A stretch of 64,000 nt of DNA, taken from Dehalococcoidia bacterium (GTDB lineage Bacteria > Chloroflexota > Dehalococcoidia > Lucifugimonadales > JADFKI01). Position 1 is the first letter of the stretch. The number at the start of each line of letters is the position of its first letter. Below the pieces are notes generated by a model. The model was not told where the DNA came from and did not search any database. It saw only the letters and a list, made by a program, of their open reading frames with translations. The stretch is from the NCBI GenBank assembly GCA_965221045.1, contig CBDCRO010000003.1, positions 96,016-160,015 of the forward strand. The letters run 5' to 3'. The position numbers and the translations under genes are program-made. Positions 1-64,000 of this stretch are shown one piece after another.

Positions 1-1
1 G

Positions 2-490
2 ACGCATGTCGAAGACTGGTCCGGCAGTGATACGGATGCGTGGTTCACGGAAGACGCATACACCTTCGTACTGCTTGCCGAGCATAGCCTGGCAGTCTCC
101 GGCGTCTGGAAGATGCTTGAGGCGCTGCGAACGGCGTTCACCGAGGGGACGGGCTTCGCGGACGAATCATCCGGGATTGGAAGGCTCCTTTACGGCATCG
201 ACCCCGACAGCCTGGAGTCGGAGATTACGGCGGACTGCTGGATAACGGAGGGAGAGAAACTGTCTCTGGAAGGGTGCGTGGGAGCATCGTGGTCGGTCTC
301 GGGTGACGACGGTTCTGCCCGGACGTCCTACGCGGTGCTGTTCGACAGCCCGCAGAGCGCAGAGGCCGCCTTGTCCGAGATAAGGGAGGAGCTAGAAGAT
401 ACCGCTCGCTGGTTCGAGGACAGCGTCGAGTTAACCGACGTCGACATCGACGGCGAGATGATCACGTTCAAGGCGCGCCATCTGGAGTGA
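2..490 (+). CDS. hypothetical acidic protein, 5'-partial at window edge
   Basis: Frame 2 is open from nt 2 to the TGA at 488-490; the ORF track lists only the internal ATG at 113. No recognisable motif. Confidence 0.4.
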   Translation, partial: THVEDWSGSDTDAWFTEDAYTFVLLAEHSLAVSGVWKMLEALRTAFTEGTGFADESSGIGRLLYGIDPDSLESEITADCWITEGEKLSLEGCVGASWSVSGDDGSARTSYAVLFDSPQSAEAALSEIREELEDTARWFEDSVELTDVDIDGEMITFKARHLE

Positions 491-615
491 CGGGCGATAC
501 AGAACTCCGATGGAAGACTCGACGCTTTCTTTCTCATCCGTGCGCTTGAAGTTTTGGAGACACACATGACAAATGCCATATTTTCCGCCCCTATTAATGA
601 ATCAATGGAGAGATC

Positions 616-1263
616 ATGATAAACGCGCTGTGTTCCGCCTCAGCCAAAACCTACTACATCGCTGGCATCGTCCTTTTTCTGCTATCACTCTTCATCTCAA
701 TCCTCAGTATCGCGGTTGCCATGGTGGGTCTCGTAAATCCCACCATCTTCGGGAGTCTCTCATACCTGGTTTTCTTCGCGAGTCTCGCATCCATCGCCCT
801 GGGGGTGATGAGGGTCGGCAGCAGGAAGGGTTGGTGGAAGGGCTTCGGGTCCGTATCCGATACCAGCGATTCAGTCCCCGAGGCCGACCCCGTTAGATTG
901 AGCAACAGAGACGCAAAGTCGATGAAGGTAGCCGCTATGGTCGTCGGCATACTGGGGTCGGTCGTGACCTTCTTCGTTTCAATCTTCACGTTGTTGGCGA
1001 GCAGCTTCCTGAGCGCGTTCACGGGCGAGGGGATATTCGTGGCCATCGGCTGGCTGGTCGTGCTGTCCTCGATTGGCGCTCTGGTGGGCGCGATCCTGAC
1101 GAGCGGCAATCCCAGGCTAGGCGCGATCCTGCTGGGCATCGCGGCGGTTCCCAGCATCTTCTTCACCACTTCGGGAGTTCACCTGGTTTTCGGGCTGGGC
1201 GCTCTGCTCCTGGTGATTGCCGCGGTGCTTGCGTTCATAGCGAGCGCGCAGGAGAGCGCCTGA
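616..1263 (+). CDS. multi-pass membrane protein, unknown function
   Basis: 215-aa ORF with several long hydrophobic segments (IAGIVLFLLSLFISILSIAVAMVGL, AAMVVGILGSVVTFFVSIFTLLASSFL, GLGALLLVIAAVLAFIA). GGAGAG lies just upstream of the ATG. Confidence 0.6.
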   Translation: MINALCSASAKTYYIAGIVLFLLSLFISILSIAVAMVGLVNPTIFGSLSYLVFFASLASIALGVMRVGSRKGWWKGFGSVSDTSDSVPEADPVRLSNRDAKSMKVAAMVVGILGSVVTFFVSIFTLLASSFLSAFTGEGIFVAIGWLVVLSSIGALVGAILTSGNPRLGAILLGIAAVPSIFFTTSGVHLVFGLGALLLVIAAVLAFIASAQESA

Positions 1264-1394
1264 GCGGCATAACTGTCAGTTTCCGCCGTCTCAGGGCGAA
1301 GAGATGAAGGGACAGTGAGATGGACCCAATAAATCGGACAGGTGGCTAAGAGAGAGTCGCGCTCCTAGAATAATGGAAGAAGAGGAGCAGGAAA

Positions 1395-1679
1395 ATGAAG
1401 CAGAGCAGGAAGAAGCACAGTCCGGGGTTCAAGGCCAAGGTGGCGTTGGCCGCGCTCCGTGGAGAAGAGACCGTTGCCCAGTTGGCCAGCCGGTTTGAAG
1501 TTCATCCCACGCAGATTCATACTTGGAAGAAGGCCCTGATCGAGGGAGCGCCCGAGGTCTTCGGTAGTGGGAGTGCAAAGGCGGACAGGGATCAGGAAGC
1601 GCTGACTGCGCATCTGTACCAGCAGATTGGTCAGCTCAAGGTGGAGCGGGATTTTCTGTCAGGGAAGTCCGGGCTATGA
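1395..1679 (+). CDS. IS3-family transposase OrfA (HTH)
   Basis: [41 protein letters not shown] is a typical IS3/IS911-type OrfA HTH, followed by a heptad-like C-terminal tail. Confidence 0.9.
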
Positions 1680-2611
1680 GTCGGCGCAGGCGTCTGGCTA
1701 TGGTGGATCGAGGACACCCGAAGCTCTCTGTAGTGAAGCAGTGTCGTCTGTTGCGGCTCAGCCGTTCCTCGGTATACTACCGACCGGCGCCGGCTAAGCC
1801 TGCGGACCTGGAGCTTATGGCCGGGATGGACCGGCAGTATCTGAAGACTCCCTATTATGGTTCTCGCAGGATGACGGCCTGGCTGCGGACCCAGGGATAC
1901 CTGGTCAACCGCAAGAGGGTGCAGAGACTGATGCGGGCAATGGGACTGGAAGCGATCTACCGCAAGCCCAATACCAGCAAGCCTGCGCCGGAGCACAGGA
2001 TATACCCTTACCTGCTGAAGGGAGTGACAGTCGATCGGGTCAATCAGGTCTGGGCGGCGGACATCACCTACCTGCCCATGTCCCGGGGATTCCTATACCT
2101 GGTGGCCATTATGGACTGGCACAGCCGCTACGTGCTGGCCTGGAAGCTCTCCAACACTCTGGAGGTGGACTTCTGCATCGATGCCCTGAAAGAAGCCCTG
2201 AGCAAAGGACAGCCGGAGATCTTCAACACCGACCAGGGAAGCCAGTTCACCAGTGATGCCTTCAGTGGGCTGCTGCTGGAGCGGGGGATCAAGATCAGCA
2301 TGGATGGCAAGGGCAGATACCTGGACAACATCTTTGTGGAGCGTTTGTGGCGGAGCGTGAAGTACGAGGAGGTATATCTGAAAGCTTATAGCAACGGAAG
2401 TGAAGCGAGGAGAGGAATTGACGCTTATCTGGAGTTGTACAATCGGGAGCGGCCACACCAGTCTCTGGGCTATCGAACTCCGGCCCAGGTGTTCGCGTCG
2501 GGAAGGTTGCTCAGGTGTTTACCAGACCAGGCATCAGCCTTATCATCTCGTGAGGTAGCAACAGACTTTACAGCGGGAGTCTCTCTTAACTTAGCCCCTT
2601 CGCTGTCCTAA
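1676..2611 (+). CDS. IS3-family transposase OrfB (DDE/rve integrase core)
   Basis: DDE motifs are [19 protein letters not shown] and [13 protein letters not shown]. The ATG overlaps the orfA stop (ATGA at 1676-1679). Confidence 0.9.
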
Positions 2612-2664
2612 CTGTGGGGTCCACTCCACAGGTTCACATGCTGATAGCGAGAAGGAGGACCGGC

Positions 2665-4032
2665 ATGGCGAGTTGGACTTCAGTTACTTTAGTGGCTCTC
2701 ATGGTGTTGGCGGTTGTCGCTTGCGGGCCGTCCGCGGGCGACAGACGTGATGCCTTCTACGCCGAATTGCGGGAACAAGGCACCTCAAGGCAACAGGCCG
2801 ATCAGATCGCTTCGTTCTATGAAAGCGAAATTAAGCATGAGCAGCCGGACGAATATGCCAAGGCCTACGCCATTGAGCGTATCAGGCCTGGCGCCTACAG
2901 CGACGGGCGAGCACGCAGTTACGCTGATTCCTACGTCGAACAGTTAGGGGCTGGAAAATCGGAGGAATACTCCAGAGTTTTCGCGGAACAGAAATTGACA
3001 GGATGGACAGTCGATTTCAGCCATCTCTATGCTCGGTCCTACACAGAACGAATTACAGCCGGAGACTCGGAAGAGTACGCCAGGACATACGCAGACCTGC
3101 GAGTGGATGGAAAGTCAGACGATTATGCAAGAACCTACAATGAACAGATCGCAGCCGATAGCCCCGTAAAAACCGCGGTCTATGAGGCAGAAATGACAGA
3201 TGGCAAATCGCACGAGGAAGCCAGAATGTACGCCACTTACTTCGTTGAGGCTGATAGCGATTCCCAGTCTTACTCCCACGCCTACGCTAGGGCCCGCTCT
3301 GACGGCGAAACCGGCTACTACGCCAATCCCTATGCGTGTGCATACGCGGATCTTGTTGGTCGCCACTCTGACAAGTACGCCCTCGCTTTCGCTGAGAAAT
3401 ATGCTGAAAGAGTAGGTTATCGCTACGGGGGTTTTACCGAGATGATGATGTCAGGCTGCCGAGGCTACCTGAACGCCTCCATCGCCGACACATGGACTGA
3501 TGAGTACAGGGCGAATGCACTTGCCAGGCATTACGCCCGTGAGGTCGATCAGGGCTATTCGCCAATTTACGCCGACGCCTACGCCAGACAGAGAGAGGTC
3601 AGACAACCGGAGGAGTTTGCTCGCGCCTACGCCGAGCAGACCGAGGCGGGTCAATCAGACGGTTACGCATACACCTACGCTACGCAGATTGGCGAAGGAG
3701 CTTCGGTGGAATACTCTCACGCCTACGCCGAACGGATCGAGGCCGGGGAGTCGGCTGACTATGCGAGAAGTTACGCCGAGCAAGTTGCGGCAGGAAAGTC
3801 GGCGGCCCAGGCCGCCGGGGCTGCGGTTGCTGGCGATCTGATTGCCGAGACCGATAAGTTGATCAGGACTTTCCCGGGAGAGGATCAATGCTACGCAAAC
3901 GCCTCCGAAGCTGCGTCTGTGTTACTGGAAGAGGGGAAGACCTCTCGTTATGCCGCCATGTACTCCTGGGCTAAAGAATGCGACCTGCAGACCGATGAAC
4001 AGGCTCACGCCGCCGCTTCCGGCTACGAGTAG
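2665..4032 (+). CDS. YA-repeat lipoprotein (paralog 1)
   Basis: SD AAGGAGGA at 2652-2659 precedes the ATG at 2665 by 5 nt. The signal has a lipobox-like LAVVAC. The body is built from many degenerate ~17-aa units of type S-x-x-Y-A-x-x-Y-A-E-Q-h-x-x-G-x (for example SEEYARTYADLRVDGK, SDDYARTYNEQIAAD, SADYARSYAEQVAAGK). The track ORF starts earlier at GTG 2614. Confidence 0.7.
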   Translation: MASWTSVTLVALMVLAVVACGPSAGDRRDAFYAELREQGTSRQQADQIASFYESEIKHEQPDEYAKAYAIERIRPGAYSDGRARSYADSYVEQLGAGKSEEYSRVFAEQKLTGWTVDFSHLYARSYTERITAGDSEEYARTYADLRVDGKSDDYARTYNEQIAADSPVKTAVYEAEMTDGKSHEEARMYATYFVEADSDSQSYSHAYARARSDGETGYYANPYACAYADLVGRHSDKYALAFAEKYAERVGYRYGGFTEMMMSGCRGYLNASIADTWTDEYRANALARHYAREVDQGYSPIYADAYARQREVRQPEEFARAYAEQTEAGQSDGYAYTYATQIGEGASVEYSHAYAERIEAGESADYARSYAEQVAAGKSAAQAAGAAVAGDLIAETDKLIRTFPGEDQCYANASEAASVLLEEGKTSRYAAMYSWAKECDLQTDEQAHAAASGYE

Positions 4033-4076
4033 CGTGAGGCAGTAATGGAGGTGCTTGGTACAACCGGCTAGCTGTG

Positions 4077-4279
4077 CTGCCGAGCCGGTTCCAGTCTGCA
4101 AGGCAGCATGAAAGTCAGCGCCCACTTCGGTTCTGACTCAGCAAACGCCTTGCGGCATACTAGGCGAGTGAGCACGTCGCCGGGAACTTTGCAAGCCTGC
4201 GGTCCTGACGTGCCTTGCGCCCGCGGCAGCTCCGGCACGGCCATCTGAAGTTGTCGAGAGTGAACGCCCTCAGCATTGC
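4077..4279 (-). pseudogene. 3' remnant of an HNH endonuclease gene (paralog of 7255-7626)
   Basis: About 200 nt align by eye at roughly 75% identity with 7290-7490. The minus strand translates AMLRAFTLDNFRWPCRSCRGRKARQDRRLAKF, compared with AMLRAFTPDNLRWLCRSCHRRKTRQDRRLAKF in the intact copy. The N-terminal HNH part is absent. Confidence 0.6.
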
Positions 4280-4297
4280 AGGAATAAGGAGAATGGA

Positions 4298-4663
4298 ATG
4301 GATAACTTTCTACATCGACTGAAGATTTCTCTGGTAGGAGAGGCCGGACTGATTGTCTACGGAATCGCAAGTCTCGTCGGCACAGCGTTCCTGTTTGCCG
4401 TTTCTCCCGTTCTGGGCGTCCTGTTCTTCGCCGTCGTAACATTTGTCGGCTGGAGATTCATGAGATGGATCAGGGTCCAGGACGCTTATTACACGGACAC
4501 CGAAGGCAGGGTTCGTTGTCGCAAGTGTCAGAAGCTCGTGTTCGGTGACGGAGAGAGTGCCCAGGCGGCAGCGGTGAACGCGACTGACCGAGGCACATCT
4601 CTGAGAGCGTACTACGAAAACCGCTGCGGCAACTGGCATCTGAGTTCGCAGACGCAGCGATAG
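4298..4663 (+). CDS. small membrane protein with C-terminal Cys-pair (zinc-ribbon-like) tail
   Basis: SD AAGGAG is upstream. Two hydrophobic helices are followed by CRKCQKLVF...CGNWHL. Confidence 0.55.
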   Translation: MDNFLHRLKISLVGEAGLIVYGIASLVGTAFLFAVSPVLGVLFFAVVTFVGWRFMRWIRVQDAYYTDTEGRVRCRKCQKLVFGDGESAQAAAVNATDRGTSLRAYYENRCGNWHLSSQTQR

Positions 4664-4968
4664 TCATATTGGTTCCCATATTGGGTTGCTATGAAGGGGA
4701 AGCACCATCTTACGGCTTTGCATAAATTGGGCACTGGTAAGACAATGGAGGCGCCCCTGGGCGGTACAGGTTGCGAAACGCTAACCCCGCTACCATCTCC
4801 TAGAGAGCCGCCCAGGGGCACCACGTTGACTTCCCTTGCTCATACCATACCGTTATCGTGTAACACCTATACATATATTGTAGATTATTCTCAGAGACTG
4901 GGACGAGTTGGTGTCGCCGGTAGCAAGGATTCAGGTATGCCTGAACTTAGAGGGGAGAGGCCGGCAGA

Positions 4969-5139
4969 ATGAGCGGACGACATTCGTTTTCCGAGATGAC
5001 CAGAGATTTCACCACGGAGCGCCGGCGGCGCATTGCCGAGATGAAGGTGGGGTTGCTCGCTGAGACGCCGCAGCATGATCTTCGCCGCGGGCACTTGGGA
5101 ATCCGCGAAGTGGACCCGGACATATCTCCGCGGACTTGA
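4969..5139 (+). pseudogene. possible truncated XRE/HigA-like antitoxin N-terminus
   Basis: 56-codon ORF (below the track cutoff) with SD AGGGGAGAGG. SFSEMTRDFTTERRRRIAEMKVGLLAETPQHDLRR resembles the leader of HTH antitoxins, but the HTH itself is missing. Confidence 0.3.
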
Positions 5140-5220
5140 CGAATCCTGCGCCATCGCGGCACACTGGATTCATAGGCTGGTTACTGCGTAGCGGGGGCCG
5201 GCCTCTTTCTTTGAGCGAGA

Positions 5221-5475
5221 CTAGCCGCTGAGAGGCCGGGCAGGGACGGAAATGCGCTCGAAGTCCTGGTCGTCCTGCGGGATCTGGGTAAGCAGCTCCC
5301 CCAGGGCCGGAGCGCCAGCTCTATCGAGTCGGAGAAGCCTCTCGTACTCATCTGCTGCCAGCACCACGACGGCGGGGCGGCCCCTGCGGGTAACTAGCTG
5401 AGGTTCGCCCGCGAGCGCAGCGTTCACCAAGGCGCTTAATTTGTTCTTCGCATCCTGTAACGGCCACTCGTTCAA
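5221..5475 (-). CDS. type II antitoxin, Phd/YefM family (orphan)
   Basis: MNEWPLQDAKNKLSALVNAALAGEPQLVTRRGRPAVVVLAADEYERL is a classic Phd/YefM N-terminal fold signature. No toxin ORF lies downstream. Confidence 0.85.
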   Translation of the reverse strand: MNEWPLQDAKNKLSALVNAALAGEPQLVTRRGRPAVVVLAADEYERLLRLDRAGAPALGELLTQIPQDDQDFERISVPARPLSG

Positions 5476-5551
5476 GGCACACCTCTAACCGGACGGGCTG
5501 GTGAGATCGTGAGCAGACCCCAGCATAGCACCAATCAGGGCAGCGGAGCAC

Positions 5552-5692
5552 TCACCAGCCGATGAAGGTCCTCTTGCAGTCGCGGCAGGTGGCGCGCGAC
5601 CCCTCGATGGCGATGTCCCGGTGCAGGCATTTTCTGCAGCGGGCGCACCGGCGTCCAGATCTGTCGGAGACCTCGTGGCCGCAAGTCGCCAT
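5552..5692 (-). CDS. possible 46-aa zinc-ribbon protein
   Basis: MATCGHEVSDRSGRRCARCRKCLHRDIAIEGSRATCRDCKRTFIGW carries several Cys pairs. It is below the ORF-track cutoff and lies upstream of the Phd gene on the same strand. Confidence 0.3.
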   Translation of the reverse strand: MATCGHEVSDRSGRRCARCRKCLHRDIAIEGSRATCRDCKRTFIGW

Positions 5693-5843
5693 CAGCTCTC
5701 ACCTGTCCGCCGCGGAGAAGCTCCCGGGTTGCAAGTCAGCAGAAATGACAGTGCCCTCCTGCTGAAAAGTGCGGACCTTGCCGCGGCCCAGCGCATCCTT
5801 GAAGAAAAGGGAGAGCCGGAAAGGGACCAGCAGAAGCCCTCTC

Positions 5844-6815
5844 TCACTCGCATACGATGCCGTCCCCGTCGCCGTCTCTCATATATTGGTATGCTGGATG
5901 GTCGCGGCGAACGGGCGCAATGCCGTGGCTTCGGGCCTCAGCGCAGGTGATCCTGCCGTTGCCGTTATCGTCGTACATCGAGAGCGGGTCCGTATTCGAG
6001 GGAGAACCCGTTCTCTGTGCGGGAGGAGATGTCGGCTGGGCCTGCGGAGGAGCGGAGACGACGACCAGCTCGAACGACGCGCAGCCGGACAGAACGGCAT
6101 CGAGCGCATCGGCTTCTCTCGGATCGACCGTCAGGCCGTACTCCCGCTTTACCTGAACGATGCGAGCGGCAAACCAGCACCGGTTCAGCTCCGGCAGCCA
6201 CTCGGCGGCGTCCTTGCCGCTCTTCTGGTGACGATTGACGCTCGGGCTTGCGAGCGTGAGGTTCAGCAGATCCGATGAGAACCGCTTGCGCGTCGCATCG
6301 CTGGCAGCGCAAAGGCCGCTGTCGTGGGCCTCCGAGCGCGCCACGATGTGCTCGATGTCGGTCTCCCTGGTACTGGAGAAGGTGCGGCCCGTGTAGGGTT
6401 CGTAGATGATGCCTCCCATATCCGCGACTATTCTCGGTTCTACGGACTGAGAGTACGGGTAGTCGCCGGCATCATACGGAGAGCACCGGTACTCCGCCGA
6501 GACAGTCAGTCCCCGCCATGTCTGTCCCGTTGTGCCCGGCGTCCGGACGGCTTGCCGCGGTGTTGCAGTCGGAAGGGGAACAGGCGCACTGGTAGCGGCA
6601 GGCGCACGTTCGGGTGCAGGAGACTGGGTGGGTATCTGCACCAGGACGGCAGTGGGCTGTCCGCCGCGCTCTGGGGTTGCGACCGGCGTTTCCGCGAGCG
6701 TTGTCTCTGCTGTGGCCGTGGGTGAAGTGGCCGGAACCTGCGCCGGCCCGGGCTGTTCGGTGTCGCATGCCGCAGCCGCAATGAGCAGGAGTGCCGCAAG
6801 AATGAGGTTCCGCAT
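5844..6815 (-). CDS. secreted lipoprotein nuclease (HNH/DUF1524-like domain) with C-terminal Excalibur calcium-binding motif
   Basis: Lipobox LIAAAAC is followed by an Ala/Pro/Thr-rich linker. The nuclease-like core reads ETDIEHIVARSEAHDSGLC...LLNLTLASPSVNRHQKSGKDAAEWLP. The C-terminus carries DDNGNGRITCAEA and DGDGDGIVCE (the DxDxDGxxCE Excalibur pattern). Confidence 0.8.
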   Translation of the reverse strand: MRNLILAALLLIAAAACDTEQPGPAQVPATSPTATAETTLAETPVATPERGGQPTAVLVQIPTQSPAPERAPAATSAPVPLPTATPRQAVRTPGTTGQTWRGLTVSAEYRCSPYDAGDYPYSQSVEPRIVADMGGIIYEPYTGRTFSSTRETDIEHIVARSEAHDSGLCAASDATRKRFSSDLLNLTLASPSVNRHQKSGKDAAEWLPELNRCWFAARIVQVKREYGLTVDPREADALDAVLSGCASFELVVVSAPPQAQPTSPPAQRTGSPSNTDPLSMYDDNGNGRITCAEARSHGIAPVRRDHPAYQYMRDGDGDGIVCE

Positions 6816-6940
6816 AGGTGATTCCAGTCGTTCCCACTACTCGGCCCGGCTCATCCGGATACCGGTGGAGCGCTCTCCTTCGAGTCGTAGCAGGACCCGC
6901 AATTCAGGACAGCGCCGCTCAAGACATCTGCACTGTCGTT

Positions 6941-7258
6941 TCAGATGGCGCTGGGCCTGCGCTCGTCGTGAATCGCCCTGATGTACTCGTCGACGTGACA
7001 TTCCTGGTCCGGCCTGCACCAGCAGGAGAGATAGTCATACGCGGCAAGTTCCGCCCTGACCCTCTCCGGAGTCACGGACAGCTCGCAGGCCCAGAACGCA
7101 TTACGGAACGCCGCAAGCGACTCCGTGCGGGTATATTCTTCACCTATCGGAAAGGGATTGCCCCATTTGGTTGGCCGCCCGCAGTATCTCGTGTTAGGTG
7201 GCTGGCGGCTGCCTTTTGCCCTGCTGCGTTGGATTCTCTCGGGCACCGCTCGCCTCAC
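6941..7258 (-). CDS. DUF4326-like protein
   Basis: YCGRPTKWGNPFPIGE...YLSCWCRPDQECHVD matches the DUF4326 signature as I recall it. The GTG start at 7258-7256 overlaps the HNH stop TGA at 7257-7255 (GTGA). The longer track ORF (to 7555) is an out-of-frame overlap with the HNH gene. Confidence 0.65.
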   Translation of the reverse strand: MRRAVPERIQRSRAKGSRQPPNTRYCGRPTKWGNPFPIGEEYTRTESLAAFRNAFWACELSVTPERVRAELAAYDYLSCWCRPDQECHVDEYIRAIHDERRPSAI

Positions 7259-7626
7259 ACTCTGGCCACCGAAGTTTTGCTCCACGAGGCAGGCTCCAGG
7301 CTGCACGGCAGCATGAAGGTCAGCGCCCACCTGCGATGTTCCCTGAGCAATTTCTTCACGGAATACCAGTCCAGCGAACACGCCGCCAGGAACTTCGCAA
7401 GCCTGCGATCCTGGCGAGTCTTGCGCCGATGGCAGCTCCGGCACAGCCAACGAAGGTTGTCGGGAGTGAACGCACGCAGCATCGCGGCTGGGCCTAGCGC
7501 ACGCGCCACGTTGATTGCCAGCCGGTGGTCGATCTCGTCGGGCGGCTCGCCGCATATCTCACAGAGCGTGTGTTGGATCTCGTCTGTATGTTGGCCAGAT
7601 GCAACTGCGATGATGTAAATGGTCAT
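7255..7626 (-). CDS. HNH endonuclease (C-terminal catalytic part; frame stays open upstream to the IS boundary at 7653)
   Basis: The HNH motif reads CEICGEPPDEIDHRLAINVA...NLRWLCRSCHRRKT. The in-frame sequence upstream of the ATG (CIQSQTQSQ) has no stop before the IS110 left end. Confidence 0.8.
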   Translation of the reverse strand: MTIYIIAVASGQHTDEIQHTLCEICGEPPDEIDHRLAINVARALGPAAMLRAFTPDNLRWLCRSCHRRKTRQDRRLAKFLAACSLDWYSVKKLLREHRRWALTFMLPCSLEPASWSKTSVARV

Positions 7627-7653
7627 CTGGGATTGGGTCTGACTCTGGATGCA

Positions 7654-7815
7654 ACTGGCTCAGATGCCCTTATCGCGAACTGTCGACCCGTTCCCAGAAT
7701 GGCCACAAGTAGCCAACGGCTGTGGCGAGCAGTGACTTGATAGGAGACTGGCCATGAGCCTCTTCGCAGTTGTGTCCGCTCATCCAGTCGATACGCCATT
7801 ATTCGGGAGGCAGAG
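7654..7815 (+). ncRNA. candidate IS110 leader (bridge-RNA-like) of type 1, copy 1
   Basis: A 162-nt untranslated left end with conserved blocks (ACTGGCTCAGATGCC, GGCGAGCAGTGACTT.ATAGGAG, CGCAGTT.TGTCCGCTCA) alternates with divergent blocks relative to 62958-63115. Confidence 0.35.
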
Positions 7816-8883
7816 ATGATAGGAGTCGCACCTTACCAGAGTCATCGCGCAGATGAAGTGATCATCGGAGTCGACACTCACAAGGACCAGCATGTGGCAG
7901 TGGCCATTGACGGGCGAGGTGTCCGGCTTGGCGAGAAATACGTGCCTGCGACCACGTGTGGGTACGAGAAGCTCGAACGGTGGTCCCGCAACTTGGGAGC
8001 GATCCACTCGTTCGGCATAGAGGGCACAGGTTCATACGGAGCCGGAGTCGCACGTTTTATGACCGGCTTGGGCTATGTTGTCATAGAGGTCAACAGGCCT
8101 GATCGGTCTGTCCGCTATCGTAAGGGGAAGAGCGACCCCACCGATGCCGAGATGGCGGCCCGTGCGGCGCTTTCTGGTGTAGCCGACGCCACGCCCAAGT
8201 CGGGCAAGGGCGAAGTCGAGATGATCCGCATGCTTAAGAGCACGAAGGACTCCGCTGTCAAGGCTCGCACCCAGACCGTCAACCAGATGAAGGCTCTGGT
8301 TTTGACTGCTCCCGCAGAGCTACGCGAAATGCTCGATGGTTTGACCACCAGCGCTCTGGCCAAGCGGTGCAGAAACTTCCGTACCTCTCGTCTGCGCGAT
8401 CCAAAGGCGGCGGCCAAGTATGCCCTCCGCTCCCTTGCCTGCCGATACCGTCAGCTCAGTGATGAAGTGCGGAACCTGGAGGCTGAGATTGAAAGGCTCA
8501 CGCTGTCAGTCTCCCCGGCCCTGGTCAACGCCTTCGGTGTGGGACCCGACACGGCTGCAACCCTACTGATTGCCGCGGGGAGTAATCCTGATCGGCTCCG
8601 CACCGAGGCAGCATTCGCTTCACTGTGCGGTGTAAACCCGATACCGGCATCATCCGGCAAGACGAACCGGCATCGGCTCAACCGCGGTGGCGACCGACAG
8701 GCCAACGCCGCGCTCTATCGCATCGTCGTGGTCAGGCTGCGTTACGAGCTGCGGACCCAGGCATACATGCAACGTCGAACTGCAGAGGGAATGAGCAAGC
8801 GCGACATCATCCGCTGTCTCAAACGCTATGTTGCTCGAGAAGTCTACTCGGCCATTCAGAAACCTGCCCAGGCGCTCGATTAA
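7816..8883 (+). CDS. IS110-family transposase (DEDD recombinase)
   Basis: N-terminal domain VIIGVDTHKDQHVAV / FGIEGTGSYG. C-terminal Transposase_20-type SLCGVNPIPASSGKTNRHRLNRGGDRQANAALY. Confidence 0.9.
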   Translation: MIGVAPYQSHRADEVIIGVDTHKDQHVAVAIDGRGVRLGEKYVPATTCGYEKLERWSRNLGAIHSFGIEGTGSYGAGVARFMTGLGYVVIEVNRPDRSVRYRKGKSDPTDAEMAARAALSGVADATPKSGKGEVEMIRMLKSTKDSAVKARTQTVNQMKALVLTAPAELREMLDGLTTSALAKRCRNFRTSRLRDPKAAAKYALRSLACRYRQLSDEVRNLEAEIERLTLSVSPALVNAFGVGPDTAATLLIAAGSNPDRLRTEAAFASLCGVNPIPASSGKTNRHRLNRGGDRQANAALYRIVVVRLRYELRTQAYMQRRTAEGMSKRDIIRCLKRYVAREVYSAIQKPAQALD

Positions 8884-8904
8884 GCTGCTTGACATCTATA
8901 GGAG

Positions 8905-9016
8905 AGTCGCGGTAGGCGTTGAGGCAGTAGAGATGCCAGCGGGTGCTGGGGCTGGCCGTTAGCTCGTAACACCATCGGCAGATGCCGTCAACCGGTGGCT
9001 CTTTCCACCTGGCCAT
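8905..9016 (-). pseudogene. probable N-terminal fragment of the HNH endonuclease gene displaced by the IS110 insertion
   Basis: MARWKEPPVDGICRWCYELTASPSTRWHLYCLNAYR resembles the Cys-rich N-terminus of a phage-type HNH family (C.WC...W..C...YR). The reading then runs into the IS right end. Confidence 0.4.
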
Positions 9017-9415
9017 GCGGTTCACGAGACGTCTGCGATGCTCTGCCGGATGCCTGCGGTGGTGCAGCACGAGTCCCCGGAGCTGGCGTTGCCTGATGTG
9101 AGTCTTCAAGTGCTGCCTCGACCACTGACAAGGCGGTTTTATTAGGGCCTGCCGCCTGTCTATTATACCACAGAAACGCCTGTAATACGGCAGAAAACGG
9201 GTATGCTATGGTATTGCTGCCCTCGAAATAATCGCTCTACGGCGATTCTGTGGCGATGGTTTTTCGGCGATGTGCTCGATTTGCGCGAAATCTGGGATTT
9301 TGCGCCTGAAATTCGCATCTAGCAGCTCGTGGCGAGAGCGACCGACGCATATCCTTTGACATTGACTCCAGACCGACTAAACTCAGTGTCATCAAAGCTC
9401 TCCGGAGGACGCGCT

Positions 9416-9706
9416 ATGACAAGACCTGTTGAATTCGAGTTGACCATCTCCTGTCTCCAGTGCGATTGGTCGGTCGATACAGTGAACACTCCGGTCGAGG
9501 TGTCACGAGCGTTCCTCGAAGCCGCGCACGCCCACGCGAACGAACATGAGCAGCACGCCTTGGAGGCGGTGCAGCGGATGCGGATTTACAGCGAGAATTA
9601 TGTCGAGCCTGCGCCAACTGCTCAGGATGCGCGAGATAGGACAGTTCGGCGTGACCCGGGAATCCAGACCGGCTTTCTTGACCAAGCACGCCGCCAAGAC
9701 CATTAG
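9416..9706 (+). CDS. hypothetical protein
   Basis: SD GGAGGA at 9404-9409 lies 6 nt before the ATG at 9416. 96 aa, no recognisable domain. Confidence 0.45.
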   Translation: MTRPVEFELTISCLQCDWSVDTVNTPVEVSRAFLEAAHAHANEHEQHALEAVQRMRIYSENYVEPAPTAQDARDRTVRRDPGIQTGFLDQARRQDH

Positions 9707-9728
9707 ATACGAAACATCGGAGAAGAAA

Positions 9729-10073
9729 ATGGCATCGACAGCATCACGCCTCCGTTCAGATTTGACTTGTTTAACTCAAGAGTTGGTAGCCTTGGTACAG
9801 GAGTTACCGGTCAAACGACTAGAGAGATTTGGAGCTGGAATCGCCATCATTGCTCCGGAATATTACTGGGGTGAACTGTCCGACGAGCAGCTCAATGCCC
9901 AGCTCGCTCTCAAGCGTGAGTATGAAGAATGGTACGAAGTATTCCGCTCGGTTTTTGCGAATGCTACCATCAATCTCAACAAGAGAATGAAGAAAGCTGA
10001 CAAGAGCTTCCGCAAGTGGGTAGAACTGCGCTCAAATTGGTCGATTCAGCCCGACCCCAAATCCAATGAGTAG
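9729..10073 (+). CDS. hypothetical helical protein (possibly the N-terminal part of the downstream PIN protein)
   Basis: SD GGAGAAG precedes the ATG at 9729. It ends at TAG 10071-10073, in the same frame as the PIN ORF that follows. Confidence 0.5.
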   Translation: MASTASRLRSDLTCLTQELVALVQELPVKRLERFGAGIAIIAPEYYWGELSDEQLNAQLALKREYEEWYEVFRSVFANATINLNKRMKKADKSFRKWVELRSNWSIQPDPKSNE

Positions 10074-10094
10074 AATTTACGAGATGACGCAAAC

Positions 10095-10592
10095 TTGTTC
10101 ATGGATTTACTCGCGGTCATAGAAGCTGGTGGAACAATGGCACCAGTTTTAATTCCCGACACAAACGCAATAGCTGACAATCCGGACCCTACGCAGTATA
10201 GGGCCATAACCGGTGATGACAGTTTCATATTCTTGCTGTTACCTACGGTTCTCGGTGAACTGGATCAACTGAAGAATAATCACCGGAACCCTGACTTTAG
10301 AGAGAAGGTGAATAAGGCAATCACAAGGATTAAAGGGTGGCGTCACCAGGGGCATCTTCCCAGCGGTGTAACAGTAGACGGAACCATCACAGTCAAGGCA
10401 GTTGCTAAGGAGCCAGATATGTCAGCCACTCTAACGTGGCTCGACAAAGAAAACCGTGACGACCGCATTATCGCCAGCGTTCTGGATATTCAATCATCTT
10501 ACCCGAACGCGCAGGTAGTTCTTATTACTGGTGACATTAACTTGTCAAACAAGGCGGACCTAGCGCGGATCGAAACCTCCGAAATTGGTTAA
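10095..10592 (+). CDS. PIN-domain nuclease (PhoH/YlaK-N-terminal-like PIN)
   Basis: Acidic PIN signatures are VLIPDTNAI, PTVLGELDQLK, NRDDRIIASVLD and VVLITGDINLSNKA. The start is uncertain (TTG 10095, ATG 10101 or ATG 10137). Confidence 0.75.
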   Translation: MFMDLLAVIEAGGTMAPVLIPDTNAIADNPDPTQYRAITGDDSFIFLLLPTVLGELDQLKNNHRNPDFREKVNKAITRIKGWRHQGHLPSGVTVDGTITVKAVAKEPDMSATLTWLDKENRDDRIIASVLDIQSSYPNAQVVLITGDINLSNKADLARIETSEIG

Positions 10593-10789
10593 GGCTGACG
10601 CAGATCACTCTAACTAGAGCTAGGACGGCCTGAAATTCTTGATGCAACGTTTTACCCGATTCCGTTGCAAGAGCAGTGTCTCGGCCTATAGCGGCTTGAC
10701 CTCCAGCTTGCAAATAAAACCTTGCCCATCGCCCATGTCTTAACGTGATATTATGGCTGCGTAACGAGTCAAGAGACGGAGTTCACGCG

Positions 10790-11392
10790 ATGGGTTACGG
10801 CCATTGTATGTATTTGGACAAGGACTTCGACCGGGCCGCATTTGCTGCAGCTACTGAAGATGTCAGAACGCTAATCAGGCGCGTTGAAATCAAGCTCGCG
10901 GGTCCCTGGGGCAAGCCCGACACAGTGCCGGTTGTTGAGTGCGACCGTATTGGTTTCAACGGCATAAATCGCAACTGCGCCTGCGATGGGTACGAATCTC
11001 AAGACATTACCCCGTGTCCGCCTCACTGCTTATCAGTAGGACCATATCTGAATGAAGCATGCACTGGTGGATTCTGGGTGGCTTTCAGGTCGGAAACACC
11101 GATGGAGAGTCTCTTCTATGACAATGCCTGGTGGTTCGACTTCACGACTCGGCGCAAACCCTTTGACAAGATGGTGATGCTGGCGATGATAGCCTTGAAA
11201 CATCACCTTGGAGATTCAGTTGAAATGGTCTCTAAGGGCAGGTGGGCTATCGAGTGGGGAGCGGGTTACAGTTGGTCATCCGATCTGGAACCTCAGCGGA
11301 AACCGAAAGGGGCCGTAGAAATATATGAGCATGTGTTCCCAGATCGTGCCCCGGTGCAGAAAATCCTAAGCGAGGAAGGCGAAGGCGCTTAG
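10790..11392 (+). CDS. hypothetical Cys-rich protein
   Basis: The 200-aa ORF from ATG 10790 shows coding-like composition but no recognisable domain. Confidence 0.45.
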   Translation: MGYGHCMYLDKDFDRAAFAAATEDVRTLIRRVEIKLAGPWGKPDTVPVVECDRIGFNGINRNCACDGYESQDITPCPPHCLSVGPYLNEACTGGFWVAFRSETPMESLFYDNAWWFDFTTRRKPFDKMVMLAMIALKHHLGDSVEMVSKGRWAIEWGAGYSWSSDLEPQRKPKGAVEIYEHVFPDRAPVQKILSEEGEGA

Positions 11393-11539
11393 TTGCGACT
11401 TCTCGATGCAACAATTTACTGTATTTCCTTGCATTTCCTCTCCGAATGTCTGGGTGCGAGCTGACCACGGCTGACCGCCCCGACCGCATGGAGCCTTGTC
11501 TTAACTAAATCAAGTTAGGAGCATTGGGCATGCAGGCTC

Positions 11540-11752
11540 TCACGGTTCCAGGTGCCGTTGCCCCATATCTCGGCTTATTCGCTGAAATGAGTCATCCAGC
11601 AAGGCGACGCGCTGCTGCCGGTACGGAGCGTCGCCCATTGCCACCCAGCGAAGGTAGTCTCTGACCATCGCTGACAGAGTGGTGTCCTTGTCGATGACAA
11701 TCTTGCGGACCTTCCTTACGATCTCTTCGTCAATGTTCAGCGTGATATTCAT
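11540..11752 (-). CDS. ribbon-helix-helix (CopG/VapB-like) protein
   Basis: MNITLNIDEEIVRKVRKIVIDKDTTLSAMVRDYLRWVA follows the typical RHH beta-alpha-alpha pattern. Confidence 0.6.
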   Translation of the reverse strand: MNITLNIDEEIVRKVRKIVIDKDTTLSAMVRDYLRWVAMGDAPYRQQRVALLDDSFQRISRDMGQRHLEP

Positions 11753-12065
11753 TTACTTCCCTGAGTGAATCGAATGGCCCGTATGTGAGCCGTTCCCTCT
11801 CCCGTCGTACCGAACTATCCACGGCAGCAGATTCGGGCGTAAGGCTGTACTCGACACCAATCTCATCCAAAAACTGAGCAAGGTTGCCATCGGCCTCGTA
11901 TGCCTCAAGCAGATGGCCTAATCCTTTTTTGGCACGGTCAATGGCCCCATCGAACGTGTCTGATAACCCAGTTAAATTGAACGGCATTATCGTAGCGGCG
12001 TACAGGTGCTCGGCTCTTTGCGCTACGTGTATTTCCACCTCAAAGTTGACGTTGGTATCTGTCAT
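11730..12065 (-). CDS. HicB-like (UPF0150 fold) protein, tentative
   Basis: FEVEIHVAQRAEHLYAATIMPFNLTGLSDTFDGAIDRAKKGLGHLLEAY resembles the HicB N-domain pattern. It overlaps the RHH ORF by 23 nt in another frame. Confidence 0.35.
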   Translation of the reverse strand: MTDTNVNFEVEIHVAQRAEHLYAATIMPFNLTGLSDTFDGAIDRAKKGLGHLLEAYEADGNLAQFLDEIGVEYSLTPESAAVDSSVRRERERLTYGPFDSLREVNEYHAEH

Positions 12066-12330
12066 AGTTCTCTGCCTGCCCCGGAATTTAGGATGAATCA
12101 ATTATAAGAGAAGCGTCGCTAGAATTGGGTCGCCGCTGACACGGGAGACGCAATTACCCTGTTCCGCGCTCTTTTTCCTTTACAACACCGCCGTATCTCC
12201 CGCACTCCCTTCAATACCTTCTGATAGGATTATTTCTGAGTATAATAATTGGCGTAACACCTACTCCACCCCGGTGTTGCCACAAGGCATCGGCGCTCCA
12301 TACATCTGAAGAAGAGAAGATACAGACCGC

Positions 12331-14202
12331 ATGAAAAAACTCGTGTCCGTCATAGGCGTCCTAATAACAATGGTGACGTTGCTGTTATCCACTTTAGCGT
12401 GCAGCGAGAATCAAAGCACCTTCTCCGACAGCCAACAATCCAATACTGATGCAACCGCACCCAACTCTCGTGATTCCAGTCAACCCATAACTATCCAATT
12501 TATCGGCGGTGATGACCTTTCGGATGAAGGCAGACTTTCACTGGCCGACCTCGTCGAGCGCATCCAAGCGAGCGTAGTCCAGATCGAGACTGCATCTGGG
12601 AACGGGACAGGCTTCATAATCAGTGCTGATGGCATAGTAGTAACCAACGAGCATGTTGTTGATGGAGCACGCACCGTGACCGTATGGGTGGCAGGTGGAC
12701 GAAGCTTTAGCGGTAATGTGCTTGAGCGAAACGTAGTGGCCGACATTGCGCTTGTCCAGATAGATAGCAAAGACAGATTCGCCGACATCGTGGTAGGAGA
12801 CCCCGACAAAACCAGGGTGGGCGACGAAGTGCTCGCTCTTGGCTTCCCGCTTGCTGACAGAATCGGAAGCAATCTGACTGTGACGCGCGGCATCATCTCT
12901 TCCACCAGGAAAGTCGCGGGAGTTGACCTTTTCCAAACGGACGCGGCGATCAACCCGGGCAACAGCGGAGGGCCGCTCGTCAATATGGATGGTGCGGTTA
13001 TTGGCGTCAATACATCCAAGATTGACGCGACGGCTGGCGGAAGGCCTGTGGACAACATAGGCTTCGCGGTTTCCGTTATCGAGTTGGAGCGACGGCTGAG
13101 CACTCTGAAGGGCACTCAGATCATTGCCCGTGGTACGCCCACGCCAACTTACACTCCGTCCCTGACTCCCACTCCTTCAATCATACCCACGCCTTCCATT
13201 ACGCCAACTCCGTCCAACACCTCAACTATTACCCCAACTCCGACAGTGACGTTGACTCCCACCCAGACACTCACTCCGACGATAACCCCAGTGCCCACAG
13301 TCACGCCTACTCCGACCATAACACCCACGCCGACGAATACCCTTACACCAACGCCAACTCATACTCCGACACCTACCTGGACGCCCACGGCAACTTTAAC
13401 GCCCACGTTGACGCCCACACCTATACCGCCGTTCGTGGAGATTACGAGTGGAGAAAATCATGTCTGTGGACTTCGTGCCGATGGTAGCGTTGTATGCCGT
13501 GGGCTTATACCTGAGCCTCCAAGCGATGAGCGGTTCAAATCAATAAGTAGTGCCAAGAGCTATTCCTGCGGTCTGCGCGAAGATGGCACGGCTATCTGCT
13601 GGGGTTATTACTTCGGTAGTGACCCAATGACCCCCCCAGAAAACGAGCGTTTCAAATCTATTAGCAGCGGATACGTTCAGGCATGTGGTTTGCGTGAGGA
13701 CGGCATTGCTGTTTGTTGGGGGGAAGGTGCACATCAACCGCCGGAACATGAACGATTCGAATCCATTAGTATTGGCCAGTATCCTGCCTGTGGTTTGCGT
13801 AATGATGGTTTCGTTGTCTGTTGGCGTAGGGGATCGGTGAATAAGCCTCCACAAGATGAGAAGTTTATATCCATTAGTAGCGGTGGACGTAAAGTATGCG
13901 GATTGCGTGAGAATGGTTCTATCGCCTGTTGGACTGGACCTGGTGGCTCTTATGTCCCCGGGAAAGCAAAGGGGTTGACATTCATATCTGTCAGCAGTGG
14001 CTGGCGGCACGCATGTGGTCTGAGAGATGATGGGAGTGCCATCTGCTGGGGAGATGATTATGGCGAAGCAACCCCTCCCGAAGGCGAGAAGTTTATCGCC
14101 CTGAGTAGCGGCGGACGCCATACTTGTGGACTTCAAGAGGATGGCGTTATCGTCTGCTGGGGCAGTAACTCACATGGTCAGTCTCATCCGCCGTTGAGGT
14201 GA
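12331..14202 (+). CDS. lipoprotein: S1C (HtrA/trypsin-like) serine protease fused to RCC1-like repeats
   Basis: Lipobox LSTLAC. The protease triad context reads [17 protein letters not shown] and [13 protein letters not shown] ~100-aa Pro/Thr linker follows. After it come about 8 repeats of type H/Y.CGLR.DG...CWG (RCC1/beta-propeller-like). Confidence 0.85.
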
Positions 14203-14260
14203 AATTAGTTAGGACTGGACAGGTTATAAACCCATGGTGATGTGGAAAGAGGTGTCAAAT

Positions 14261-14701
14261 ATGCCAATGCGTCGAGGGCAGACTGTTCAACGCCCGCTCC
14301 AGGGCACTGAAGCGCTAGGAGTGCTGCAACGTCTAGCAGACGAGAATCCTGATATGTCTGATGTCGTACTTGAACTTGGGGCCAGAATTCTTGAATTGGA
14401 CGGTGTTGGCCTACGGGACAGAACCTTGACTTACGATGTGGCGTTTGTGTTCAGAAAAGCCTTTGCGACTTTCGTCACACCTTCTTACCAAGGTTTTATC
14501 AATGCAAGAAACAGCATATCTGGCTTGGTAAGTGTTCAAGTGCACGGTGTGTCACCTGAGCAGTTTGCCCAGGTCGAAGATGACTTAAGTCCTTGGTCTA
14601 ACGGCAAGGGTCTGCATGTCATAAGAGTCAGAAATCAAGGGGATGTTGAGTCCGCGTTTCGTGTCATCCAAGTAGCTTATGATTGGGCGGCAAGCGGCTA
14701 G
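14261..14701 (+). CDS. hypothetical protein
   Basis: SD GAAAGAGG lies 8 nt before the ATG at 14261. 146 aa, no recognisable domain. Confidence 0.45.
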   Translation: MPMRRGQTVQRPLQGTEALGVLQRLADENPDMSDVVLELGARILELDGVGLRDRTLTYDVAFVFRKAFATFVTPSYQGFINARNSISGLVSVQVHGVSPEQFAQVEDDLSPWSNGKGLHVIRVRNQGDVESAFRVIQVAYDWAASG

Positions 14702-14911
14702 GTTTCTGGTGTCCCATGACACTCTGACGAGGCACTCTGCGACACTTCGTACCGCTGCAAGACTCTGAAACAAATTACCGCCTCTTATTGCAAGGGATGC
14801 CGAACCAGTCCAGGTGGCACACCGCCATACCCCTGATGTCCAAGCCTTGCTGGTGGTATAATGACCGCAGTCGGCAGTCGCTCAACTCACTCAGACTCGG
14901 AGAGGTCCGCG

Positions 14912-15664
14912 ATGACCAGCAAGACGACTACACTCATACAGGAAGAGGGCAAGCTAGAACGCTTCCCCGACTTCCCACCGCGGGAAGACATGCAGAACAC
15001 GTCCCATCTTCACCGTCGCTCGATTCTGACCGCCCTTGCCATACACATCGGCAATCCGGAGACGGCCCTGGTGCATGGAGAAGTCCCTGTTGCTCCGACG
15101 CTGGACCCTTGGGGTGCCTATCGAATACCCGATCTTATCGTTGTGTATGACTGCGACATTGCGCTTGTAGACGAGCAGGGTGGATATGCGATAGACCGTC
15201 AGGGCAAGGCCCCGGACTTCGTGCTGGAGGTGGCATCTCGGTCCACTGGAAGAGCGGACTACACGGACAAGCGTCGGGACTATGAGCGGTTCGGCATCGC
15301 TGAATACTGGCGGTTCGACCCGAGTGGCGGCGAGTACCACGACGCGGCGCTTGCTGGGGACAGGCTGGTAGACGGTGTGTATGAGCCGATAGTCATTGAG
15401 ACACTGGATGATGATCGTCTTCGTGGATACAGCGACGCGCTGGGGTTGTATGTGTGCTGGGAGGCCGGGATGTTGCGGTTCTTCGACCCCGGGACGGAGA
15501 GCTATCTTGACACTCACGAGGAGGAGCGAGCCGGTCGTATGGCTGCTCAGGCCCGCGCCAGCACCGCCGAGGCTCGCGCCGAGGAAGAGCGGGCCGGTCG
15601 CGTGGCGGCAGAGTCGCGTCTTGCGGAGCTTGAGGCCGAGCTTCGACGCTTGCGCGACGAATAG
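14912..15664 (+). CDS. Uma2-family (DUF820) endonuclease with C-terminal coiled-coil repeat
   Basis: RIPDLIVVYDC...APDFVLEVASRSTGRADYTDKRRDYERFGIAEYWRFDP matches the Uma2 PD-(D/E)xK pattern. The tail has a duplicated EEERAGR(M/V)AA unit. SD CGGAGAGG precedes the ATG at 14912. Confidence 0.8.
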   Translation: MTSKTTTLIQEEGKLERFPDFPPREDMQNTSHLHRRSILTALAIHIGNPETALVHGEVPVAPTLDPWGAYRIPDLIVVYDCDIALVDEQGGYAIDRQGKAPDFVLEVASRSTGRADYTDKRRDYERFGIAEYWRFDPSGGEYHDAALAGDRLVDGVYEPIVIETLDDDRLRGYSDALGLYVCWEAGMLRFFDPGTESYLDTHEEERAGRMAAQARASTAEARAEEERAGRVAAESRLAELEAELRRLRDE

Positions 15665-15853
15665 ACCGCTTCCCTCTCGTCCGTCGTCCCCCGGACACGC
15701 TCCTTCGTGCGCAAATCCCCCTGAGAAGCCCGTGCAAGGAAATACTCACATCTGTTGCATCGTGCCGCCCCTTTCGCGCAGGTGAAAATCCGGATCTGCG
15801 CAGACGGTTTCAGGCGCGAAAACACCGTCTTGAGACCGCTTTTTGGGCCTCCG

Positions 15854-15889
15854 CTAAGTGCGTTATAATTGCCCTTATACCGCACTTAG
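15854..15889. promoter_or_regulatory. 9-bp inverted repeat bracketing a TATAAT box upstream of the integrase gene
   Basis: CTAAGTGCG (15854-15862), TATAAT (15864-15869) and CGCACTTAG (15881-15889), followed by AGGAAG and the ATG at 15902. Confidence 0.35.
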
Positions 15890-15901
15890 GAAGTTGCCAA
15901 A

Positions 15902-16861
15902 ATGACCCTCCAGACACAGCAACCGACGACAGAAACCGCACCGGCCGTCCTGACCGACGAACAGCGCCGGCGAGTGGCGGACGCTCTCGAGAGTGCCCAG
16001 TCAGAAAACACTCGCAAGAACTACGCCAGCCAGTTCGGGGAATTCAGGACCTGGTGCGAGCAGGAAGGTTATTCTCATCTTCCGGCACAGCCCGAGGTAC
16101 TGGCCGCATATGCTGCGGAGCTTGCTGATGAAGGCAAGAGCATGTCGACGATCCGGCTTGCGGTCGCGGCAATCGTCGATGCTCACAGACGGGTGGGTAT
16201 GGAGTCTCCTCAGACAGCGGGTGTAACGGAGACTCTGCGAGGTCTGTCAAGGCAGATAGGCGTCAGCCAGAAGCAGGCGAGACCGCTGGATGCAGATGCC
16301 CTTGCAGCGATCCGCGCGACGGCGCTCAACCCACGAAGGTCAAGAGGCGGGTCGTATGAGACGGAGGAGACAGCTCTCAGACGCGGCCGGCTCGACATCG
16401 CCCTGGCGTCCGTGATGTCCGATGCGGGCCTACGGATCTCCGAAGCCGCAAATCTCAAGTGGCGCGACGTGCTCGATGCCGAAGATGGAGCCGGGCTGGT
16501 GTACATCGAGCGTTCGAAGACGGACCAGGAAGGTGAGGGCGCCTACGTGGTGGTCACACCCGATACCTTGACTGCGTTGAAGCAGCTACGAGAGGACTCA
16601 GAGACGTGGCGCGACGACCATCCCGTTTTCGGTCTCTCGATGTCACAGATAAGTCGGCGCGTGGACAGCATGGCGAGAGCTGCCGGGCTGGGTGAGGGAT
16701 ACTCGGGTCACTCCGGCCGCGTGGGCCTGGCAATCAGGATGACACGCAGGGGAGCTCCGTTGCAGGCGGTGCAGACGCACGGGCGCTGGAAGTCTCCGTC
16801 GATGCCTGCGAGGTACACCAGGAGTGAGAAGGCGCTTGAGGCGCTTGAGTGGCTCGTCTGA
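15902..16861 (+). CDS. tyrosine recombinase / phage-type integrase
   Basis: N-terminal SAM-like domain (NTRKNYASQFGEFRTWCEQEG...STIRLAVAAIVDAHR). Catalytic region GLRISEAANLKWRDV ... HSGRVGLAIRM ... HGRWKSPSMPARY. Confidence 0.85.
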   Translation: MTLQTQQPTTETAPAVLTDEQRRRVADALESAQSENTRKNYASQFGEFRTWCEQEGYSHLPAQPEVLAAYAAELADEGKSMSTIRLAVAAIVDAHRRVGMESPQTAGVTETLRGLSRQIGVSQKQARPLDADALAAIRATALNPRRSRGGSYETEETALRRGRLDIALASVMSDAGLRISEAANLKWRDVLDAEDGAGLVYIERSKTDQEGEGAYVVVTPDTLTALKQLREDSETWRDDHPVFGLSMSQISRRVDSMARAAGLGEGYSGHSGRVGLAIRMTRRGAPLQAVQTHGRWKSPSMPARYTRSEKALEALEWLV

Positions 16862-16972
16862 CAATGGTCTTCGGCCATCTACTGCATGGTCTTGTGCAAC
16901 ATCGCTTGAAATCAAGAACGGGTGCTATCATCTTATTGATGAAATTGCTTCCGTAAGATAGGTTCAGATAAA

Positions 16973-17143
16973 TTGACGCCCTCGTTCGACGCTTCTGAGA
17001 TTGACCATTGGCCCGACACAGTTGAAACTGCGCACAAACTGCCAGAGCTCATTCGGCGTCTCGTGCTGGCGACTCTCACCGAACCGCCATCGCGAATTGA
17101 TATGCGGAGAGGAAGCTCCGTAAGAATGTCGGGGTGGGACGGC
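16973..17143 (+). pseudogene. 5' fragment of an unidentified gene, truncated where the YA-repeat gene ends
   Basis: The first ~57 codons look protein-like (FDASEIDHWPDTVETAHKLPELIRRLVLATLTEPPSRIDMRRGSSVRMSGWDG). Beyond them the ORF runs antisense into the 3' end of 17144-18343. Confidence 0.25.
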
Positions 17144-18343
17144 CTACTCCACCGATTCTTCCTGCTCGATCTGTTCGGCATACGCAAGGGATACTTCGTG
17201 CGAAAAGCCTTCTGCCCGTGAATGAGCATAGTTAGAGGCGAATTCTTGTGTCCTGTCCCCTTTGACCTGTTTAGCAAACGCATCAGCAAACGCAAACGCA
17301 TATTCGTGAGTTTTCCCCTGATCGCGCAGCTGCGCATACGCAAGCACAAGGATGTCAGATACACCTGGCGGGAGTCTCTTCAGATATTCAGGATAGGAGG
17401 CAGCTTCTTCGTGGGATTTGCCCTCCATAAGCTGCAATGCATAATAAGCGACATACCGTTCGTCCCCACGCTCTGATTTGACTATCCGGGATGCTTGCAC
17501 GTATGCGCGAGCATATTCCACGAGTGCTCCCTCTTCAATTCTTTCGGCGTAAATGACTGCGTATCCGTGCGAGACACCTTCGTCTCGGGCTTCAGTATAG
17601 GCTTCGAGAAATGCCTGCCTGCCTTTAGCCTCATGCTCGGCGTAAAAGGCTGCATCTTCTACTGATTTACCTTCTGCTATGGCTTTGGTGTAGGCATCAA
17701 AATACTGCGGGTCATCAGCATACGCTCGCGCCGTTTCAGCCGAGGCGCCTTGCATGCGCTTCTGTGCGTAGATAGCAGCGAAGGCGTCTAGGCCGCCTCC
17801 CGCCATTCCGCCTCCCACCTCGGCAAAATACCGGGCGTATTCATCCGATTTACCGTATCTGATTACCTGCTCTGTGTATCCGGTGGCATAACTCTTCGCC
17901 ACGGCCTCTGATTCGCCAACTCCGATCTGCTCCCTGTAAATGTCATCGAAAAGTTTGGCGTTTTTGTCGTATAGCTCACATCCTTCCAGATAGATAAATG
18001 CGCCTAGAGAGTCAGCACTTCCGTGAGCGCCGTCGCAGCGCAAGTCTGCCTCATCCCCTCTATCCAACGTCAACAGTTCGTCTTCACCCTTAAGCTCTGC
18101 CTCAACGTGAGTGTAACCGCCGGCCATCAGTTTTAACGTGCCGCTGTTCTGAATCTCCAACACCCTACCCGATACTAGCAGCGGCTTGTCATATTTCTTA
18201 TCTGCACGAAATGCGTTAGTCAGGTAGTCTTGCGCCATCTCTGCGATAGATACTTCTGTTAATTGCTCCTCTTCGCTGCAAGACAGGAGCACCGTTGCCA
18301 CTGCAAGCAGCGTAATGAGGCATACCACATTCTTAAGTGCCAT
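17144..18343 (-). CDS. YA-repeat lipoprotein (paralog 2)
   Basis: SD AGGAG precedes the ATG at 18343. The signal has the lipobox LLSC. The C-terminal two-thirds consists of the same unit type as 2665-4032 (SDEYARYFAEV, SVEDAAFYAEHEAKG, SHGYAVIYAERIEEG, THEYAFAFADAFAKQVKG, SHEVSLAYAEQIEQE). Confidence 0.7.
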   Translation of the reverse strand: MALKNVVCLITLLAVATVLLSCSEEEQLTEVSIAEMAQDYLTNAFRADKKYDKPLLVSGRVLEIQNSGTLKLMAGGYTHVEAELKGEDELLTLDRGDEADLRCDGAHGSADSLGAFIYLEGCELYDKNAKLFDDIYREQIGVGESEAVAKSYATGYTEQVIRYGKSDEYARYFAEVGGGMAGGGLDAFAAIYAQKRMQGASAETARAYADDPQYFDAYTKAIAEGKSVEDAAFYAEHEAKGRQAFLEAYTEARDEGVSHGYAVIYAERIEEGALVEYARAYVQASRIVKSERGDERYVAYYALQLMEGKSHEEAASYPEYLKRLPPGVSDILVLAYAQLRDQGKTHEYAFAFADAFAKQVKGDRTQEFASNYAHSRAEGFSHEVSLAYAEQIEQEESVE

Positions 18344-18506
18344 AAGTGTATATCTCCTGGAGTGTGCAAACTCTCGCGAGGTTGAGTTGAATACAACATA
18401 CAAACCATAGCACCTTGAAGTGTGACTTGACGCAAGGCACAGTGACCCGTAGTTTCCAGAACTCAGAGGTGGGTGCTGGCGAATTTATACTCCGCTAATA
18501 AGACCG

Positions 18507-19061
18507 TCACGTCACAGACGCCAGACTCCCGGACGGGTCCGGCACAAGCTCCAGGTAGATAAGTGTTGTCTGAATCGACGAGTGCCCCAGCCAGCGGGAC
18601 AAGTAATTGATCGGAATACCGTTCATCAACAGGTGGCGTGCGTAGCTGTGGCGTAGCGTGTGAGTTCCGACTCTCTTCCCCGGCGCAACGGCGCCCAGTT
18701 CCTCGGCACGTTTCAGGGCCGCCTGCACCCAGCGCCAGGCTGTCGCGGGGTGCGCCTCGACGATTCTGCCCTGGATGATGTCCCCGTAGGCCAGCGCGCT
18801 GCCCAGCGCTCCATGCAACTCCGGATGCAACGGCACAAGCCTTGTCTTGCCGCCCTTGCCGGATCGCACACGCACCGTCGGATTGGGTGTATCGAGGGAC
18901 AGGTCCCGCACTTCGAGGTCGAGGGCCTCGGATACACGAAGACCGGCCCGCCACTGCTCCAGCATCAGCAGCTTCGCCTTCGGGTTGGGCGCTGCTCTGA
19001 TGATGGCGTTCACCTCGTCAGCTTCGAGATACTCCGGTATGCGCTTCTGGCGTTTGGGAGT
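18507..19061 (-). CDS. small tyrosine recombinase (FimB/XerD-like catalytic domain), 3' portion of a gene interrupted by IS110 type-2 copy a
   Basis: RAGLRVSEALDLEVRDL, HTLRHSYARHLL and WLGHSSIQTTLIYLEL give the R..HxxR..H..Y pattern. The track ORF extension to 19274 runs through the IS right end. Confidence 0.8.
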   Translation of the reverse strand, partial: TPKRQKRIPEYLEADEVNAIIRAAPNPKAKLLMLEQWRAGLRVSEALDLEVRDLSLDTPNPTVRVRSGKGGKTRLVPLHPELHGALGSALAYGDIIQGRIVEAHPATAWRWVQAALKRAEELGAVAPGKRVGTHTLRHSYARHLLMNGIPINYLSRWLGHSSIQTTLIYLELVPDPSGSLASVT

Positions 19062-19075
19062 ATCCGTGTTAGATG

Positions 19076-20047
19076 TCAAGCCGATCCGGCCTGATAAGAT
19101 GGGCAGTCGCTCCCGTACCGTTTCACCCAGGGAGTTCCTCGACGCGCCACGGCGTTTAGCTGCATCAGCAGCTTGCGTGCCACTGCTATCACAGCTACCT
19201 TGCCGGGTTTGCCGCGCTCCCGAAGACGCCGATAGAAGTCGCGTAGGTCGCCATCTACCCTGAGCACCACCCAAGCACAGATATACAGCGCCCGTCGCAC
19301 CGTCCCACGACCGCCTCGAATGGACCGATTGCCACGCTTTTTGCCGCTGTCACGCGACCAGGGAGCAAGCCCCACCAGCGATGTCAACGCCCGTCCGTCC
19401 CGCCTGCCAAGTTCGGGCAAATATGCGATAAGTGTAGCCGCGGTCAGCTGTCCCACTCCGGGTACCGTCTGATACAGTTCGACTGTCTCACTGAGACTGG
19501 CGCTGCGCTTCAACAACTCCTTGTACTCCTCATCCAACCGCTCTATCTCTCTGTCCAGCCAGCGGATGTGACGCCTGGTCGACTTCCCGACACTCCCGCT
19601 TACGCCCTTGTCCAGTCGGTTGCGCTCCCGCACCCGCTGCTCGACAAGTTGACGCCGCCTGCTCAGTAACTGCCGCAGCTCCTCACGGTCAGGATCCACA
19701 TCCGGTTGTGTTGTGTCCGACTCGGAGAACACCACGCCGTAGCGAGACAGCACCTGAGCATCGAGAGGGTCGGTCTTCGCCTCGTATCCGCACGCGCGGG
19801 CAAATGCGCGCACCCTGACCGGATGCGCCACTTCTACGCCGATCACCGTCTCCCTCAGCTTGCCTACCACAAGACGCTCATACCCACCGGTGAACTCGCA
19901 CACCGCCTTGGTCACACCTGCCCGCTCCAGATGCCTGAGCAACCTGCGAATGCCTGTCGCGCTGTTCTCAAAGCGGAGCACGGGACCTTCAGAAACTGAC
20001 ACCTCCAAAGTTGCCTTCGATACATCTATGCCTGCTACGACTATCAT
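19076..20047 (-). CDS. IS110-family transposase (type 2)
   Basis: VAGIDVSKATLEV, FTGGYERL and LVGLAPWSRDSGKKRGNRSIRGGRGTVRRALY. Paralogous to 29812-30732 and 61926-62879. Confidence 0.9.
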   Translation of the reverse strand: MIVVAGIDVSKATLEVSVSEGPVLRFENSATGIRRLLRHLERAGVTKAVCEFTGGYERLVVGKLRETVIGVEVAHPVRVRAFARACGYEAKTDPLDAQVLSRYGVVFSESDTTQPDVDPDREELRQLLSRRRQLVEQRVRERNRLDKGVSGSVGKSTRRHIRWLDREIERLDEEYKELLKRSASLSETVELYQTVPGVGQLTAATLIAYLPELGRRDGRALTSLVGLAPWSRDSGKKRGNRSIRGGRGTVRRALYICAWVVLRVDGDLRDFYRRLRERGKPGKVAVIAVARKLLMQLNAVARRGTPWVKRYGSDCPSYQAGSA

Positions 20048-20268
20048 AGTCCGACCTCCGTGTGTATTATGCCGTTGTGCTCCACACTTGCAGATGCGGG
20101 CCTCGTGCCCTTGTATCCGTTCGGAGCCACAAATGCGGCGGGAGGGGTGTCATACTCCCAAACGGTGCAGCCCGGCGCAGCAGCCTGGCTCACCCAGTCG
20201 CTCACGACGCGCCCCTCTCACCCACCTCACAAACTGACACGTTTGCAAGTCAAATACAACATACAAGT
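20048..20268 (-). ncRNA. candidate bridge-RNA-like leader of IS110 type-2 copy a
   Basis: Block-conserved in four copies. Its variable blocks match this copy's own junction (GTTTGGGAGT against ACT+CCCAAAC at the right junction; TGCGCCG against the left flank CGGCGCA). Confidence 0.55.
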
Positions 20269-20337
20269 TGCGCCGTCCTGTGTTTTAGGGTAACGCCCGC
20301 GGGGCCTGTGCCGGCGGGAGATTGCTGTGATGGCCAT
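20269..20337 (-). pseudogene. displaced 5' end (23 codons) of the small tyrosine recombinase gene
   Basis: ATG at 20337, then MAITAISRRHRPRGRYPKTQDGA, ending exactly at the IS left junction. It is in frame with 19061 downward if the IS and one ACT copy are removed. Confidence 0.45.
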
Positions 20338-20411
20338 ACAGGTTAGCCTATCCTCTCATCTGTCCGCTGCCGAACCACTCAGGTCGATCCCCAATTGGAA
20401 TCGGACTCAGT

Positions 20412-21500
20412 TCACCTTTTGCCTCCACTCTCAACTAGCATTGCGGCGGCAGAGGTGTGATTTGCCACTTCCGCTATGAAGAGAGCAGTTCTACCTTTGT
20501 CATCTCTGTCATTTACATCCGCGCCAGCTCGGATAAGCGCACTTATAGTGTCGGTGTTTCCCTCATAGCCAGCCGCCGTGTGCAACGGGATACTGCCTTG
20601 GTTCGACCTGGCAGCCACGTCAGCACCCAGGTTGATGAGCACATCGACCATTTTAATTCCGCTCTCCTCATTTCGGTCACTCGGGAAGTAGCGGATACCC
20701 ATCGAGGATCTTAGGATTGCGTAATGCAAGGGCCTAAATCCACGCGCGTCGGCGGCGTTGACATCGGCCCCGGAGTCGACAAGCATCCTTGCGAACGACA
20801 CATCCCCGTTGGCCGCCGCTATATGCAGTGGTGTCCAGCCAGCCGGTGGGCGGATGGGTTTGTGGTCAGCTCCAGCCTCGACTAGCAACTGTCCCGTTCC
20901 AATCTGTTCATTTAACGCTGCCGCATGAAGAGGTGTATAGCCTTCCTCCGTAGTGGCGTGCACATCGGCGCCAGCGGCAATAAGTTCCTTGCTCGTCAAC
21001 ACGCTTCCTCTGTACGCTGCTTCGTGCAAGGGTGTGCCATCGAACAATGTGGTGGAATCGACTTCGGCCCCGGCTGAGATTAACGCTCTAGCCACCTCCG
21101 ACTGATCGTGTCTGGCCGCAATATGCAGTGGCCTGTAAGTTAGGCTGTCCTCCGCCTCGATGTCAGCTCCAACTTCTATTAGGGTAGCGGCCATTTCCAC
21201 CAATCCGATTCTTGCTGCCAGGTGAAGTGGTGTAAGTCTATACAAGTCGATTTTTGGAGTATTTACCTCCAATGGAGTATTCACATCAACACCAACAGAT
21301 GCCAGCACTTTCACTTTCCATATCTCATTATTGAGAACAGCCGACTCCACGGTCGCACTGCCAAAAGCAGCAAGTACCACGACGGCAGCGACGATTGCGG
21401 CCGGTAATGCCAGAGCGGAGATGAGGACCCACCTCCTATTGACAGCTTGTCTGATGTCTTCCTCCAATTGCGGCGGAGTGCTACCTGCATTGTTTGACAC
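20412..21500 (-). CDS. membrane-anchored ankyrin-repeat protein
   Basis: One N-terminal TM (WVLISALALPAAIVAAVVVLAAFG) is followed by about 8 ankyrin repeats (TPLHLAARIG..., RPLHIAARHD..., TPLHEAAYRG..., TPLHAAALNE..., TPLHIAAANG..., IPLHTAAGYE...). The start is GTG. Confidence 0.9.
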   Translation of the reverse strand: MSNNAGSTPPQLEEDIRQAVNRRWVLISALALPAAIVAAVVVLAAFGSATVESAVLNNEIWKVKVLASVGVDVNTPLEVNTPKIDLYRLTPLHLAARIGLVEMAATLIEVGADIEAEDSLTYRPLHIAARHDQSEVARALISAGAEVDSTTLFDGTPLHEAAYRGSVLTSKELIAAGADVHATTEEGYTPLHAAALNEQIGTGQLLVEAGADHKPIRPPAGWTPLHIAAANGDVSFARMLVDSGADVNAADARGFRPLHYAILRSSMGIRYFPSDRNEESGIKMVDVLINLGADVAARSNQGSIPLHTAAGYEGNTDTISALIRAGADVNDRDDKGRTALFIAEVANHTSAAAMLVESGGKR

Positions 21501-21864
21501 AGAGACATCTGGTCGAGTTTATTGAGAATCGCCAGATGAAATGGTGTGTTGCCGCTACTGCCTTGCTGATTTCTATGAGGCATCTATTGTTTTCAGCGTT
21601 CCTTGCAGTTCACATAGTTCGATTTCCGTCATAGCCCTATGCAGGCGCAATACTTTCACCGATACATATTTGCAAATCGGCGGTAGGTTGTCCATTTTAA
21701 GAGGGTGTGCCAGCTACGGAGAGGGGTTGTGAATGCAAGCTTTTCGGGTATTCTTGCACTTGGCTTTTGGAATTCTCCCGCACAGTAAGTCATTGAGAAT
21801 CCCTACGCTTTACGCCATTTTCTCGATATTCAAGGGGCAGGGATTCTTACTATAAAGTTCAGCA

Positions 21865-24800
21865 TTATTGAGCGGGTCCCATCCCAACGATTGTAAGCGT
21901 GAAGTCACCGGCCTTCTCCGGCGAGTACGTGGTGACCTCTATCGTGTAGGTCTCGGCCTCTAATGTCTCTTGTATCCTCGAGTTAAAGTTGCGACCCTCA
22001 CGGTCTATGTCATCGTTCTCGTACTCGATGACGCCACCCCTACCGGAACCCTCGAGCACATACAGGTAGGTGTCTTCTGCCGATTCTAGCGTTATGGTTA
22101 CTTCTGCGGCCTCGTCAAGCGTAAATGTGTAGTAGCGCGCGAAGTAGTCCTGATTGACGCTGACGTCATCTACGTCTGGTCTGTTCTCGGACAGGCAGGA
22201 GTCGTCCCAGGTTGCTTCTATCGTGGCGTCGGCTTCAATCGACTGCACACAAGTGTCTGCTTCCGGTTCAGGCTCGGGTGCCGGCTGTTCAGCCTGACCA
22301 AGCCCCTCTATTGTCAGGGTGAAGTCTCCGGCAGTTCCGGGCTTGTATGTCGTTGCCTCGATGGTGTAGTCGCCGGGTTGCAGTGTCACAATTAATTGAG
22401 AGTTGGTGTTCGAGCCCAGGACGATGTCGTCGTGCTCGCGCAGGGTGTTACCGCTCTCACCGTGTCCATTCAGAACGTAGAGATAGGTGTCTTCCGTCGA
22501 ACTGAGAGAGATGACAATCTCAGCTGCCTCATCGAGCGTGAAGGTATAAAAGCGAGCGAACCTGTCGCCGGCGCCGCCCGGCGCCTCATTCTCAGACAGG
22601 CAGAAGTCGTCCCAGTTCGCTTCTATCGTGGCGTCGTCTTCAATGGCCTGCACGCACGAGTCAGCTTCCGGTTCAGGTAGGGGATCCGGTTCAGGCTCCA
22701 GGGTCGGCTGATCCGCCTGTCCGACGCCCTCTATCGTCAGGGTGAAATCACCGGCCTTCTCCGGCGAGTACGTGGTGACCTCTATCGTGTAGGTCTTGGC
22801 CTCTAATGTCTCTTGTATCCGCGAGTTAAAGTTGCGACCCTCACGGTCTATGTCATCGTTCTCGTACTCGATGGCGCCACCCCTACCGGAACCCTCGAGC
22901 ACATACAGGTAGGTGTCTTCTGCTGATTCCAGCGTTATGGTTACTTCTGCGGCCTCGTCAAGCGTAAATGTGTAGTAGCGCGCGAAGTAGTCCTGATTGA
23001 CGCTGACGTCATCTACGTCTGGTCTGTTCTCGGACAGGCAGGAGTCGTTCCAAGTTGCTTCTATCGTGGCGTCGGCTTCAATCGACTGCACACAAGTGTC
23101 TGCTGGCTCAGGCGCAGGGGCCTCTCCACGGGTTACTGTGACGGTGTACGTACTCGTAGTGGGATCGTCCTCTGCCGTGACCTCGACCGTGATGACGTTC
23201 TCTCCCACAGCGAGGTCAATAACTCCATCCTCGTCCTCCACTCCATCCAGCTTGATCACGTGAGTCGCCTCGAGGTCGTTCCTCACGGGAGTCACGGTCG
23301 TCTGCGTGACTTCGTTCGCCACCTCGGCGGTGTATGAGGTCGTATCCGTTTCGAAGGCGCCGAAGTCTAGTCCACTCAGCGAGAGGGACCTCAGCGTTGC
23401 GTCCGAGGAGAGCGCATCCGCTGTCTTGGCGCGGGTTACCACAGCGGTGTAGATGCGTGTCGTTGCGCCGTCCTCGGCGGTCACCCTAACAGTGATAACG
23501 TTCCTGCCCGGGGCTAGGTCAATCACGCCGTCGTCGTCTACCGTCCCACCGAGTGTGACCACATAGCTTGCGGCCGCGTCATTCAGCGTTGCCGTGACTG
23601 TCGTCTGCGTTACGTCATTGGTGACACTGCCGGTGTAACGGTATGTCGAAGAGCTGAAGTCCGTATCCAGTTCTACGCCGCTCAGAGAGAGTGCGCTCAG
23701 CGTAGCGTCCGCTGACAGCTCCGTCGTCCCGGTCGCACGCGTGTGCACCTCGAGGGACATCTCTATGATGACGGTTCCTGTGTCGCTCTTCAGCGAAAGG
23801 TCGAACCTGTACCGGGAGTCGGCAGACAGGCCGGTGTTGGAGTGGGAGTAGCTGCTACCGCCACTCGCATCACCGGATACCGTCCAGTCGGAGACTGCGA
23901 ACTCCGTGCCGTCGTGGTCGTACCTCTCAAGCACATAGCCGGTGATGCCTCGGTTGCTCGGTATCTCCCACGCCAGGCCCACCTCGTCCTCGCCAAAGCT
24001 CGTGATACGGAAGTTGACCGGCGGGTCGTCAGTTGGTAGCTCACCCGCAAGCAGGGACGGCGCCATGCGTGTAACCGTCACGGTGTAAGTAAGCTTCGTC
24101 TCACCGTCCTCGGCCGTCACTTCGACCGTTATGATGTTCTCTCCTACCTCGAGCGTGACTTCACCGTTCGTCACTGCGACTCCGTCCAGTTCTATGGTGT
24201 AGCTCGCGCCCGAGTGGCTTGCTGTCGGAGAAACGGCCGTCTGCGACACATCGGTCCCTACTTCCGTGGTGTAAGAAGTAGTGGCAGGATCGAATGTACC
24301 GAAGTCAATACCGCTCAATGACAGCGCGCTAAGGGTGCAGTCAGTGGATAGCGTACGGATCGAAGACGACGATTCTATGATCGTTGCGCCGCCATCATCC
24401 TTCAGCATCAGGACATTCTGGTACAGGGTGTCCGGCTCCAGGTCTGAGATAAGCAGCGCGTGCCCACCTCCTTCGTTCGCATTGCCTTCAAATCGTGCGC
24501 CAACTCCGCTCCCGGACGAGACGAACCCACTGCCGTCGTGCTCATGCCTTTGCACAACGTACTTGGTTATGCCCCGGTTCTGCGGCACGGACCACGCTAA
24601 ATCGACCGAGTCGTGCGTATAGCTCGACACTCTGAAATTCACCTCTGGGTCGTCGGTGGGAAGCTCACCCGTTACGGGATCGGGTGAACGTGGCGGTGTT
24701 TCATCCTGGGAGGCACGTGTGACTGCTACAGTGTAAGTACGCTTGGTCGTCCCGTTCTGCGCCGTGACCTCGACTGTGATGACGTTGCTTCCTACGGCCA

Positions 24801-27800
24801 GCGAAATGACGCCGTCGGCGTCCGTCACTCCGCCAAGCTTGATGACATAGCTTGCGCCTGAGTCGCTCGGCGTAGGCGAGACTGTCGTCTGCGACACGCT
24901 GTTGGTGACCTGAGCGGTGTATGAAGTTGTCGTCGAGTCGAATGTGCCGAAGTTGACGCCGGTCAATGTCAGTGCTCTCAGAGTTGCGTCCGTCGATAAC
25001 GGCGCCGCGCGCGTCACGGTTACGGTGTATGTCTCGGTGGTGCTTTCGTCCTCTGCAGTCACCTCGACAGTTATGACGTTGCTGCCCACGCTGAGGACGA
25101 TAACGCCGTCGGCGTCCATCACTCCACCGAGCCTGATGACATAGCTGGCCCCGGAGTGGTTCGGCGTAGGTGTGACGGTCGTCTGCGCGACGCTGTTCGC
25201 GACCTGAGCTGTGTACGAAGTCGTCGTCGTCGTAAATGCGCCGAAGTTAACGCTCGACAGAGAAAGGGCGCTGAGTGTGGCGTCCGTCGATGGCGGCGCT
25301 GCGCGTGTCACGGTTACGGTGTAGGTCCTGGTGGTCTCGCCGTCTTCCGCCGTCACCTCTACCGTGATGACGTTACTGCCCACCGCAAGGGAGACCTTGC
25401 CGTCTGCGTCGGTCACACCGCCAAGCTTGATGGCGTAGCTCGCCCCGGAGTGGTTAGCGGTCGGAGTGACCGTGGTCTGTGACACGCTGTTGCCGACTTG
25501 TGCCGTGTATGAAGTAGTCGTCGAATCGAAGGGCCCGAAGTTTATGCCACTCAGCGTCAGCGCGCTGAGCGATGCGTCGTCGGACTGTTGCTCCGGAGTG
25601 AATGGTTCCCCTCGAGTGAGTGTAACCGTGTATGTCTGTGTGGTCTTGTCGTCCTCAGCGGTCACCTCGACGGTAATGACGTTGCTGCCCACCACCAAGG
25701 AGACCGTGCCGTCTGCATCGATCACGCCACCGAGTCTGATGACGTAGCTCGCCCCGGAGTCGTTCACGGTCGGCGTGACGGTGGTCTGAGATACGCTGTT
25801 GGCAACGCTGGCGGTGTACGAAGTTGTGTCGGACGAGAATGTTCCGAAGTCAATACCACTCAATGTCAGAGCGCTGAGCGTGGCATCCGTCGAAGGCGGT
25901 TCGGCCCGCGTGACGGTCACGGTGTACGTCTTCGTAGTGCTGCCGTCCTCTGCCGTTACCTCGACGGTGATGACGTTGCTGCCCACGCTGAGGGCGATAA
26001 CGCCGTCTGCATCTGTCACTCCGCCGAGCTTTATGACGTAGCTCGCCGCCGAATGGTTCACGGTCGGAGTGACGGTGGTCTGCGAGACGCTGTTGGCGAC
26101 CTGGGCAGAGTACGAAGTGGTTGTAGAGTCGAAGCTGCCGAAATCAATGCCGCTCAGAGTCAGGCCCTTGAGAGTGGCATCGGTCGAAGGGGGCTCGGCT
26201 CGCGTAACCGTCACGGTGTATGTCTTGGTGGTGGTCGTGTCCTCGGCCGTTACCTCGACAGTGATGACGTTGCTGCCCACAGCCAGTGAGACTGTGCCAT
26301 CTGCGTCGATCACGCCGCCGAGCTTGATGACATAGCTTGCTTCCGAGCCGTTCGTTATCGCCGTAACCGTCGTCTGAGATACGCTGTTTGTGACTTGTGC
26401 GCTGTAAGACGTTGTTCCCCCAAGGAATTTACCGAAGTCTATTCCGCTTAGCGTCAGGGACTTCAGAGTGGCGTCCGTCGAGGGCGGCGCAGCGCGCGTC
26501 ACGGTTACGGTGTATGTCTTGGTCGTTTCGTTGTCCTCCGCCGTGACCTCGACGGCGATGACATTGCTGCCTACTGCTAGGGATACTGTGCCGTCCGCGT
26601 CCTCCACGCCTCCAAGCTTAATGACGTAGCTTGCCCCGGAGTGGTTCACCATCGGGGTGACGGTCGTCTGCGACACAATGTTTGCCACTTGCGCGGTGTA
26701 TGATGTCGTGCCCGAGGCGAACGTACCGAAGTTCACGCCGCTCAGCGTCAGCGCGCTCAGGGTAGCGTCAGTCGATGGGGGAGCCGAGCGTGTAACCGTT
26801 ACGGTGTAGGTCCTAGTTGTGACCAGGTCCTCTGCCGTGACCTCCACCGTGATGACGTTGCTGCCCCCAGAGAGTGAGACTGTTCCGTCTGGGTCGGTAA
26901 CGCCGCCCAGCTTGATGACATAGCTTGCCCCGTCGTCGTTAACGGTCGGTGTAACCGTCGTCTGAGACACGCTGTTGGCGACCGTACCAACGTAACTGGT
27001 GACGGTGCTATGAAATCCCGACCCGACAAAAGTGCGGTCGGTCGCCTCGAAGTCTACGTCGCTGAGGGTCAGATCGCTCAGCGTGGCATCTGACGACAAT
27101 GTAGTGGTGCCGGGCTCCGGAGGAGTGCGAACTGTCAGCGATGTCTCTATGACGGTGGCACTCTGACTGTTCAGCATCTTTGCGACCCACTTGTACAGTG
27201 TGTCCGGCTCCGGCTCAGTGTAGGTCCAGGACAGATTGAGACCGCCAAGATCATCATCGGACGTATTTTCGTAGCGCCCATCTTCTCCCGCCGACACAAA
27301 GTTGTCGCCGTCGTGCTTATACCTCTGCGTGACAGTCCCGGTGATGCCGCGATTCCTTGGCATGCTGAAGGTCAAGGCAACGTAAGTGTGAGTATAGGAA
27401 GTAGTTCGGAAGTTCACTCGAGGGTCGTCTGTCGAAAGTTCCCCTGTCGTTGGCGCAGAAGCCGCTGCGCGCGTAACTGTCGCGGTGTAGGTCCTTGTGG
27501 TCTGACCGTCCTCTGCCGTAACCTCCACTGTGATGACGTTGCTGCCTACGGCTAAGGAGATAACTCCGTCAGAGTCGGTCACGCCGCCCAGCTTGACGAC
27601 GTAGCTCGCGCCGGACTGATTTGCCATAGCCGTTACGGTCGTCTGTGCGACGCTGTTGTAAACGCTGGCGGTGAATGATGTCTGTGTTTGTGGATATCTG
27701 CGGTGGCCAAGGCCGTTACCGATATCTATGCCGCTGAGTGCCAGCCACTCGAGAGTGGCGTCCGTCGAAGGGGCCGCGCGCGTGACGGTTACGGTGTACG

Positions 27801-29589
27801 TCTCAGTGGTGCTGTCGTCTTCTGCCGCTACTTCCACCGTAATGACATTGCTGCCCACGGCAAGCGAGACTATACCATCTGCATCGGTCTCTCCACCAAG
27901 CTTGATGACGTAGCTCGCCCCGTCGTCGTTGACGGTTGGCGTGACGGTCGTCTCAGACACGCTGTTTGCAACACTAGCCGCGTAAGATGTGGTATCGGAC
28001 GCGAAAGTGCCGAAGTCTATTCCACTCAATGTGAGCGCGCTCAGCGTTGCGTCCGAGGAGGTCTGTTGAAGGGCAACCAGGCGTGTGACGGTTACGGTGT
28101 ATGTCCGAGTCGTGGAGTCGTCCTCGGCTGTGACCTCAACAGTGATGACATTACTGCCCGCTGCTAAGGAGATGACGCCATCGGCGTCAGTCACTCCACC
28201 AAGCTTGATAACGTAGCTCGCGCCGGAGTGGTTAACAGTGGGCGTAACGGTCGTTTCCGTCACACTATTGGCAACCTCTGCGGTGTATGAAGTAGTGCCG
28301 GACGCGAATGTACCGAAGTCTATTCCGCTCAGTGTCAGACTCTTGAGTGTGGCGTCCGTCGAGGCGGCGCGCGTGATGGTTAAGGTGTATGTCTGCGTAG
28401 TGCTGTCGTCCTCAGCCGTCACCTCTACGGTGATAACGTTGCTGCCCACGCTCAGAGGGATCAGTCCGTCAGAATCTGCAACGCCGCCGAACTTGATGAC
28501 ATAGCTCGCCTCGGAATGGTTCACGGTCGGGCTGACGGTCGTCTCCGACACGCTGTTGGCGACTTGGGCAGTGTATGAGGTTGTGCCCGCTGTGAAGGTG
28601 CCGAAGTCAATGCCGCTGAGGGTGAGGTCGCTCAGGGTGGCGTCTGTGGATAGAGGCGTGGGCGAAGGTATTTGGATACTCACAACCTCGGAGTCATAGG
28701 AAGTATAGAAGCCTGTCACAGCCCTGACTCTATATTCATAGGTACGACCCGACGATGACCCGACATTCGTGTCGGTATAGGTGGTGTGGCTCTTATCCAC
28801 CACATAATTCTGAGTAGCGGCAACAGAGCCTTTGTAACGCCAATCGCGTATGACTTCATAACGCCAAAGATTACCTTCGGGGGCATCCCAACTCAGAACT
28901 ACTTTGCTCCCGTCCGACGCTAATGACGCCGTCAGATTTGTTGGGGCTGCGGTCGCTGGATTTTCGGCAGTTGAATCTACGATAACGGTTATGGCCTCCT
29001 CTACGATGGTTTCGTTTGCCGCGTTTCTAAGCGTAAGCACATACTCATAGTTCGTATCAACCTGAAGCCAGTGGTTGGAGCTTACAATTTGTGTGGCGCC
29101 AAAAGTGGCTACCCCCGTCAGTGGAGGGTCGAACTCATCACCGTTGGGTTCGTACATTTGCACAACGTAATTGGTAATCCCATAACCATCTGGAGTATCC
29201 CAATTCAAAGAAACCTGAACAAAGATGGGGCGCCCCACGGTTTGCGGCCAGGGGCTATGAAACCATATCCCTCTCAACTTAGCGCTGGGCATGTCTCCGG
29301 GCGTGGCAGTAGCCGTTGGCGTGGGCGTTGCCTGCTGCGCGAAGGCGGAGGTTCCGCTGAAGAGCAGGGCGAACACTATTATCGCGGCGGCAATGGCGAA
29401 GGGGGAGATTCTGAACAGCGGTATTATCAATGGACTGATGCGATGTAACATTCGGGACTCCCGATCTTCGGGTAAAAGCGCGGAGTGAGCAAGTCGCTGC
29501 GCCAGTACTATTATAAGCATAAGCCCAATGACCGCAACGACCGAGATTAGCGCCAATACGCTTTCCATACAAGAACCCCCTCGTGGCAA
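21865..29589 (-). CDS. giant secreted surface protein (2574 aa): FN3-like + 15 cadherin-like beta-sandwich repeats + 3 C-terminal PPC-type modules
   Basis: There are 15 units of ~95 aa ending in ITVEVTAED..T.TYTVTVTR, each beginning STDATL..LTLSGIDFG.F...TTSYTA. FN3-like modules are interspersed (GITGYV..RY.HDG). The three C-terminal modules read C.Q.IE.DATIEA.W.D.CLSEN...FARYYTFTLDEAAE..I.L.S.EDTYLYVL. A hydrophobic N-terminus ends in SAFA-QQ; the start could be downstream (M at 29451). Confidence 0.9.
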   Translation of the reverse strand: MPRGGSCMESVLALISVVAVIGLMLIIVLAQRLAHSALLPEDRESRMLHRISPLIIPLFRISPFAIAAAIIVFALLFSGTSAFAQQATPTPTATATPGDMPSAKLRGIWFHSPWPQTVGRPIFVQVSLNWDTPDGYGITNYVVQMYEPNGDEFDPPLTGVATFGATQIVSSNHWLQVDTNYEYVLTLRNAANETIVEEAITVIVDSTAENPATAAPTNLTASLASDGSKVVLSWDAPEGNLWRYEVIRDWRYKGSVAATQNYVVDKSHTTYTDTNVGSSSGRTYEYRVRAVTGFYTSYDSEVVSIQIPSPTPLSTDATLSDLTLSGIDFGTFTAGTTSYTAQVANSVSETTVSPTVNHSEASYVIKFGGVADSDGLIPLSVGSNVITVEVTAEDDSTTQTYTLTITRAASTDATLKSLTLSGIDFGTFASGTTSYTAEVANSVTETTVTPTVNHSGASYVIKLGGVTDADGVISLAAGSNVITVEVTAEDDSTTRTYTVTVTRLVALQQTSSDATLSALTLSGIDFGTFASDTTSYAASVANSVSETTVTPTVNDDGASYVIKLGGETDADGIVSLAVGSNVITVEVAAEDDSTTETYTVTVTRAAPSTDATLEWLALSGIDIGNGLGHRRYPQTQTSFTASVYNSVAQTTVTAMANQSGASYVVKLGGVTDSDGVISLAVGSNVITVEVTAEDGQTTRTYTATVTRAAASAPTTGELSTDDPRVNFRTTSYTHTYVALTFSMPRNRGITGTVTQRYKHDGDNFVSAGEDGRYENTSDDDLGGLNLSWTYTEPEPDTLYKWVAKMLNSQSATVIETSLTVRTPPEPGTTTLSSDATLSDLTLSDVDFEATDRTFVGSGFHSTVTSYVGTVANSVSQTTVTPTVNDDGASYVIKLGGVTDPDGTVSLSGGSNVITVEVTAEDLVTTRTYTVTVTRSAPPSTDATLSALTLSGVNFGTFASGTTSYTAQVANIVSQTTVTPMVNHSGASYVIKLGGVEDADGTVSLAVGSNVIAVEVTAEDNETTKTYTVTVTRAAPPSTDATLKSLTLSGIDFGKFLGGTTSYSAQVTNSVSQTTVTAITNGSEASYVIKLGGVIDADGTVSLAVGSNVITVEVTAEDTTTTKTYTVTVTRAEPPSTDATLKGLTLSGIDFGSFDSTTTSYSAQVANSVSQTTVTPTVNHSAASYVIKLGGVTDADGVIALSVGSNVITVEVTAEDGSTTKTYTVTVTRAEPPSTDATLSALTLSGIDFGTFSSDTTSYTASVANSVSQTTVTPTVNDSGASYVIRLGGVIDADGTVSLVVGSNVITVEVTAEDDKTTQTYTVTLTRGEPFTPEQQSDDASLSALTLSGINFGPFDSTTTSYTAQVGNSVSQTTVTPTANHSGASYAIKLGGVTDADGKVSLAVGSNVITVEVTAEDGETTRTYTVTVTRAAPPSTDATLSALSLSSVNFGAFTTTTTSYTAQVANSVAQTTVTPTPNHSGASYVIRLGGVMDADGVIVLSVGSNVITVEVTAEDESTTETYTVTVTRAAPLSTDATLRALTLTGVNFGTFDSTTTSYTAQVTNSVSQTTVSPTPSDSGASYVIKLGGVTDADGVISLAVGSNVITVEVTAQNGTTKRTYTVAVTRASQDETPPRSPDPVTGELPTDDPEVNFRVSSYTHDSVDLAWSVPQNRGITKYVVQRHEHDGSGFVSSGSGVGARFEGNANEGGGHALLISDLEPDTLYQNVLMLKDDGGATIIESSSSIRTLSTDCTLSALSLSGIDFGTFDPATTSYTTEVGTDVSQTAVSPTASHSGASYTIELDGVAVTNGEVTLEVGENIITVEVTAEDGETKLTYTVTVTRMAPSLLAGELPTDDPPVNFRITSFGEDEVGLAWEIPSNRGITGYVLERYDHDGTEFAVSDWTVSGDASGGSSYSHSNTGLSADSRYRFDLSLKSDTGTVIIEMSLEVHTRATGTTELSADATLSALSLSGVELDTDFSSSTYRYTGSVTNDVTQTTVTATLNDAAASYVVTLGGTVDDDGVIDLAPGRNVITVRVTAEDGATTRIYTAVVTRAKTADALSSDATLRSLSLSGLDFGAFETDTTSYTAEVANEVTQTTVTPVRNDLEATHVIKLDGVEDEDGVIDLAVGENVITVEVTAEDDPTTSTYTVTVTRGEAPAPEPADTCVQSIEADATIEATWNDSCLSENRPDVDDVSVNQDYFARYYTFTLDEAAEVTITLESAEDTYLYVLEGSGRGGAIEYENDDIDREGRNFNSRIQETLEAKTYTIEVTTYSPEKAGDFTLTIEGVGQADQPTLEPEPDPLPEPEADSCVQAIEDDATIEANWDDFCLSENEAPGGAGDRFARFYTFTLDEAAEIVISLSSTEDTYLYVLNGHGESGNTLREHDDIVLGSNTNSQLIVTLQPGDYTIEATTYKPGTAGDFTLTIEGLGQAEQPAPEPEPEADTCVQSIEADATIEATWDDSCLSENRPDVDDVSVNQDYFARYYTFTLDEAAEVTITLESAEDTYLYVLEGSGRGGVIEYENDDIDREGRNFNSRIQETLEAETYTIEVTTYSPEKAGDFTLTIVGMGPAQ

Positions 29590-29811
29590 GGATGTTGGCT
29601 ACCCTAGCTCTGTGCTCGGTTGGTGAGGTGCAGCTGATAACCAACATGTCCCCACACGTGTCTGCCGAGGCCGGCGTTAGGGCCACCGCGTTGCCCGCCG
29701 CCGAAGCACCATTAATCGCGCAGGATTTCCCGCCCACCGGGACAGTTTCCGTGTTGGATGTCAAGCTTATCTGAAGGTTTAGGAAGTAGTTTGCATCTGG
29801 TGCTGATCCAT

Positions 29812-30732
29812 TCAGGGAGTTCCTCGACGGGCCACAGCATTCAGTTGCAGCAGGAGTTTGCGTGCCACTGCCACCATTACCACTTTACCTAGTTTGCCAT
29901 GTTCCCGGAGTCGCTTGTAGAAGCGGCGTAGGTCGCCATCGACACGAATCCCTGACCACGCGCAAATATACAACGCCCGTCGCACCGCGCCACGTCCACC
30001 TCGTATGGACCGATTACCTCGCTTCTTCCCGCTGTCCCGCGACCACGGGGCCAGACCCACCAGGGAGGTCAACGCCTTCTCGTCCCGGTGCCCCAGTTCT
30101 GGCTGCCTGGCTGCCAGAACAGCAGCCGTCAACTGTCCCACACCCGGCACGCTGCGGTACAACTCGGCCCGTCCGCACAGGTCAGGGCTGCGCCGCAGTG
30201 CCTCTTGGTACTCCTCATCTAGTTGCTCTATCTCCTTATCCAGCCAGCGAAAATGACGCCTTGTTGACTTCCCGACGCTCGCAGAGATGCCCTTGTCCAG
30301 GCGGTTACGCTCCTGTACACGCTGCTCGACCAGTTGCCGCCGCCGACTGAGCAACTGCCGCAATTCCTCACGGTCTGAATCCGCCTCCGGTTGCGGCGTG
30401 TCCGGTTCAGAGAACACCACACCGTAGCGTGAGAGCACCTGGGCGTCCAAGGCGTCGGTCTTAGCCTCGTAACCACAGGCCCGGGCGAAGGCGCGTACCC
30501 GAAGCGGATGCGCCACGTGCACAGTGAACGCCATCTCCCTCAACTTGCTCACCAGCAGCCGTTCATATCCTCCTGTGGATTCGCACACCGCCTTCGTCAC
30601 ACCCTGCCCCTCCATTTGCCTGAGCAGGTCTTCGATTCCCTTGCAGCTGTTATCGAAACGACTTACTTCGCCTTCCGATACAGATACATCCAGAGTTGCC
30701 TTCGACACGTCAACACCGGCTACGACTGCCAT
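29812..30732 (-). CDS. IS110-family transposase (type 2)
   Basis: SD AAGGAGGA. VAGVDVSKATLDV, STGGYERL and LVGLAPWSRDSGKKRGNRSIRGGRGAVRRALY. Confidence 0.9.
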   Translation of the reverse strand: MAVVAGVDVSKATLDVSVSEGEVSRFDNSCKGIEDLLRQMEGQGVTKAVCESTGGYERLLVSKLREMAFTVHVAHPLRVRAFARACGYEAKTDALDAQVLSRYGVVFSEPDTPQPEADSDREELRQLLSRRRQLVEQRVQERNRLDKGISASVGKSTRRHFRWLDKEIEQLDEEYQEALRRSPDLCGRAELYRSVPGVGQLTAAVLAARQPELGHRDEKALTSLVGLAPWSRDSGKKRGNRSIRGGRGAVRRALYICAWSGIRVDGDLRRFYKRLREHGKLGKVVMVAVARKLLLQLNAVARRGTP

Positions 30733-30958
30733 ATTCTATCCTCCTTATTTATCTATGATGCCTCTGCCCTCCACACTTGCAGATGCGGGTCTAGCGCCCT
30801 TGTATCCGTTCGGAGCGACAGGTGCGGCGATAGGGGTGTCATACTCCAGTACGGTGCAGCCTAGGATTGCCGCCTGGCTCACCCAGTTCGACACGACGCG
30901 CCCCTCTCCCCTGAACCTCCAGACTGACACATCTGAAGCTCTTTGACAACATACAAGT
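30733..30958 (-). ncRNA. candidate bridge-RNA-like leader of IS110 type-2 copy b
   Basis: It has the same conserved blocks as copies a, c and d, with different variable blocks. Confidence 0.5.
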
Positions 30959-31515
30959 AATTGTCGTTGACCAACATATGCGAGGCACGACTACACTGCA
31001 CTGGCCGACGCGGTCGACTTCGGCAGTCACGAAGCAGTGCTGGACGCCGGCGGGGGAACGGGGAGTTGGCGTACGCGCTGCTGCGAAGGTACTCCGACCT
31101 CACGGCGACCGTGATGGACAGGCCTGAGGTAGTGCGCGACGCTGTCGCGCCCGACGACATCGGGGCAAGGTGTGAGTTCGTCGTGGGTGATCTGCTCGGG
31201 GAATGGCCTCTGGTCACCGATGCGGCGATTCTGGCCAGGGTGCTTCACGACTGGTCCGACGAAGAGGCAATTCGGATACTGACTGGAGCTCGCGCGGCGA
31301 TGGACACGGGCGGGACTCTGTATGTCGTCGAGATGGTGCTGGACGGAGCCAGCGGCTCAGGCGGCCTGCTTGACCTGAACATGCTGGCTATGACGGGTGG
31401 AACGGAGCGCACCGCGACTCAGTATTCGGAGCTGCTGAGAGCGGCGGGCTTCGAGATGAAGAAAGTCGTGCCGACGGGCGCAGTCAGCTCAGTAATCAGG
31501 GCGGTTGCGGTGTGA
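30959..31515 (+). pseudogene. class I SAM-dependent O-methyltransferase (family 2-like), 5'-truncated at the IS junction and frameshifted
   Basis: One frame reads DFGSHEAVLDAGGGTG and another reads ELAYALLRRYSDLTATVMDRPEVV...LHDWSDEEAIRIL...GGTERTATQYSELLRAAGF, so there is a 1-nt frame break near 31060-31070. The gene begins abruptly at the IS copy b left end. Confidence 0.65.
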
Positions 31516-31518
31516 GGG

Positions 31519-32487
31519 TCACTGTGTGAGGTCTCTGACCCAAACTGCTGTTTTGTCTATGGCCTCCTCGGCGAAGACCTTAGGGCAATAGCCGAGCGTG
31601 TCCCGGGCCTTTTGAATGGTGAAAGCCTCTCTCTGCCCCTGCTCATCGGGTCTGTATCCCTCGAATATGACCGGCACGAAGATTCCCGCCGCATCCCGGC
31701 AGGTAAGCGCTAGCTCCGATGCTTTTCTCTCAACGCCGGAACCGACAAAGAACTTCTGACCCACTACCTTGTCCTCCGGTGCCCTGACTGCCAGCATCCA
31801 GGCCTGGACGACATCTTCGATGAAGGAGACATCTCGTGTCTGCTCGCCACCTTCCACAACGATCGGCTCTCCGTTGAGCGCGTTCCACAGCCACTTGAAG
31901 ATGAAGACCTCGCGGCGCATATGGGGGCCGATCACCACACCTGTCGCCATAACGACGATCGGGACGCCGTATGCCCTGTACCACGCCCACATTGCAAGCT
32001 CGGCTGCCGCTTTTGAAAATCCGTACGGGTTATGCGGAGTCAGAGGATGTTCCTCGTCTATCGGCAGGTAGAGCGGCCTGCCAATCTCGTTGCCGGAGCC
32101 GGCGAAAATGACCTTGGACGCGCAGTCCGCACGGCGAAGAGCCTCGAGGAGCGCAACGGTGCCGTCCACGTTCTGGCTAATAGTGTAGCGGGGAGAATCG
32201 AAAGCGAAGGGAGTGTCCGGCTGCGCCGCCATATGCACCACGACGGAGTGTCCGGCCACATCTGAGGGCTGGATGTCCTGAACGCTCTTCCAGAGGTATC
32301 GGAAATTTGGCTTGCCAATTTCGTTGCGTAGCAGCAGGGCATGGGAAGGAGGCACGATGTCCAGAGCCGTGACTTGGTAGCCATCTTGCAGAAGCGCACT
32401 TGCAAGATGTGAGCCCCCAAAGCCTGCCGCTCCTGTAATCAGCACAGTGCCTTTCGAATCGTCGCTGGCCAAAATGCGTCTCTCCAA
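31519..32487 (-). CDS. NAD-dependent epimerase/dehydratase (extended SDR)
   Basis: Rossmann motif TGAAGFGGSHL, catalytic YGFSKAAAE (YxxxK), 322 aa. Confidence 0.9.
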   Translation of the reverse strand: MERRILASDDSKGTVLITGAAGFGGSHLASALLQDGYQVTALDIVPPSHALLLRNEIGKPNFRYLWKSVQDIQPSDVAGHSVVVHMAAQPDTPFAFDSPRYTISQNVDGTVALLEALRRADCASKVIFAGSGNEIGRPLYLPIDEEHPLTPHNPYGFSKAAAELAMWAWYRAYGVPIVVMATGVVIGPHMRREVFIFKWLWNALNGEPIVVEGGEQTRDVSFIEDVVQAWMLAVRAPEDKVVGQKFFVGSGVERKASELALTCRDAAGIFVPVIFEGYRPDEQGQREAFTIQKARDTLGYCPKVFAEEAIDKTAVWVRDLTQ

Positions 32488-32619
32488 CTCTCAGATAGCG
32501 CGAATATTGTACCACCTGTCCGACTGCCAGAAGTACGGACAATTGCAGGCTCGCACCCGGATCCTCTCGCACTTCGGACTTTCGGCGTAATTAATCTGCC
32601 GCACATCCGAGGGAATTCA

Positions 32620-32668
32620 CCGACAAAAGTTCCTTGATGAACGTTGAGTAATCAGGAACTTTTATCGG
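32620..32668. repeat. left-end hairpin of the IS607-like element
   Basis: CCGACAAAAGTTCCT (32620-32634) pairs with AGGAACTTTTATCGG (32654-32668) at 14/15 bp, with a 19-nt loop. Confidence 0.7.
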
Positions 32669-33000
32669 CATCAATGGATCGCTTCACGGACTTCTTCGAC
32701 ATCGCCATCCACGCCTGATGCGGCGAAAATCCCACTGCCGTTGTTCAACCTTCTTGCGAACTCCTTTGCTTACGCCGCTTGACTGTCCACTCCTCCATCC
32801 CTCTCCCCTGCTGCTAATGCATAAAGTTGATGTTACAAACGTTACACATACGGATATACGGAAATTTGCTAGAATGACTCTATAAGGACAGTTCGCAGGA
32901 CATTCGAATTCAGAGCATCTTCCAGAGATGCGGGATTCGAACGGTGAAATCCTGCGCCAGTAATAGTTGAAGAAATTGAGTGTCATTATAGAAAGTAGCT

Positions 33001-33586
33001 ATGAGGCACGTTCCTTCCATAGAAACAAGCCGAATAGTCAAGGTGCATAGCAGCACGCAGAAAGTGGTTGCGTGAAGGTCGTATTGACTACATCAGGACC
33101 GAAGGCAATCAGGGCAGATATAACGTCGCCTCCTACATCGGACTCTCCGGACCGGTGCAGACCGTCTGCTGCTGCCGCGTCACCAGCAAGAAGCAGTCGG
33201 CATACCTCGACAGGCAGGTCGCCTTCTTGCGCGAGCGATATTCTGACGCCGAGATCGTCAGGGACATCGGCTCCGGGCTCAACTACAGGCGCAAAGGTCT
33301 ACTTGCCATACTGGAGCGACTTCACCAGGGAGATAAGCTCCGGGTTGTGGTCGCCTACCGAGACCGTCTTGCGAGGTTTGGAACCGAACTCATCGAGACG
33401 CTGCTCGAGCGCAACGGCGGGGAGCTCGTGGTTCTCAATCAGCGAGACCTCAGCTCCGAAGAGGAGCTCACGACTGACCTTCTCGCCATCCTCACGGTCT
33501 TTGGAGCCCGCGTCAACGGACTCCGTCGCTACCGTAAGGAAATCAAGGAAGATATGGCTCTACCCGAACGCTGGCCAGAGGGCTGA
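33001..33586 (+). pseudogene. IS607-type serine recombinase (TnpA), frameshifted in the N-terminal MerR-like HTH
   Basis: The frame from ATG 33001 gives MRHVPSIETSRIVKVHSSTQKVVA* (first half of the HTH). The next frame continues RRKWLREGRIDYIRTEGNQGRY...CCCRVTSKKQSAYLDRQVAFL...VVAYRDRLARFG. The motif reads RVTS where RVSS is expected. Confidence 0.6.
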
Positions 33587-34766
33587 ACTACGCCGTTGGT
33601 TCGGGGCTGCCAGGTACGCCTATAACCAGACCATCGAACTACTTACGGGTGAGAACGCCCCGAAAGCCGTCAAACGTGAAGTGAGGAATCACATCCTGCC
33701 AACACTGCCGCCGTGGCACAGGAGCGCGCCACGTGAGGTGCTGGTGGGCGCCATCTTCGATGCCTGTCGCGCAGTCAGTGCTGTGAAGAAGCGCAATGCC
33801 GAGCTCGCCAGAGACAAGAGCAAGGGCGGTCGGCAGGACGAGGACTTCGCCCACGTGCGCTTCCGTTCACGCAAGAACCCAAAGCAGACCTTCACGGTGC
33901 AGGCCAACTGCGTATCTGACCTGGGTATCTACCGGAGCAAGATCGGCGACCTGATGATGGCAGAGAGGCTGCCCGTTCCGGAGAACCGTAACATCTGCCG
34001 TCTTTCGATGAGATACGGCCAGTACCACATGAGCGTGACCTACGACGAGAAGCTGCCGCCCGAGCACGAGAACCAAGCGCGGGTGGTGGCTCTCAATCCG
34101 GGGGTGCGTTCATTTCTGACCTGGTACTCTGCCGACTCAGTTGGGAAGATAGGCGAGGGAGCGTTTTTCAGGATACAGAGGCTCTGCGAGAGGCTGGACG
34201 ACCTGCTGAGCCGTGCGGCGAAGTCACCATCGAGAAAGCGCCGGAACATGCGCTATGCGGCCAACCGGATGCGGCTCAGGATAGAGAACCTGGTGCAGGA
34301 ACTTCACAGGCAGGCAGCGCGCTTTCTGGTGAACAACTTCGATGCTATATTGCTGCCGACTTTCGAGACATCGGAGATGGTGGAGCGCGGCAGGCGCAGG
34401 ATAAGGTCCAAAACAGTGCGCAACCTGCTGAGCCTGGCGCATTACAGATTCAAGCTCTTCGCCAGGCACAAGGCTGCTGAGACCGGTGCGATAGTGCTGG
34501 ACGTGAATGAAGCCTACACGACCAAGACAGTATCCTGGACCGGAGAGGTGCTGGAGAACCTTGGTGGCGCATCCGTGGTCGTCGCTCAGGACGACGAGCG
34601 GATGGACCGTGACTACAATGGAGCGCGTAAGATATACCTGCGTGCGCTGGGAAATATCCCCGCTCTGAGGGCATTGCTTTCAGAGTGCGCCGCGAGCGCG
34701 AACGACTCGTGTCTCAGCGGAAATATGAGCAAGACTGCAGAGTCAGTCATGCTCGGAAGTTCCTAG
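33501..34766 (+). CDS. TnpB-like (IS607/Fanzor-like RuvC) protein with non-canonical catalytic and zinc-finger positions; start uncertain
   Basis: WLYPNAGQRAELRRWFGAARYAYNQ (typical TnpB N-terminus). VVALNPGVRSFLTWY (RuvC-I with N for D). ILLPTFETSEMV (RuvC-II). VNEAYTTKTVSWTGEV and DRDYNGARKIYLRAL (RuvC-III retained, CxxC pairs absent). No ATG or GTG lies near the expected start; TTG 33501 is the nearest in-frame candidate. Confidence 0.65.
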   Translation: MEPASTDSVATVRKSRKIWLYPNAGQRAELRRWFGAARYAYNQTIELLTGENAPKAVKREVRNHILPTLPPWHRSAPREVLVGAIFDACRAVSAVKKRNAELARDKSKGGRQDEDFAHVRFRSRKNPKQTFTVQANCVSDLGIYRSKIGDLMMAERLPVPENRNICRLSMRYGQYHMSVTYDEKLPPEHENQARVVALNPGVRSFLTWYSADSVGKIGEGAFFRIQRLCERLDDLLSRAAKSPSRKRRNMRYAANRMRLRIENLVQELHRQAARFLVNNFDAILLPTFETSEMVERGRRRIRSKTVRNLLSLAHYRFKLFARHKAAETGAIVLDVNEAYTTKTVSWTGEVLENLGGASVVVAQDDERMDRDYNGARKIYLRALGNIPALRALLSECAASANDSCLSGNMSKTAESVMLGSS

Positions 34767-34799
34767 ATTGCTCAACGTTCATCAAGGAACTTTTGTCGG
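34754..34799. repeat. right-end hairpin of the IS607-like element (contains the tnpB stop codon)
   Basis: CGGAAGTTCCT (34754-34764) pairs with AGGAACTTTTG (34785-34795): 9 Watson-Crick pairs plus 2 G-T. TAG is at 34764-34766. Confidence 0.55.
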
Positions 34800-35025
34800 G
34801 CATGTAATGGAGTGCGTTGCAAGTAGTTGCACTGACTGTGGAAGTAGCGGGTCAGGGGCACGTGTTTCAGACAGCATCTTGGGTACAAACGAAAGGCGTC
34901 TTCACGGACAAGCAGAGCGTTGGCACGGTTGTGCCCAGACTGGAAAGTGCTGATGATGCTCCCCTTAAATGAAGGGATATTTGTGGAGAGCTCCCGGATT
35001 CTACCAGTGCCAGTGGAGATGTGAT

Positions 35026-37425
35026 ATGGATCAGAGCGAAATGGCGCAGGAGATTCAGGCCCTACGGAACAGGCTATCCCGAATGAGTGAGGCCAGTATT
35101 CGCATCAATGAAAGCCTAGATTATGTCACCGTTCTGCAGGGAGTTCTTGATAGCGCCTGCGCCCTCACCGGCGCGCGGTACGGAGGTATTAGTACCATTG
35201 ATGAATCAGGCCAGTCCGAGGAATTCTTGACCTACGGCATGAGCACTGAGCAACGGCAGTGGCTGGAAGACTTTCCGGAGGGCCCCGTGTTCTTCGAGTA
35301 TCTTCTGGGACTGGCTGAACCGCTGAGAGTAGGGGATTTCCATAGCTACATACGGGCATTGGGCCTACCTAGGTTCAATCCTCCACTGCCGGTGACTTCC
35401 CTGCTGGCGGCATCGCTGCGCAACCGGGGTGAGGTTCTCGGTGCCACCTACTTCACCAAGGGGGAATCTGGCCAGGAGTTTAGTTCCGAGGACGAGGAGA
35501 CCCTGGTCATGTTCGCCTCACAGGCGGCCCTTGTCATTTCCAATGCCCGCCGGCACCGGGAGGAACGGCGCGCCAGGGCAGACCTTGAGACCCTAGTAAA
35601 CACGTCGCCTGTAGGCGTGGCGGTCTTTGACGCCAAGTCGGGGGAGCCATTGTCCTTCAACCGGGAAGCAGTTCGAATCCTCGAGAAACTGCGGACGCCG
35701 GATCGCCCTGCCGAGGATCTTCTTCAAGACATGACCGTCCGTCGCGCCGATGGGCGGGAGGTCTCACTGAAGGATTTCTCATTCGCGCAGGTATTGAGTA
35801 CCGGCGAGACTCTGCGCGCCGAAGAGATAGTTCTGTCCGTTCCCGATGGCCGTTCGGTTAGCATCTTGGTCAACGCCACGCCAATGCACTCCGAACATGG
35901 TGATCTGATTTCGGTCGTCACTACGATGCAGGATCTGACACCACTGGAGGACCTTGAGCGGCAGAGGGCCGAGTTTCTGGCCATGGTGAGCCACGAGCTG
36001 CGGGCACCGCTGACCTCCATAAAGGGCTCTGCTGCCACCGTGTTGGGTGTTTCCGCCAACCTTAGCCCCTCCGACATACGCCAGTTTTTCCGAATTATTG
36101 ACCGTCAGGCCGATCAAATGAGCAGTCTGATCGCAGATCTATTGGACGTGGCTCGTATCGAATCTGGGACTCTGTCTGTGTATCCTGAGCCTACAAAGGT
36201 GTCTGTCTTGGTGGACGAAGCCAGGAGCACTTTCCTGAGCGGAGGGGGCAAGCACAACGTTCAGATTGACTTGCCTCCGAGCTTGCCGATGGTCGCGGCA
36301 GACGCTCAGCGCATTGTCCAGATCCTGGGCAGTCTGCTATTAAACGCCGCCAGGCATTCACCCGAGGGGTCTGTCATCAGAGTGAGCGCTTTGCCTGGAG
36401 ACTTCAACGTAGCGATCTCCGTAACCGATGAAGGTAAGGGTGTGCCAACCGCTCAATTGCCGCTGTTGTTTAGAAAGTTCTCCCGTCTTCAGGACGAGGA
36501 GCGTGGGAGTGAAGGTGTGGGAGCGGGCCTGGGCCTTGCAATATGCAGGGGAATAGTGGAGGCGCATGGGGGCAGGATATGGGCTGAAAGCGACGGACCG
36601 GATCTAGGAACGCGCTTCACCTTTACAATTCCGGTGGTGGCAGAAGTCGGAGTTGGACGGACCGTCGGCCTCGCTCGGCACCCGGAACGCGGGCGACCTG
36701 CGGATTCGGAGCAAGTGCGCGTCCTTGCGGTAGACGACGACCCCCAGGCTCAGAGGTACGTGCGCGATGCCCTTCTGAGGGCAGGGTACGCGCCGATTAT
36801 GACGGGAGACCCAATGGAGGCGCTCAGTCTAATGACAGAGACTGCCCCGCACCTGGTGCTACTGGACCTTCTGTTGCCCGGTGTCGACGGAATCGAACTG
36901 ATGAAGGACATTCTGGGCATTGCCGATGTGCCTGTCATCTTCCTGTCCGCATACGGACAGGAAGATGTGATCGACCGGGCTTTTGAGAGGGGAGCCGTCG
37001 ACTACGTCGTCAAACCCTTCTCTCCAACCGAGCTGGCTGCCAGGATCAGGGCAGCGCTGCGTAGGCAGGCGGTATCCGTGCAGCAGCGCGAGACAGCAGA
37101 GCCATTTTTGCTGGGGAACCTCAGAATCGACTACGCAGAGCGCAGAGTGTCGGTCGCCGGTAGTCTCGTCAGGTTGACCTCGATAGAGTACCGGCTGCTC
37201 GAACAACTCTCCCTGAACTCCGGACAGGTGCTAACCTACGAGCAACTGTTACGGAGCGTATGGGACCAGCGAAGCGGCGGAGACCGACGGCCGATGCGCT
37301 CGGCCGTGAAGAGCCTCCGTCGCAAGTTGCGCGACAATGCCAAGAATCCCACGTACATTTATACCGAGCTTCGCGTCGGCTACCGCATGGCAGAGACGGA
37401 TAAACCGGAAGAGGAGACACCGTGA
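35026..37425 (+). CDS. single-polypeptide two-component protein: GAF-PAS-histidine kinase-receiver-OmpR/PhoB winged helix
   Basis: SD GGAG lies 8 nt before the ATG at 35026. H-box MVSHELRAPLTSIKG. N-box LLLNAARHSPEG. G-boxes VTDEGKGVP and GAGLGLAICRGIVEAHGGRIWAES. REC region LAVDDDPQ...LLDLLLPGVDG...VVKPF. wHTH region LTSIEYRLLEQL...ELRVGYRM. No TM segment. Confidence 0.9.
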   Translation: MDQSEMAQEIQALRNRLSRMSEASIRINESLDYVTVLQGVLDSACALTGARYGGISTIDESGQSEEFLTYGMSTEQRQWLEDFPEGPVFFEYLLGLAEPLRVGDFHSYIRALGLPRFNPPLPVTSLLAASLRNRGEVLGATYFTKGESGQEFSSEDEETLVMFASQAALVISNARRHREERRARADLETLVNTSPVGVAVFDAKSGEPLSFNREAVRILEKLRTPDRPAEDLLQDMTVRRADGREVSLKDFSFAQVLSTGETLRAEEIVLSVPDGRSVSILVNATPMHSEHGDLISVVTTMQDLTPLEDLERQRAEFLAMVSHELRAPLTSIKGSAATVLGVSANLSPSDIRQFFRIIDRQADQMSSLIADLLDVARIESGTLSVYPEPTKVSVLVDEARSTFLSGGGKHNVQIDLPPSLPMVAADAQRIVQILGSLLLNAARHSPEGSVIRVSALPGDFNVAISVTDEGKGVPTAQLPLLFRKFSRLQDEERGSEGVGAGLGLAICRGIVEAHGGRIWAESDGPDLGTRFTFTIPVVAEVGVGRTVGLARHPERGRPADSEQVRVLAVDDDPQAQRYVRDALLRAGYAPIMTGDPMEALSLMTETAPHLVLLDLLLPGVDGIELMKDILGIADVPVIFLSAYGQEDVIDRAFERGAVDYVVKPFSPTELAARIRAALRRQAVSVQQRETAEPFLLGNLRIDYAERRVSVAGSLVRLTSIEYRLLEQLSLNSGQVLTYEQLLRSVWDQRSGGDRRPMRSAVKSLRRKLRDNAKNPTYIYTELRVGYRMAETDKPEEETP

Positions 37426-37673
37426 CTGTTGGCGGGCTGGAATAGGTGCATAGACAGACGCCGGCCGCGCTCACGCTTTCCCATGGCTCGATATCGACAT
37501 ACGCGTGCCGGGATCAGTTGCTCAGTTGTGCGCTGAAGGCCGTCGGACGACAGGAGGAGCTTGGCGAGCGCAACACCTGCATTAGACAGGATCAGCGACG
37601 TCCGCCGCACCATGGCGCCGTCGGGTTTGGGTATGTCGTCACTCTTAATGCTATGGCTCCTATCGCAATATCC

Positions 37674-40600
37674 CTACTCCCGCAAATCAGTGATCACTAA
37701 CTGGTAGGTTCCGGTCCCCGCGTCGCCCTCGTGGGAAGCGGCGATGTAATAGTCACCGTCCTCCGCTGGCGTGAAGCTCTCGATGCGGCTATTCAGTTCC
37801 TCACCGTTCACCTCCGTGCCGCTGCCCGGTATCAGCGCACTGTCGCCTCCGTAAACGCCGAGCAACTTGGGGTTGTGTAAAGTGCCTGGAGTGACAAACA
37901 TGAGATCTCCTTCATCGTTCTGGATCCACTCGCCGCCCCAGACGCCAAGCATATCGATCTGATAGGTGGCGCCACCGTTCAGACTAACCCGGAACCAGTC
38001 GACGTCTCTGTTCTCCTCCAACTCCCCTATTACCGATCCTCCAACGATGGCCATCCCGGTGGTGCTGGGGTCGTGGGCAAGGTCGCCTCCGGTGGGCGGC
38101 GTAGTATCGACGACCAGGATGCCGTAGGTGCCGATGCCATTCGTCCCGGTCCTCACGTCCTCCCTGCCCTTAGCCACGACGTAGTACGTGTCCTCTTCGG
38201 AGGGTCGAATCTCGAAGCCACCTAATGGCAGATCGCCTCCGCGGTCCATATGGAGCACCTTGCCTGTCGAATCGTAGATCGCGCGCAGGTAGGGCACTCC
38301 GAGAGTGTACTTGTAGTCGCCCAGGGCCAGCAATGTAAGCCAGTAGGTCTTGCCGTCACCGCCCCGCAGTTCCACCTTGTACCAGTCATGCTCAGAGCTA
38401 GGATTGTCGATGGCGCCGTCGGCCATCACGCCCGGAGTTAGTGTCGCGACTTGGTCCTCGTCGCGTTCCGCGAACAACGACTCCTCAGGGGTGGGCGGAG
38501 GTGGTGGCGGCGGTTCAGCCTCCTTGACCGTAAAGTTGTAGATGGACGAGCTAGCCCCCCCATACATGCCCCAAGAGAACAAGTTCCGTCCGGCTCTGAC
38601 GTAGAAGAGGCCCGTTGCGGGCGGAGTGAACCTGCTCCGATTGCTGTTGGGGATGATAACGCCGCCGTCATCGTACACGCCGCGCACGAATGGTTCCGGC
38701 TCGTATCCGATAGGGTATGGAGGGTCGCCTTTGTCAACGATGATGTCATAATCCTGGTCTTGCTCCAGGTGGATCTTGAACCATGAACCGCCATCATTGG
38801 GCGGATCATTGGCCCATGTGGTGATCTTCTCCCCGAGTGTCGCCGTATGTACCTCCGCGGTCTTGTCGCCGAAGTTTTGAGTGTTTATGTGCTCTACATC
38901 GGTTACTGACACCTCGTAAGGACCTCCCCAAACGTAAGATGAGCAGCAACTGCGATTACCCGCGTCGAGATAGTAGTCACCGCTGACTGTGGGGGTGAAC
39001 ACGATCTGCGACGGATTGGGGAAGAAGGGTTGTCGAGCGATGTCGGTTCCGGCCTGCACCGCCGATTCGTCACCGTACCTGATCCCGGAGATGCCGATCA
39101 AATCAAAGGGCTCATGTCCCTTGGCAGTGACCCGATATGACTTGCCCGCCTCCAGCGTTACTGCGAACCAGTCGTGTTCCCTGGTGTGTTCCGAGAAACT
39201 CTTGACGGACTTGCCTCCGACGGTGATCCGCGCGGGCGTGCTGGTGTCCTCGGGCAGGTCGGGCTCCGTGGGCGTGATGTCTCGCACCGACAACCGGTAG
39301 TCACCGTTGGCGCCACCGTAGTCCGCAGTGGCGAGAATGAAATAGGCGCCGCTCGTGGGCGGTCGGAAGTACAGACGGGCGTTTCTTCCGGCGCCGGAGT
39401 CGTTGTCTCCTTCGCCGATAAGCGAACCGCCGGGGGTGTACATCGACGCCAGATAAGGGTCGGGCAACGGACCAATCAGAGAACCTTCCTTCTCGATAGA
39501 TTCCATGTCGATCTGGTAGGTCTTTCCCGCCACCAGATCGACTGCGAACCAATCGACATCCCAGCCAATTGGAACATCGCAGTCCAATTCATAGGCGTCG
39601 GTGTAGTCGCCCATGTTGATGACCCAGTCGATCCGGCCCTCGACCGAACCGCCTACCTCTACGCGCCCGTGCGAGGTAATGCTGGCGCCAAAGTCGTCGT
39701 TCACCTCTACGACCGTGAATTTGTATTTAGCGCCAGCCCAATTGCCGACTTTCACAAAGTACAGCCCGCTCTTTGGAGGCGTAAAGTCGCCGTCTGTTTG
39801 AAGCAATGGATACTCTTCCCAACTGTACTGATACCAGTGCTCATTCTTCTCCATCAGATAGTATTCAGTTCCGTCCTCGTGAACTATGTAGCTCCACAGG
39901 TCAATGGTGGCGTCAATCTGCATCCAGATATTTTCCGGTTCCTGCGGGCGCACGAGGAATGAGTAGCGCACCCCCTTCTCCAGCTCAACGCCGACCCAGT
40001 CAGCCCCGTCGTTGTCAGCATCGTATTTGCCTGTGATCGTGGCGTTGACCTGGATTCGGCCCAGCGTGTTGGCGTCCGCCGTAAAGCGCAGATCCTCCGA
40101 CTCGGATATGTTGCCGTTGACGGCGTAGTCGAAGCTGAATGGGTGGGCAGCCGAATCAGTCGGTAACCTGACATGCACTCGGTAGGAGCCGGCGCGCAGG
40201 ACTCTACTTACCTGTTGGTTCAGTTGACCGGCTTGGTCGGATGCCAGTTCTTCGCCTCCGGAGGTCTCCAGATAGATGTCGGCCATGGCTTCATGCTGCG
40301 TCAGGTTGAGGCTGAACTCGCGCACATCCGTCAGCATGAAGTCGTAGTGCAGGTCCCCGTCGACCGTTCCGGACAGGCTGCCCGCCGAACCGTGCAGTGT
40401 GATGTCGCCTAGATCCGTTTCGTCCGAATGCTGCAATGCGTACTGCGGCTCGTCCACCACCGTGAACTCGATGGACAGCGTGTCCAACACGGTATCGATC
40501 TGTCCTTCTTTGCTGTACACCTCGGCCGTCAGGCTGTACTCGCCTGCTGGCAGTGGATTGCCGCGGAGGTCGTCCTCGCCGTTATCCCCGTACAGAGACC

Positions 40601-41471
40601 ACGGCTTCTTCTTCTCGGTCTGATTGCGAGACTTCGATCCGGACAGGCTCAGCTTCACCTCGCGCACCGCATCGTCGTCGGACGTGTCCAGACGAATCGC
40701 GAAGCTGCTCGTGTCGTGCTCCGAAAGTACGACCCTTGTGCCATCGACCAGATCACGCAGTTTATTGCCGCTCCCGCCTGCCACCAGCGCGTAGCCGGTG
40801 ATGGTCAACTCCGATGTCACACTCGCCTCGGGCGTGGCTGTGGGCTCGATCGTCGCTGTCGGGACTGCCGTTGGTGTGGCCGTGGGCTCCGGTGTATGTG
40901 TTGCGGTAGGAGTCGGCGTGGAGGTGGCCGCTGGCTCAGGAACCGGCGTGGGTGTCGGTTCCGGTGTCGCTGCTGGAGTAGACGTTGCCGTCGGGACTGC
41001 CGCGGGCGTCGCCTTGGGCTCAGGCGTCGCCGTCGGAATAGCCGTGGGCAACACGATCATACTCCATGACGACCACTTGCTTAAGTCGTCGCCCCGACGA
41101 GCATTCACTCGATAAACGTATTGGACTCCGGGCTCGTCTGCGGTGGCGTCCATCCAAAACGTTTCAATGCTCCCGGTGTCTCCTTTTATCACTTTGAATT
41201 CGCCCAGAGCATCCTTTCCCGACTCGCGACGGAGAACCCGGTAGCCGGTCACCGATTCGGCGTCCAGAACTGGAGCGTTCCATCTCAGCAGAACCCAGTC
41301 CTTGTGCAGCTCCACAGTCAGGTTTGTCGGCCTATCTGAGCTTTCGTCGGTCTGTGCGAACAACGACAGTGCGCCGAACAATGCTGGAAATAGCGCGAGC
41401 GCTAATCCCAGGCTCACTGACGCCCTGCTTAACCCCGTGCAGTTGGCTTTGAAAGGTGTGGTTGCCTTCAA
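37674..41471 (-). CDS. secreted repeat protein (1265 aa): signal peptide, FN3, Pro/Thr linker, multiple PPC/pre-peptidase-C-terminal-like modules
   Basis: The signal ends in SLFA-QT. FN3 region NLTVELHKDWVLLRWNAP...YVYRVNA. A long TPEPTATP linker follows. Recurrent module signatures are DWFAVDLVAGKTYQIDM, HDWFAVTLEAGKSYRVT, SWFKIHLEQDQDYDI, HDWYKVELRGGDGKTYWL and VDWFRVSLNGGATYQIDM. Confidence 0.9.
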   Translation of the reverse strand: MKATTPFKANCTGLSRASVSLGLALALFPALFGALSLFAQTDESSDRPTNLTVELHKDWVLLRWNAPVLDAESVTGYRVLRRESGKDALGEFKVIKGDTGSIETFWMDATADEPGVQYVYRVNARRGDDLSKWSSWSMIVLPTAIPTATPEPKATPAAVPTATSTPAATPEPTPTPVPEPAATSTPTPTATHTPEPTATPTAVPTATIEPTATPEASVTSELTITGYALVAGGSGNKLRDLVDGTRVVLSEHDTSSFAIRLDTSDDDAVREVKLSLSGSKSRNQTEKKKPWSLYGDNGEDDLRGNPLPAGEYSLTAEVYSKEGQIDTVLDTLSIEFTVVDEPQYALQHSDETDLGDITLHGSAGSLSGTVDGDLHYDFMLTDVREFSLNLTQHEAMADIYLETSGGEELASDQAGQLNQQVSRVLRAGSYRVHVRLPTDSAAHPFSFDYAVNGNISESEDLRFTADANTLGRIQVNATITGKYDADNDGADWVGVELEKGVRYSFLVRPQEPENIWMQIDATIDLWSYIVHEDGTEYYLMEKNEHWYQYSWEEYPLLQTDGDFTPPKSGLYFVKVGNWAGAKYKFTVVEVNDDFGASITSHGRVEVGGSVEGRIDWVINMGDYTDAYELDCDVPIGWDVDWFAVDLVAGKTYQIDMESIEKEGSLIGPLPDPYLASMYTPGGSLIGEGDNDSGAGRNARLYFRPPTSGAYFILATADYGGANGDYRLSVRDITPTEPDLPEDTSTPARITVGGKSVKSFSEHTREHDWFAVTLEAGKSYRVTAKGHEPFDLIGISGIRYGDESAVQAGTDIARQPFFPNPSQIVFTPTVSGDYYLDAGNRSCCSSYVWGGPYEVSVTDVEHINTQNFGDKTAEVHTATLGEKITTWANDPPNDGGSWFKIHLEQDQDYDIIVDKGDPPYPIGYEPEPFVRGVYDDGGVIIPNSNRSRFTPPATGLFYVRAGRNLFSWGMYGGASSSIYNFTVKEAEPPPPPPPTPEESLFAERDEDQVATLTPGVMADGAIDNPSSEHDWYKVELRGGDGKTYWLTLLALGDYKYTLGVPYLRAIYDSTGKVLHMDRGGDLPLGGFEIRPSEEDTYYVVAKGREDVRTGTNGIGTYGILVVDTTPPTGGDLAHDPSTTGMAIVGGSVIGELEENRDVDWFRVSLNGGATYQIDMLGVWGGEWIQNDEGDLMFVTPGTLHNPKLLGVYGGDSALIPGSGTEVNGEELNSRIESFTPAEDGDYYIAASHEGDAGTGTYQLVITDLRE

Positions 41472-41582
41472 TGTCTATATGCCTTCCTAATTCGCGTGAT
41501 ACGTGCTTCAGTCGTCTTAAGATCGCACAGACCGGTTATGTTGGCCTGGTCGTACTAACATTCTGCCACTCCCTACGCTCCC

Positions 41583-44261
41583 CTACGGCTCGATATCGAC
41601 ATAGGTGTATCTGGACCACCGGCTCAACTCCGTGCCGTATATCGCCTTCACTCGGTAGGTGTGGCGGCGTCCGGGCGTGACGTCGGTGTCCGTATATGTG
41701 GTCGCCGTAGTGCCGGTGTCCTCTGCGATCTCCTCGAAATGGCCCACTTCGTGCAGATGAGGCATACGGCGCAGAATCTGGTAGCCGGTGATGGTGGATG
41801 CTCCCTGATCGGGCGGGTCCCAGTTCAGGACGATTGCGCCGTTCACCACTGCTGTGGTCAGGTTCTGAGGCCTGGGCGGAGGAGTGGCTGCTGGCATGGC
41901 AGTAGCTGTCGCCGTGGGCGTCGCTGTCGGCTCTGGGGTAGGAGTCCAGGTGGGCGTGGGTGACGCCGTTGGGATTGGGGTCGGAGTTGAGGTTGGCGTC
42001 GCCGTGGGCGTGGCCGTTGGGGTGGCCGTGGATATAGGTGCCGAGGTGGGTATCGGCGTGGGCGTTACTGTTGCAGTTGGCTCAGGCGTTGGGGACGGCT
42101 CCTCCTCGCTCGGCTCAATGTTCGTTATGGGAGTGGGCTTCGGAGCCAACTCCTGTGGCTGTGGATTCTGCCTGGGCGTCGCTGTCGCTGTTGGAGTCGG
42201 GTTGGACTCAAACAGTGTCAACGGTGCGCCTACGGCATAGTTCACAGAGCTGGCCATGTCCAATGTATGGTATTGCCCGTCATGCCAGTCCCAGTATACG
42301 CAGAGATTCTCAGGAGGAGAAACGTCCATCGTAAGAGTAACCTTCTCCCCCTCAACGCTCTGGGTCACAGTTATTTCATCGCTATAGACTTCCCCGATCT
42401 GAAATTTGACCGACGACTTTGAGGCTGTTCCGCCAGCCGCGATCAGAGTGGCTTCCATAACCGAGGGCGCGCCCTGGGCCACTCTGAAGCGCACCTGGGC
42501 AGTGGCAAATCCGGTAGCGTCAACGCCCACGCTCATCACCTCGGGTTTCATCGTTAAAGTGAAGGGCTCTCCCGGATTGTCATCCAGTATGGGCACTATC
42601 GGTTGTCGTGATTCGATATCGAAGAAACCGTCGGGCAATTCGTTGATCTGGTTGCCGGACATCCTCAGGCACATCGACAACACGTCATCAAACACGTTCG
42701 GCAGGAGATCGGCTGGCAAGTCCGTCAATTCGTTGTCATGGAGGAAGATCAGCCACAGATTATAATTGTTCTCCAACATGCCTTCCGGCAGTTCGGTGAT
42801 TTCGTTGTTGTGTAAGTGCAACAATCGTAATTTGACCATGCCGTCGAAGATGCCCGCCGGCAACTCTCTAATGTTGTTGTCGTTCAGGTACAGCGGGATC
42901 ACCCCGGCAAGGTTGTCGAAGATACCCGCCGGCAGCGTTTCAAGGCTGTTGTCGCTTAGGTACAGTCCCCATAATCTAGTCAAGTTGTCGAAGACGCCCG
43001 CCGGCAGCGATTCAATGCTGTTGCCGCTTAGATCCAGATCTTCGAGCCCGCTAAGGCTGTCAAAGACGCCTACGGGCAGCGAATCAATGCTGTTAGAGTT
43101 TAAATCTAACAGCCTCAATGCATTCAGGTCGTCGAAGATGCCTGGCGGCAGCGCTTCGATGTTGTTGTGGCTTAGAATCAGTGAGTGCACCTTGGTGAGG
43201 TTGTCGAAGACGCCCGCCGGTAGTTCCTCAATTTCGTTGTTACGCAGGAACACTCCCTGTAATTTGGGATTGTTGTCGAAGACGCCTTCCGGCAGCGAAG
43301 TGAGTTTTGTGCCGTTTATCCACACCCCTGCTAAATCGTCGAGGTCGTCGAAGATACCGGCTGGCAGCGTTGACAGTTGGCCGTTCTTGATCAGGATGTA
43401 AAGGACTTCGGCCAAACCGTCAAAATCGCCGGCTTTTAGAGACGTGATTTCCCCATCCCAGAATAAGAAACTCGTGCTGAGGTGGGCCAGGTCCTCATCG
43501 GTAACGTCTTCACAGCGGCTAATCGCGGATAATTCCTCGACAATCTTGTCGCGCACCTGCTTCGTACGACCGCAGATGCCCAGACTCGGGTCCGGAGTCG
43601 GCGTAATCGTGGGCGTGATCGTCGGAGTCGGCGTGAGAGTCGGTGTGGGAGTTATCGTCGGTGTCAGTGTCGGAGTGATCGTGGGAGTGAGAGTGATCGT
43701 GGGAGTGAGAGTGGGCAGGGGCGTGAGAGTCGGAGTCGGAGTGATCTTCCCGTACAGGTCGACTCCCGCGTCGCTGCCCTCCGGATTCGGGACACTGCCG
43801 TAATCCCAGTAGTACTCCGACTTGCCAACGTCGTTGTAGGCGCGAACACGGAAGTAGAACAGCCCGTATCTCGGTGAGCGTGGAAGATTGCTCACCACAG
43901 CGCTGGAACCCTCGAAGCCGATCTCCACCGTACCGTGGGACATCGTGTGGGGCAGCATAACAGGGCCCGGGCCCGGATCCTCCTCGGTTCCACTCCCTGT
44001 CCTCTTGTACCACTGCACATCGTACCCGCTCGCTCCGGGCACGTCGTTCCAGTCCAGCCTGACGGAGCCGTAGAAGAGCTTCTTCCCGTCAACCTCCACG
44101 AACAACCTCTCGCCGGTCGGAATGTCCGGGATGGCGGGAATCTCTGTCGGTCCGCCGCCCTGAGCCAGTACGGACAGAGCATTACCGAGAAGTACGGCCG
44201 CAATAGTCAGCAGCGCGACCACGGCGGCCATAGCCGGAATGAGTGAGTATATTCTTCGCAT
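41583..44261 (-). CDS. secreted leucine-rich-repeat protein (892 aa) flanked by FN3 domains
   Basis: Signal/anchor MRRIYSLIPAMAAVVALLTIAAVLL. An N-terminal FN3 and a TPT linker precede a long run of ~24-aa LRRs (L..L.L..N.I..LPAGIFD.L). A Pro/Thr linker and a C-terminal FN3 follow (ITGYQILRR...YRVKAIY). Confidence 0.9.
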   Translation of the reverse strand: MRRIYSLIPAMAAVVALLTIAAVLLGNALSVLAQGGGPTEIPAIPDIPTGERLFVEVDGKKLFYGSVRLDWNDVPGASGYDVQWYKRTGSGTEEDPGPGPVMLPHTMSHGTVEIGFEGSSAVVSNLPRSPRYGLFYFRVRAYNDVGKSEYYWDYGSVPNPEGSDAGVDLYGKITPTPTLTPLPTLTPTITLTPTITPTLTPTITPTPTLTPTPTITPTITPTPDPSLGICGRTKQVRDKIVEELSAISRCEDVTDEDLAHLSTSFLFWDGEITSLKAGDFDGLAEVLYILIKNGQLSTLPAGIFDDLDDLAGVWINGTKLTSLPEGVFDNNPKLQGVFLRNNEIEELPAGVFDNLTKVHSLILSHNNIEALPPGIFDDLNALRLLDLNSNSIDSLPVGVFDSLSGLEDLDLSGNSIESLPAGVFDNLTRLWGLYLSDNSLETLPAGIFDNLAGVIPLYLNDNNIRELPAGIFDGMVKLRLLHLHNNEITELPEGMLENNYNLWLIFLHDNELTDLPADLLPNVFDDVLSMCLRMSGNQINELPDGFFDIESRQPIVPILDDNPGEPFTLTMKPEVMSVGVDATGFATAQVRFRVAQGAPSVMEATLIAAGGTASKSSVKFQIGEVYSDEITVTQSVEGEKVTLTMDVSPPENLCVYWDWHDGQYHTLDMASSVNYAVGAPLTLFESNPTPTATATPRQNPQPQELAPKPTPITNIEPSEEEPSPTPEPTATVTPTPIPTSAPISTATPTATPTATPTSTPTPIPTASPTPTWTPTPEPTATPTATATAMPAATPPPRPQNLTTAVVNGAIVLNWDPPDQGASTITGYQILRRMPHLHEVGHFEEIAEDTGTTATTYTDTDVTPGRRHTYRVKAIYGTELSRWSRYTYVDIEP

Positions 44262-44615
44262 CGTAACCCTCTCCTTGTGAGCCGGGATAACGCTTGGAAG
44301 CGATGGGCGGCTCAGGCTTCCCTATGGTTCAGCATCGACGTAGGTCTACCTGGGCCAGCGGCTCAACTGCGCGCCGCTTATCGCCTTCCGACGGGGCGCC
44401 TGCGGTACTGCTCCTATTGAACGGTCAGGCGAAGGGGCACAGGGTAGCCTTCCGGCATCCAACCATCAGGGCTGTACGACTTACTACGGCGGTTTCTGCT
44501 GGTGTATCGTGCGAGCATGCTTATTTTGTGCCGATCTGACGAAGTTAAACTTGAATGTCAACAGGCCCTGGCATCAGCAACAGGCAAACGAAAGTTTCCG
44601 ACATTTTCGGAAAAG

Positions 44616-47009
44616 TTAATCAGACGCAACCACAGCCGAATGGGGCATGCGGTATCCCACGCGAGATTCGGTGAAGATATATGTGGGGCTCTTGGCGTCA
44701 TCCTTCAACTTCCTGCGAAGGGACTTGATGAATGAACGCACTGTCCGCAGGTCGGTATGTGTGGCGGAAGTATCCGCGCGCCAGATTCGATTAAGCAGGT
44801 AATCGTGGGACAGCACTCGACCAGCGTTCATCGAAAGCTCGAAAAGAAGCTTATACTCGGTCGCTGTCAGGTGAACTTCTCGACCACCGATTGCCACATA
44901 GCGTTGGGAATAGTTTATGGTCAAGTCCCCGAACATATAGGGCTCGGAGTCGTCAGTCCAGAGGAGCGATGCCCGCTGACGCAGGACGGACCTGATTCTC
45001 GCGACTAACTCGGTATCTGAAAATGGCTTGACGATGTAGTCGGAAGCTCCCATGTCGAAGGCGCGCGCAATGTTCTGGTCTCTGCCTTGTCTCGACAGGA
45101 AGATCACAGGCACGTCTCGGATACGTTTCATCAGTTCGAAGCCGTCTGTATCTGGGAATATAAGATCCAGCAAGATAAGATGCGGCCCTTCTGTTTCAAT
45201 GAGGTCATCCATCTCATCCGGATCGTTCGTGACGATGGGGACGAAGCCTGCTTCCGAAAGGGTCTTCCGCAGATGCCACAGCATCTGCTGGTCGTGGTCG
45301 ATTGCTAGAATGCGTGACTTCTCTACACGCGAGAGTGAGGGTCTGGGTCCGGAAGGCAGTTGAAGAGTCTCGACGGGAGCATCATCTTCGCGATTGCCGC
45401 CTGCAGGAAGCGTGAACGTGAACTTCGCGCCAAGTCCGGGTCCGGCACTCTCGGCCCACATCCGCCCCCCATGTGCCTCTACGATTTCTTTGCAGGTGGC
45501 TAGATTCACCTTGCCTCCCCTTGTCTCCTCACCGCCATTTCCCCTCGAAGCGCTAGAAGTCCCGTCGAACAGGAGAGGCATCTGTTCCTCAGGAATCCCA
45601 TCACCCTCGTCCGATACCGAAATTGCGATGTCGCTTTCCTCATGGGTGGCGGCAAGAGTGAAGTTGGCATCGCAGACTGAGTTATTGCAGGCATTGGATA
45701 GCAAGTTGTCAAGAACCTCGAGAATGCGCTCCCTGTCTGCGCGCAATACGGGAGGTTTTTCATCCAAGAGAATGTCAATGGTGTGTCTCACTCCTGCCTG
45801 CAAGAACGCATTCCTCGCGTCATTGAGCAGGGACGATACGGTCACTAACTCAGGAACTAATCTGAGCCTACCGTCCTCGATTCGTGTCACGTTGAGAAGG
45901 TCCCTCACGAGGCTCTGCATATAGTCCACTTGAGCATCGATGATCTGGAGGGATTGGCGCACTTCTGCCATATTGATCGAAGGAGAGTCGCCCAATACAG
46001 TTGCCGTGGCGCCTTTGATTGTGGCCAGGGGTACTCGCAGCTTCTGGCTGATTGCGCCGAAAGTCTCGCTACGCAGCCGTTTCGCCTCCACCAACGGAGT
46101 AATGTCCTGTGCAACGGAAACCGCGGAGGTAACCTCGCCGCCTATTGAGAAGATTGGCCTGGCGCTGATGAGCGTGGGAACTTCCTGACCGTCCGGAAGG
46201 TTCAGGACCACCTCCTCGGCACGCACGATCTCGCCCGTTCTCAGCGCGCGCTGCAATGGTAGGTCTTCTTGAGGAATCTCGCGCCCATCCATATGTCGGA
46301 AGGTCACTATTTCACGGAGTTGAGCCAGATTGCGACCCGGCACACGTAGGCCCCTTACTATCCTCCTTGACTCTCGATTGGCTAGTTGAAAACTTCCATT
46401 CGCATCGACGACCAGCAGACTCACGGGCGACAAGTCGACAACGGTCTCCAGCAAGGATTGCGATCGATGCAAATCAATAAATTGGAATGCACCGGCGATG
46501 ACCGCCGCCGCAAGGGTGGCGAACCTAGCGAGGTTTTCTTGGTCGTGGAGAGTGAAATCCGGGCCACCGTTCTTTTCGACTACGTATATGCTGCCCAGGA
46601 CATCGTCGCGGTGGCAGATCACGTTTGTCAGCAGGTCGTTCGCGGCCCGGTGGTCTCTGCGGAAGCCGGCAGGCACTAGAGTGCCAGCGCTATCGCGTCG
46701 TTCGGGAACCATCCGCAAACTCTGCGGTTGCACAAGGGGTTTCAATTCTTCGTGCAAGCCCGCCAGTTGACTGATTTCTTCGGATGAAGCACCGGTCGCA
46801 ACGAAACCCACGTTGTAGCGCTCAATCTCTTCGTGCAACGCGATCGCCCCATAGCGAGCGTCAGTTAGCGCGCAGGCACCATTAATCACGCACCGTAGGA
46901 TCACTTCGAAATCACAGTCTCCGGTGCCGTGAATAACTGCGTCGCTAAGCTCGCTGAAACACTTCCGCAGCCCATCGCCTTCTCTTAACGGTCCGTTGAA
47001 TTCCTGCAT
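44616..47009 (-). CDS. paralogous GAF-PAS-HK-like-REC-wHTH fusion with degenerate kinase motifs
   Basis: The order and length (797 aa) match 35026-37425. The H-box reads AISQKLRVPLATIKG (Q in place of H). The G2 box reads GGKVNLATCKEIVEAHGG. REC region AIDHDQQ...LLDLIFPDTDG...IVKPF. wHTH region LTATEYKLLFEL...ESRVGYRM. Confidence 0.9.
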   Translation of the reverse strand: MQEFNGPLREGDGLRKCFSELSDAVIHGTGDCDFEVILRCVINGACALTDARYGAIALHEEIERYNVGFVATGASSEEISQLAGLHEELKPLVQPQSLRMVPERRDSAGTLVPAGFRRDHRAANDLLTNVICHRDDVLGSIYVVEKNGGPDFTLHDQENLARFATLAAAVIAGAFQFIDLHRSQSLLETVVDLSPVSLLVVDANGSFQLANRESRRIVRGLRVPGRNLAQLREIVTFRHMDGREIPQEDLPLQRALRTGEIVRAEEVVLNLPDGQEVPTLISARPIFSIGGEVTSAVSVAQDITPLVEAKRLRSETFGAISQKLRVPLATIKGATATVLGDSPSINMAEVRQSLQIIDAQVDYMQSLVRDLLNVTRIEDGRLRLVPELVTVSSLLNDARNAFLQAGVRHTIDILLDEKPPVLRADRERILEVLDNLLSNACNNSVCDANFTLAATHEESDIAISVSDEGDGIPEEQMPLLFDGTSSASRGNGGEETRGGKVNLATCKEIVEAHGGRMWAESAGPGLGAKFTFTLPAGGNREDDAPVETLQLPSGPRPSLSRVEKSRILAIDHDQQMLWHLRKTLSEAGFVPIVTNDPDEMDDLIETEGPHLILLDLIFPDTDGFELMKRIRDVPVIFLSRQGRDQNIARAFDMGASDYIVKPFSDTELVARIRSVLRQRASLLWTDDSEPYMFGDLTINYSQRYVAIGGREVHLTATEYKLLFELSMNAGRVLSHDYLLNRIWRADTSATHTDLRTVRSFIKSLRRKLKDDAKSPTYIFTESRVGYRMPHSAVVASD

Positions 47010-48058
47010 GGTGCCACCTTGGTTTCAAGTTAGGCCGACTTCGCACTGTAAGGCCGGCTGAATGAAACTCTCTTAGAATGCTCTCAACGCCAAAAAACTC
47101 TCCGCGGCAGTGACCGCACATGGACTCTGCCAGTGCTCCGTTATCGTAGGGGCGCTTGCGATAAGGATGTGCACCCGCCTGTCCAGCATTGCTCAACCCT
47201 GCCGAAACGCTACCGACCACCGCCAGCGAGATCCCACCTCCAGAACTTCGAGCTCTCGCGTCGTTTCCAAGCCAGCTCCTTCACATGTTCAATTTAGGCT
47301 CGTTGGCGGACAATGCCTGCCCTTCGGTTCTGTGCCCAGCTTTCCAGTCTTCGAAAGCGACGTTGCAAGGGCGGGCACCGTTCTCCAGCAACGGTTCTAC
47401 ACATCAATAGCCACTGGTATTTCAATATCGCTCGCATTGATATGTTCTGAGTATCTCGGACATCTCTGAAATCTGGAAACCACATGTGATTCCCCTTCAT
47501 TGCGACATAAGCGCTTACCGCTAGATCACCGATTGGATTTGGAATCGAATCTTCAGGTGCGTGACAGGAACGAATACTGGCGAAGGACACTACTCTCGTG
47601 GTGTAGGACGGGGCGCCGCAGGTATGTGATCTGCACCGTGGCCAAGGAGGAACTTTAATTCTTTCGCGCCTTGATACTGGTTGAAGGAACAACCGGATGC
47701 TACGTCGCCATCGTTACAATCCAAACTTCCTCTGCTGTCACGAGGAGCGCCCCAAGATTCTGGGGACAGCAGAGGCTTCAATTGTCCAATCCAATTCAAG
47801 TCCCAATGCGCTTATGTGGATTTTACAACGACGGTATGAAATTAGTATGGAAACCGTGCTGATGAATGTGAAGTTATGTTACCTATTTTATCACGCACAC
47901 TGATTTATAGGACCTTGTGCTCCGAACGGGTGGAACGAAATGACGCCCAACGCCATCATACTGCCTGTACTTTACCCCATTACTTCACATAACTGAGGCC
48001 CAATCGCGCTGGTGTAGGTGTGAGGACACCATCTAATTCGCACCTGTAGAGACCTTCA

Positions 48059-48071
48059 CCCCCCCCCCCCC
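48059..48071. repeat. homopolymeric C13 tract
   Basis: Counted directly: ...accttcaCCCCCCCCCCCCCgaattg... It lies 310 bp upstream of the ATG at 48381. Confidence 0.9.
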
Positions 48072-48380
48072 GAATTGTGAACAGATTGCGCGGCGTTCTT
48101 CACCCAACGGCGCGTGTTATTCATATTAGTTTCACGCAAGCCATGTAAACTTTTGGGTGAATCATTTAATGGGTGAGCACAACCCGTGCATTGTCAGACG
48201 AGGAGCCATTGGAATCTCAAGGCCGTACGTGGCCGCTGCGTGTCGAACCATTTCCCCTGGGAAGAATACCGTGCATCACGGCGTAAAGTCTGACTTCGCG
48301 GCCCTCATCGGCTTTCGCGCGCAGCGATATGTCTATCCAAGTTTCGCTCCCTCGTCACAACTAATGGAATCGTCATAGGG

Positions 48381-51300
48381 ATGTTCAAGAGGAGAAAATT
48401 CATGAGACTCGAAGACCATCCCCGATTGATGCCACGACGAGTGGCGTTGCTCGCCTTGCTGGTTGCGCTCGTAGCCCTGCTGCCCATCGCCTCGCCCGCC
48501 TCGGCGCAGACCCAAGGGACCATTTCTATAATTAGTATTACTCCTTCCATCAATGATGTCCAATTTACGGTAAAGACGACGAACGCCACAGTTTTTGGCG
48601 ATTTTTTTACTCGATACAGGGAAAATGGTACTGCGCAATGGATCAACGGCCCTGTAAAAAGAATTGGACTATCAGGCAGTGATGATTTTGATGTCAACAT
48701 ACAATCACTTCGCTCCGCAACCCAGTATGATCTTGAGGTCTCACTGGACACCAGCTACCCGCCCGGCGGTGGGACCGCCTCTAACACATTCACGACACTC
48801 GCACCTCCGTCTGAGGTGACGGGTGTCAGCGTGGGGAGCCTCACCCGGACGACAGTACAGGTGACGGTGACGACTGCTAACGCCGCGGGTTCGACTGTGT
48901 ATCTCCAACACCGGCAACAGAGCGCGAGCTGGGAAGTGGCAAACCGTGTCTCCCTTACCGTCCCAAGCGGCGGCACGGCTACACGCGCCCTGACAGGACT
49001 GACGGCGGGCACAAGTTACGATGTCCGGGCGTCCTTCGACAGCAGCTTCCCGGCCGGTGGGACCGCCTCCGGCACATTCACGACAGAGGCGCCCGTGGTG
49101 CCGGGCGCACCCCGGAACGTGACGGTAACCGACCAGAAAGACGGCACTCTCAGAGTGCAGTGGGATCCCCCCGCAAGCAACGGCGGCTCAGAACTGACAG
49201 ATTACAAGGTTGAATTCTACTCGGTTGACCGCCCCGAGTTCGTCAGGGTTCAGCAGCAGAGCGTAATTTTTCAGCGCAACTATGAAATACCGAGAGCTAG
49301 GTTGGTCATCGGCATCCAACACAATGTGACAGTTACTGCGAGAAATAGCGTGGGCTATGGCGCCCCGTCCCCCGAGGCGAGTGCCACGCCCACCTCCACG
49401 CCCGGCGCGCCGACCATCGTTTCCACTTCATCGACCACCGACTCCATCACGCTGAATTGGTCAGCGCCGAGCGACAACGGCGGCTTAACCATCACAAGCT
49501 ATGAAGTGGAGTGGACCGACGAATCCGACGAGAGCAATCAAACTACCGTGAACGGCATAACGCACACCATCACGGACCTGGAGGAAGCGTCCGAATACTC
49601 TGTGCGCGTCAGAGCGGTCAACGATAACGGCGGTGGCGACTGGTCCGCGATATCGGCAGTCTATACCGAAGAAGACGTTAAGCTTGAAGCGCCGGGCCCG
49701 CCTCGGAACGTGACGGCAACCGACTCAGACGACGGCAGCCTCGCAGTGCGATGGGTTGCGCCCGAAAGCGACGGCGGCGCGGATATCACCGCATACACCG
49801 TTTATTGGAAGCTGAGCGCCGCCGCCGCCTACGACGGTACTCACAGCATCAATAACCCCTCCCCGCCCCTGGAATACACAATTCCGGCAAGCAGTCTGGC
49901 CGGCGGCATGCAGTACGACGTGAAGGTGACTGCGACAAACTCTGAGGGCGATAGCGGCGACTCCAACGTGGCGAGTGCCACGCCCATAGACACGCCCGGC
50001 GCCCCTACGGTCAACGCCACCTCAATCACCACCGACTCCATCGCGCTGAGCTGGAATGTGCCGGACGCCGGCGGCGGCACCATCACAGGTTACGAAGTGC
50101 ACTGGTTGCAGTCCGATGAATTCTTTGACTTCGATGACGCGGACGGAACAGCTACTACTACCGCAACGACGTACACCATCACCAGTCTGTTGGACGGAGA
50201 ATTGTACTCCGTGCGCGTCAGGGCGGTCAACGGAAGAGGGCAGGGCGCATGGGGATACCTGCGTGCGATCTCCACTGAGGTCGGCAGGCCCGGCGTGCCG
50301 ACCATCACTAGCGTAACGCCCGGCGACGGGAAGCTCACCGTGTCATGGACTGCGCCCACAGACGGCGGCTCCGTCAGCGGCTACAAGGTGCAGTGGAAGT
50401 CGGGCTCACAGGAGTTCGGCGCCAGTCATGAGGAGGACGATGTACCATCGGGAACATCGCACACGATAACCGGGCTGACGAATGGCACGACCTACGATGT
50501 GCGGGTCTTAGCCTACAACGACTCCTACTTAGGTGAGCCTTCCAACACGATGAGCGACACGCCCGCTGCCGCAACGCCCGTGGTGGATACGCCCGGCGCG
50601 CCGACCAATGTCAGAGTGGTTCGTCCGGGCTTGGATGGTCCGGGCCATGGCGCGGGCATACTGGTATTGCATTGGAATGCGCCCTCGGATACCGGAGCTT
50701 CCGCCATTACAGGATACGAAGTGGAGTGGGCGAATAACGCTTTGTTCAACCCCCTCTTGGGCACGAAAACCTTGGGTGCAGACTCGTCGTTTACTGACAT
50801 CCAGGATCTGCCGCCAAACATCGACTACTATCTCCAGGTGAGAGCGAGTAACGGTAGCGGCGCGGGACCTTGGTCCACATCGGTATCTGCTCAGACGGCT
50901 GCAAGACCCCCGGCGCCTACCATCACCAGCGTCGTGCCCGGCGACGGAAGTCTCACCGTATCATGGACTCTTCCTGATTTCGAGGGGCTGCTTGTGTCCC
51001 AGACCTTATGTTATAGGATGGAAAGCGACAACCCGTTTCCGACGCAAGAAGAGGTTTTCAGCGGCAGGCCTTGCCCGAGATCGAAAGTACCGGCTGAAGG
51101 TGCAACATCTTTCACCATCGACGGTCTGACAAATGGCACCGAATACCAAGTGCGCATGAAAATCCGCACCTTAGTAGATTTTAGCCCTCTGTCCGATATA
51201 GTAAACGGTACGCCTGTGCTGCCCAGCGTGGTCCCCGGCGCGCCGACCCTCGACAGCGTAACGCCCGGCGACGGGAAGCTCACCGTGTCATGGACTGCGC

Positions 51301-54300
51301 CCACAGACGGCGGGCCTGTCACCGGCTACAAGGTGCAGTGGAAGTCGGACTCTCAGGAGTTCGACACCAGTCAGGGGGACGACGTAACATCGGGAACTTC
51401 GCACACGATAACCGGGCTGACGAATGACACTTCTTACGATGTGCAGGTCTTAGCCTACAATCAGATCGGCAACGGCACGCCGTCCAGCACGAGGAGCGCC
51501 ACGCCAGTTGCCGCGGCGCCCGTGCCCGGCGCGCCGGAGATCATAAACGTCACCATCATATCGCATGCTACAACCAACTCAACACTGACCTTTAGGGTCA
51601 TTGTCGAAAACGCAAACGATACGACCATCTATCTGCGGTACGGAGTTGGTGATCCACCGTCGCAATGGACCCACCTTAATGGGACAGCCTCGGACCGAAA
51701 TACTGAAGTAACGCTGACCGGGCTGACTGCCAGCACCACCTACACGGTTCAGTTCTCGCTGGACAACAGCTTCCCTGCTGACGCATCGAAGTCAAGGACT
51801 TTGACGACACCCGCAGGCACAACTCCCGGCGCGCCGATCATCACCGGGATAACGGCTGGCGACGGGACGCTCACGGTGAATTGGGATGCGCCCAAGGATA
51901 CCGGCGGCTTGACAATCATCAGCTACAAGGTGCAGTGGAGGACAGAAAATCAGACGTTCGTCGTCGGTCGTCAGAATACGGAGACCGGCACGACTTCCAC
52001 GATAACGGGTCTGACGAACGGCACTACTTACTATGTGCGGGTCATAGCTGTCAACAGTGTCGGCGATGGCACGCCGTCCAATGAGATGAGCGACACGCCC
52101 GACGGCGCGATGCCCGTGGTAGTAGCGCCCGGCGCGCCGATCCTCGACAGTGTAGCGCCCGGCGACGGGCAGCTCACCGTGTCGTGGTCAGCGCCCTCCG
52201 GCGGCGGGTCCGTCATCGGCTACAAGGTGCAGTGGAGGACGGAATCTCAGACGTTCGACGAGAATCAGCAGGAGACTACGACCGGCACGACTTTCACCAT
52301 AACCGGCCTGACGAACGGCACTACTTACTATGTGCGGGTCATAGCTGTCAACAGTGTCGGCGATGGCACGCCGTCCAATGAGATGAGCGACACGCCCGAC
52401 GGCGCGGCGCCCGTGGTGGAGGCGCCCGGTGCGCCGACCATCACCAGGATAACACCCGGCAACGGCACGCTCACAGTGTCCTGGACTGCGCCCACAAGCG
52501 GCGGGACCGTCACCGGCTACAAGGTACAGTGGAGGACGGAATCTCAGACGTTCGACGAGAATCAGCAGGAGACTACGACCGGCACGACTTTCACCATAAC
52601 CGGCCTGACGAACGGCACTATCTACCATGTGCAGGTCATAGCCTACAACGACGCCGGCGACGACAGCACGCCGTCCAACACGATGAGCGGTACCCCCGCT
52701 GCCGCGGCGCCCGTGGTGGAGGCGCCCGGTGCGCCGACCATCACCAGGATAACACCCGGCAACGGCACGCTCACAGTGTCCTGGACTGCGCCCACAAGCG
52801 GCGGGACCGTCACCGGCTACAAGGTACAGTGGAGGACGGAATCTCAGACGTTCGACGAGAATCAGCAGGAGACTACGACCGGCACGACTTTCGACATAAT
52901 GCTCCTGACGAATGGCACTATCTACCATGTGCAGGTCATAGCCTTCAACGACGCCGTCGACGGCCCGCCGTCCAATGAGATGAGTGCAACGCCCGGCGCG
53001 CTTGCTGACATGCCCACCGGCCTCGGACTGGCGCGCAGCGGTCACGGCGAGCTAACTGCGACCTGGGGAGCGCCTTCCCAGGTCGGAGGAAGCTCGATCA
53101 TGGGATATAAAGTGTACTGGAGGATTGATGCCAGCGCACTCACGTGGCCCTGGCCTGTATATATTGATGCTGCCGATGTTGGCCCGGAGGTGTTCACATA
53201 CACCATTACCGGGCTAACCAACGAACGAGTTTACAATGTCGCCGTAGTCGCGATCAACTTAGTTGGAGAGGGCGCCCCGGCCTTTGCCTTCGACACACCC
53301 TTCGCCCGCCCGACGAAGCCCGTAATCACCTCCGTCGTGGCAAATGCGGACCCGCTCTCAATCACAGTCAATTGGAACGAATCTTCAGGCAGGAACCCTG
53401 TGGCTTACAAAGTGGAATGGAAGGTCAGCACAGTCGAGTCCTGGGATCAGGCGCATTCTAATCAGATTGACATCAGTGCCTGGGCCGAAACTCTGACTTA
53501 TACCATCACCACAGACCTAACCGACAACGCCTCTCACGACGTGCGCGTGATTGCACGCAGCAACAGGGAAGACAGCGAACCGTCAGACCCCATGAGCACA
53601 ACGCCCAGTTCCGCGCCGGGAGAACCTACACTCACGGGTGTAACGCCCGGCGACGGCACGCTCGCGGTGACCTGGACCGCGCCCACGTCCAACCCAACCC
53701 CTGCACTCTACACGGTGCAGTGGAAGACGGTAGGCGAGAGCTTCGGCGCGAACGAAGAAAACGAAGAAACAGTTAATCACCCGGCGACCAGTCACACTAT
53801 CACCGGGCTGGAGAACGGAACACCCTACGATGTGCAGGTGATAGCCTCTTCCAACACGGGAGACAGCGCCCCATCCAACTCGATGTCCGGCACGCCGAGC
53901 ACGACGCCGGGCCAGCCCAGCGTCACAGTGCAACTCGGCTCGCAGCCAGGGAGCCTTCTGGTTACCTGGAGTGAGCCGGACACCGGAGGCGCGGCAATCT
54001 CGGAGTACATAGTGCAGTGGCGTACAAGCTTGCAACAATACAGCGAGACCGAGCGGATTGCACGTGAAATCACTGGAACCAGCCATACCTTCAACGTGGC
54101 CGATCCCACCGCCGAATACTTCGTGCAGGTTACGGCCGTCAACGAAAACGGCCCGGGCGCCCCGTCCCTCGAGGCGTCGGTATTCGCCAGCACGGTGCCC
54201 GGTGAGCCGAATCTCACCTCCGTGGTGATTCAGGGCGATATAACGCCGGCCAACAACACCCTCGTGGTAAGCTGGAGCGCGCCAGATGACGGCGGCGCAC

Positions 54301-57300
54301 AGATCACGGGATACAAGGTGCAGTGGAAGTCCGGCGCTCAAGAGTACAACGAGGGCGACAGGCAGCTGGTAGTAACCGCGCCGACGCTGACCGCCGAAAT
54401 CACGGGGCTCGACGGCGCCGCATCCTATGATGTGCGCGTTATAGCGGACAACGGCAGGGGACCAAGCGCCCCGTCCGGTCAGCAGACCACGATAATCCCC
54501 GGCGCTCCGAACCCGCCAACGGGCCTGACTGCGACCAGAGACTCCACTGATAGGGGAGGAAAGCTCACCCTCGAGTGGACGGCACCGGAGTCAGATCAGC
54601 AGCTGAGGCCCGTCAGCGGTTATATCGTGCGCTGGAAGTCGGACGGCGAGGATTACGACCCCGCGCAGCAGGCTCAAACCAACGATGTGAGCTTCTCGCT
54701 CGGCGGACTGGTGAACGGAACACTTTACTATGTGCAGGTGTATGCCGAGAACGATGTGGACGAGAGCGCGCCCTCCAATGAGGCGAGCGAGACGCCCGGC
54801 GCCCCGCCGGGACCGCCCGTGCTTCATGCGGCCTCCACTGACTTTGATATCAGGGTGGCGTGGGAAAGTCCAGAAGACATCGGAGGCTTTTCGATCACAA
54901 GTTTCATTGTGCAGTGGAAGTCCGATACTCAGGGTGAGGAATACAGTCCCGATAGGCTTGTAATCATACAGGACGTTGACGTTCCGGATGCCTTAGTGCA
55001 CGAGATTCGTGTGGTAAGAAACGATATTTATAGCATACGAGTGATTGCGGTCAACGATATGGGAAATGGCGAGCCGTCCGAGGTTACCGTCCGTGCCGCT
55101 ATTGCAGTCGGCGCCAGCATAGGGCCCATCACTGTTCCGTTAGACACCACCACGCAAACCAGCGCTACCGTAACGGTCAGAATCGAAAACACGGACGGCA
55201 CGGATCGCACGGTGTACCTGCGCTACCGCCCTGCCGAGACCGCGCCGGGCGGTCAGTGGACAAGAGTGTCGGAAAACACAACGGAAGACAGCGTGGACTT
55301 CACGGTGAGCAGCCTTACGGCGAACACTGAGTACGAGGTTCAGGCTTCGCTCGCGCAGGACTTCCCTGTTGATGCGCGCTCCGTCTCAAGGTTCTTTACG
55401 GCGAGCACGACGCCGGGCGTACCGACCGGCGTCACGGCCGCGCCGGTTACCGACGCGCCCGGGCAGGCGCGACTCCGCGTGAGTTGGGTCGCGGCGGACG
55501 ACGGCGGCTCGGCAATTACGGGATACACAATAGAATGGACGCCCCAGGACGGGCAGACGCAGCAAGCCACCGTCGGCGGGCAGACACTGGCTTATACTAT
55601 CGAGAACTTGACAATCGGCCAAGCTTACAGTGTAAGCGTAACCGCAGCCAACGAGCACGGCGCGGGCAGCGCGTCAACTCCCACTGTGGGTGTGCCCACC
55701 ACCGTGCCCGGCGCTCCCGGCAGTGTGAGTGTGCAGACCGGCGGAGACGGAGAACTCGTCGTCGCGTGGCAAGAACCTTCAGTGCTTGGCGGCTTGTCCG
55801 TTACCGGCTATACAGTGCAGTGGAGGTCCGGCAACGAGGAGTTCGGGCCACAACGACAGGCGTCGGTGAACGCGTCCACAGCCACATACACTATCAGGGG
55901 GCTTGCCAGCGGCGTCCAGCACGTAATAAGGGTGATGGCGCTCAACGACAATGGCGCCGGCGTTCCCTCCGTCAGCGCCACCGGCACCCCCGTCGCGGTG
56001 GCCGGTGTGCCCACTAACCTCAGCGTAACTCATGGCGACGAGACGCTCACGCTGCAATGGCAACCCCCGTCAGGTGCTGCCGGCGCGACGGTCGTGCAGT
56101 ACATTGTGCAGTGGACCGAAAGCGGTGGAAGTTTCGGCGCGCCTGAGCAGCAGGCGACCGTTTCCTCGCTGACGCTGACATATACAATTCAGAACCTGCA
56201 AAACGGCACGGCTTACGACGTGCAGGTCATTGCGGTCAATACCAGTGGCCCCAGCGAGCCGGCCTCGGCAACCGGCACTCCCAGCACAGTGCCCGGCGCG
56301 CCCGCAATCACGGACATTATCGCCGGGTCGGGCGAGCTTACAGTGAGCTGGAGTGCGCCTGACGACAATGGAGGCGCGGACATCAGCGACTATGTCGTGC
56401 AATGGAAACTCGCCAACGAGAGTTTCGGTCCTGCAACTCCGGAAGCCACAGTCAGCGGCGAAACGCTGACATACACCATATCGAATCTGCAAACCGGCAC
56501 GCCTTACGACGTGCACGTGATTGCGGTCAACACCAACGGCAGGGGCACGCCATCGGAGACGGCAAACGGCGTGCCCGTCGAGCAAGCTCTGCCCACGATA
56601 TCCGGGGTCAGCGTGGCCCCGCAGAGCATCACTATGACCGGCGCAACGATAACGGTCAGTATCGCGAACACTGATGGCAACAACCGCGCGGTGCACCTGC
56701 GCCACCGCACTGCCCCGTCGGGACAATGGGGCAGCGCTGATCCAATCGACACCGCCGAGAGCAGTGTCGAGTTCACGCTTGGCGGTCTGGTGGAGAACAC
56801 TGAATATGAAGTGCAGGCGTCTCTGGACAGCACCTTCCCATCGGACGGCAGCCGCAGCGTCCTTTTCAGCACGACAAGCACAGGTGGCACAGTGCCCGGC
56901 GCGCCCGCAATCACCAGTGTCGCAGCCGCTGATGGCAGACTTACAGTGGACTGGACCGCGTCCACGGATGACGGCGGCGCGGGCATTTCCGGCTACATTG
57001 TACAGTGGAAGTCAGGCGATGAAGAGTTCGGAGCGGAGCGAGAGGCTGCAGTGGGCGCTCAGACGCTGACATACACCATCCTGAATCTGACGAACGACAC
57101 AGCCTACGAAATGCGTGTGATTGCGGAGAACGTCCACGGCAGGGGCAATGGCTCAGTCGTGGAGAGCGGCACGCCGTCACCGGCTGCAATGCCCTTCATT
57201 TTCGGTATCGTTGTGGAAACTGGTAGCATCACCGAGAGCGAAGCCACAATCGGTGTCGGCATCGAAAACGCGGACGGAAGCATTCAGACAGTGCATCTGC

Positions 57301-59825
57301 GCTATCGCATCGCCCCGTCGGGACAATGGGGCAGCGCTGATCCAATCGACACCATGACTGCCGGCGCAGAGTTTACTCTGACCGGCCTGAGCGCAAACAC
57401 CGAGTACGAGGTGCAGGCATCACTAGACGGCTCATTCCCGGCGGAAGCCAGACGCGACGCCACTTTCGTCACTCTTGCTTCAGCCAGAGCCGAGTCTGGA
57501 GCGCCCACTATCACCGAAGTTATCCCGGACGACGGCGAGCTTGTCGTTACCTGGAGTACACCTGAGACCGCCGAGGGTACTGAGGTTACAAGCTACGACC
57601 TGCGCTACATTCGAAGTGATGCGACAGACAAGGCAGACGCCAACTGGATGGTTGTGAACGACATAACGGGGACCCCTGACTCATCGACACCCGAGCCTAC
57701 GCCTGAGCCGTCAAACCCCTGCGTGACCCATCTCGGAACACTGACCGCAGACGTAACGACAGATGGTGAATGGACGGACGAGTGCGACTCGGCAAGTCGA
57801 GTAGGCATGTACGCTCGCTTCTTCACCTTCACACTGGAGCAGGATGCCGAGGTGCAGATAGACCTGACGTCGGATGAGGACACTTATCTGTTCCTGTTGC
57901 TTGGCGCGGGCAGAGACGGCGAGGAGGAGGCGCAGAACGACGACATAGTCAGTGGAGTTCTCGACTCCCGAATAGGTCCTGTCACGCTGAATGCGGGGAC
58001 TTACACGATTGAGTCGACGACTTACTATGCTGGCACGATCGGCGCCTTCACACTGACAATAACGGTTCCGGAGGCGGCGGCAGTAGCGCCGCCTCCTCCG
58101 GCACCACCTGTGATGCCGGTGCTGCGCTACATTCTGGCAGATCTGGATAACGGCGTTGAGTACGACGTGCAAGTACGCGCAGTCTCGGAGGCCAGCAATG
58201 GTGAGTGGTCAGAGACGGCAACAGGAACGCCCGCTATTGTCGACCCGTGTGTGACGGACCTGGGGACGTTGACCGCAGACGTAACGACAGATGGTGAATG
58301 GACGGACGAGTGCGACTCGGCAAGTCGAGTAGGCATGTACGCTCGCTTCTTCACCTTCACACTGGAGCAGGATACCGAGGTGCAGATAGACCTGACGTCG
58401 GATGAGGACACTTATCTGTTCCTGCTGCTTGGCGCGGGCAGAGACGGCGAGGAGGAGGCGCAGAACGACGACATAGTCAGTGGAGTTCTCGACTCCCGGA
58501 TAGGTCCTGTCACGCTGAATGCGGGAACTTACACGATCGAGTCGACGACTTACGATGCTGGCACGACCGGCGCCTTCACGCTGACCATCAGTGGGCAGCA
58601 GGTGGCCGTACCCGAGCCGACGCCACCGGAGCCAATAGGTCCAGACTCGTGTGTGACGGACTTGGGAACACTGACCGCAGACGTAACGACAGAAGGTGAA
58701 TGGACGGACGAGTGCGACTCGGCAAGTCGAGTAGGCGGGTACGCTCGCTTCTTCACCTTCACACTGGAGCAGGATACCGAGGTGCAGATAGACCTGACGT
58801 CAGAGGAGGACACTTATCTGTTCCTGCTGCTTGGCGCGGGCAGAGACGGCGAGGAGGAGGCGCAGAACGACGACATAGTCAGTGGAGTTCTCGACTCCCG
58901 GATAGGTCCTGTCACGCTGAATGCGGGAACTTACACGATCGAGTCGACGACTTACGATGCTGGCACGACCGGCGCCTTCACGCTGACCATCAGTGGGCAG
59001 CAGGTGGCCGTACCCGAGCCGACGCCACCGGAGCCAATAGGTCCAGACTCGTGTGTGACGGACTTGGGAACACTGACCGCAGACGTAACGACAGAAGGTG
59101 AATGGACGGACGAGTGCGACTCGGCAAGTCGAATAGGCATGTACGCCCGCTTCTTCACCTTCACACTGGAGCAGGATACCGAGGTGCAGATAGACCTGAC
59201 GTCAGAGGAGGACACTTATCTGTTCCTGCTGCTTGGCGCGGGTAGAGACGGCCAGGAGGAGGCGCAGAACGACGACATAGTCAGTGGAGTTCTCGACTCA
59301 CGTATAGGTCCTGTCACGCTGAATGCGGGAACTTACACGATCGAGTCGACGACTTACGATGCTGGCACGACCGGCGCCTTCACGCTGACCATCAGTGGGC
59401 AGCAGGTGGCCGTACCCGAGCCGACGCCACCGGAGCCAATAGGTCCAGACTCGTGTGTGACGGACTTGGGAACACTGACCGCAGACGTAACGACAGAAGG
59501 TGAATGGACGGACGAGTGCGACTCGGCAAGTCGAATAGGCATGTACGCCCGCTTCTTCACCTTCACACTGGAGCAGGATACCGAGGTGCAGATAGACCTG
59601 ACGTCAGAGGAGGACACTTATCTGTTCCTGCTGCTTGGCGCGGGTAGAGACGGCCAGGAGGAGGCGCAGAACGACGACATAGTCAGTGGAGTTCTCGACT
59701 CACGTATAGGTCCTATCACGCTGAATGCGGGAACTTACACGATCGAGTCGACGACTTACGATGCCGGCACGACCGGCGCCTTCACGCTGACCATCAGCGA
59801 TCTGTTAGAGGTTAGCGGAAATTGA
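48381..59825 (+). CDS. giant secreted FN3-array protein (3814 aa) with 5 C-terminal PPC-type modules
   Basis: Signal ...LLPIASPASA-QTQG. Dozens of ~95-100-aa FN3 units follow (PGAP..V...PGDG.LTVSW.AP.DGG..ITGYKVQW......). Five modules read CVTDLGTLTADVTT.GEWTDECDSASR.G.YARFFTFTLEQD.EVQIDLTS.EDTYLFLLLGAGRDG. A better SD (AGGAG) precedes the internal ATG at 48402, which may be the true start. Confidence 0.9.
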   Translation: MFKRRKFMRLEDHPRLMPRRVALLALLVALVALLPIASPASAQTQGTISIISITPSINDVQFTVKTTNATVFGDFFTRYRENGTAQWINGPVKRIGLSGSDDFDVNIQSLRSATQYDLEVSLDTSYPPGGGTASNTFTTLAPPSEVTGVSVGSLTRTTVQVTVTTANAAGSTVYLQHRQQSASWEVANRVSLTVPSGGTATRALTGLTAGTSYDVRASFDSSFPAGGTASGTFTTEAPVVPGAPRNVTVTDQKDGTLRVQWDPPASNGGSELTDYKVEFYSVDRPEFVRVQQQSVIFQRNYEIPRARLVIGIQHNVTVTARNSVGYGAPSPEASATPTSTPGAPTIVSTSSTTDSITLNWSAPSDNGGLTITSYEVEWTDESDESNQTTVNGITHTITDLEEASEYSVRVRAVNDNGGGDWSAISAVYTEEDVKLEAPGPPRNVTATDSDDGSLAVRWVAPESDGGADITAYTVYWKLSAAAAYDGTHSINNPSPPLEYTIPASSLAGGMQYDVKVTATNSEGDSGDSNVASATPIDTPGAPTVNATSITTDSIALSWNVPDAGGGTITGYEVHWLQSDEFFDFDDADGTATTTATTYTITSLLDGELYSVRVRAVNGRGQGAWGYLRAISTEVGRPGVPTITSVTPGDGKLTVSWTAPTDGGSVSGYKVQWKSGSQEFGASHEEDDVPSGTSHTITGLTNGTTYDVRVLAYNDSYLGEPSNTMSDTPAAATPVVDTPGAPTNVRVVRPGLDGPGHGAGILVLHWNAPSDTGASAITGYEVEWANNALFNPLLGTKTLGADSSFTDIQDLPPNIDYYLQVRASNGSGAGPWSTSVSAQTAARPPAPTITSVVPGDGSLTVSWTLPDFEGLLVSQTLCYRMESDNPFPTQEEVFSGRPCPRSKVPAEGATSFTIDGLTNGTEYQVRMKIRTLVDFSPLSDIVNGTPVLPSVVPGAPTLDSVTPGDGKLTVSWTAPTDGGPVTGYKVQWKSDSQEFDTSQGDDVTSGTSHTITGLTNDTSYDVQVLAYNQIGNGTPSSTRSATPVAAAPVPGAPEIINVTIISHATTNSTLTFRVIVENANDTTIYLRYGVGDPPSQWTHLNGTASDRNTEVTLTGLTASTTYTVQFSLDNSFPADASKSRTLTTPAGTTPGAPIITGITAGDGTLTVNWDAPKDTGGLTIISYKVQWRTENQTFVVGRQNTETGTTSTITGLTNGTTYYVRVIAVNSVGDGTPSNEMSDTPDGAMPVVVAPGAPILDSVAPGDGQLTVSWSAPSGGGSVIGYKVQWRTESQTFDENQQETTTGTTFTITGLTNGTTYYVRVIAVNSVGDGTPSNEMSDTPDGAAPVVEAPGAPTITRITPGNGTLTVSWTAPTSGGTVTGYKVQWRTESQTFDENQQETTTGTTFTITGLTNGTIYHVQVIAYNDAGDDSTPSNTMSGTPAAAAPVVEAPGAPTITRITPGNGTLTVSWTAPTSGGTVTGYKVQWRTESQTFDENQQETTTGTTFDIMLLTNGTIYHVQVIAFNDAVDGPPSNEMSATPGALADMPTGLGLARSGHGELTATWGAPSQVGGSSIMGYKVYWRIDASALTWPWPVYIDAADVGPEVFTYTITGLTNERVYNVAVVAINLVGEGAPAFAFDTPFARPTKPVITSVVANADPLSITVNWNESSGRNPVAYKVEWKVSTVESWDQAHSNQIDISAWAETLTYTITTDLTDNASHDVRVIARSNREDSEPSDPMSTTPSSAPGEPTLTGVTPGDGTLAVTWTAPTSNPTPALYTVQWKTVGESFGANEENEETVNHPATSHTITGLENGTPYDVQVIASSNTGDSAPSNSMSGTPSTTPGQPSVTVQLGSQPGSLLVTWSEPDTGGAAISEYIVQWRTSLQQYSETERIAREITGTSHTFNVADPTAEYFVQVTAVNENGPGAPSLEASVFASTVPGEPNLTSVVIQGDITPANNTLVVSWSAPDDGGAQITGYKVQWKSGAQEYNEGDRQLVVTAPTLTAEITGLDGAASYDVRVIADNGRGPSAPSGQQTTIIPGAPNPPTGLTATRDSTDRGGKLTLEWTAPESDQQLRPVSGYIVRWKSDGEDYDPAQQAQTNDVSFSLGGLVNGTLYYVQVYAENDVDESAPSNEASETPGAPPGPPVLHAASTDFDIRVAWESPEDIGGFSITSFIVQWKSDTQGEEYSPDRLVIIQDVDVPDALVHEIRVVRNDIYSIRVIAVNDMGNGEPSEVTVRAAIAVGASIGPITVPLDTTTQTSATVTVRIENTDGTDRTVYLRYRPAETAPGGQWTRVSENTTEDSVDFTVSSLTANTEYEVQASLAQDFPVDARSVSRFFTASTTPGVPTGVTAAPVTDAPGQARLRVSWVAADDGGSAITGYTIEWTPQDGQTQQATVGGQTLAYTIENLTIGQAYSVSVTAANEHGAGSASTPTVGVPTTVPGAPGSVSVQTGGDGELVVAWQEPSVLGGLSVTGYTVQWRSGNEEFGPQRQASVNASTATYTIRGLASGVQHVIRVMALNDNGAGVPSVSATGTPVAVAGVPTNLSVTHGDETLTLQWQPPSGAAGATVVQYIVQWTESGGSFGAPEQQATVSSLTLTYTIQNLQNGTAYDVQVIAVNTSGPSEPASATGTPSTVPGAPAITDIIAGSGELTVSWSAPDDNGGADISDYVVQWKLANESFGPATPEATVSGETLTYTISNLQTGTPYDVHVIAVNTNGRGTPSETANGVPVEQALPTISGVSVAPQSITMTGATITVSIANTDGNNRAVHLRHRTAPSGQWGSADPIDTAESSVEFTLGGLVENTEYEVQASLDSTFPSDGSRSVLFSTTSTGGTVPGAPAITSVAAADGRLTVDWTASTDDGGAGISGYIVQWKSGDEEFGAEREAAVGAQTLTYTILNLTNDTAYEMRVIAENVHGRGNGSVVESGTPSPAAMPFIFGIVVETGSITESEATIGVGIENADGSIQTVHLRYRIAPSGQWGSADPIDTMTAGAEFTLTGLSANTEYEVQASLDGSFPAEARRDATFVTLASARAESGAPTITEVIPDDGELVVTWSTPETAEGTEVTSYDLRYIRSDATDKADANWMVVNDITGTPDSSTPEPTPEPSNPCVTHLGTLTADVTTDGEWTDECDSASRVGMYARFFTFTLEQDAEVQIDLTSDEDTYLFLLLGAGRDGEEEAQNDDIVSGVLDSRIGPVTLNAGTYTIESTTYYAGTIGAFTLTITVPEAAAVAPPPPAPPVMPVLRYILADLDNGVEYDVQVRAVSEASNGEWSETATGTPAIVDPCVTDLGTLTADVTTDGEWTDECDSASRVGMYARFFTFTLEQDTEVQIDLTSDEDTYLFLLLGAGRDGEEEAQNDDIVSGVLDSRIGPVTLNAGTYTIESTTYDAGTTGAFTLTISGQQVAVPEPTPPEPIGPDSCVTDLGTLTADVTTEGEWTDECDSASRVGGYARFFTFTLEQDTEVQIDLTSEEDTYLFLLLGAGRDGEEEAQNDDIVSGVLDSRIGPVTLNAGTYTIESTTYDAGTTGAFTLTISGQQVAVPEPTPPEPIGPDSCVTDLGTLTADVTTEGEWTDECDSASRIGMYARFFTFTLEQDTEVQIDLTSEEDTYLFLLLGAGRDGQEEAQNDDIVSGVLDSRIGPVTLNAGTYTIESTTYDAGTTGAFTLTISGQQVAVPEPTPPEPIGPDSCVTDLGTLTADVTTEGEWTDECDSASRIGMYARFFTFTLEQDTEVQIDLTSEEDTYLFLLLGAGRDGQEEAQNDDIVSGVLDSRIGPITLNAGTYTIESTTYDAGTTGAFTLTISDLLEVSGN
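52403..53002. repeat. two near-identical tandem 300-bp FN3-coding units
   Basis: 52403-52595 and 52703-52895 are identical by eye (GCGGCGCCCGTGGTGGAGGCGCCCGGTGCGCCGACCATCACCAGG...). Flanking units from about 51.83 kb are more diverged. Confidence 0.8.
58247..59812. repeat. tandem array of 402-bp PPC-module-coding units (about 3.9 copies; the last three are nearly identical)
   Basis: The unit marker TGTGTGACGGAC recurs at 58247, 58650, 59052 and 59454. Identical antisense ORFs are listed at 58550, 58952 and 59354. Confidence 0.9.
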
Positions 59826-59910
59826 TAGGCATGCAATATCTGCGCCATGCGAGACAAATAAATAGCTTTATCGAAGGTGTCTAATTTAGAGACGTTCCAA
59901 CCAGGGTCGT

Positions 59911-61266
59911 GTCCCGTCAAGAGGTGTGGTAGATCGCCAACCTTTTTGTTCTACTAAGCCGCAGTCGGCTGTGTGAGCTGCACTTCCGGCAGGGCTTCGC
60001 TGTAAGTCTGTAAAGCCGGCGTCAGGTATCGTCTGCCGACTATCCACTCGTCGTTCTGCTCGGCAAGAACCGCGCCAACCAGCCTCAGCGCCGCCGGTCT
60101 GTTCGGAAAGATGCCTACCACATCGGTCCGCCTTCTTATTTCCTTGCTCAGCCTCTCTTGCGGATTGTTCGACCAGATCTTCTTCCAGTGCTCCATCGGG
60201 AAGTGTGTGAACGCCAGGATGTCCGCTCCGGCTTCGTCAAGCATCGCCGCCGCCTGCGGGAAGCGCTCGGCGAGCTGCTCGACCACCTTCTCGTGCTGGA
60301 TGTGTACCTCCTGTGCTGACGGCTGCTGGTAGATGCTGCGCACCATCGTCGCCACCCACGGCTGCGTCCTCTTCGGAACCCGCGTCAGCAGGTTGGTCAT
60401 AAAGTGCGTGCGACATCGCTGCCAGCTCGCTCCGGCGAACACTGTGGCTATGGCATTCCTCAGTCCCTGGTGGGCATCCGATGTGACCAGCTCCACGCCG
60501 GCCAGTCCTCTCGCTACCAGCGAGCGTAGGAAGCTCAGCCAGAAGACACCATCTTCACTGGTGCCCACATCCAGACCCACTATCTCCCGCCTGCCCTCCG
60601 CGTTCACCGCTGTGCCTACCACCACGCTTACATTGACTATCCTGCCTCCCTCTCTCAACTTCTGCGTCAGCGCGTCAAGCCACAGATACGCATACGGTCC
60701 CCCATCGAGGGGCCGGCTCAGGAACTTCTCCACCACCTCGTCCAGCCCACGGTAGATGCGCGATACCTGACTCTTTGAGATGCCTTCGCATCCCAGCGCC
60801 TTCACCAGATCATCGACCCTCCTTGTGGACACACCCTCCACGTACGCCTGCTGTATCACCGCCAACAAAGCCTTCTCGCTCCGACGACGAGGCTCAAGAA
60901 GGCTCGGAAAGTAGCTCCCCTCTCTGAGCTTCGGTATCCGCAGCTCCATCGTGCCCACCCTGGTGTCCCACTGGCGAGAGCGATACCCATTGCGGTACGT
61001 CAGCCGGTCGGGGCTGCGTTCACCGTGCTCGGCCCCGATCCTCGCAGACACGTCGGCGTCCATAACCGCATCCGCAACCACCCTGAGCGCCTCCAGTAGA
61101 AAGTCCACGTCTCCGTCGACGCCCCTCTTGCGTAATAGCTCCAAAAGGTCCATGCTTTCCTTGACCATCGTGCTCTCCTTACTTCGGATTTGTCCACCTA
61201 CGATGATAAGGATGACGCGATGGTCTGTCTCTATACAGCCTCCTCTTTTACACCATGTTACGGGAC
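59911..61266 (-). mobile_element. IS256-family insertion sequence (about 1.36 kb)
   Basis: Terminal inverted repeats GTCCCGTCAAGAGGTGTGGTAGA (59911-) and the reverse complement GTCCCGTAACATGGTGTAAAAGA (ending 61266). They resemble canonical IS256 IRs as I recall them (GTCCGTATAATTGTGTAAAA). Confidence 0.7.
59954..61168 (-). CDS. IS256-family (Mutator-like) transposase
   Basis: SD AAGGAGAG precedes the ATG at 61168. RLTYRNGYRSRQWDTRVGTMELRIPKLREGSYFPSLLEPRRRSEKAL, YLWLDALTQKLRE and VTSDAHQGLRNAI. The track ORF extension to 61414 is non-coding leader. Confidence 0.9.
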   Translation of the reverse strand: MVKESMDLLELLRKRGVDGDVDFLLEALRVVADAVMDADVSARIGAEHGERSPDRLTYRNGYRSRQWDTRVGTMELRIPKLREGSYFPSLLEPRRRSEKALLAVIQQAYVEGVSTRRVDDLVKALGCEGISKSQVSRIYRGLDEVVEKFLSRPLDGGPYAYLWLDALTQKLREGGRIVNVSVVVGTAVNAEGRREIVGLDVGTSEDGVFWLSFLRSLVARGLAGVELVTSDAHQGLRNAIATVFAGASWQRCRTHFMTNLLTRVPKRTQPWVATMVRSIYQQPSAQEVHIQHEKVVEQLAERFPQAAAMLDEAGADILAFTHFPMEHWKKIWSNNPQERLSKEIRRRTDVVGIFPNRPAALRLVGAVLAEQNDEWIVGRRYLTPALQTYSEALPEVQLTQPTAA

Positions 61267-61448
61267 ACTTGTATGTTGTATTTGACTTGCAAGAGTGGCA
61301 GTGGGTGAGAGGGGCGCGTCGTGGGACACTGGGTGAGCTAGGAGAGATTCCTGGACTGCACCGCAAGTAGTAAGACTCCCCTCTCGCCGCACTTGTCGCT
61401 CCGAACAGATACAAGGGCGGAAGGCCCGGATCTGCAAGTGTGGAGCAA
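61267..61448 (+). ncRNA. orphan left-end/leader fragment of IS110 type 2 (copy d), truncated after ...GTGTGGAGCA
   Basis: It aligns with the leaders of copies a, b and c from ACTTGTATGTTGTATTTGACTTGCAA to ATCTGCAAGTGTGGAGCA. No transposase gene follows. Confidence 0.55.
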
Positions 61449-61460
61449 CCGTCTTGTTTG

Positions 61461-62879
<1,419 letters not shown>

Positions 62880-62957
62880 ACTCCGCTCAGGGCTTGACAT
62901 TGAACACTGCGATGATACCTCTTGGGCCACCCAGGATTGGATCTGACCTAATTTAAC

Positions 62958-63115
62958 ACTGGCTCAGATGCCTTCTATCCGATCTGTCGATCCGCTCTCT
63001 GGGTGGCCACCAGGAACCGCTGAGGCGAGCAGTGACTTCATAGGAGCGTGACGTAGAGTCCCATCGCAGTTTTGTCCGCTCACTCAGCCTATGTCCCACC
63101 CTCCAGGAGGCAGAG
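62958..63115 (+). ncRNA. candidate IS110 leader (bridge-RNA-like) of type 1, copy 2
   Basis: Its pattern of conserved and variable blocks parallels 7654-7815. Confidence 0.35.
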
Positions 63116-64000
63116 ATGACAACAGACGTTAGTCGCATCAGCAGTCGTGCTGTTCAGGTTATCATCGGAGTAGACACACATAAGGACCAGCATGTGGCGG
63201 TGGCCATTGATGGGCGGGGTGTCCGACTTGGCGAGAAGCATGTGCCCGTTGCCACCTGCGGGTACGAGCAGCTCGAACAGTGGTCGCGCGATCTGGGACA
63301 GGTCCACGCGTTCGGAGTTGAGGGCACAGGTTCCTACGGTGCTGGGCTCGCACGCTTCCTAGCCGATCGTGGGTATAAGGTCCTCGAGGTAAACAGGCCG
63401 GATCGATCTGTCCGCTATCGAAAAGGGAAGAGCGACCCCACTGATGCTGAGATGGCAGCGCGCTCAGTGCTTGCAGGCGTCGCCGACGCGACACCCAAGT
63501 CTGGCGAGGGTGAAGTAGAGATGATCCGCATGCTCAAGAGTACGAAGAACTCGGCCGTAAAGGCTCGCACCCAGACTGTCAACCAGATGAAGGCACTGGT
63601 TGTCACAGCTCCCGCTGAGCTTCGGGAAAAGCTCGATGGCCTGGGCACCAGCGCTCTTGTCAAACGATGCGGAAGCTTCCGCCCCGGTCGTCTGGACAGT
63701 CCAACCGCAGCGGCCAAGTACGCACTTCGTTCGCTTGCCTGTCGCTACCGTCAGCTCAGCAGGGAGATCCAGGACCTGAAGGCCGAACTTGAACGACTCA
63801 TACAGGCCATGGCACCGGCGCTGGTCGAAGCCTTTGGTGTGGGATCCGACACGGCTGCGGCGCTGCTGATCGCCGCCGGTAGCAACCCCGATCGTCTCAA
63901 CTCCGAAGCTGCCTTCGCATCGCTGTGCGGGGTAAATCCTATACCGGCGTCATCCGGCAGGACCAACCGGCATCGACTTAACCGCGGTGGCGACCGCCAG
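63116..64000 (+). CDS. IS110-family transposase (type 1), 3'-partial at window edge
   Basis: SD GGAGG precedes the ATG at 63116. The frame is open to the window end (295 codons). VIIGVDTHKDQHVAVAIDGRGVRLGEK...SLCGVNPIPASSGRTNRHRLNRGGDRQ. It is absent from the ORF track because it has no stop. Confidence 0.9.
   Translation, partial: MTTDVSRISSRAVQVIIGVDTHKDQHVAVAIDGRGVRLGEKHVPVATCGYEQLEQWSRDLGQVHAFGVEGTGSYGAGLARFLADRGYKVLEVNRPDRSVRYRKGKSDPTDAEMAARSVLAGVADATPKSGEGEVEMIRMLKSTKNSAVKARTQTVNQMKALVVTAPAELREKLDGLGTSALVKRCGSFRPGRLDSPTAAAKYALRSLACRYRQLSREIQDLKAELERLIQAMAPALVEAFGVGSDTAAALLIAAGSNPDRLNSEAAFASLCGVNPIPASSGRTNRHRLNRGGDRQ

What the first reader, a model, noticed from the sequence alone, without database searches (positions are those of the whole stretch)
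20048..20268. IS110-family leader carries a 10-nt block complementary to its own insertion junction (bridge-RNA-like guide), copy a
A 221-nt untranslated leader lies between the transposase start (20047) and the element terminus (20268). It is conserved in blocks in all four copies in this window. In copy a, the variable block just 5' of the conserved CCCCTC.CGCCGCA block reads GTTTGGGAGT in transposase sense (plus strand 20154-20163 = ACTCCCAAAC). This is the exact reverse complement of the core plus right-flank DNA at this copy's own right junction (sense ACT|CCCAAAC; plus strand 19052-19061). Another variable block contains TGCGCCG (plus 20173-20179 = CGGCGCA). That block is complementary to the 7 nt of left flank directly abutting the ACT core (plus 20269-20275). 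A 10-mer anchored on the junction is very unlikely by chance in the roughly 60 nt of variable leader. IS110-family elements (IS621) were shown in 2024 to encode a bridge RNA in the left non-coding end, with programmable target and donor loops. This lineage shows the expected signature directly in sequence.
Basis: partly seen in the sequence, partly recalled or inferred. Interest (0 to 1): 0.8.

Follow-up and report, generated by a model that had tools for sequence, protein, structure and literature searches.

The report
IS110 bridge RNA in element leader
The untranslated leader of this IS110-family insertion sequence encodes an ordinary IS621-type bridge RNA whose guide loops match the element's own insertion site and its own ends; this is a known mechanism in an undescribed lineage from Dehalococcoidia-type genomes.

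Summary
The sequence facts are correct. GTTTGGGAGT (20163..20154, minus strand) is the exact reverse complement of the right junction, and a 10-mer match is far beyond chance.

The leader folds, with covariation support, into a 5' hairpin plus two stem-loops with internal loops, as in the IS621 bridge RNA. The 10-mer breaks down as:
- right target guide: 7 nt of right flank plus the CT core;
- one handshake base that pairs with the element's own terminal A.

The core is CT, not ACT.

It lies in the variable distal hairpin, and across 47 insertions that hairpin matches left flanks no better than unrelated pairings.

The real left guide is GAGCGACT (20203..20196). It reads in the same sense as the left flank plus core, so it would pair with the bottom strand.

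Across 43 insertions and 25 guide classes, both guides track their flanks; 0 of 10,000 permutations reach the observed score. An empty site in a metagenome confirms the boundaries.

The recombinase is homologous to IS621 and ISCro4. A TTGACA-17-TATGTT promoter forms across the circle junction.

Verdict: a new member of a known kind. As a side finding, identical copies sit at sites that match the guides of co-resident sibling elements, which suggests guidance in trans.

The parts
20268..20274 (-). Left target (LT), GGCGCAA in element sense. These are the last 7 nt of flank before the core.
   Evidence: The sequence is contiguous with the right flank in the empty sites L081 and L082.
20266..20267 (-). 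Core dinucleotide CT at the left junction.
   Evidence: CT precedes TGTATG in 31 of the 32 aligned leaders (L007 has AT). The empty site has a single CT.
20252..20265 (-). Start of the left end (the right donor arm, TGTATGTTGTATTT). It contains the -10-like hexamer TATGTT at 20263..20258.
20224..20251 (-). 5' stem-loop of the predicted RNA. The predicted RNA spans about 20251..20071, roughly 181 nt.
   Evidence: Helix 1: 7 of 10 pairs show compensatory changes.
20206..20222 (-). 5' strand of the basal stem of the target-binding stem-loop.
   Evidence: Helices 3-4: 97-99% of cells paired, and 4 pairs show compensatory changes.
20195..20205 (-). 5' side of the target-binding internal loop, GTGAGCGACTG. 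The left target guide is GAGCGA plus core CT, at 20203..20196.
   Evidence: The same-sense match to the left flank covaries across 25 guide classes: 4.05 of 6 against 2.59 permuted, with 0 of 10,000 permutations reaching it. In this copy 4 of 7 positions match, plus one G-T wobble.
20164..20194 (-). Distal hairpin of the target-binding stem-loop.
   Evidence: Helix 5: 6 pairs show compensatory changes. There is no relation to flanks across loci.
20152..20163 (-). 3' side of the target-binding loop, GTTTGGGAGTAT. It comprises the right target guide GTTTGGG, the core complement AG, and the handshake dinucleotide TA.
   Evidence: It is the reverse complement of CT+CCCAAAC (9 of 9). The RTG covaries with the right flank: 3.92 of 5 against 1.71, with 0 of 10,000 permutations reaching it. 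TA is complementary to the TA that ends the right end. The handshake rule comes from PMC11208158.
20137..20151 (-). 3' strand of the basal stem of the target-binding stem-loop (contains CCCCTCCCGCC).
20071..20136 (-). Donor-binding stem-loop:
- stem at 20122-20136 with 20071-20084;
- left donor guide loop AACGGATACAA (20121..20111);
- hairpin at 20098-20110;
- right donor guide loop GCATCTGCAAGTG (20097..20085).
   Evidence: ACGGATAC equals the right end ACGGATAC(T). TGCAAG is the reverse complement of CTTGTA with one G-T wobble. L003, L004 and L026 change G to A in both the guide and the right end.
20048..20070 (-). Spacer with the ribosome-binding site GGAGG, ahead of the ATG.
19076..20047 (-). 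IS110-family DEDD/serine recombinase, 323 aa. Predicted catalytic residues: D8, E51, D93, D96 and the Ser of the DSG motif (residue 234).
   Evidence: Pfam PF01548 and PF02371. PDB ISCro4 9t56 E=1.4e-32 and IS621 8wt6 E=2e-28. Residue positions.
19061..19079 (-). Right end (the left donor arm): TTGACATCTAACACGGATA. The -35 hexamer TTGACA (19079..19074) overlaps the stop codon.
19059..19060 (-). Core dinucleotide CT at the right junction.
19052..19058 (-). Right target (RT), CCCAAAC.
18507..19058 (-). 3' part of the tyrosine-recombinase gene interrupted by copy a. Its first 23 codons lie at 20337..20269.
   Evidence: Pfam PF00589. An uninterrupted 210-aa homologue is at L082 8460..9092.

Best explanation
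The leader of copy a encodes an IS621-type bridge RNA of about 180 nt (roughly 20251..20071, minus strand).

After excision, the right end and left end join through one CT. The -35 box of the right end (TTGACA) then lies 17 nt from TATGTT in the left end, and this promoter would drive the RNA.

The RNA folds into a 5' hairpin and two stem-loops, each with a large internal loop.

First loop (target-binding):
[quoted passage not shown] - The next two bases, TA, act as a handshake guide for the donor's terminal TA.

Second loop (donor-binding, nearly invariant):
- ACGGATAC would pair with the right end.
- (T/G)ACAAG would pair with the start of the left end.

The DEDD/serine recombinase bound to this RNA would bring the circular element and the target GGCGCAA-CT-CCCAAAC together and exchange strands at CT.

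Shown here by computation: the architecture, the guide-flank covariation, the element boundaries and the homology of the enzyme. Inferred from IS621: transcription, RNA-protein binding and the chemistry.
For: 1. Exact 9-nt complementarity of the RTG to core plus right flank in copy a. The 10-mer is expected about 2e-4 times by chance in one leader.
2. In 43 distinct insertions and 25 guide classes from 80 related loci plus the window, own-guide matches are 4.05 of 6 (left, same sense) and 3.92 of 5 (right, reverse complement). Permuted values are 2.59 and 1.71. None of 10,000 class permutations reaches the observed values.
3. The consensus structure on 32 distinct leaders has 95.9% of cells paired and 20 pairs with compensatory changes. 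None of 500 shuffles reaches this, and slid controls give 34-50% paired. The two guide blocks fall exactly on the two sides of the first internal loop.
4. The first loop is variable and the second conserved, and a 5' stem-loop precedes them, as described for 103 IS621 orthologues (PMC11208160).
5. The donor-loop sequences equal the element's own ends. Three classes (L003, L004, L026) change G to A together in the guide and in the right end.
6. The recombinase has PF01548 and PF02371. It aligns over 303 residues with the IS621 and ISCro4 transposases of solved bridge-RNA complexes.
7. Empty site: L081 and L082 carry GACGGCGCAA-CT-CCCAAACGCC uninterrupted, in L082 inside a 210-aa tyrosine-recombinase ORF.
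8. A TTGACN-(16-18)-TATGNT promoter spans the RE-CT-LE junction in 36 of 38 distinct junctions. The exact form TTGACA-17-TATGTT occurs in 19.
Against: - There are no expression data.
- The leader of copy a does not fold more stably than shuffles (z = -0.59).
- Rfam 15 gives no match on either search. It therefore seems to hold no bridge-RNA model, so there is no independent model-based confirmation.
- In copy a the left guide matches its flank only 4 of 7, plus one wobble.
- Copy b fits neither of its own guides, and copy c has a damaged right end.
- The donor-binding helices are almost invariant, so covariation cannot test them.
- No promoter or terminator consensus is found in the integrated copy. 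That is expected if the promoter forms only in the circle.
Confidence: 0.9

Rival explanations
1. One reading: both variable blocks (TGCGCCG and GTTTGGGAGT) are guides that pair with the same (top) strand on either side of an ACT core.
For: Both complementarities exist in copy a. A 7-mer match next to the junction has roughly a 0.05 chance in one leader.
Against: - The hairpin block shows no relation to the left flank across 47 insertions: own 3.23 against cross 3.30, and copy a is the only 7-mer case.
- L063 has the same hairpin with an unrelated left flank.
- TGCGCCG is partly inside a stem supported by compensatory changes.
- Another block fulfils the left-guide role with covariation.
- The empty site and the family alignment show a CT core.
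Confidence: 0.04
2. The leader is only a 5' UTR or promoter region of the transposase, and the complementarity to the junction is a coincidence.
For: The thermodynamic z-score is not significant. There is no Rfam match.
Against: - The 10-mer chance is about 2e-4.
- Guide-flank covariation holds in 25 classes.
- Compensatory changes occur in the stems that frame the guide loops.
- The donor-loop sequences match the element's ends.
Confidence: 0.02
3. The internal blocks act as DNA rather than RNA, for example as subterminal repeats read by the protein or by DNA-DNA pairing in the circular intermediate.
For: Sequence covariation between the blocks and the flanks does not by itself say which molecule pairs.
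Against: - The blocks lie in internal loops of a structure maintained by compensatory base changes, which is selection on a single-stranded fold.
- The left and right guides address opposite strands, as in the RNA-DNA duplexes seen in IS621 structures (PMC11208160 and PMC11208158).
- The enzyme is homologous to the one in those structures.
Confidence: 0.03

Closest known systems
IS621 bridge RNA and recombinase (IS110 group; Durrant et al. 2024, PMC11208160; Hiraizumi et al. 2024, PMC11208158)
   Same: - Long left end that encodes the RNA upstream of the recombinase, with a very short right end.
- A 5' stem-loop plus two stem-loops with internal loops; the first loop is variable and the second conserved.
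- The left guide has the same sense as left flank plus core; the right guide is the reverse complement of core plus right flank.
- CT core.
- A two-base handshake position 3' of the right guides.
- ATA...TAT around the donor core.
- A sigma-70-type promoter split across the circle junction.
- A DEDD plus Ser recombinase of about 320 aa.
   Different: - The RNA has no detectable primary-sequence relation that I could test. The recombinase gives only E=2e-28 against IS621.
[quoted passage not shown]
- The hosts are Dehalococcoidia, SAR202 and Caldilineaceae metagenome-assembled genomes rather than E. coli.
- Nothing has been tested experimentally.
ISCro4 transposase (PDB 9t56)
   Same: It is the best match among solved structures (E=1.4e-32, residues 5-307), with the same domain order.
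   Different: I did not compare its RNA. The similarity is at the protein level only.
IS1111-group elements and their right-end-encoded guide RNA (seekRNA)
   Same: The same recombinase family, and the same principle of an element-encoded RNA that reads both target and donor.
   Different: IS1111 elements carry the RNA in a long right end and have 7-17-bp subterminal inverted repeats (PMC11208160). Here the left end is about 219 nt and the right end about 15 nt.

Membership tests
IS110-group bridge-RNA element (IS621 type) | Recombinase with an N-terminal DEDD RuvC-like domain and a C-terminal Tnp domain carrying the catalytic Ser | tested here: met
   PF01548 (E=5e-21) and PF02371 (E=1.8e-18). 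The protein aligns with IS621 (8wt6) and ISCro4 (9t56) over residues 5-307. D8, E51, D93, D96 and the Ser of the DSG motif (residue 234) are present.
IS110-group bridge-RNA element (IS621 type) | A long non-coding left end upstream of the recombinase, a short right end, and no terminal inverted repeats | tested here: met
   The left end is 219 nt (20265..20048 plus the core). The right end is about 15 nt past the stop codon.
IS110-group bridge-RNA element (IS621 type) | [quoted passage not shown] | tested here: met
   The 5' hairpin and the target-loop stems carry compensatory changes. The donor stem-loop is predicted but nearly invariant, so it is not tested by covariation.
IS110-group bridge-RNA element (IS621 type) | The 5' side of the first loop matches left flank plus core in the same sense; the 3' side is the reverse complement of core plus right flank | tested here: met
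   0 of 10,000 permutations reach the observed score for either side. Copy a scores right 7 of 7 plus core, and left 4 of 7 plus core.
IS110-group bridge-RNA element (IS621 type) | The second loop matches the element's own right end and left end around the core | tested here: met
   ACGGATAC equals the right end, and (T/G)ACAAG is the reverse complement of CTTGTA. L003, L004 and L026 show a joint G-to-A change. The second core base in the left donor guide reads A rather than T.
IS110-group bridge-RNA element (IS621 type) | A dinucleotide core shared by target and donor | tested here: met
   CT is present at both junctions and once in the empty site.
IS110-group bridge-RNA element (IS621 type) | A promoter reconstituted across the RE-LE junction of the circle | tested here: met
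   TTGACA-17-TATGTT in copy a. The TTGACN/TATGNT form with a 16-18 nt spacer occurs in 36 of 38 distinct junctions. This is sequence evidence only.
IS110-group bridge-RNA element (IS621 type) | The RNA is transcribed, is bound by the recombinase and is required for recombination | not testable with these tools
   No expression or biochemical data are available.
IS1111 group | A long right end that encodes the RNA, with 7-17-bp subterminal inverted repeats | tested here: not met
   The right end is about 15 nt, and the guides lie in the left end.
Any Rfam family | A match to a curated covariance model | tested here: not met
   There are no matches at gathering score in the window. In 19900-20400 the only match is a chance miRNA hit with E=9.

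The most novel reading that the evidence does not exclude
Sibling IS110 elements in one genome share donor ends but carry different target loops, and their bridge RNAs act in trans on each other.

Copies 99-100% identical to the c-type element sit at sites that fit the guides of co-resident a-type or L064-type elements and not their own. One element (L064) is a chimera that combines the a-type left guide region with a c-type body.

If this is right, the effective target range of one IS lineage in nature is set by the pool of bridge RNAs in the cell. Even truncated copies such as window copy d or L063 could then still steer insertions.
Probability: 0.5. Interest if true: 0.55.

Novelty: new member of a known kind. 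Interest (0 to 1): 0.3.

Why it matters
The finding shows that bridge-RNA guides can be read directly from raw sequence in an uncultured lineage. It also provides a set of natural guide/target pairs (25 guide classes) with a shared donor loop. These could serve as orthologues for bridge-recombinase engineering.

For annotation of this window, it explains several features:
- a tyrosine-recombinase gene is split at 19058/20268;
- insertions are nested at 61.2-62.9 kb;
- some copies do not fit their own guides.

The mechanism itself is already established for IS621, so the finding is confirmatory rather than surprising.

Tried and rejected
- **Rfam.** Scans at gathering score (whole window) and at E<=10 (19900-20400) found nothing relevant.
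- **Thermodynamic stability.** The copy a leader is no more stable than shuffles, z = -0.59. It is uninformative for this G+C-rich sequence, so I relied on covariation instead.
- **Promoter and terminator scan.** The integrated copy gave 0 sites. The promoter appears only when the right end and left end are joined.
- **TGCGCCG hairpin block as a left guide or extra guide.** Rejected.
- **ACT as the core.** Rejected in favour of CT plus a handshake or right-end A.
- **Guide drift or gene conversion as the reason some copies misfit their flanks.** Rejected for L012, L013 and L024, because these copies are 99-100% identical to copies at cognate sites.
- **Literature search for natural cross-guidance between co-resident IS110 elements.** Nothing relevant turned up with the terms used. 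This does not prove that it is unreported.
- **Not done.** I did not build a covariance model or run the large protein searches, because the 80 loci from one genome scan were enough.

Full report
**What is in the sequence**

On the minus strand, a 323-aa ORF runs 20047..19076. A non-coding leader precedes it, up to 20268.

Read in the sense of the ORF, the left junction is ...GACGGCGCAA|CT|TGTATGTTG... The right junction is ...TTGACATCTAACACGGATA|CT|CCCAAACGCC....

- GTTTGGGAGT at 20163..20154 is the exact reverse complement of ACTCCCAAAC at 19061..19052.
- TGCGCCG at 20179..20173 is the exact reverse complement of 20275..20269.

The 10-mer occurs nowhere else in the window. It is expected 0.10 times in 64 kb on both strands, or about 2e-4 for one leader. 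The 7-mer occurs 29 times in the window, so finding it in a 221-nt leader has a chance of about 0.05.

**Copies in the window**

A tblastn and blastn search with copy a finds:
- copy b (29744-30957, minus; 79% aa identity);
- copy c (61705 to about 62900, plus; 65% aa identity);
- a leader-only remnant d (61268 to about 61447, plus).

Remnant d is cut off by a fragment of another IS110-type transposase gene on the minus strand (61485-61712). Copy c is in turn inserted into that fragment.

The four leaders align with conserved blocks separated by short variable blocks.

**The enzyme**

The three ORFs carry PF01548 (DEDD_Tnp_IS110) and PF02371. Copy a aligns over residues 5-307 with the ISCro4 transposase (9t56, E=1.4e-32) and the IS621 transposase (8wt6, E=2e-28). 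Both are proteins of solved bridge-RNA complexes.

D8, E51, D93, D96 and the Ser of the DSG motif (residue 234) occupy the catalytic positions.

**The published rule**

[quoted passage not shown] The core is CT. The two bases 3' of each right guide are handshake guides that pair with positions 6-7 of the other DNA after strand exchange (PMC11208158).

Under this rule, GTTTGGG-AG is a right target guide for CT+CCCAAAC. The following TA is complementary to the TA that ends the right end (GGATA). A left guide, however, should read like the left flank, not like its complement.

**Relatives**

One scan of genome contigs with the transposase returned 80 loci, all from metagenome-assembled genomes:
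- most are from Dehalococcoidia or SAR202;
- some are from Caldilineaceae;
- one is from Anaerolineales and one from Poribacteria;
- several genomes hold many copies.

Anchoring on the conserved blocks, I extracted from each locus the two variable loop blocks, the hairpin between them, the donor-loop block and both flanks.

The variable block between GGGGCGCGTC and GGGTGAGC reads like the left flank plus CT:
- L003, L004 and window d: GGGACACT next to flank GGGACA|CT.
- L050: CAGGTACT next to CAGGTA|CT.
- L008: AGGCAACT next to AGGCAA|CT.
- Window c: GACCGCT next to GACCG|CT.

The block between CTGCACC and TA(T/A)GAC is the reverse complement of CT plus the right flank:
- L079: CTGTCCAG.
- L050: CTTGGGC.
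- L002: CTGCTCC.
- Window a: CTCCCAAAC.

**Statistics**

There are 43 distinct insertions with both flanks, falling into 25 guide classes.
- Own-guide matches are 4.05 of 6 on the left and 3.92 of 5 on the right.
- Permuted class assignments give 2.59 and 1.71.
- None of 10,000 permutations reaches the observed value on either side or for the sum.

By contrast, the hairpin block that holds TGCGCCG in copy a shows no relation to the left flank. The mean longest complementary match is 3.23 for own pairs and 3.30 for cross pairs, and copy a is the only case with 7.

L063 is a 98%-identical a-type copy in another genome. It has the same hairpin beside an unrelated left flank.

The real left guide of copy a is GAGCGA-CT (20203..20196). 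It matches its flank GGCGCAA-CT at 4 of 7 positions plus one G-T wobble.

**Structure**

RNAalifold on 32 distinct leaders predicts three parts:
- a 5' hairpin;
- a stem-loop whose internal loop has the left-guide block on its 5' side and the right-guide block on its 3' side, closed by a distal hairpin;
- a second stem-loop that holds AACGGATACAA and GCATCT(G/A)CAAGTG.

Counting pairs gives 95.9% of cells paired and 20 pairs with compensatory changes. None of 500 shuffles reaches this, and slid controls fall to 34-50% paired.

The compensatory changes lie in the 5' hairpin, the basal stem of the first stem-loop and its distal hairpin. The second stem-loop is nearly invariant and therefore untested.

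This is the layout reported for IS621 orthologues: a 5' stem-loop, a variable first internal loop and a conserved second one.

The single-sequence fold of copy a leaves both guides unpaired but is no more stable than shuffles (z = -0.59). Rfam gives no match on either search.

**Donor loop**

ACGGATAC in the second loop equals the right end ACGGATAC(T). (T/G)ACAAG is the reverse complement of CTTGTA at the core and left-end start.

In L003, L004 and L026, both the guide and the right end read ACAGATA instead of ACGGATA.

The donor shows ATA before the core and TAT two bases after it, like the short subterminal repeat noted for IS110-group donors.

**Boundaries and target**

The 22-mer that joins the two flanks through one CT (GACGGCGCAACTCCCAAACGCC) occurs in two metagenome contigs. 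In L082 it lies inside an uninterrupted 210-aa tyrosine-recombinase ORF, MTTESSIAMSRRRRPRGRYQKTQDGATPKRQKRIPEYLEPDEV....

In the window, the same gene is split. Codons 1-23 lie at 20337..20269 and the rest at 19058..18507 (PF00589). Copy a therefore inserted at codon 24 of this gene, and the element is bounded by CT on both sides.

**Promoter**

Joining the right end, one CT and the left end gives TTGACA, 17 nt, TATGTT in copy a. The -35 box overlaps the transposase stop codon.

The exact form is found in 19 of 38 distinct junctions. TTGACN with a 16-18 nt spacer and TATGNT is found in 36 of 38. The integrated copy shows no promoter consensus.

This fits the junction promoter described for IS621. 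The predicted start falls at the foot of the 5' hairpin, and the RNA would run to about 20071, roughly 181 nt.

**Copies that do not fit**

Copy b fits neither of its own guides (1 of 6 and 0 of 5). Its right flank CT|GTCCC fits the right guide of copy c, which resembles the half-match insertions described for IS621.

Copy c fits its left flank (5 of 7; GACCG-CT). Its right end is damaged: TTGAACAC is followed by TGCGATGATACC instead of GGATACT.

In genome CBDCTG01, L012, L013 and L024 are 99-100% identical to c-type copies that sit at cognate sites. Yet their flanks fit the guides of co-resident a-type or L064-type elements at 9-10 of 11 positions, with P<0.0005 against guide sets from other genomes.

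L064 is a chimera: a-like for its first 100 nt and c-like after.

Guidance in trans by a sibling's RNA is the simplest reading. Trans expression works for IS621 in E. coli, and integrated IS621 copies express some bridge RNA.

**Verdict**

The finding is real and its main interpretation is right, but it describes a regular member of a known system. Two details needed correcting: the left guide and the core.

Confidence that the leader encodes a functional bridge-RNA homologue is about 0.9. What remains is experimental: transcription and activity.

Noticed in passing
L012, L013, L024, L064 (genome CBDCTG01); window 29744-30957 (copy b): Copies 99-100% identical to the c-type element sit at sites that fit the guides of co-resident sibling elements rather than their own (9-10 of 11 positions, P<0.0005). 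L064 is an a/c chimera. Window copy b fits only copy c's right guide. This suggests bridge RNAs act in trans between sibling elements that share donor ends.
   Followed up: partly
window 61268-62905: Nested insertions. The leader-only copy d (61268 to about 61447) is cut by a fragment of another IS110-type transposase gene on the minus strand (61485-61712), and copy c is inserted into that fragment at 61705. Copy c's right end lacks the terminal GGATACT (about 62895-62905), so c is probably immobile.
   Followed up: partly
window 18507-19058 and 20269-20337; L082 8460-9092: Copy a interrupts a small (about 205-210 aa) tyrosine-recombinase gene at codon 24. Intact versions exist in metagenome contigs MKWU01003896 and MKWU01005857. 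In L082 the gene is followed by an ankyrin-repeat protein, and in the window an ankyrin-like ORF lies at 20412-21500.
   Followed up: partly
window 30958-30990: The left flank of copy b (GCATATGTTGGTCAACGACAATTA) resembles the start of a left end (TGTATGTTGTCAAAG). It may be a remnant of an older copy or a donor-like target. I have no explanation for it.
   Followed up: no
window 7816-8883: A further IS110-family transposase (355 aa, PF01548 and PF02371) belongs to a different lineage, about 26% identical to copy a. Its non-coding ends were not examined.
   Followed up: no
window 5844-6815; 21865-29589; 48381-59825: There is a GmrSD_C/Excalibur-domain protein (323 aa) and two giant ORFs (2574 aa and 3814 aa). 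None was examined.
   Followed up: no
L012, L015, L017, L019, L022, L023: Six or more c-type copies share identical flanks for at least 267 nt to the left. Either the element with its flanks is part of a larger repeated unit, or the same repeat was hit several times. L017 also has a 51-nt tandem duplication of the right end.
   Followed up: partly
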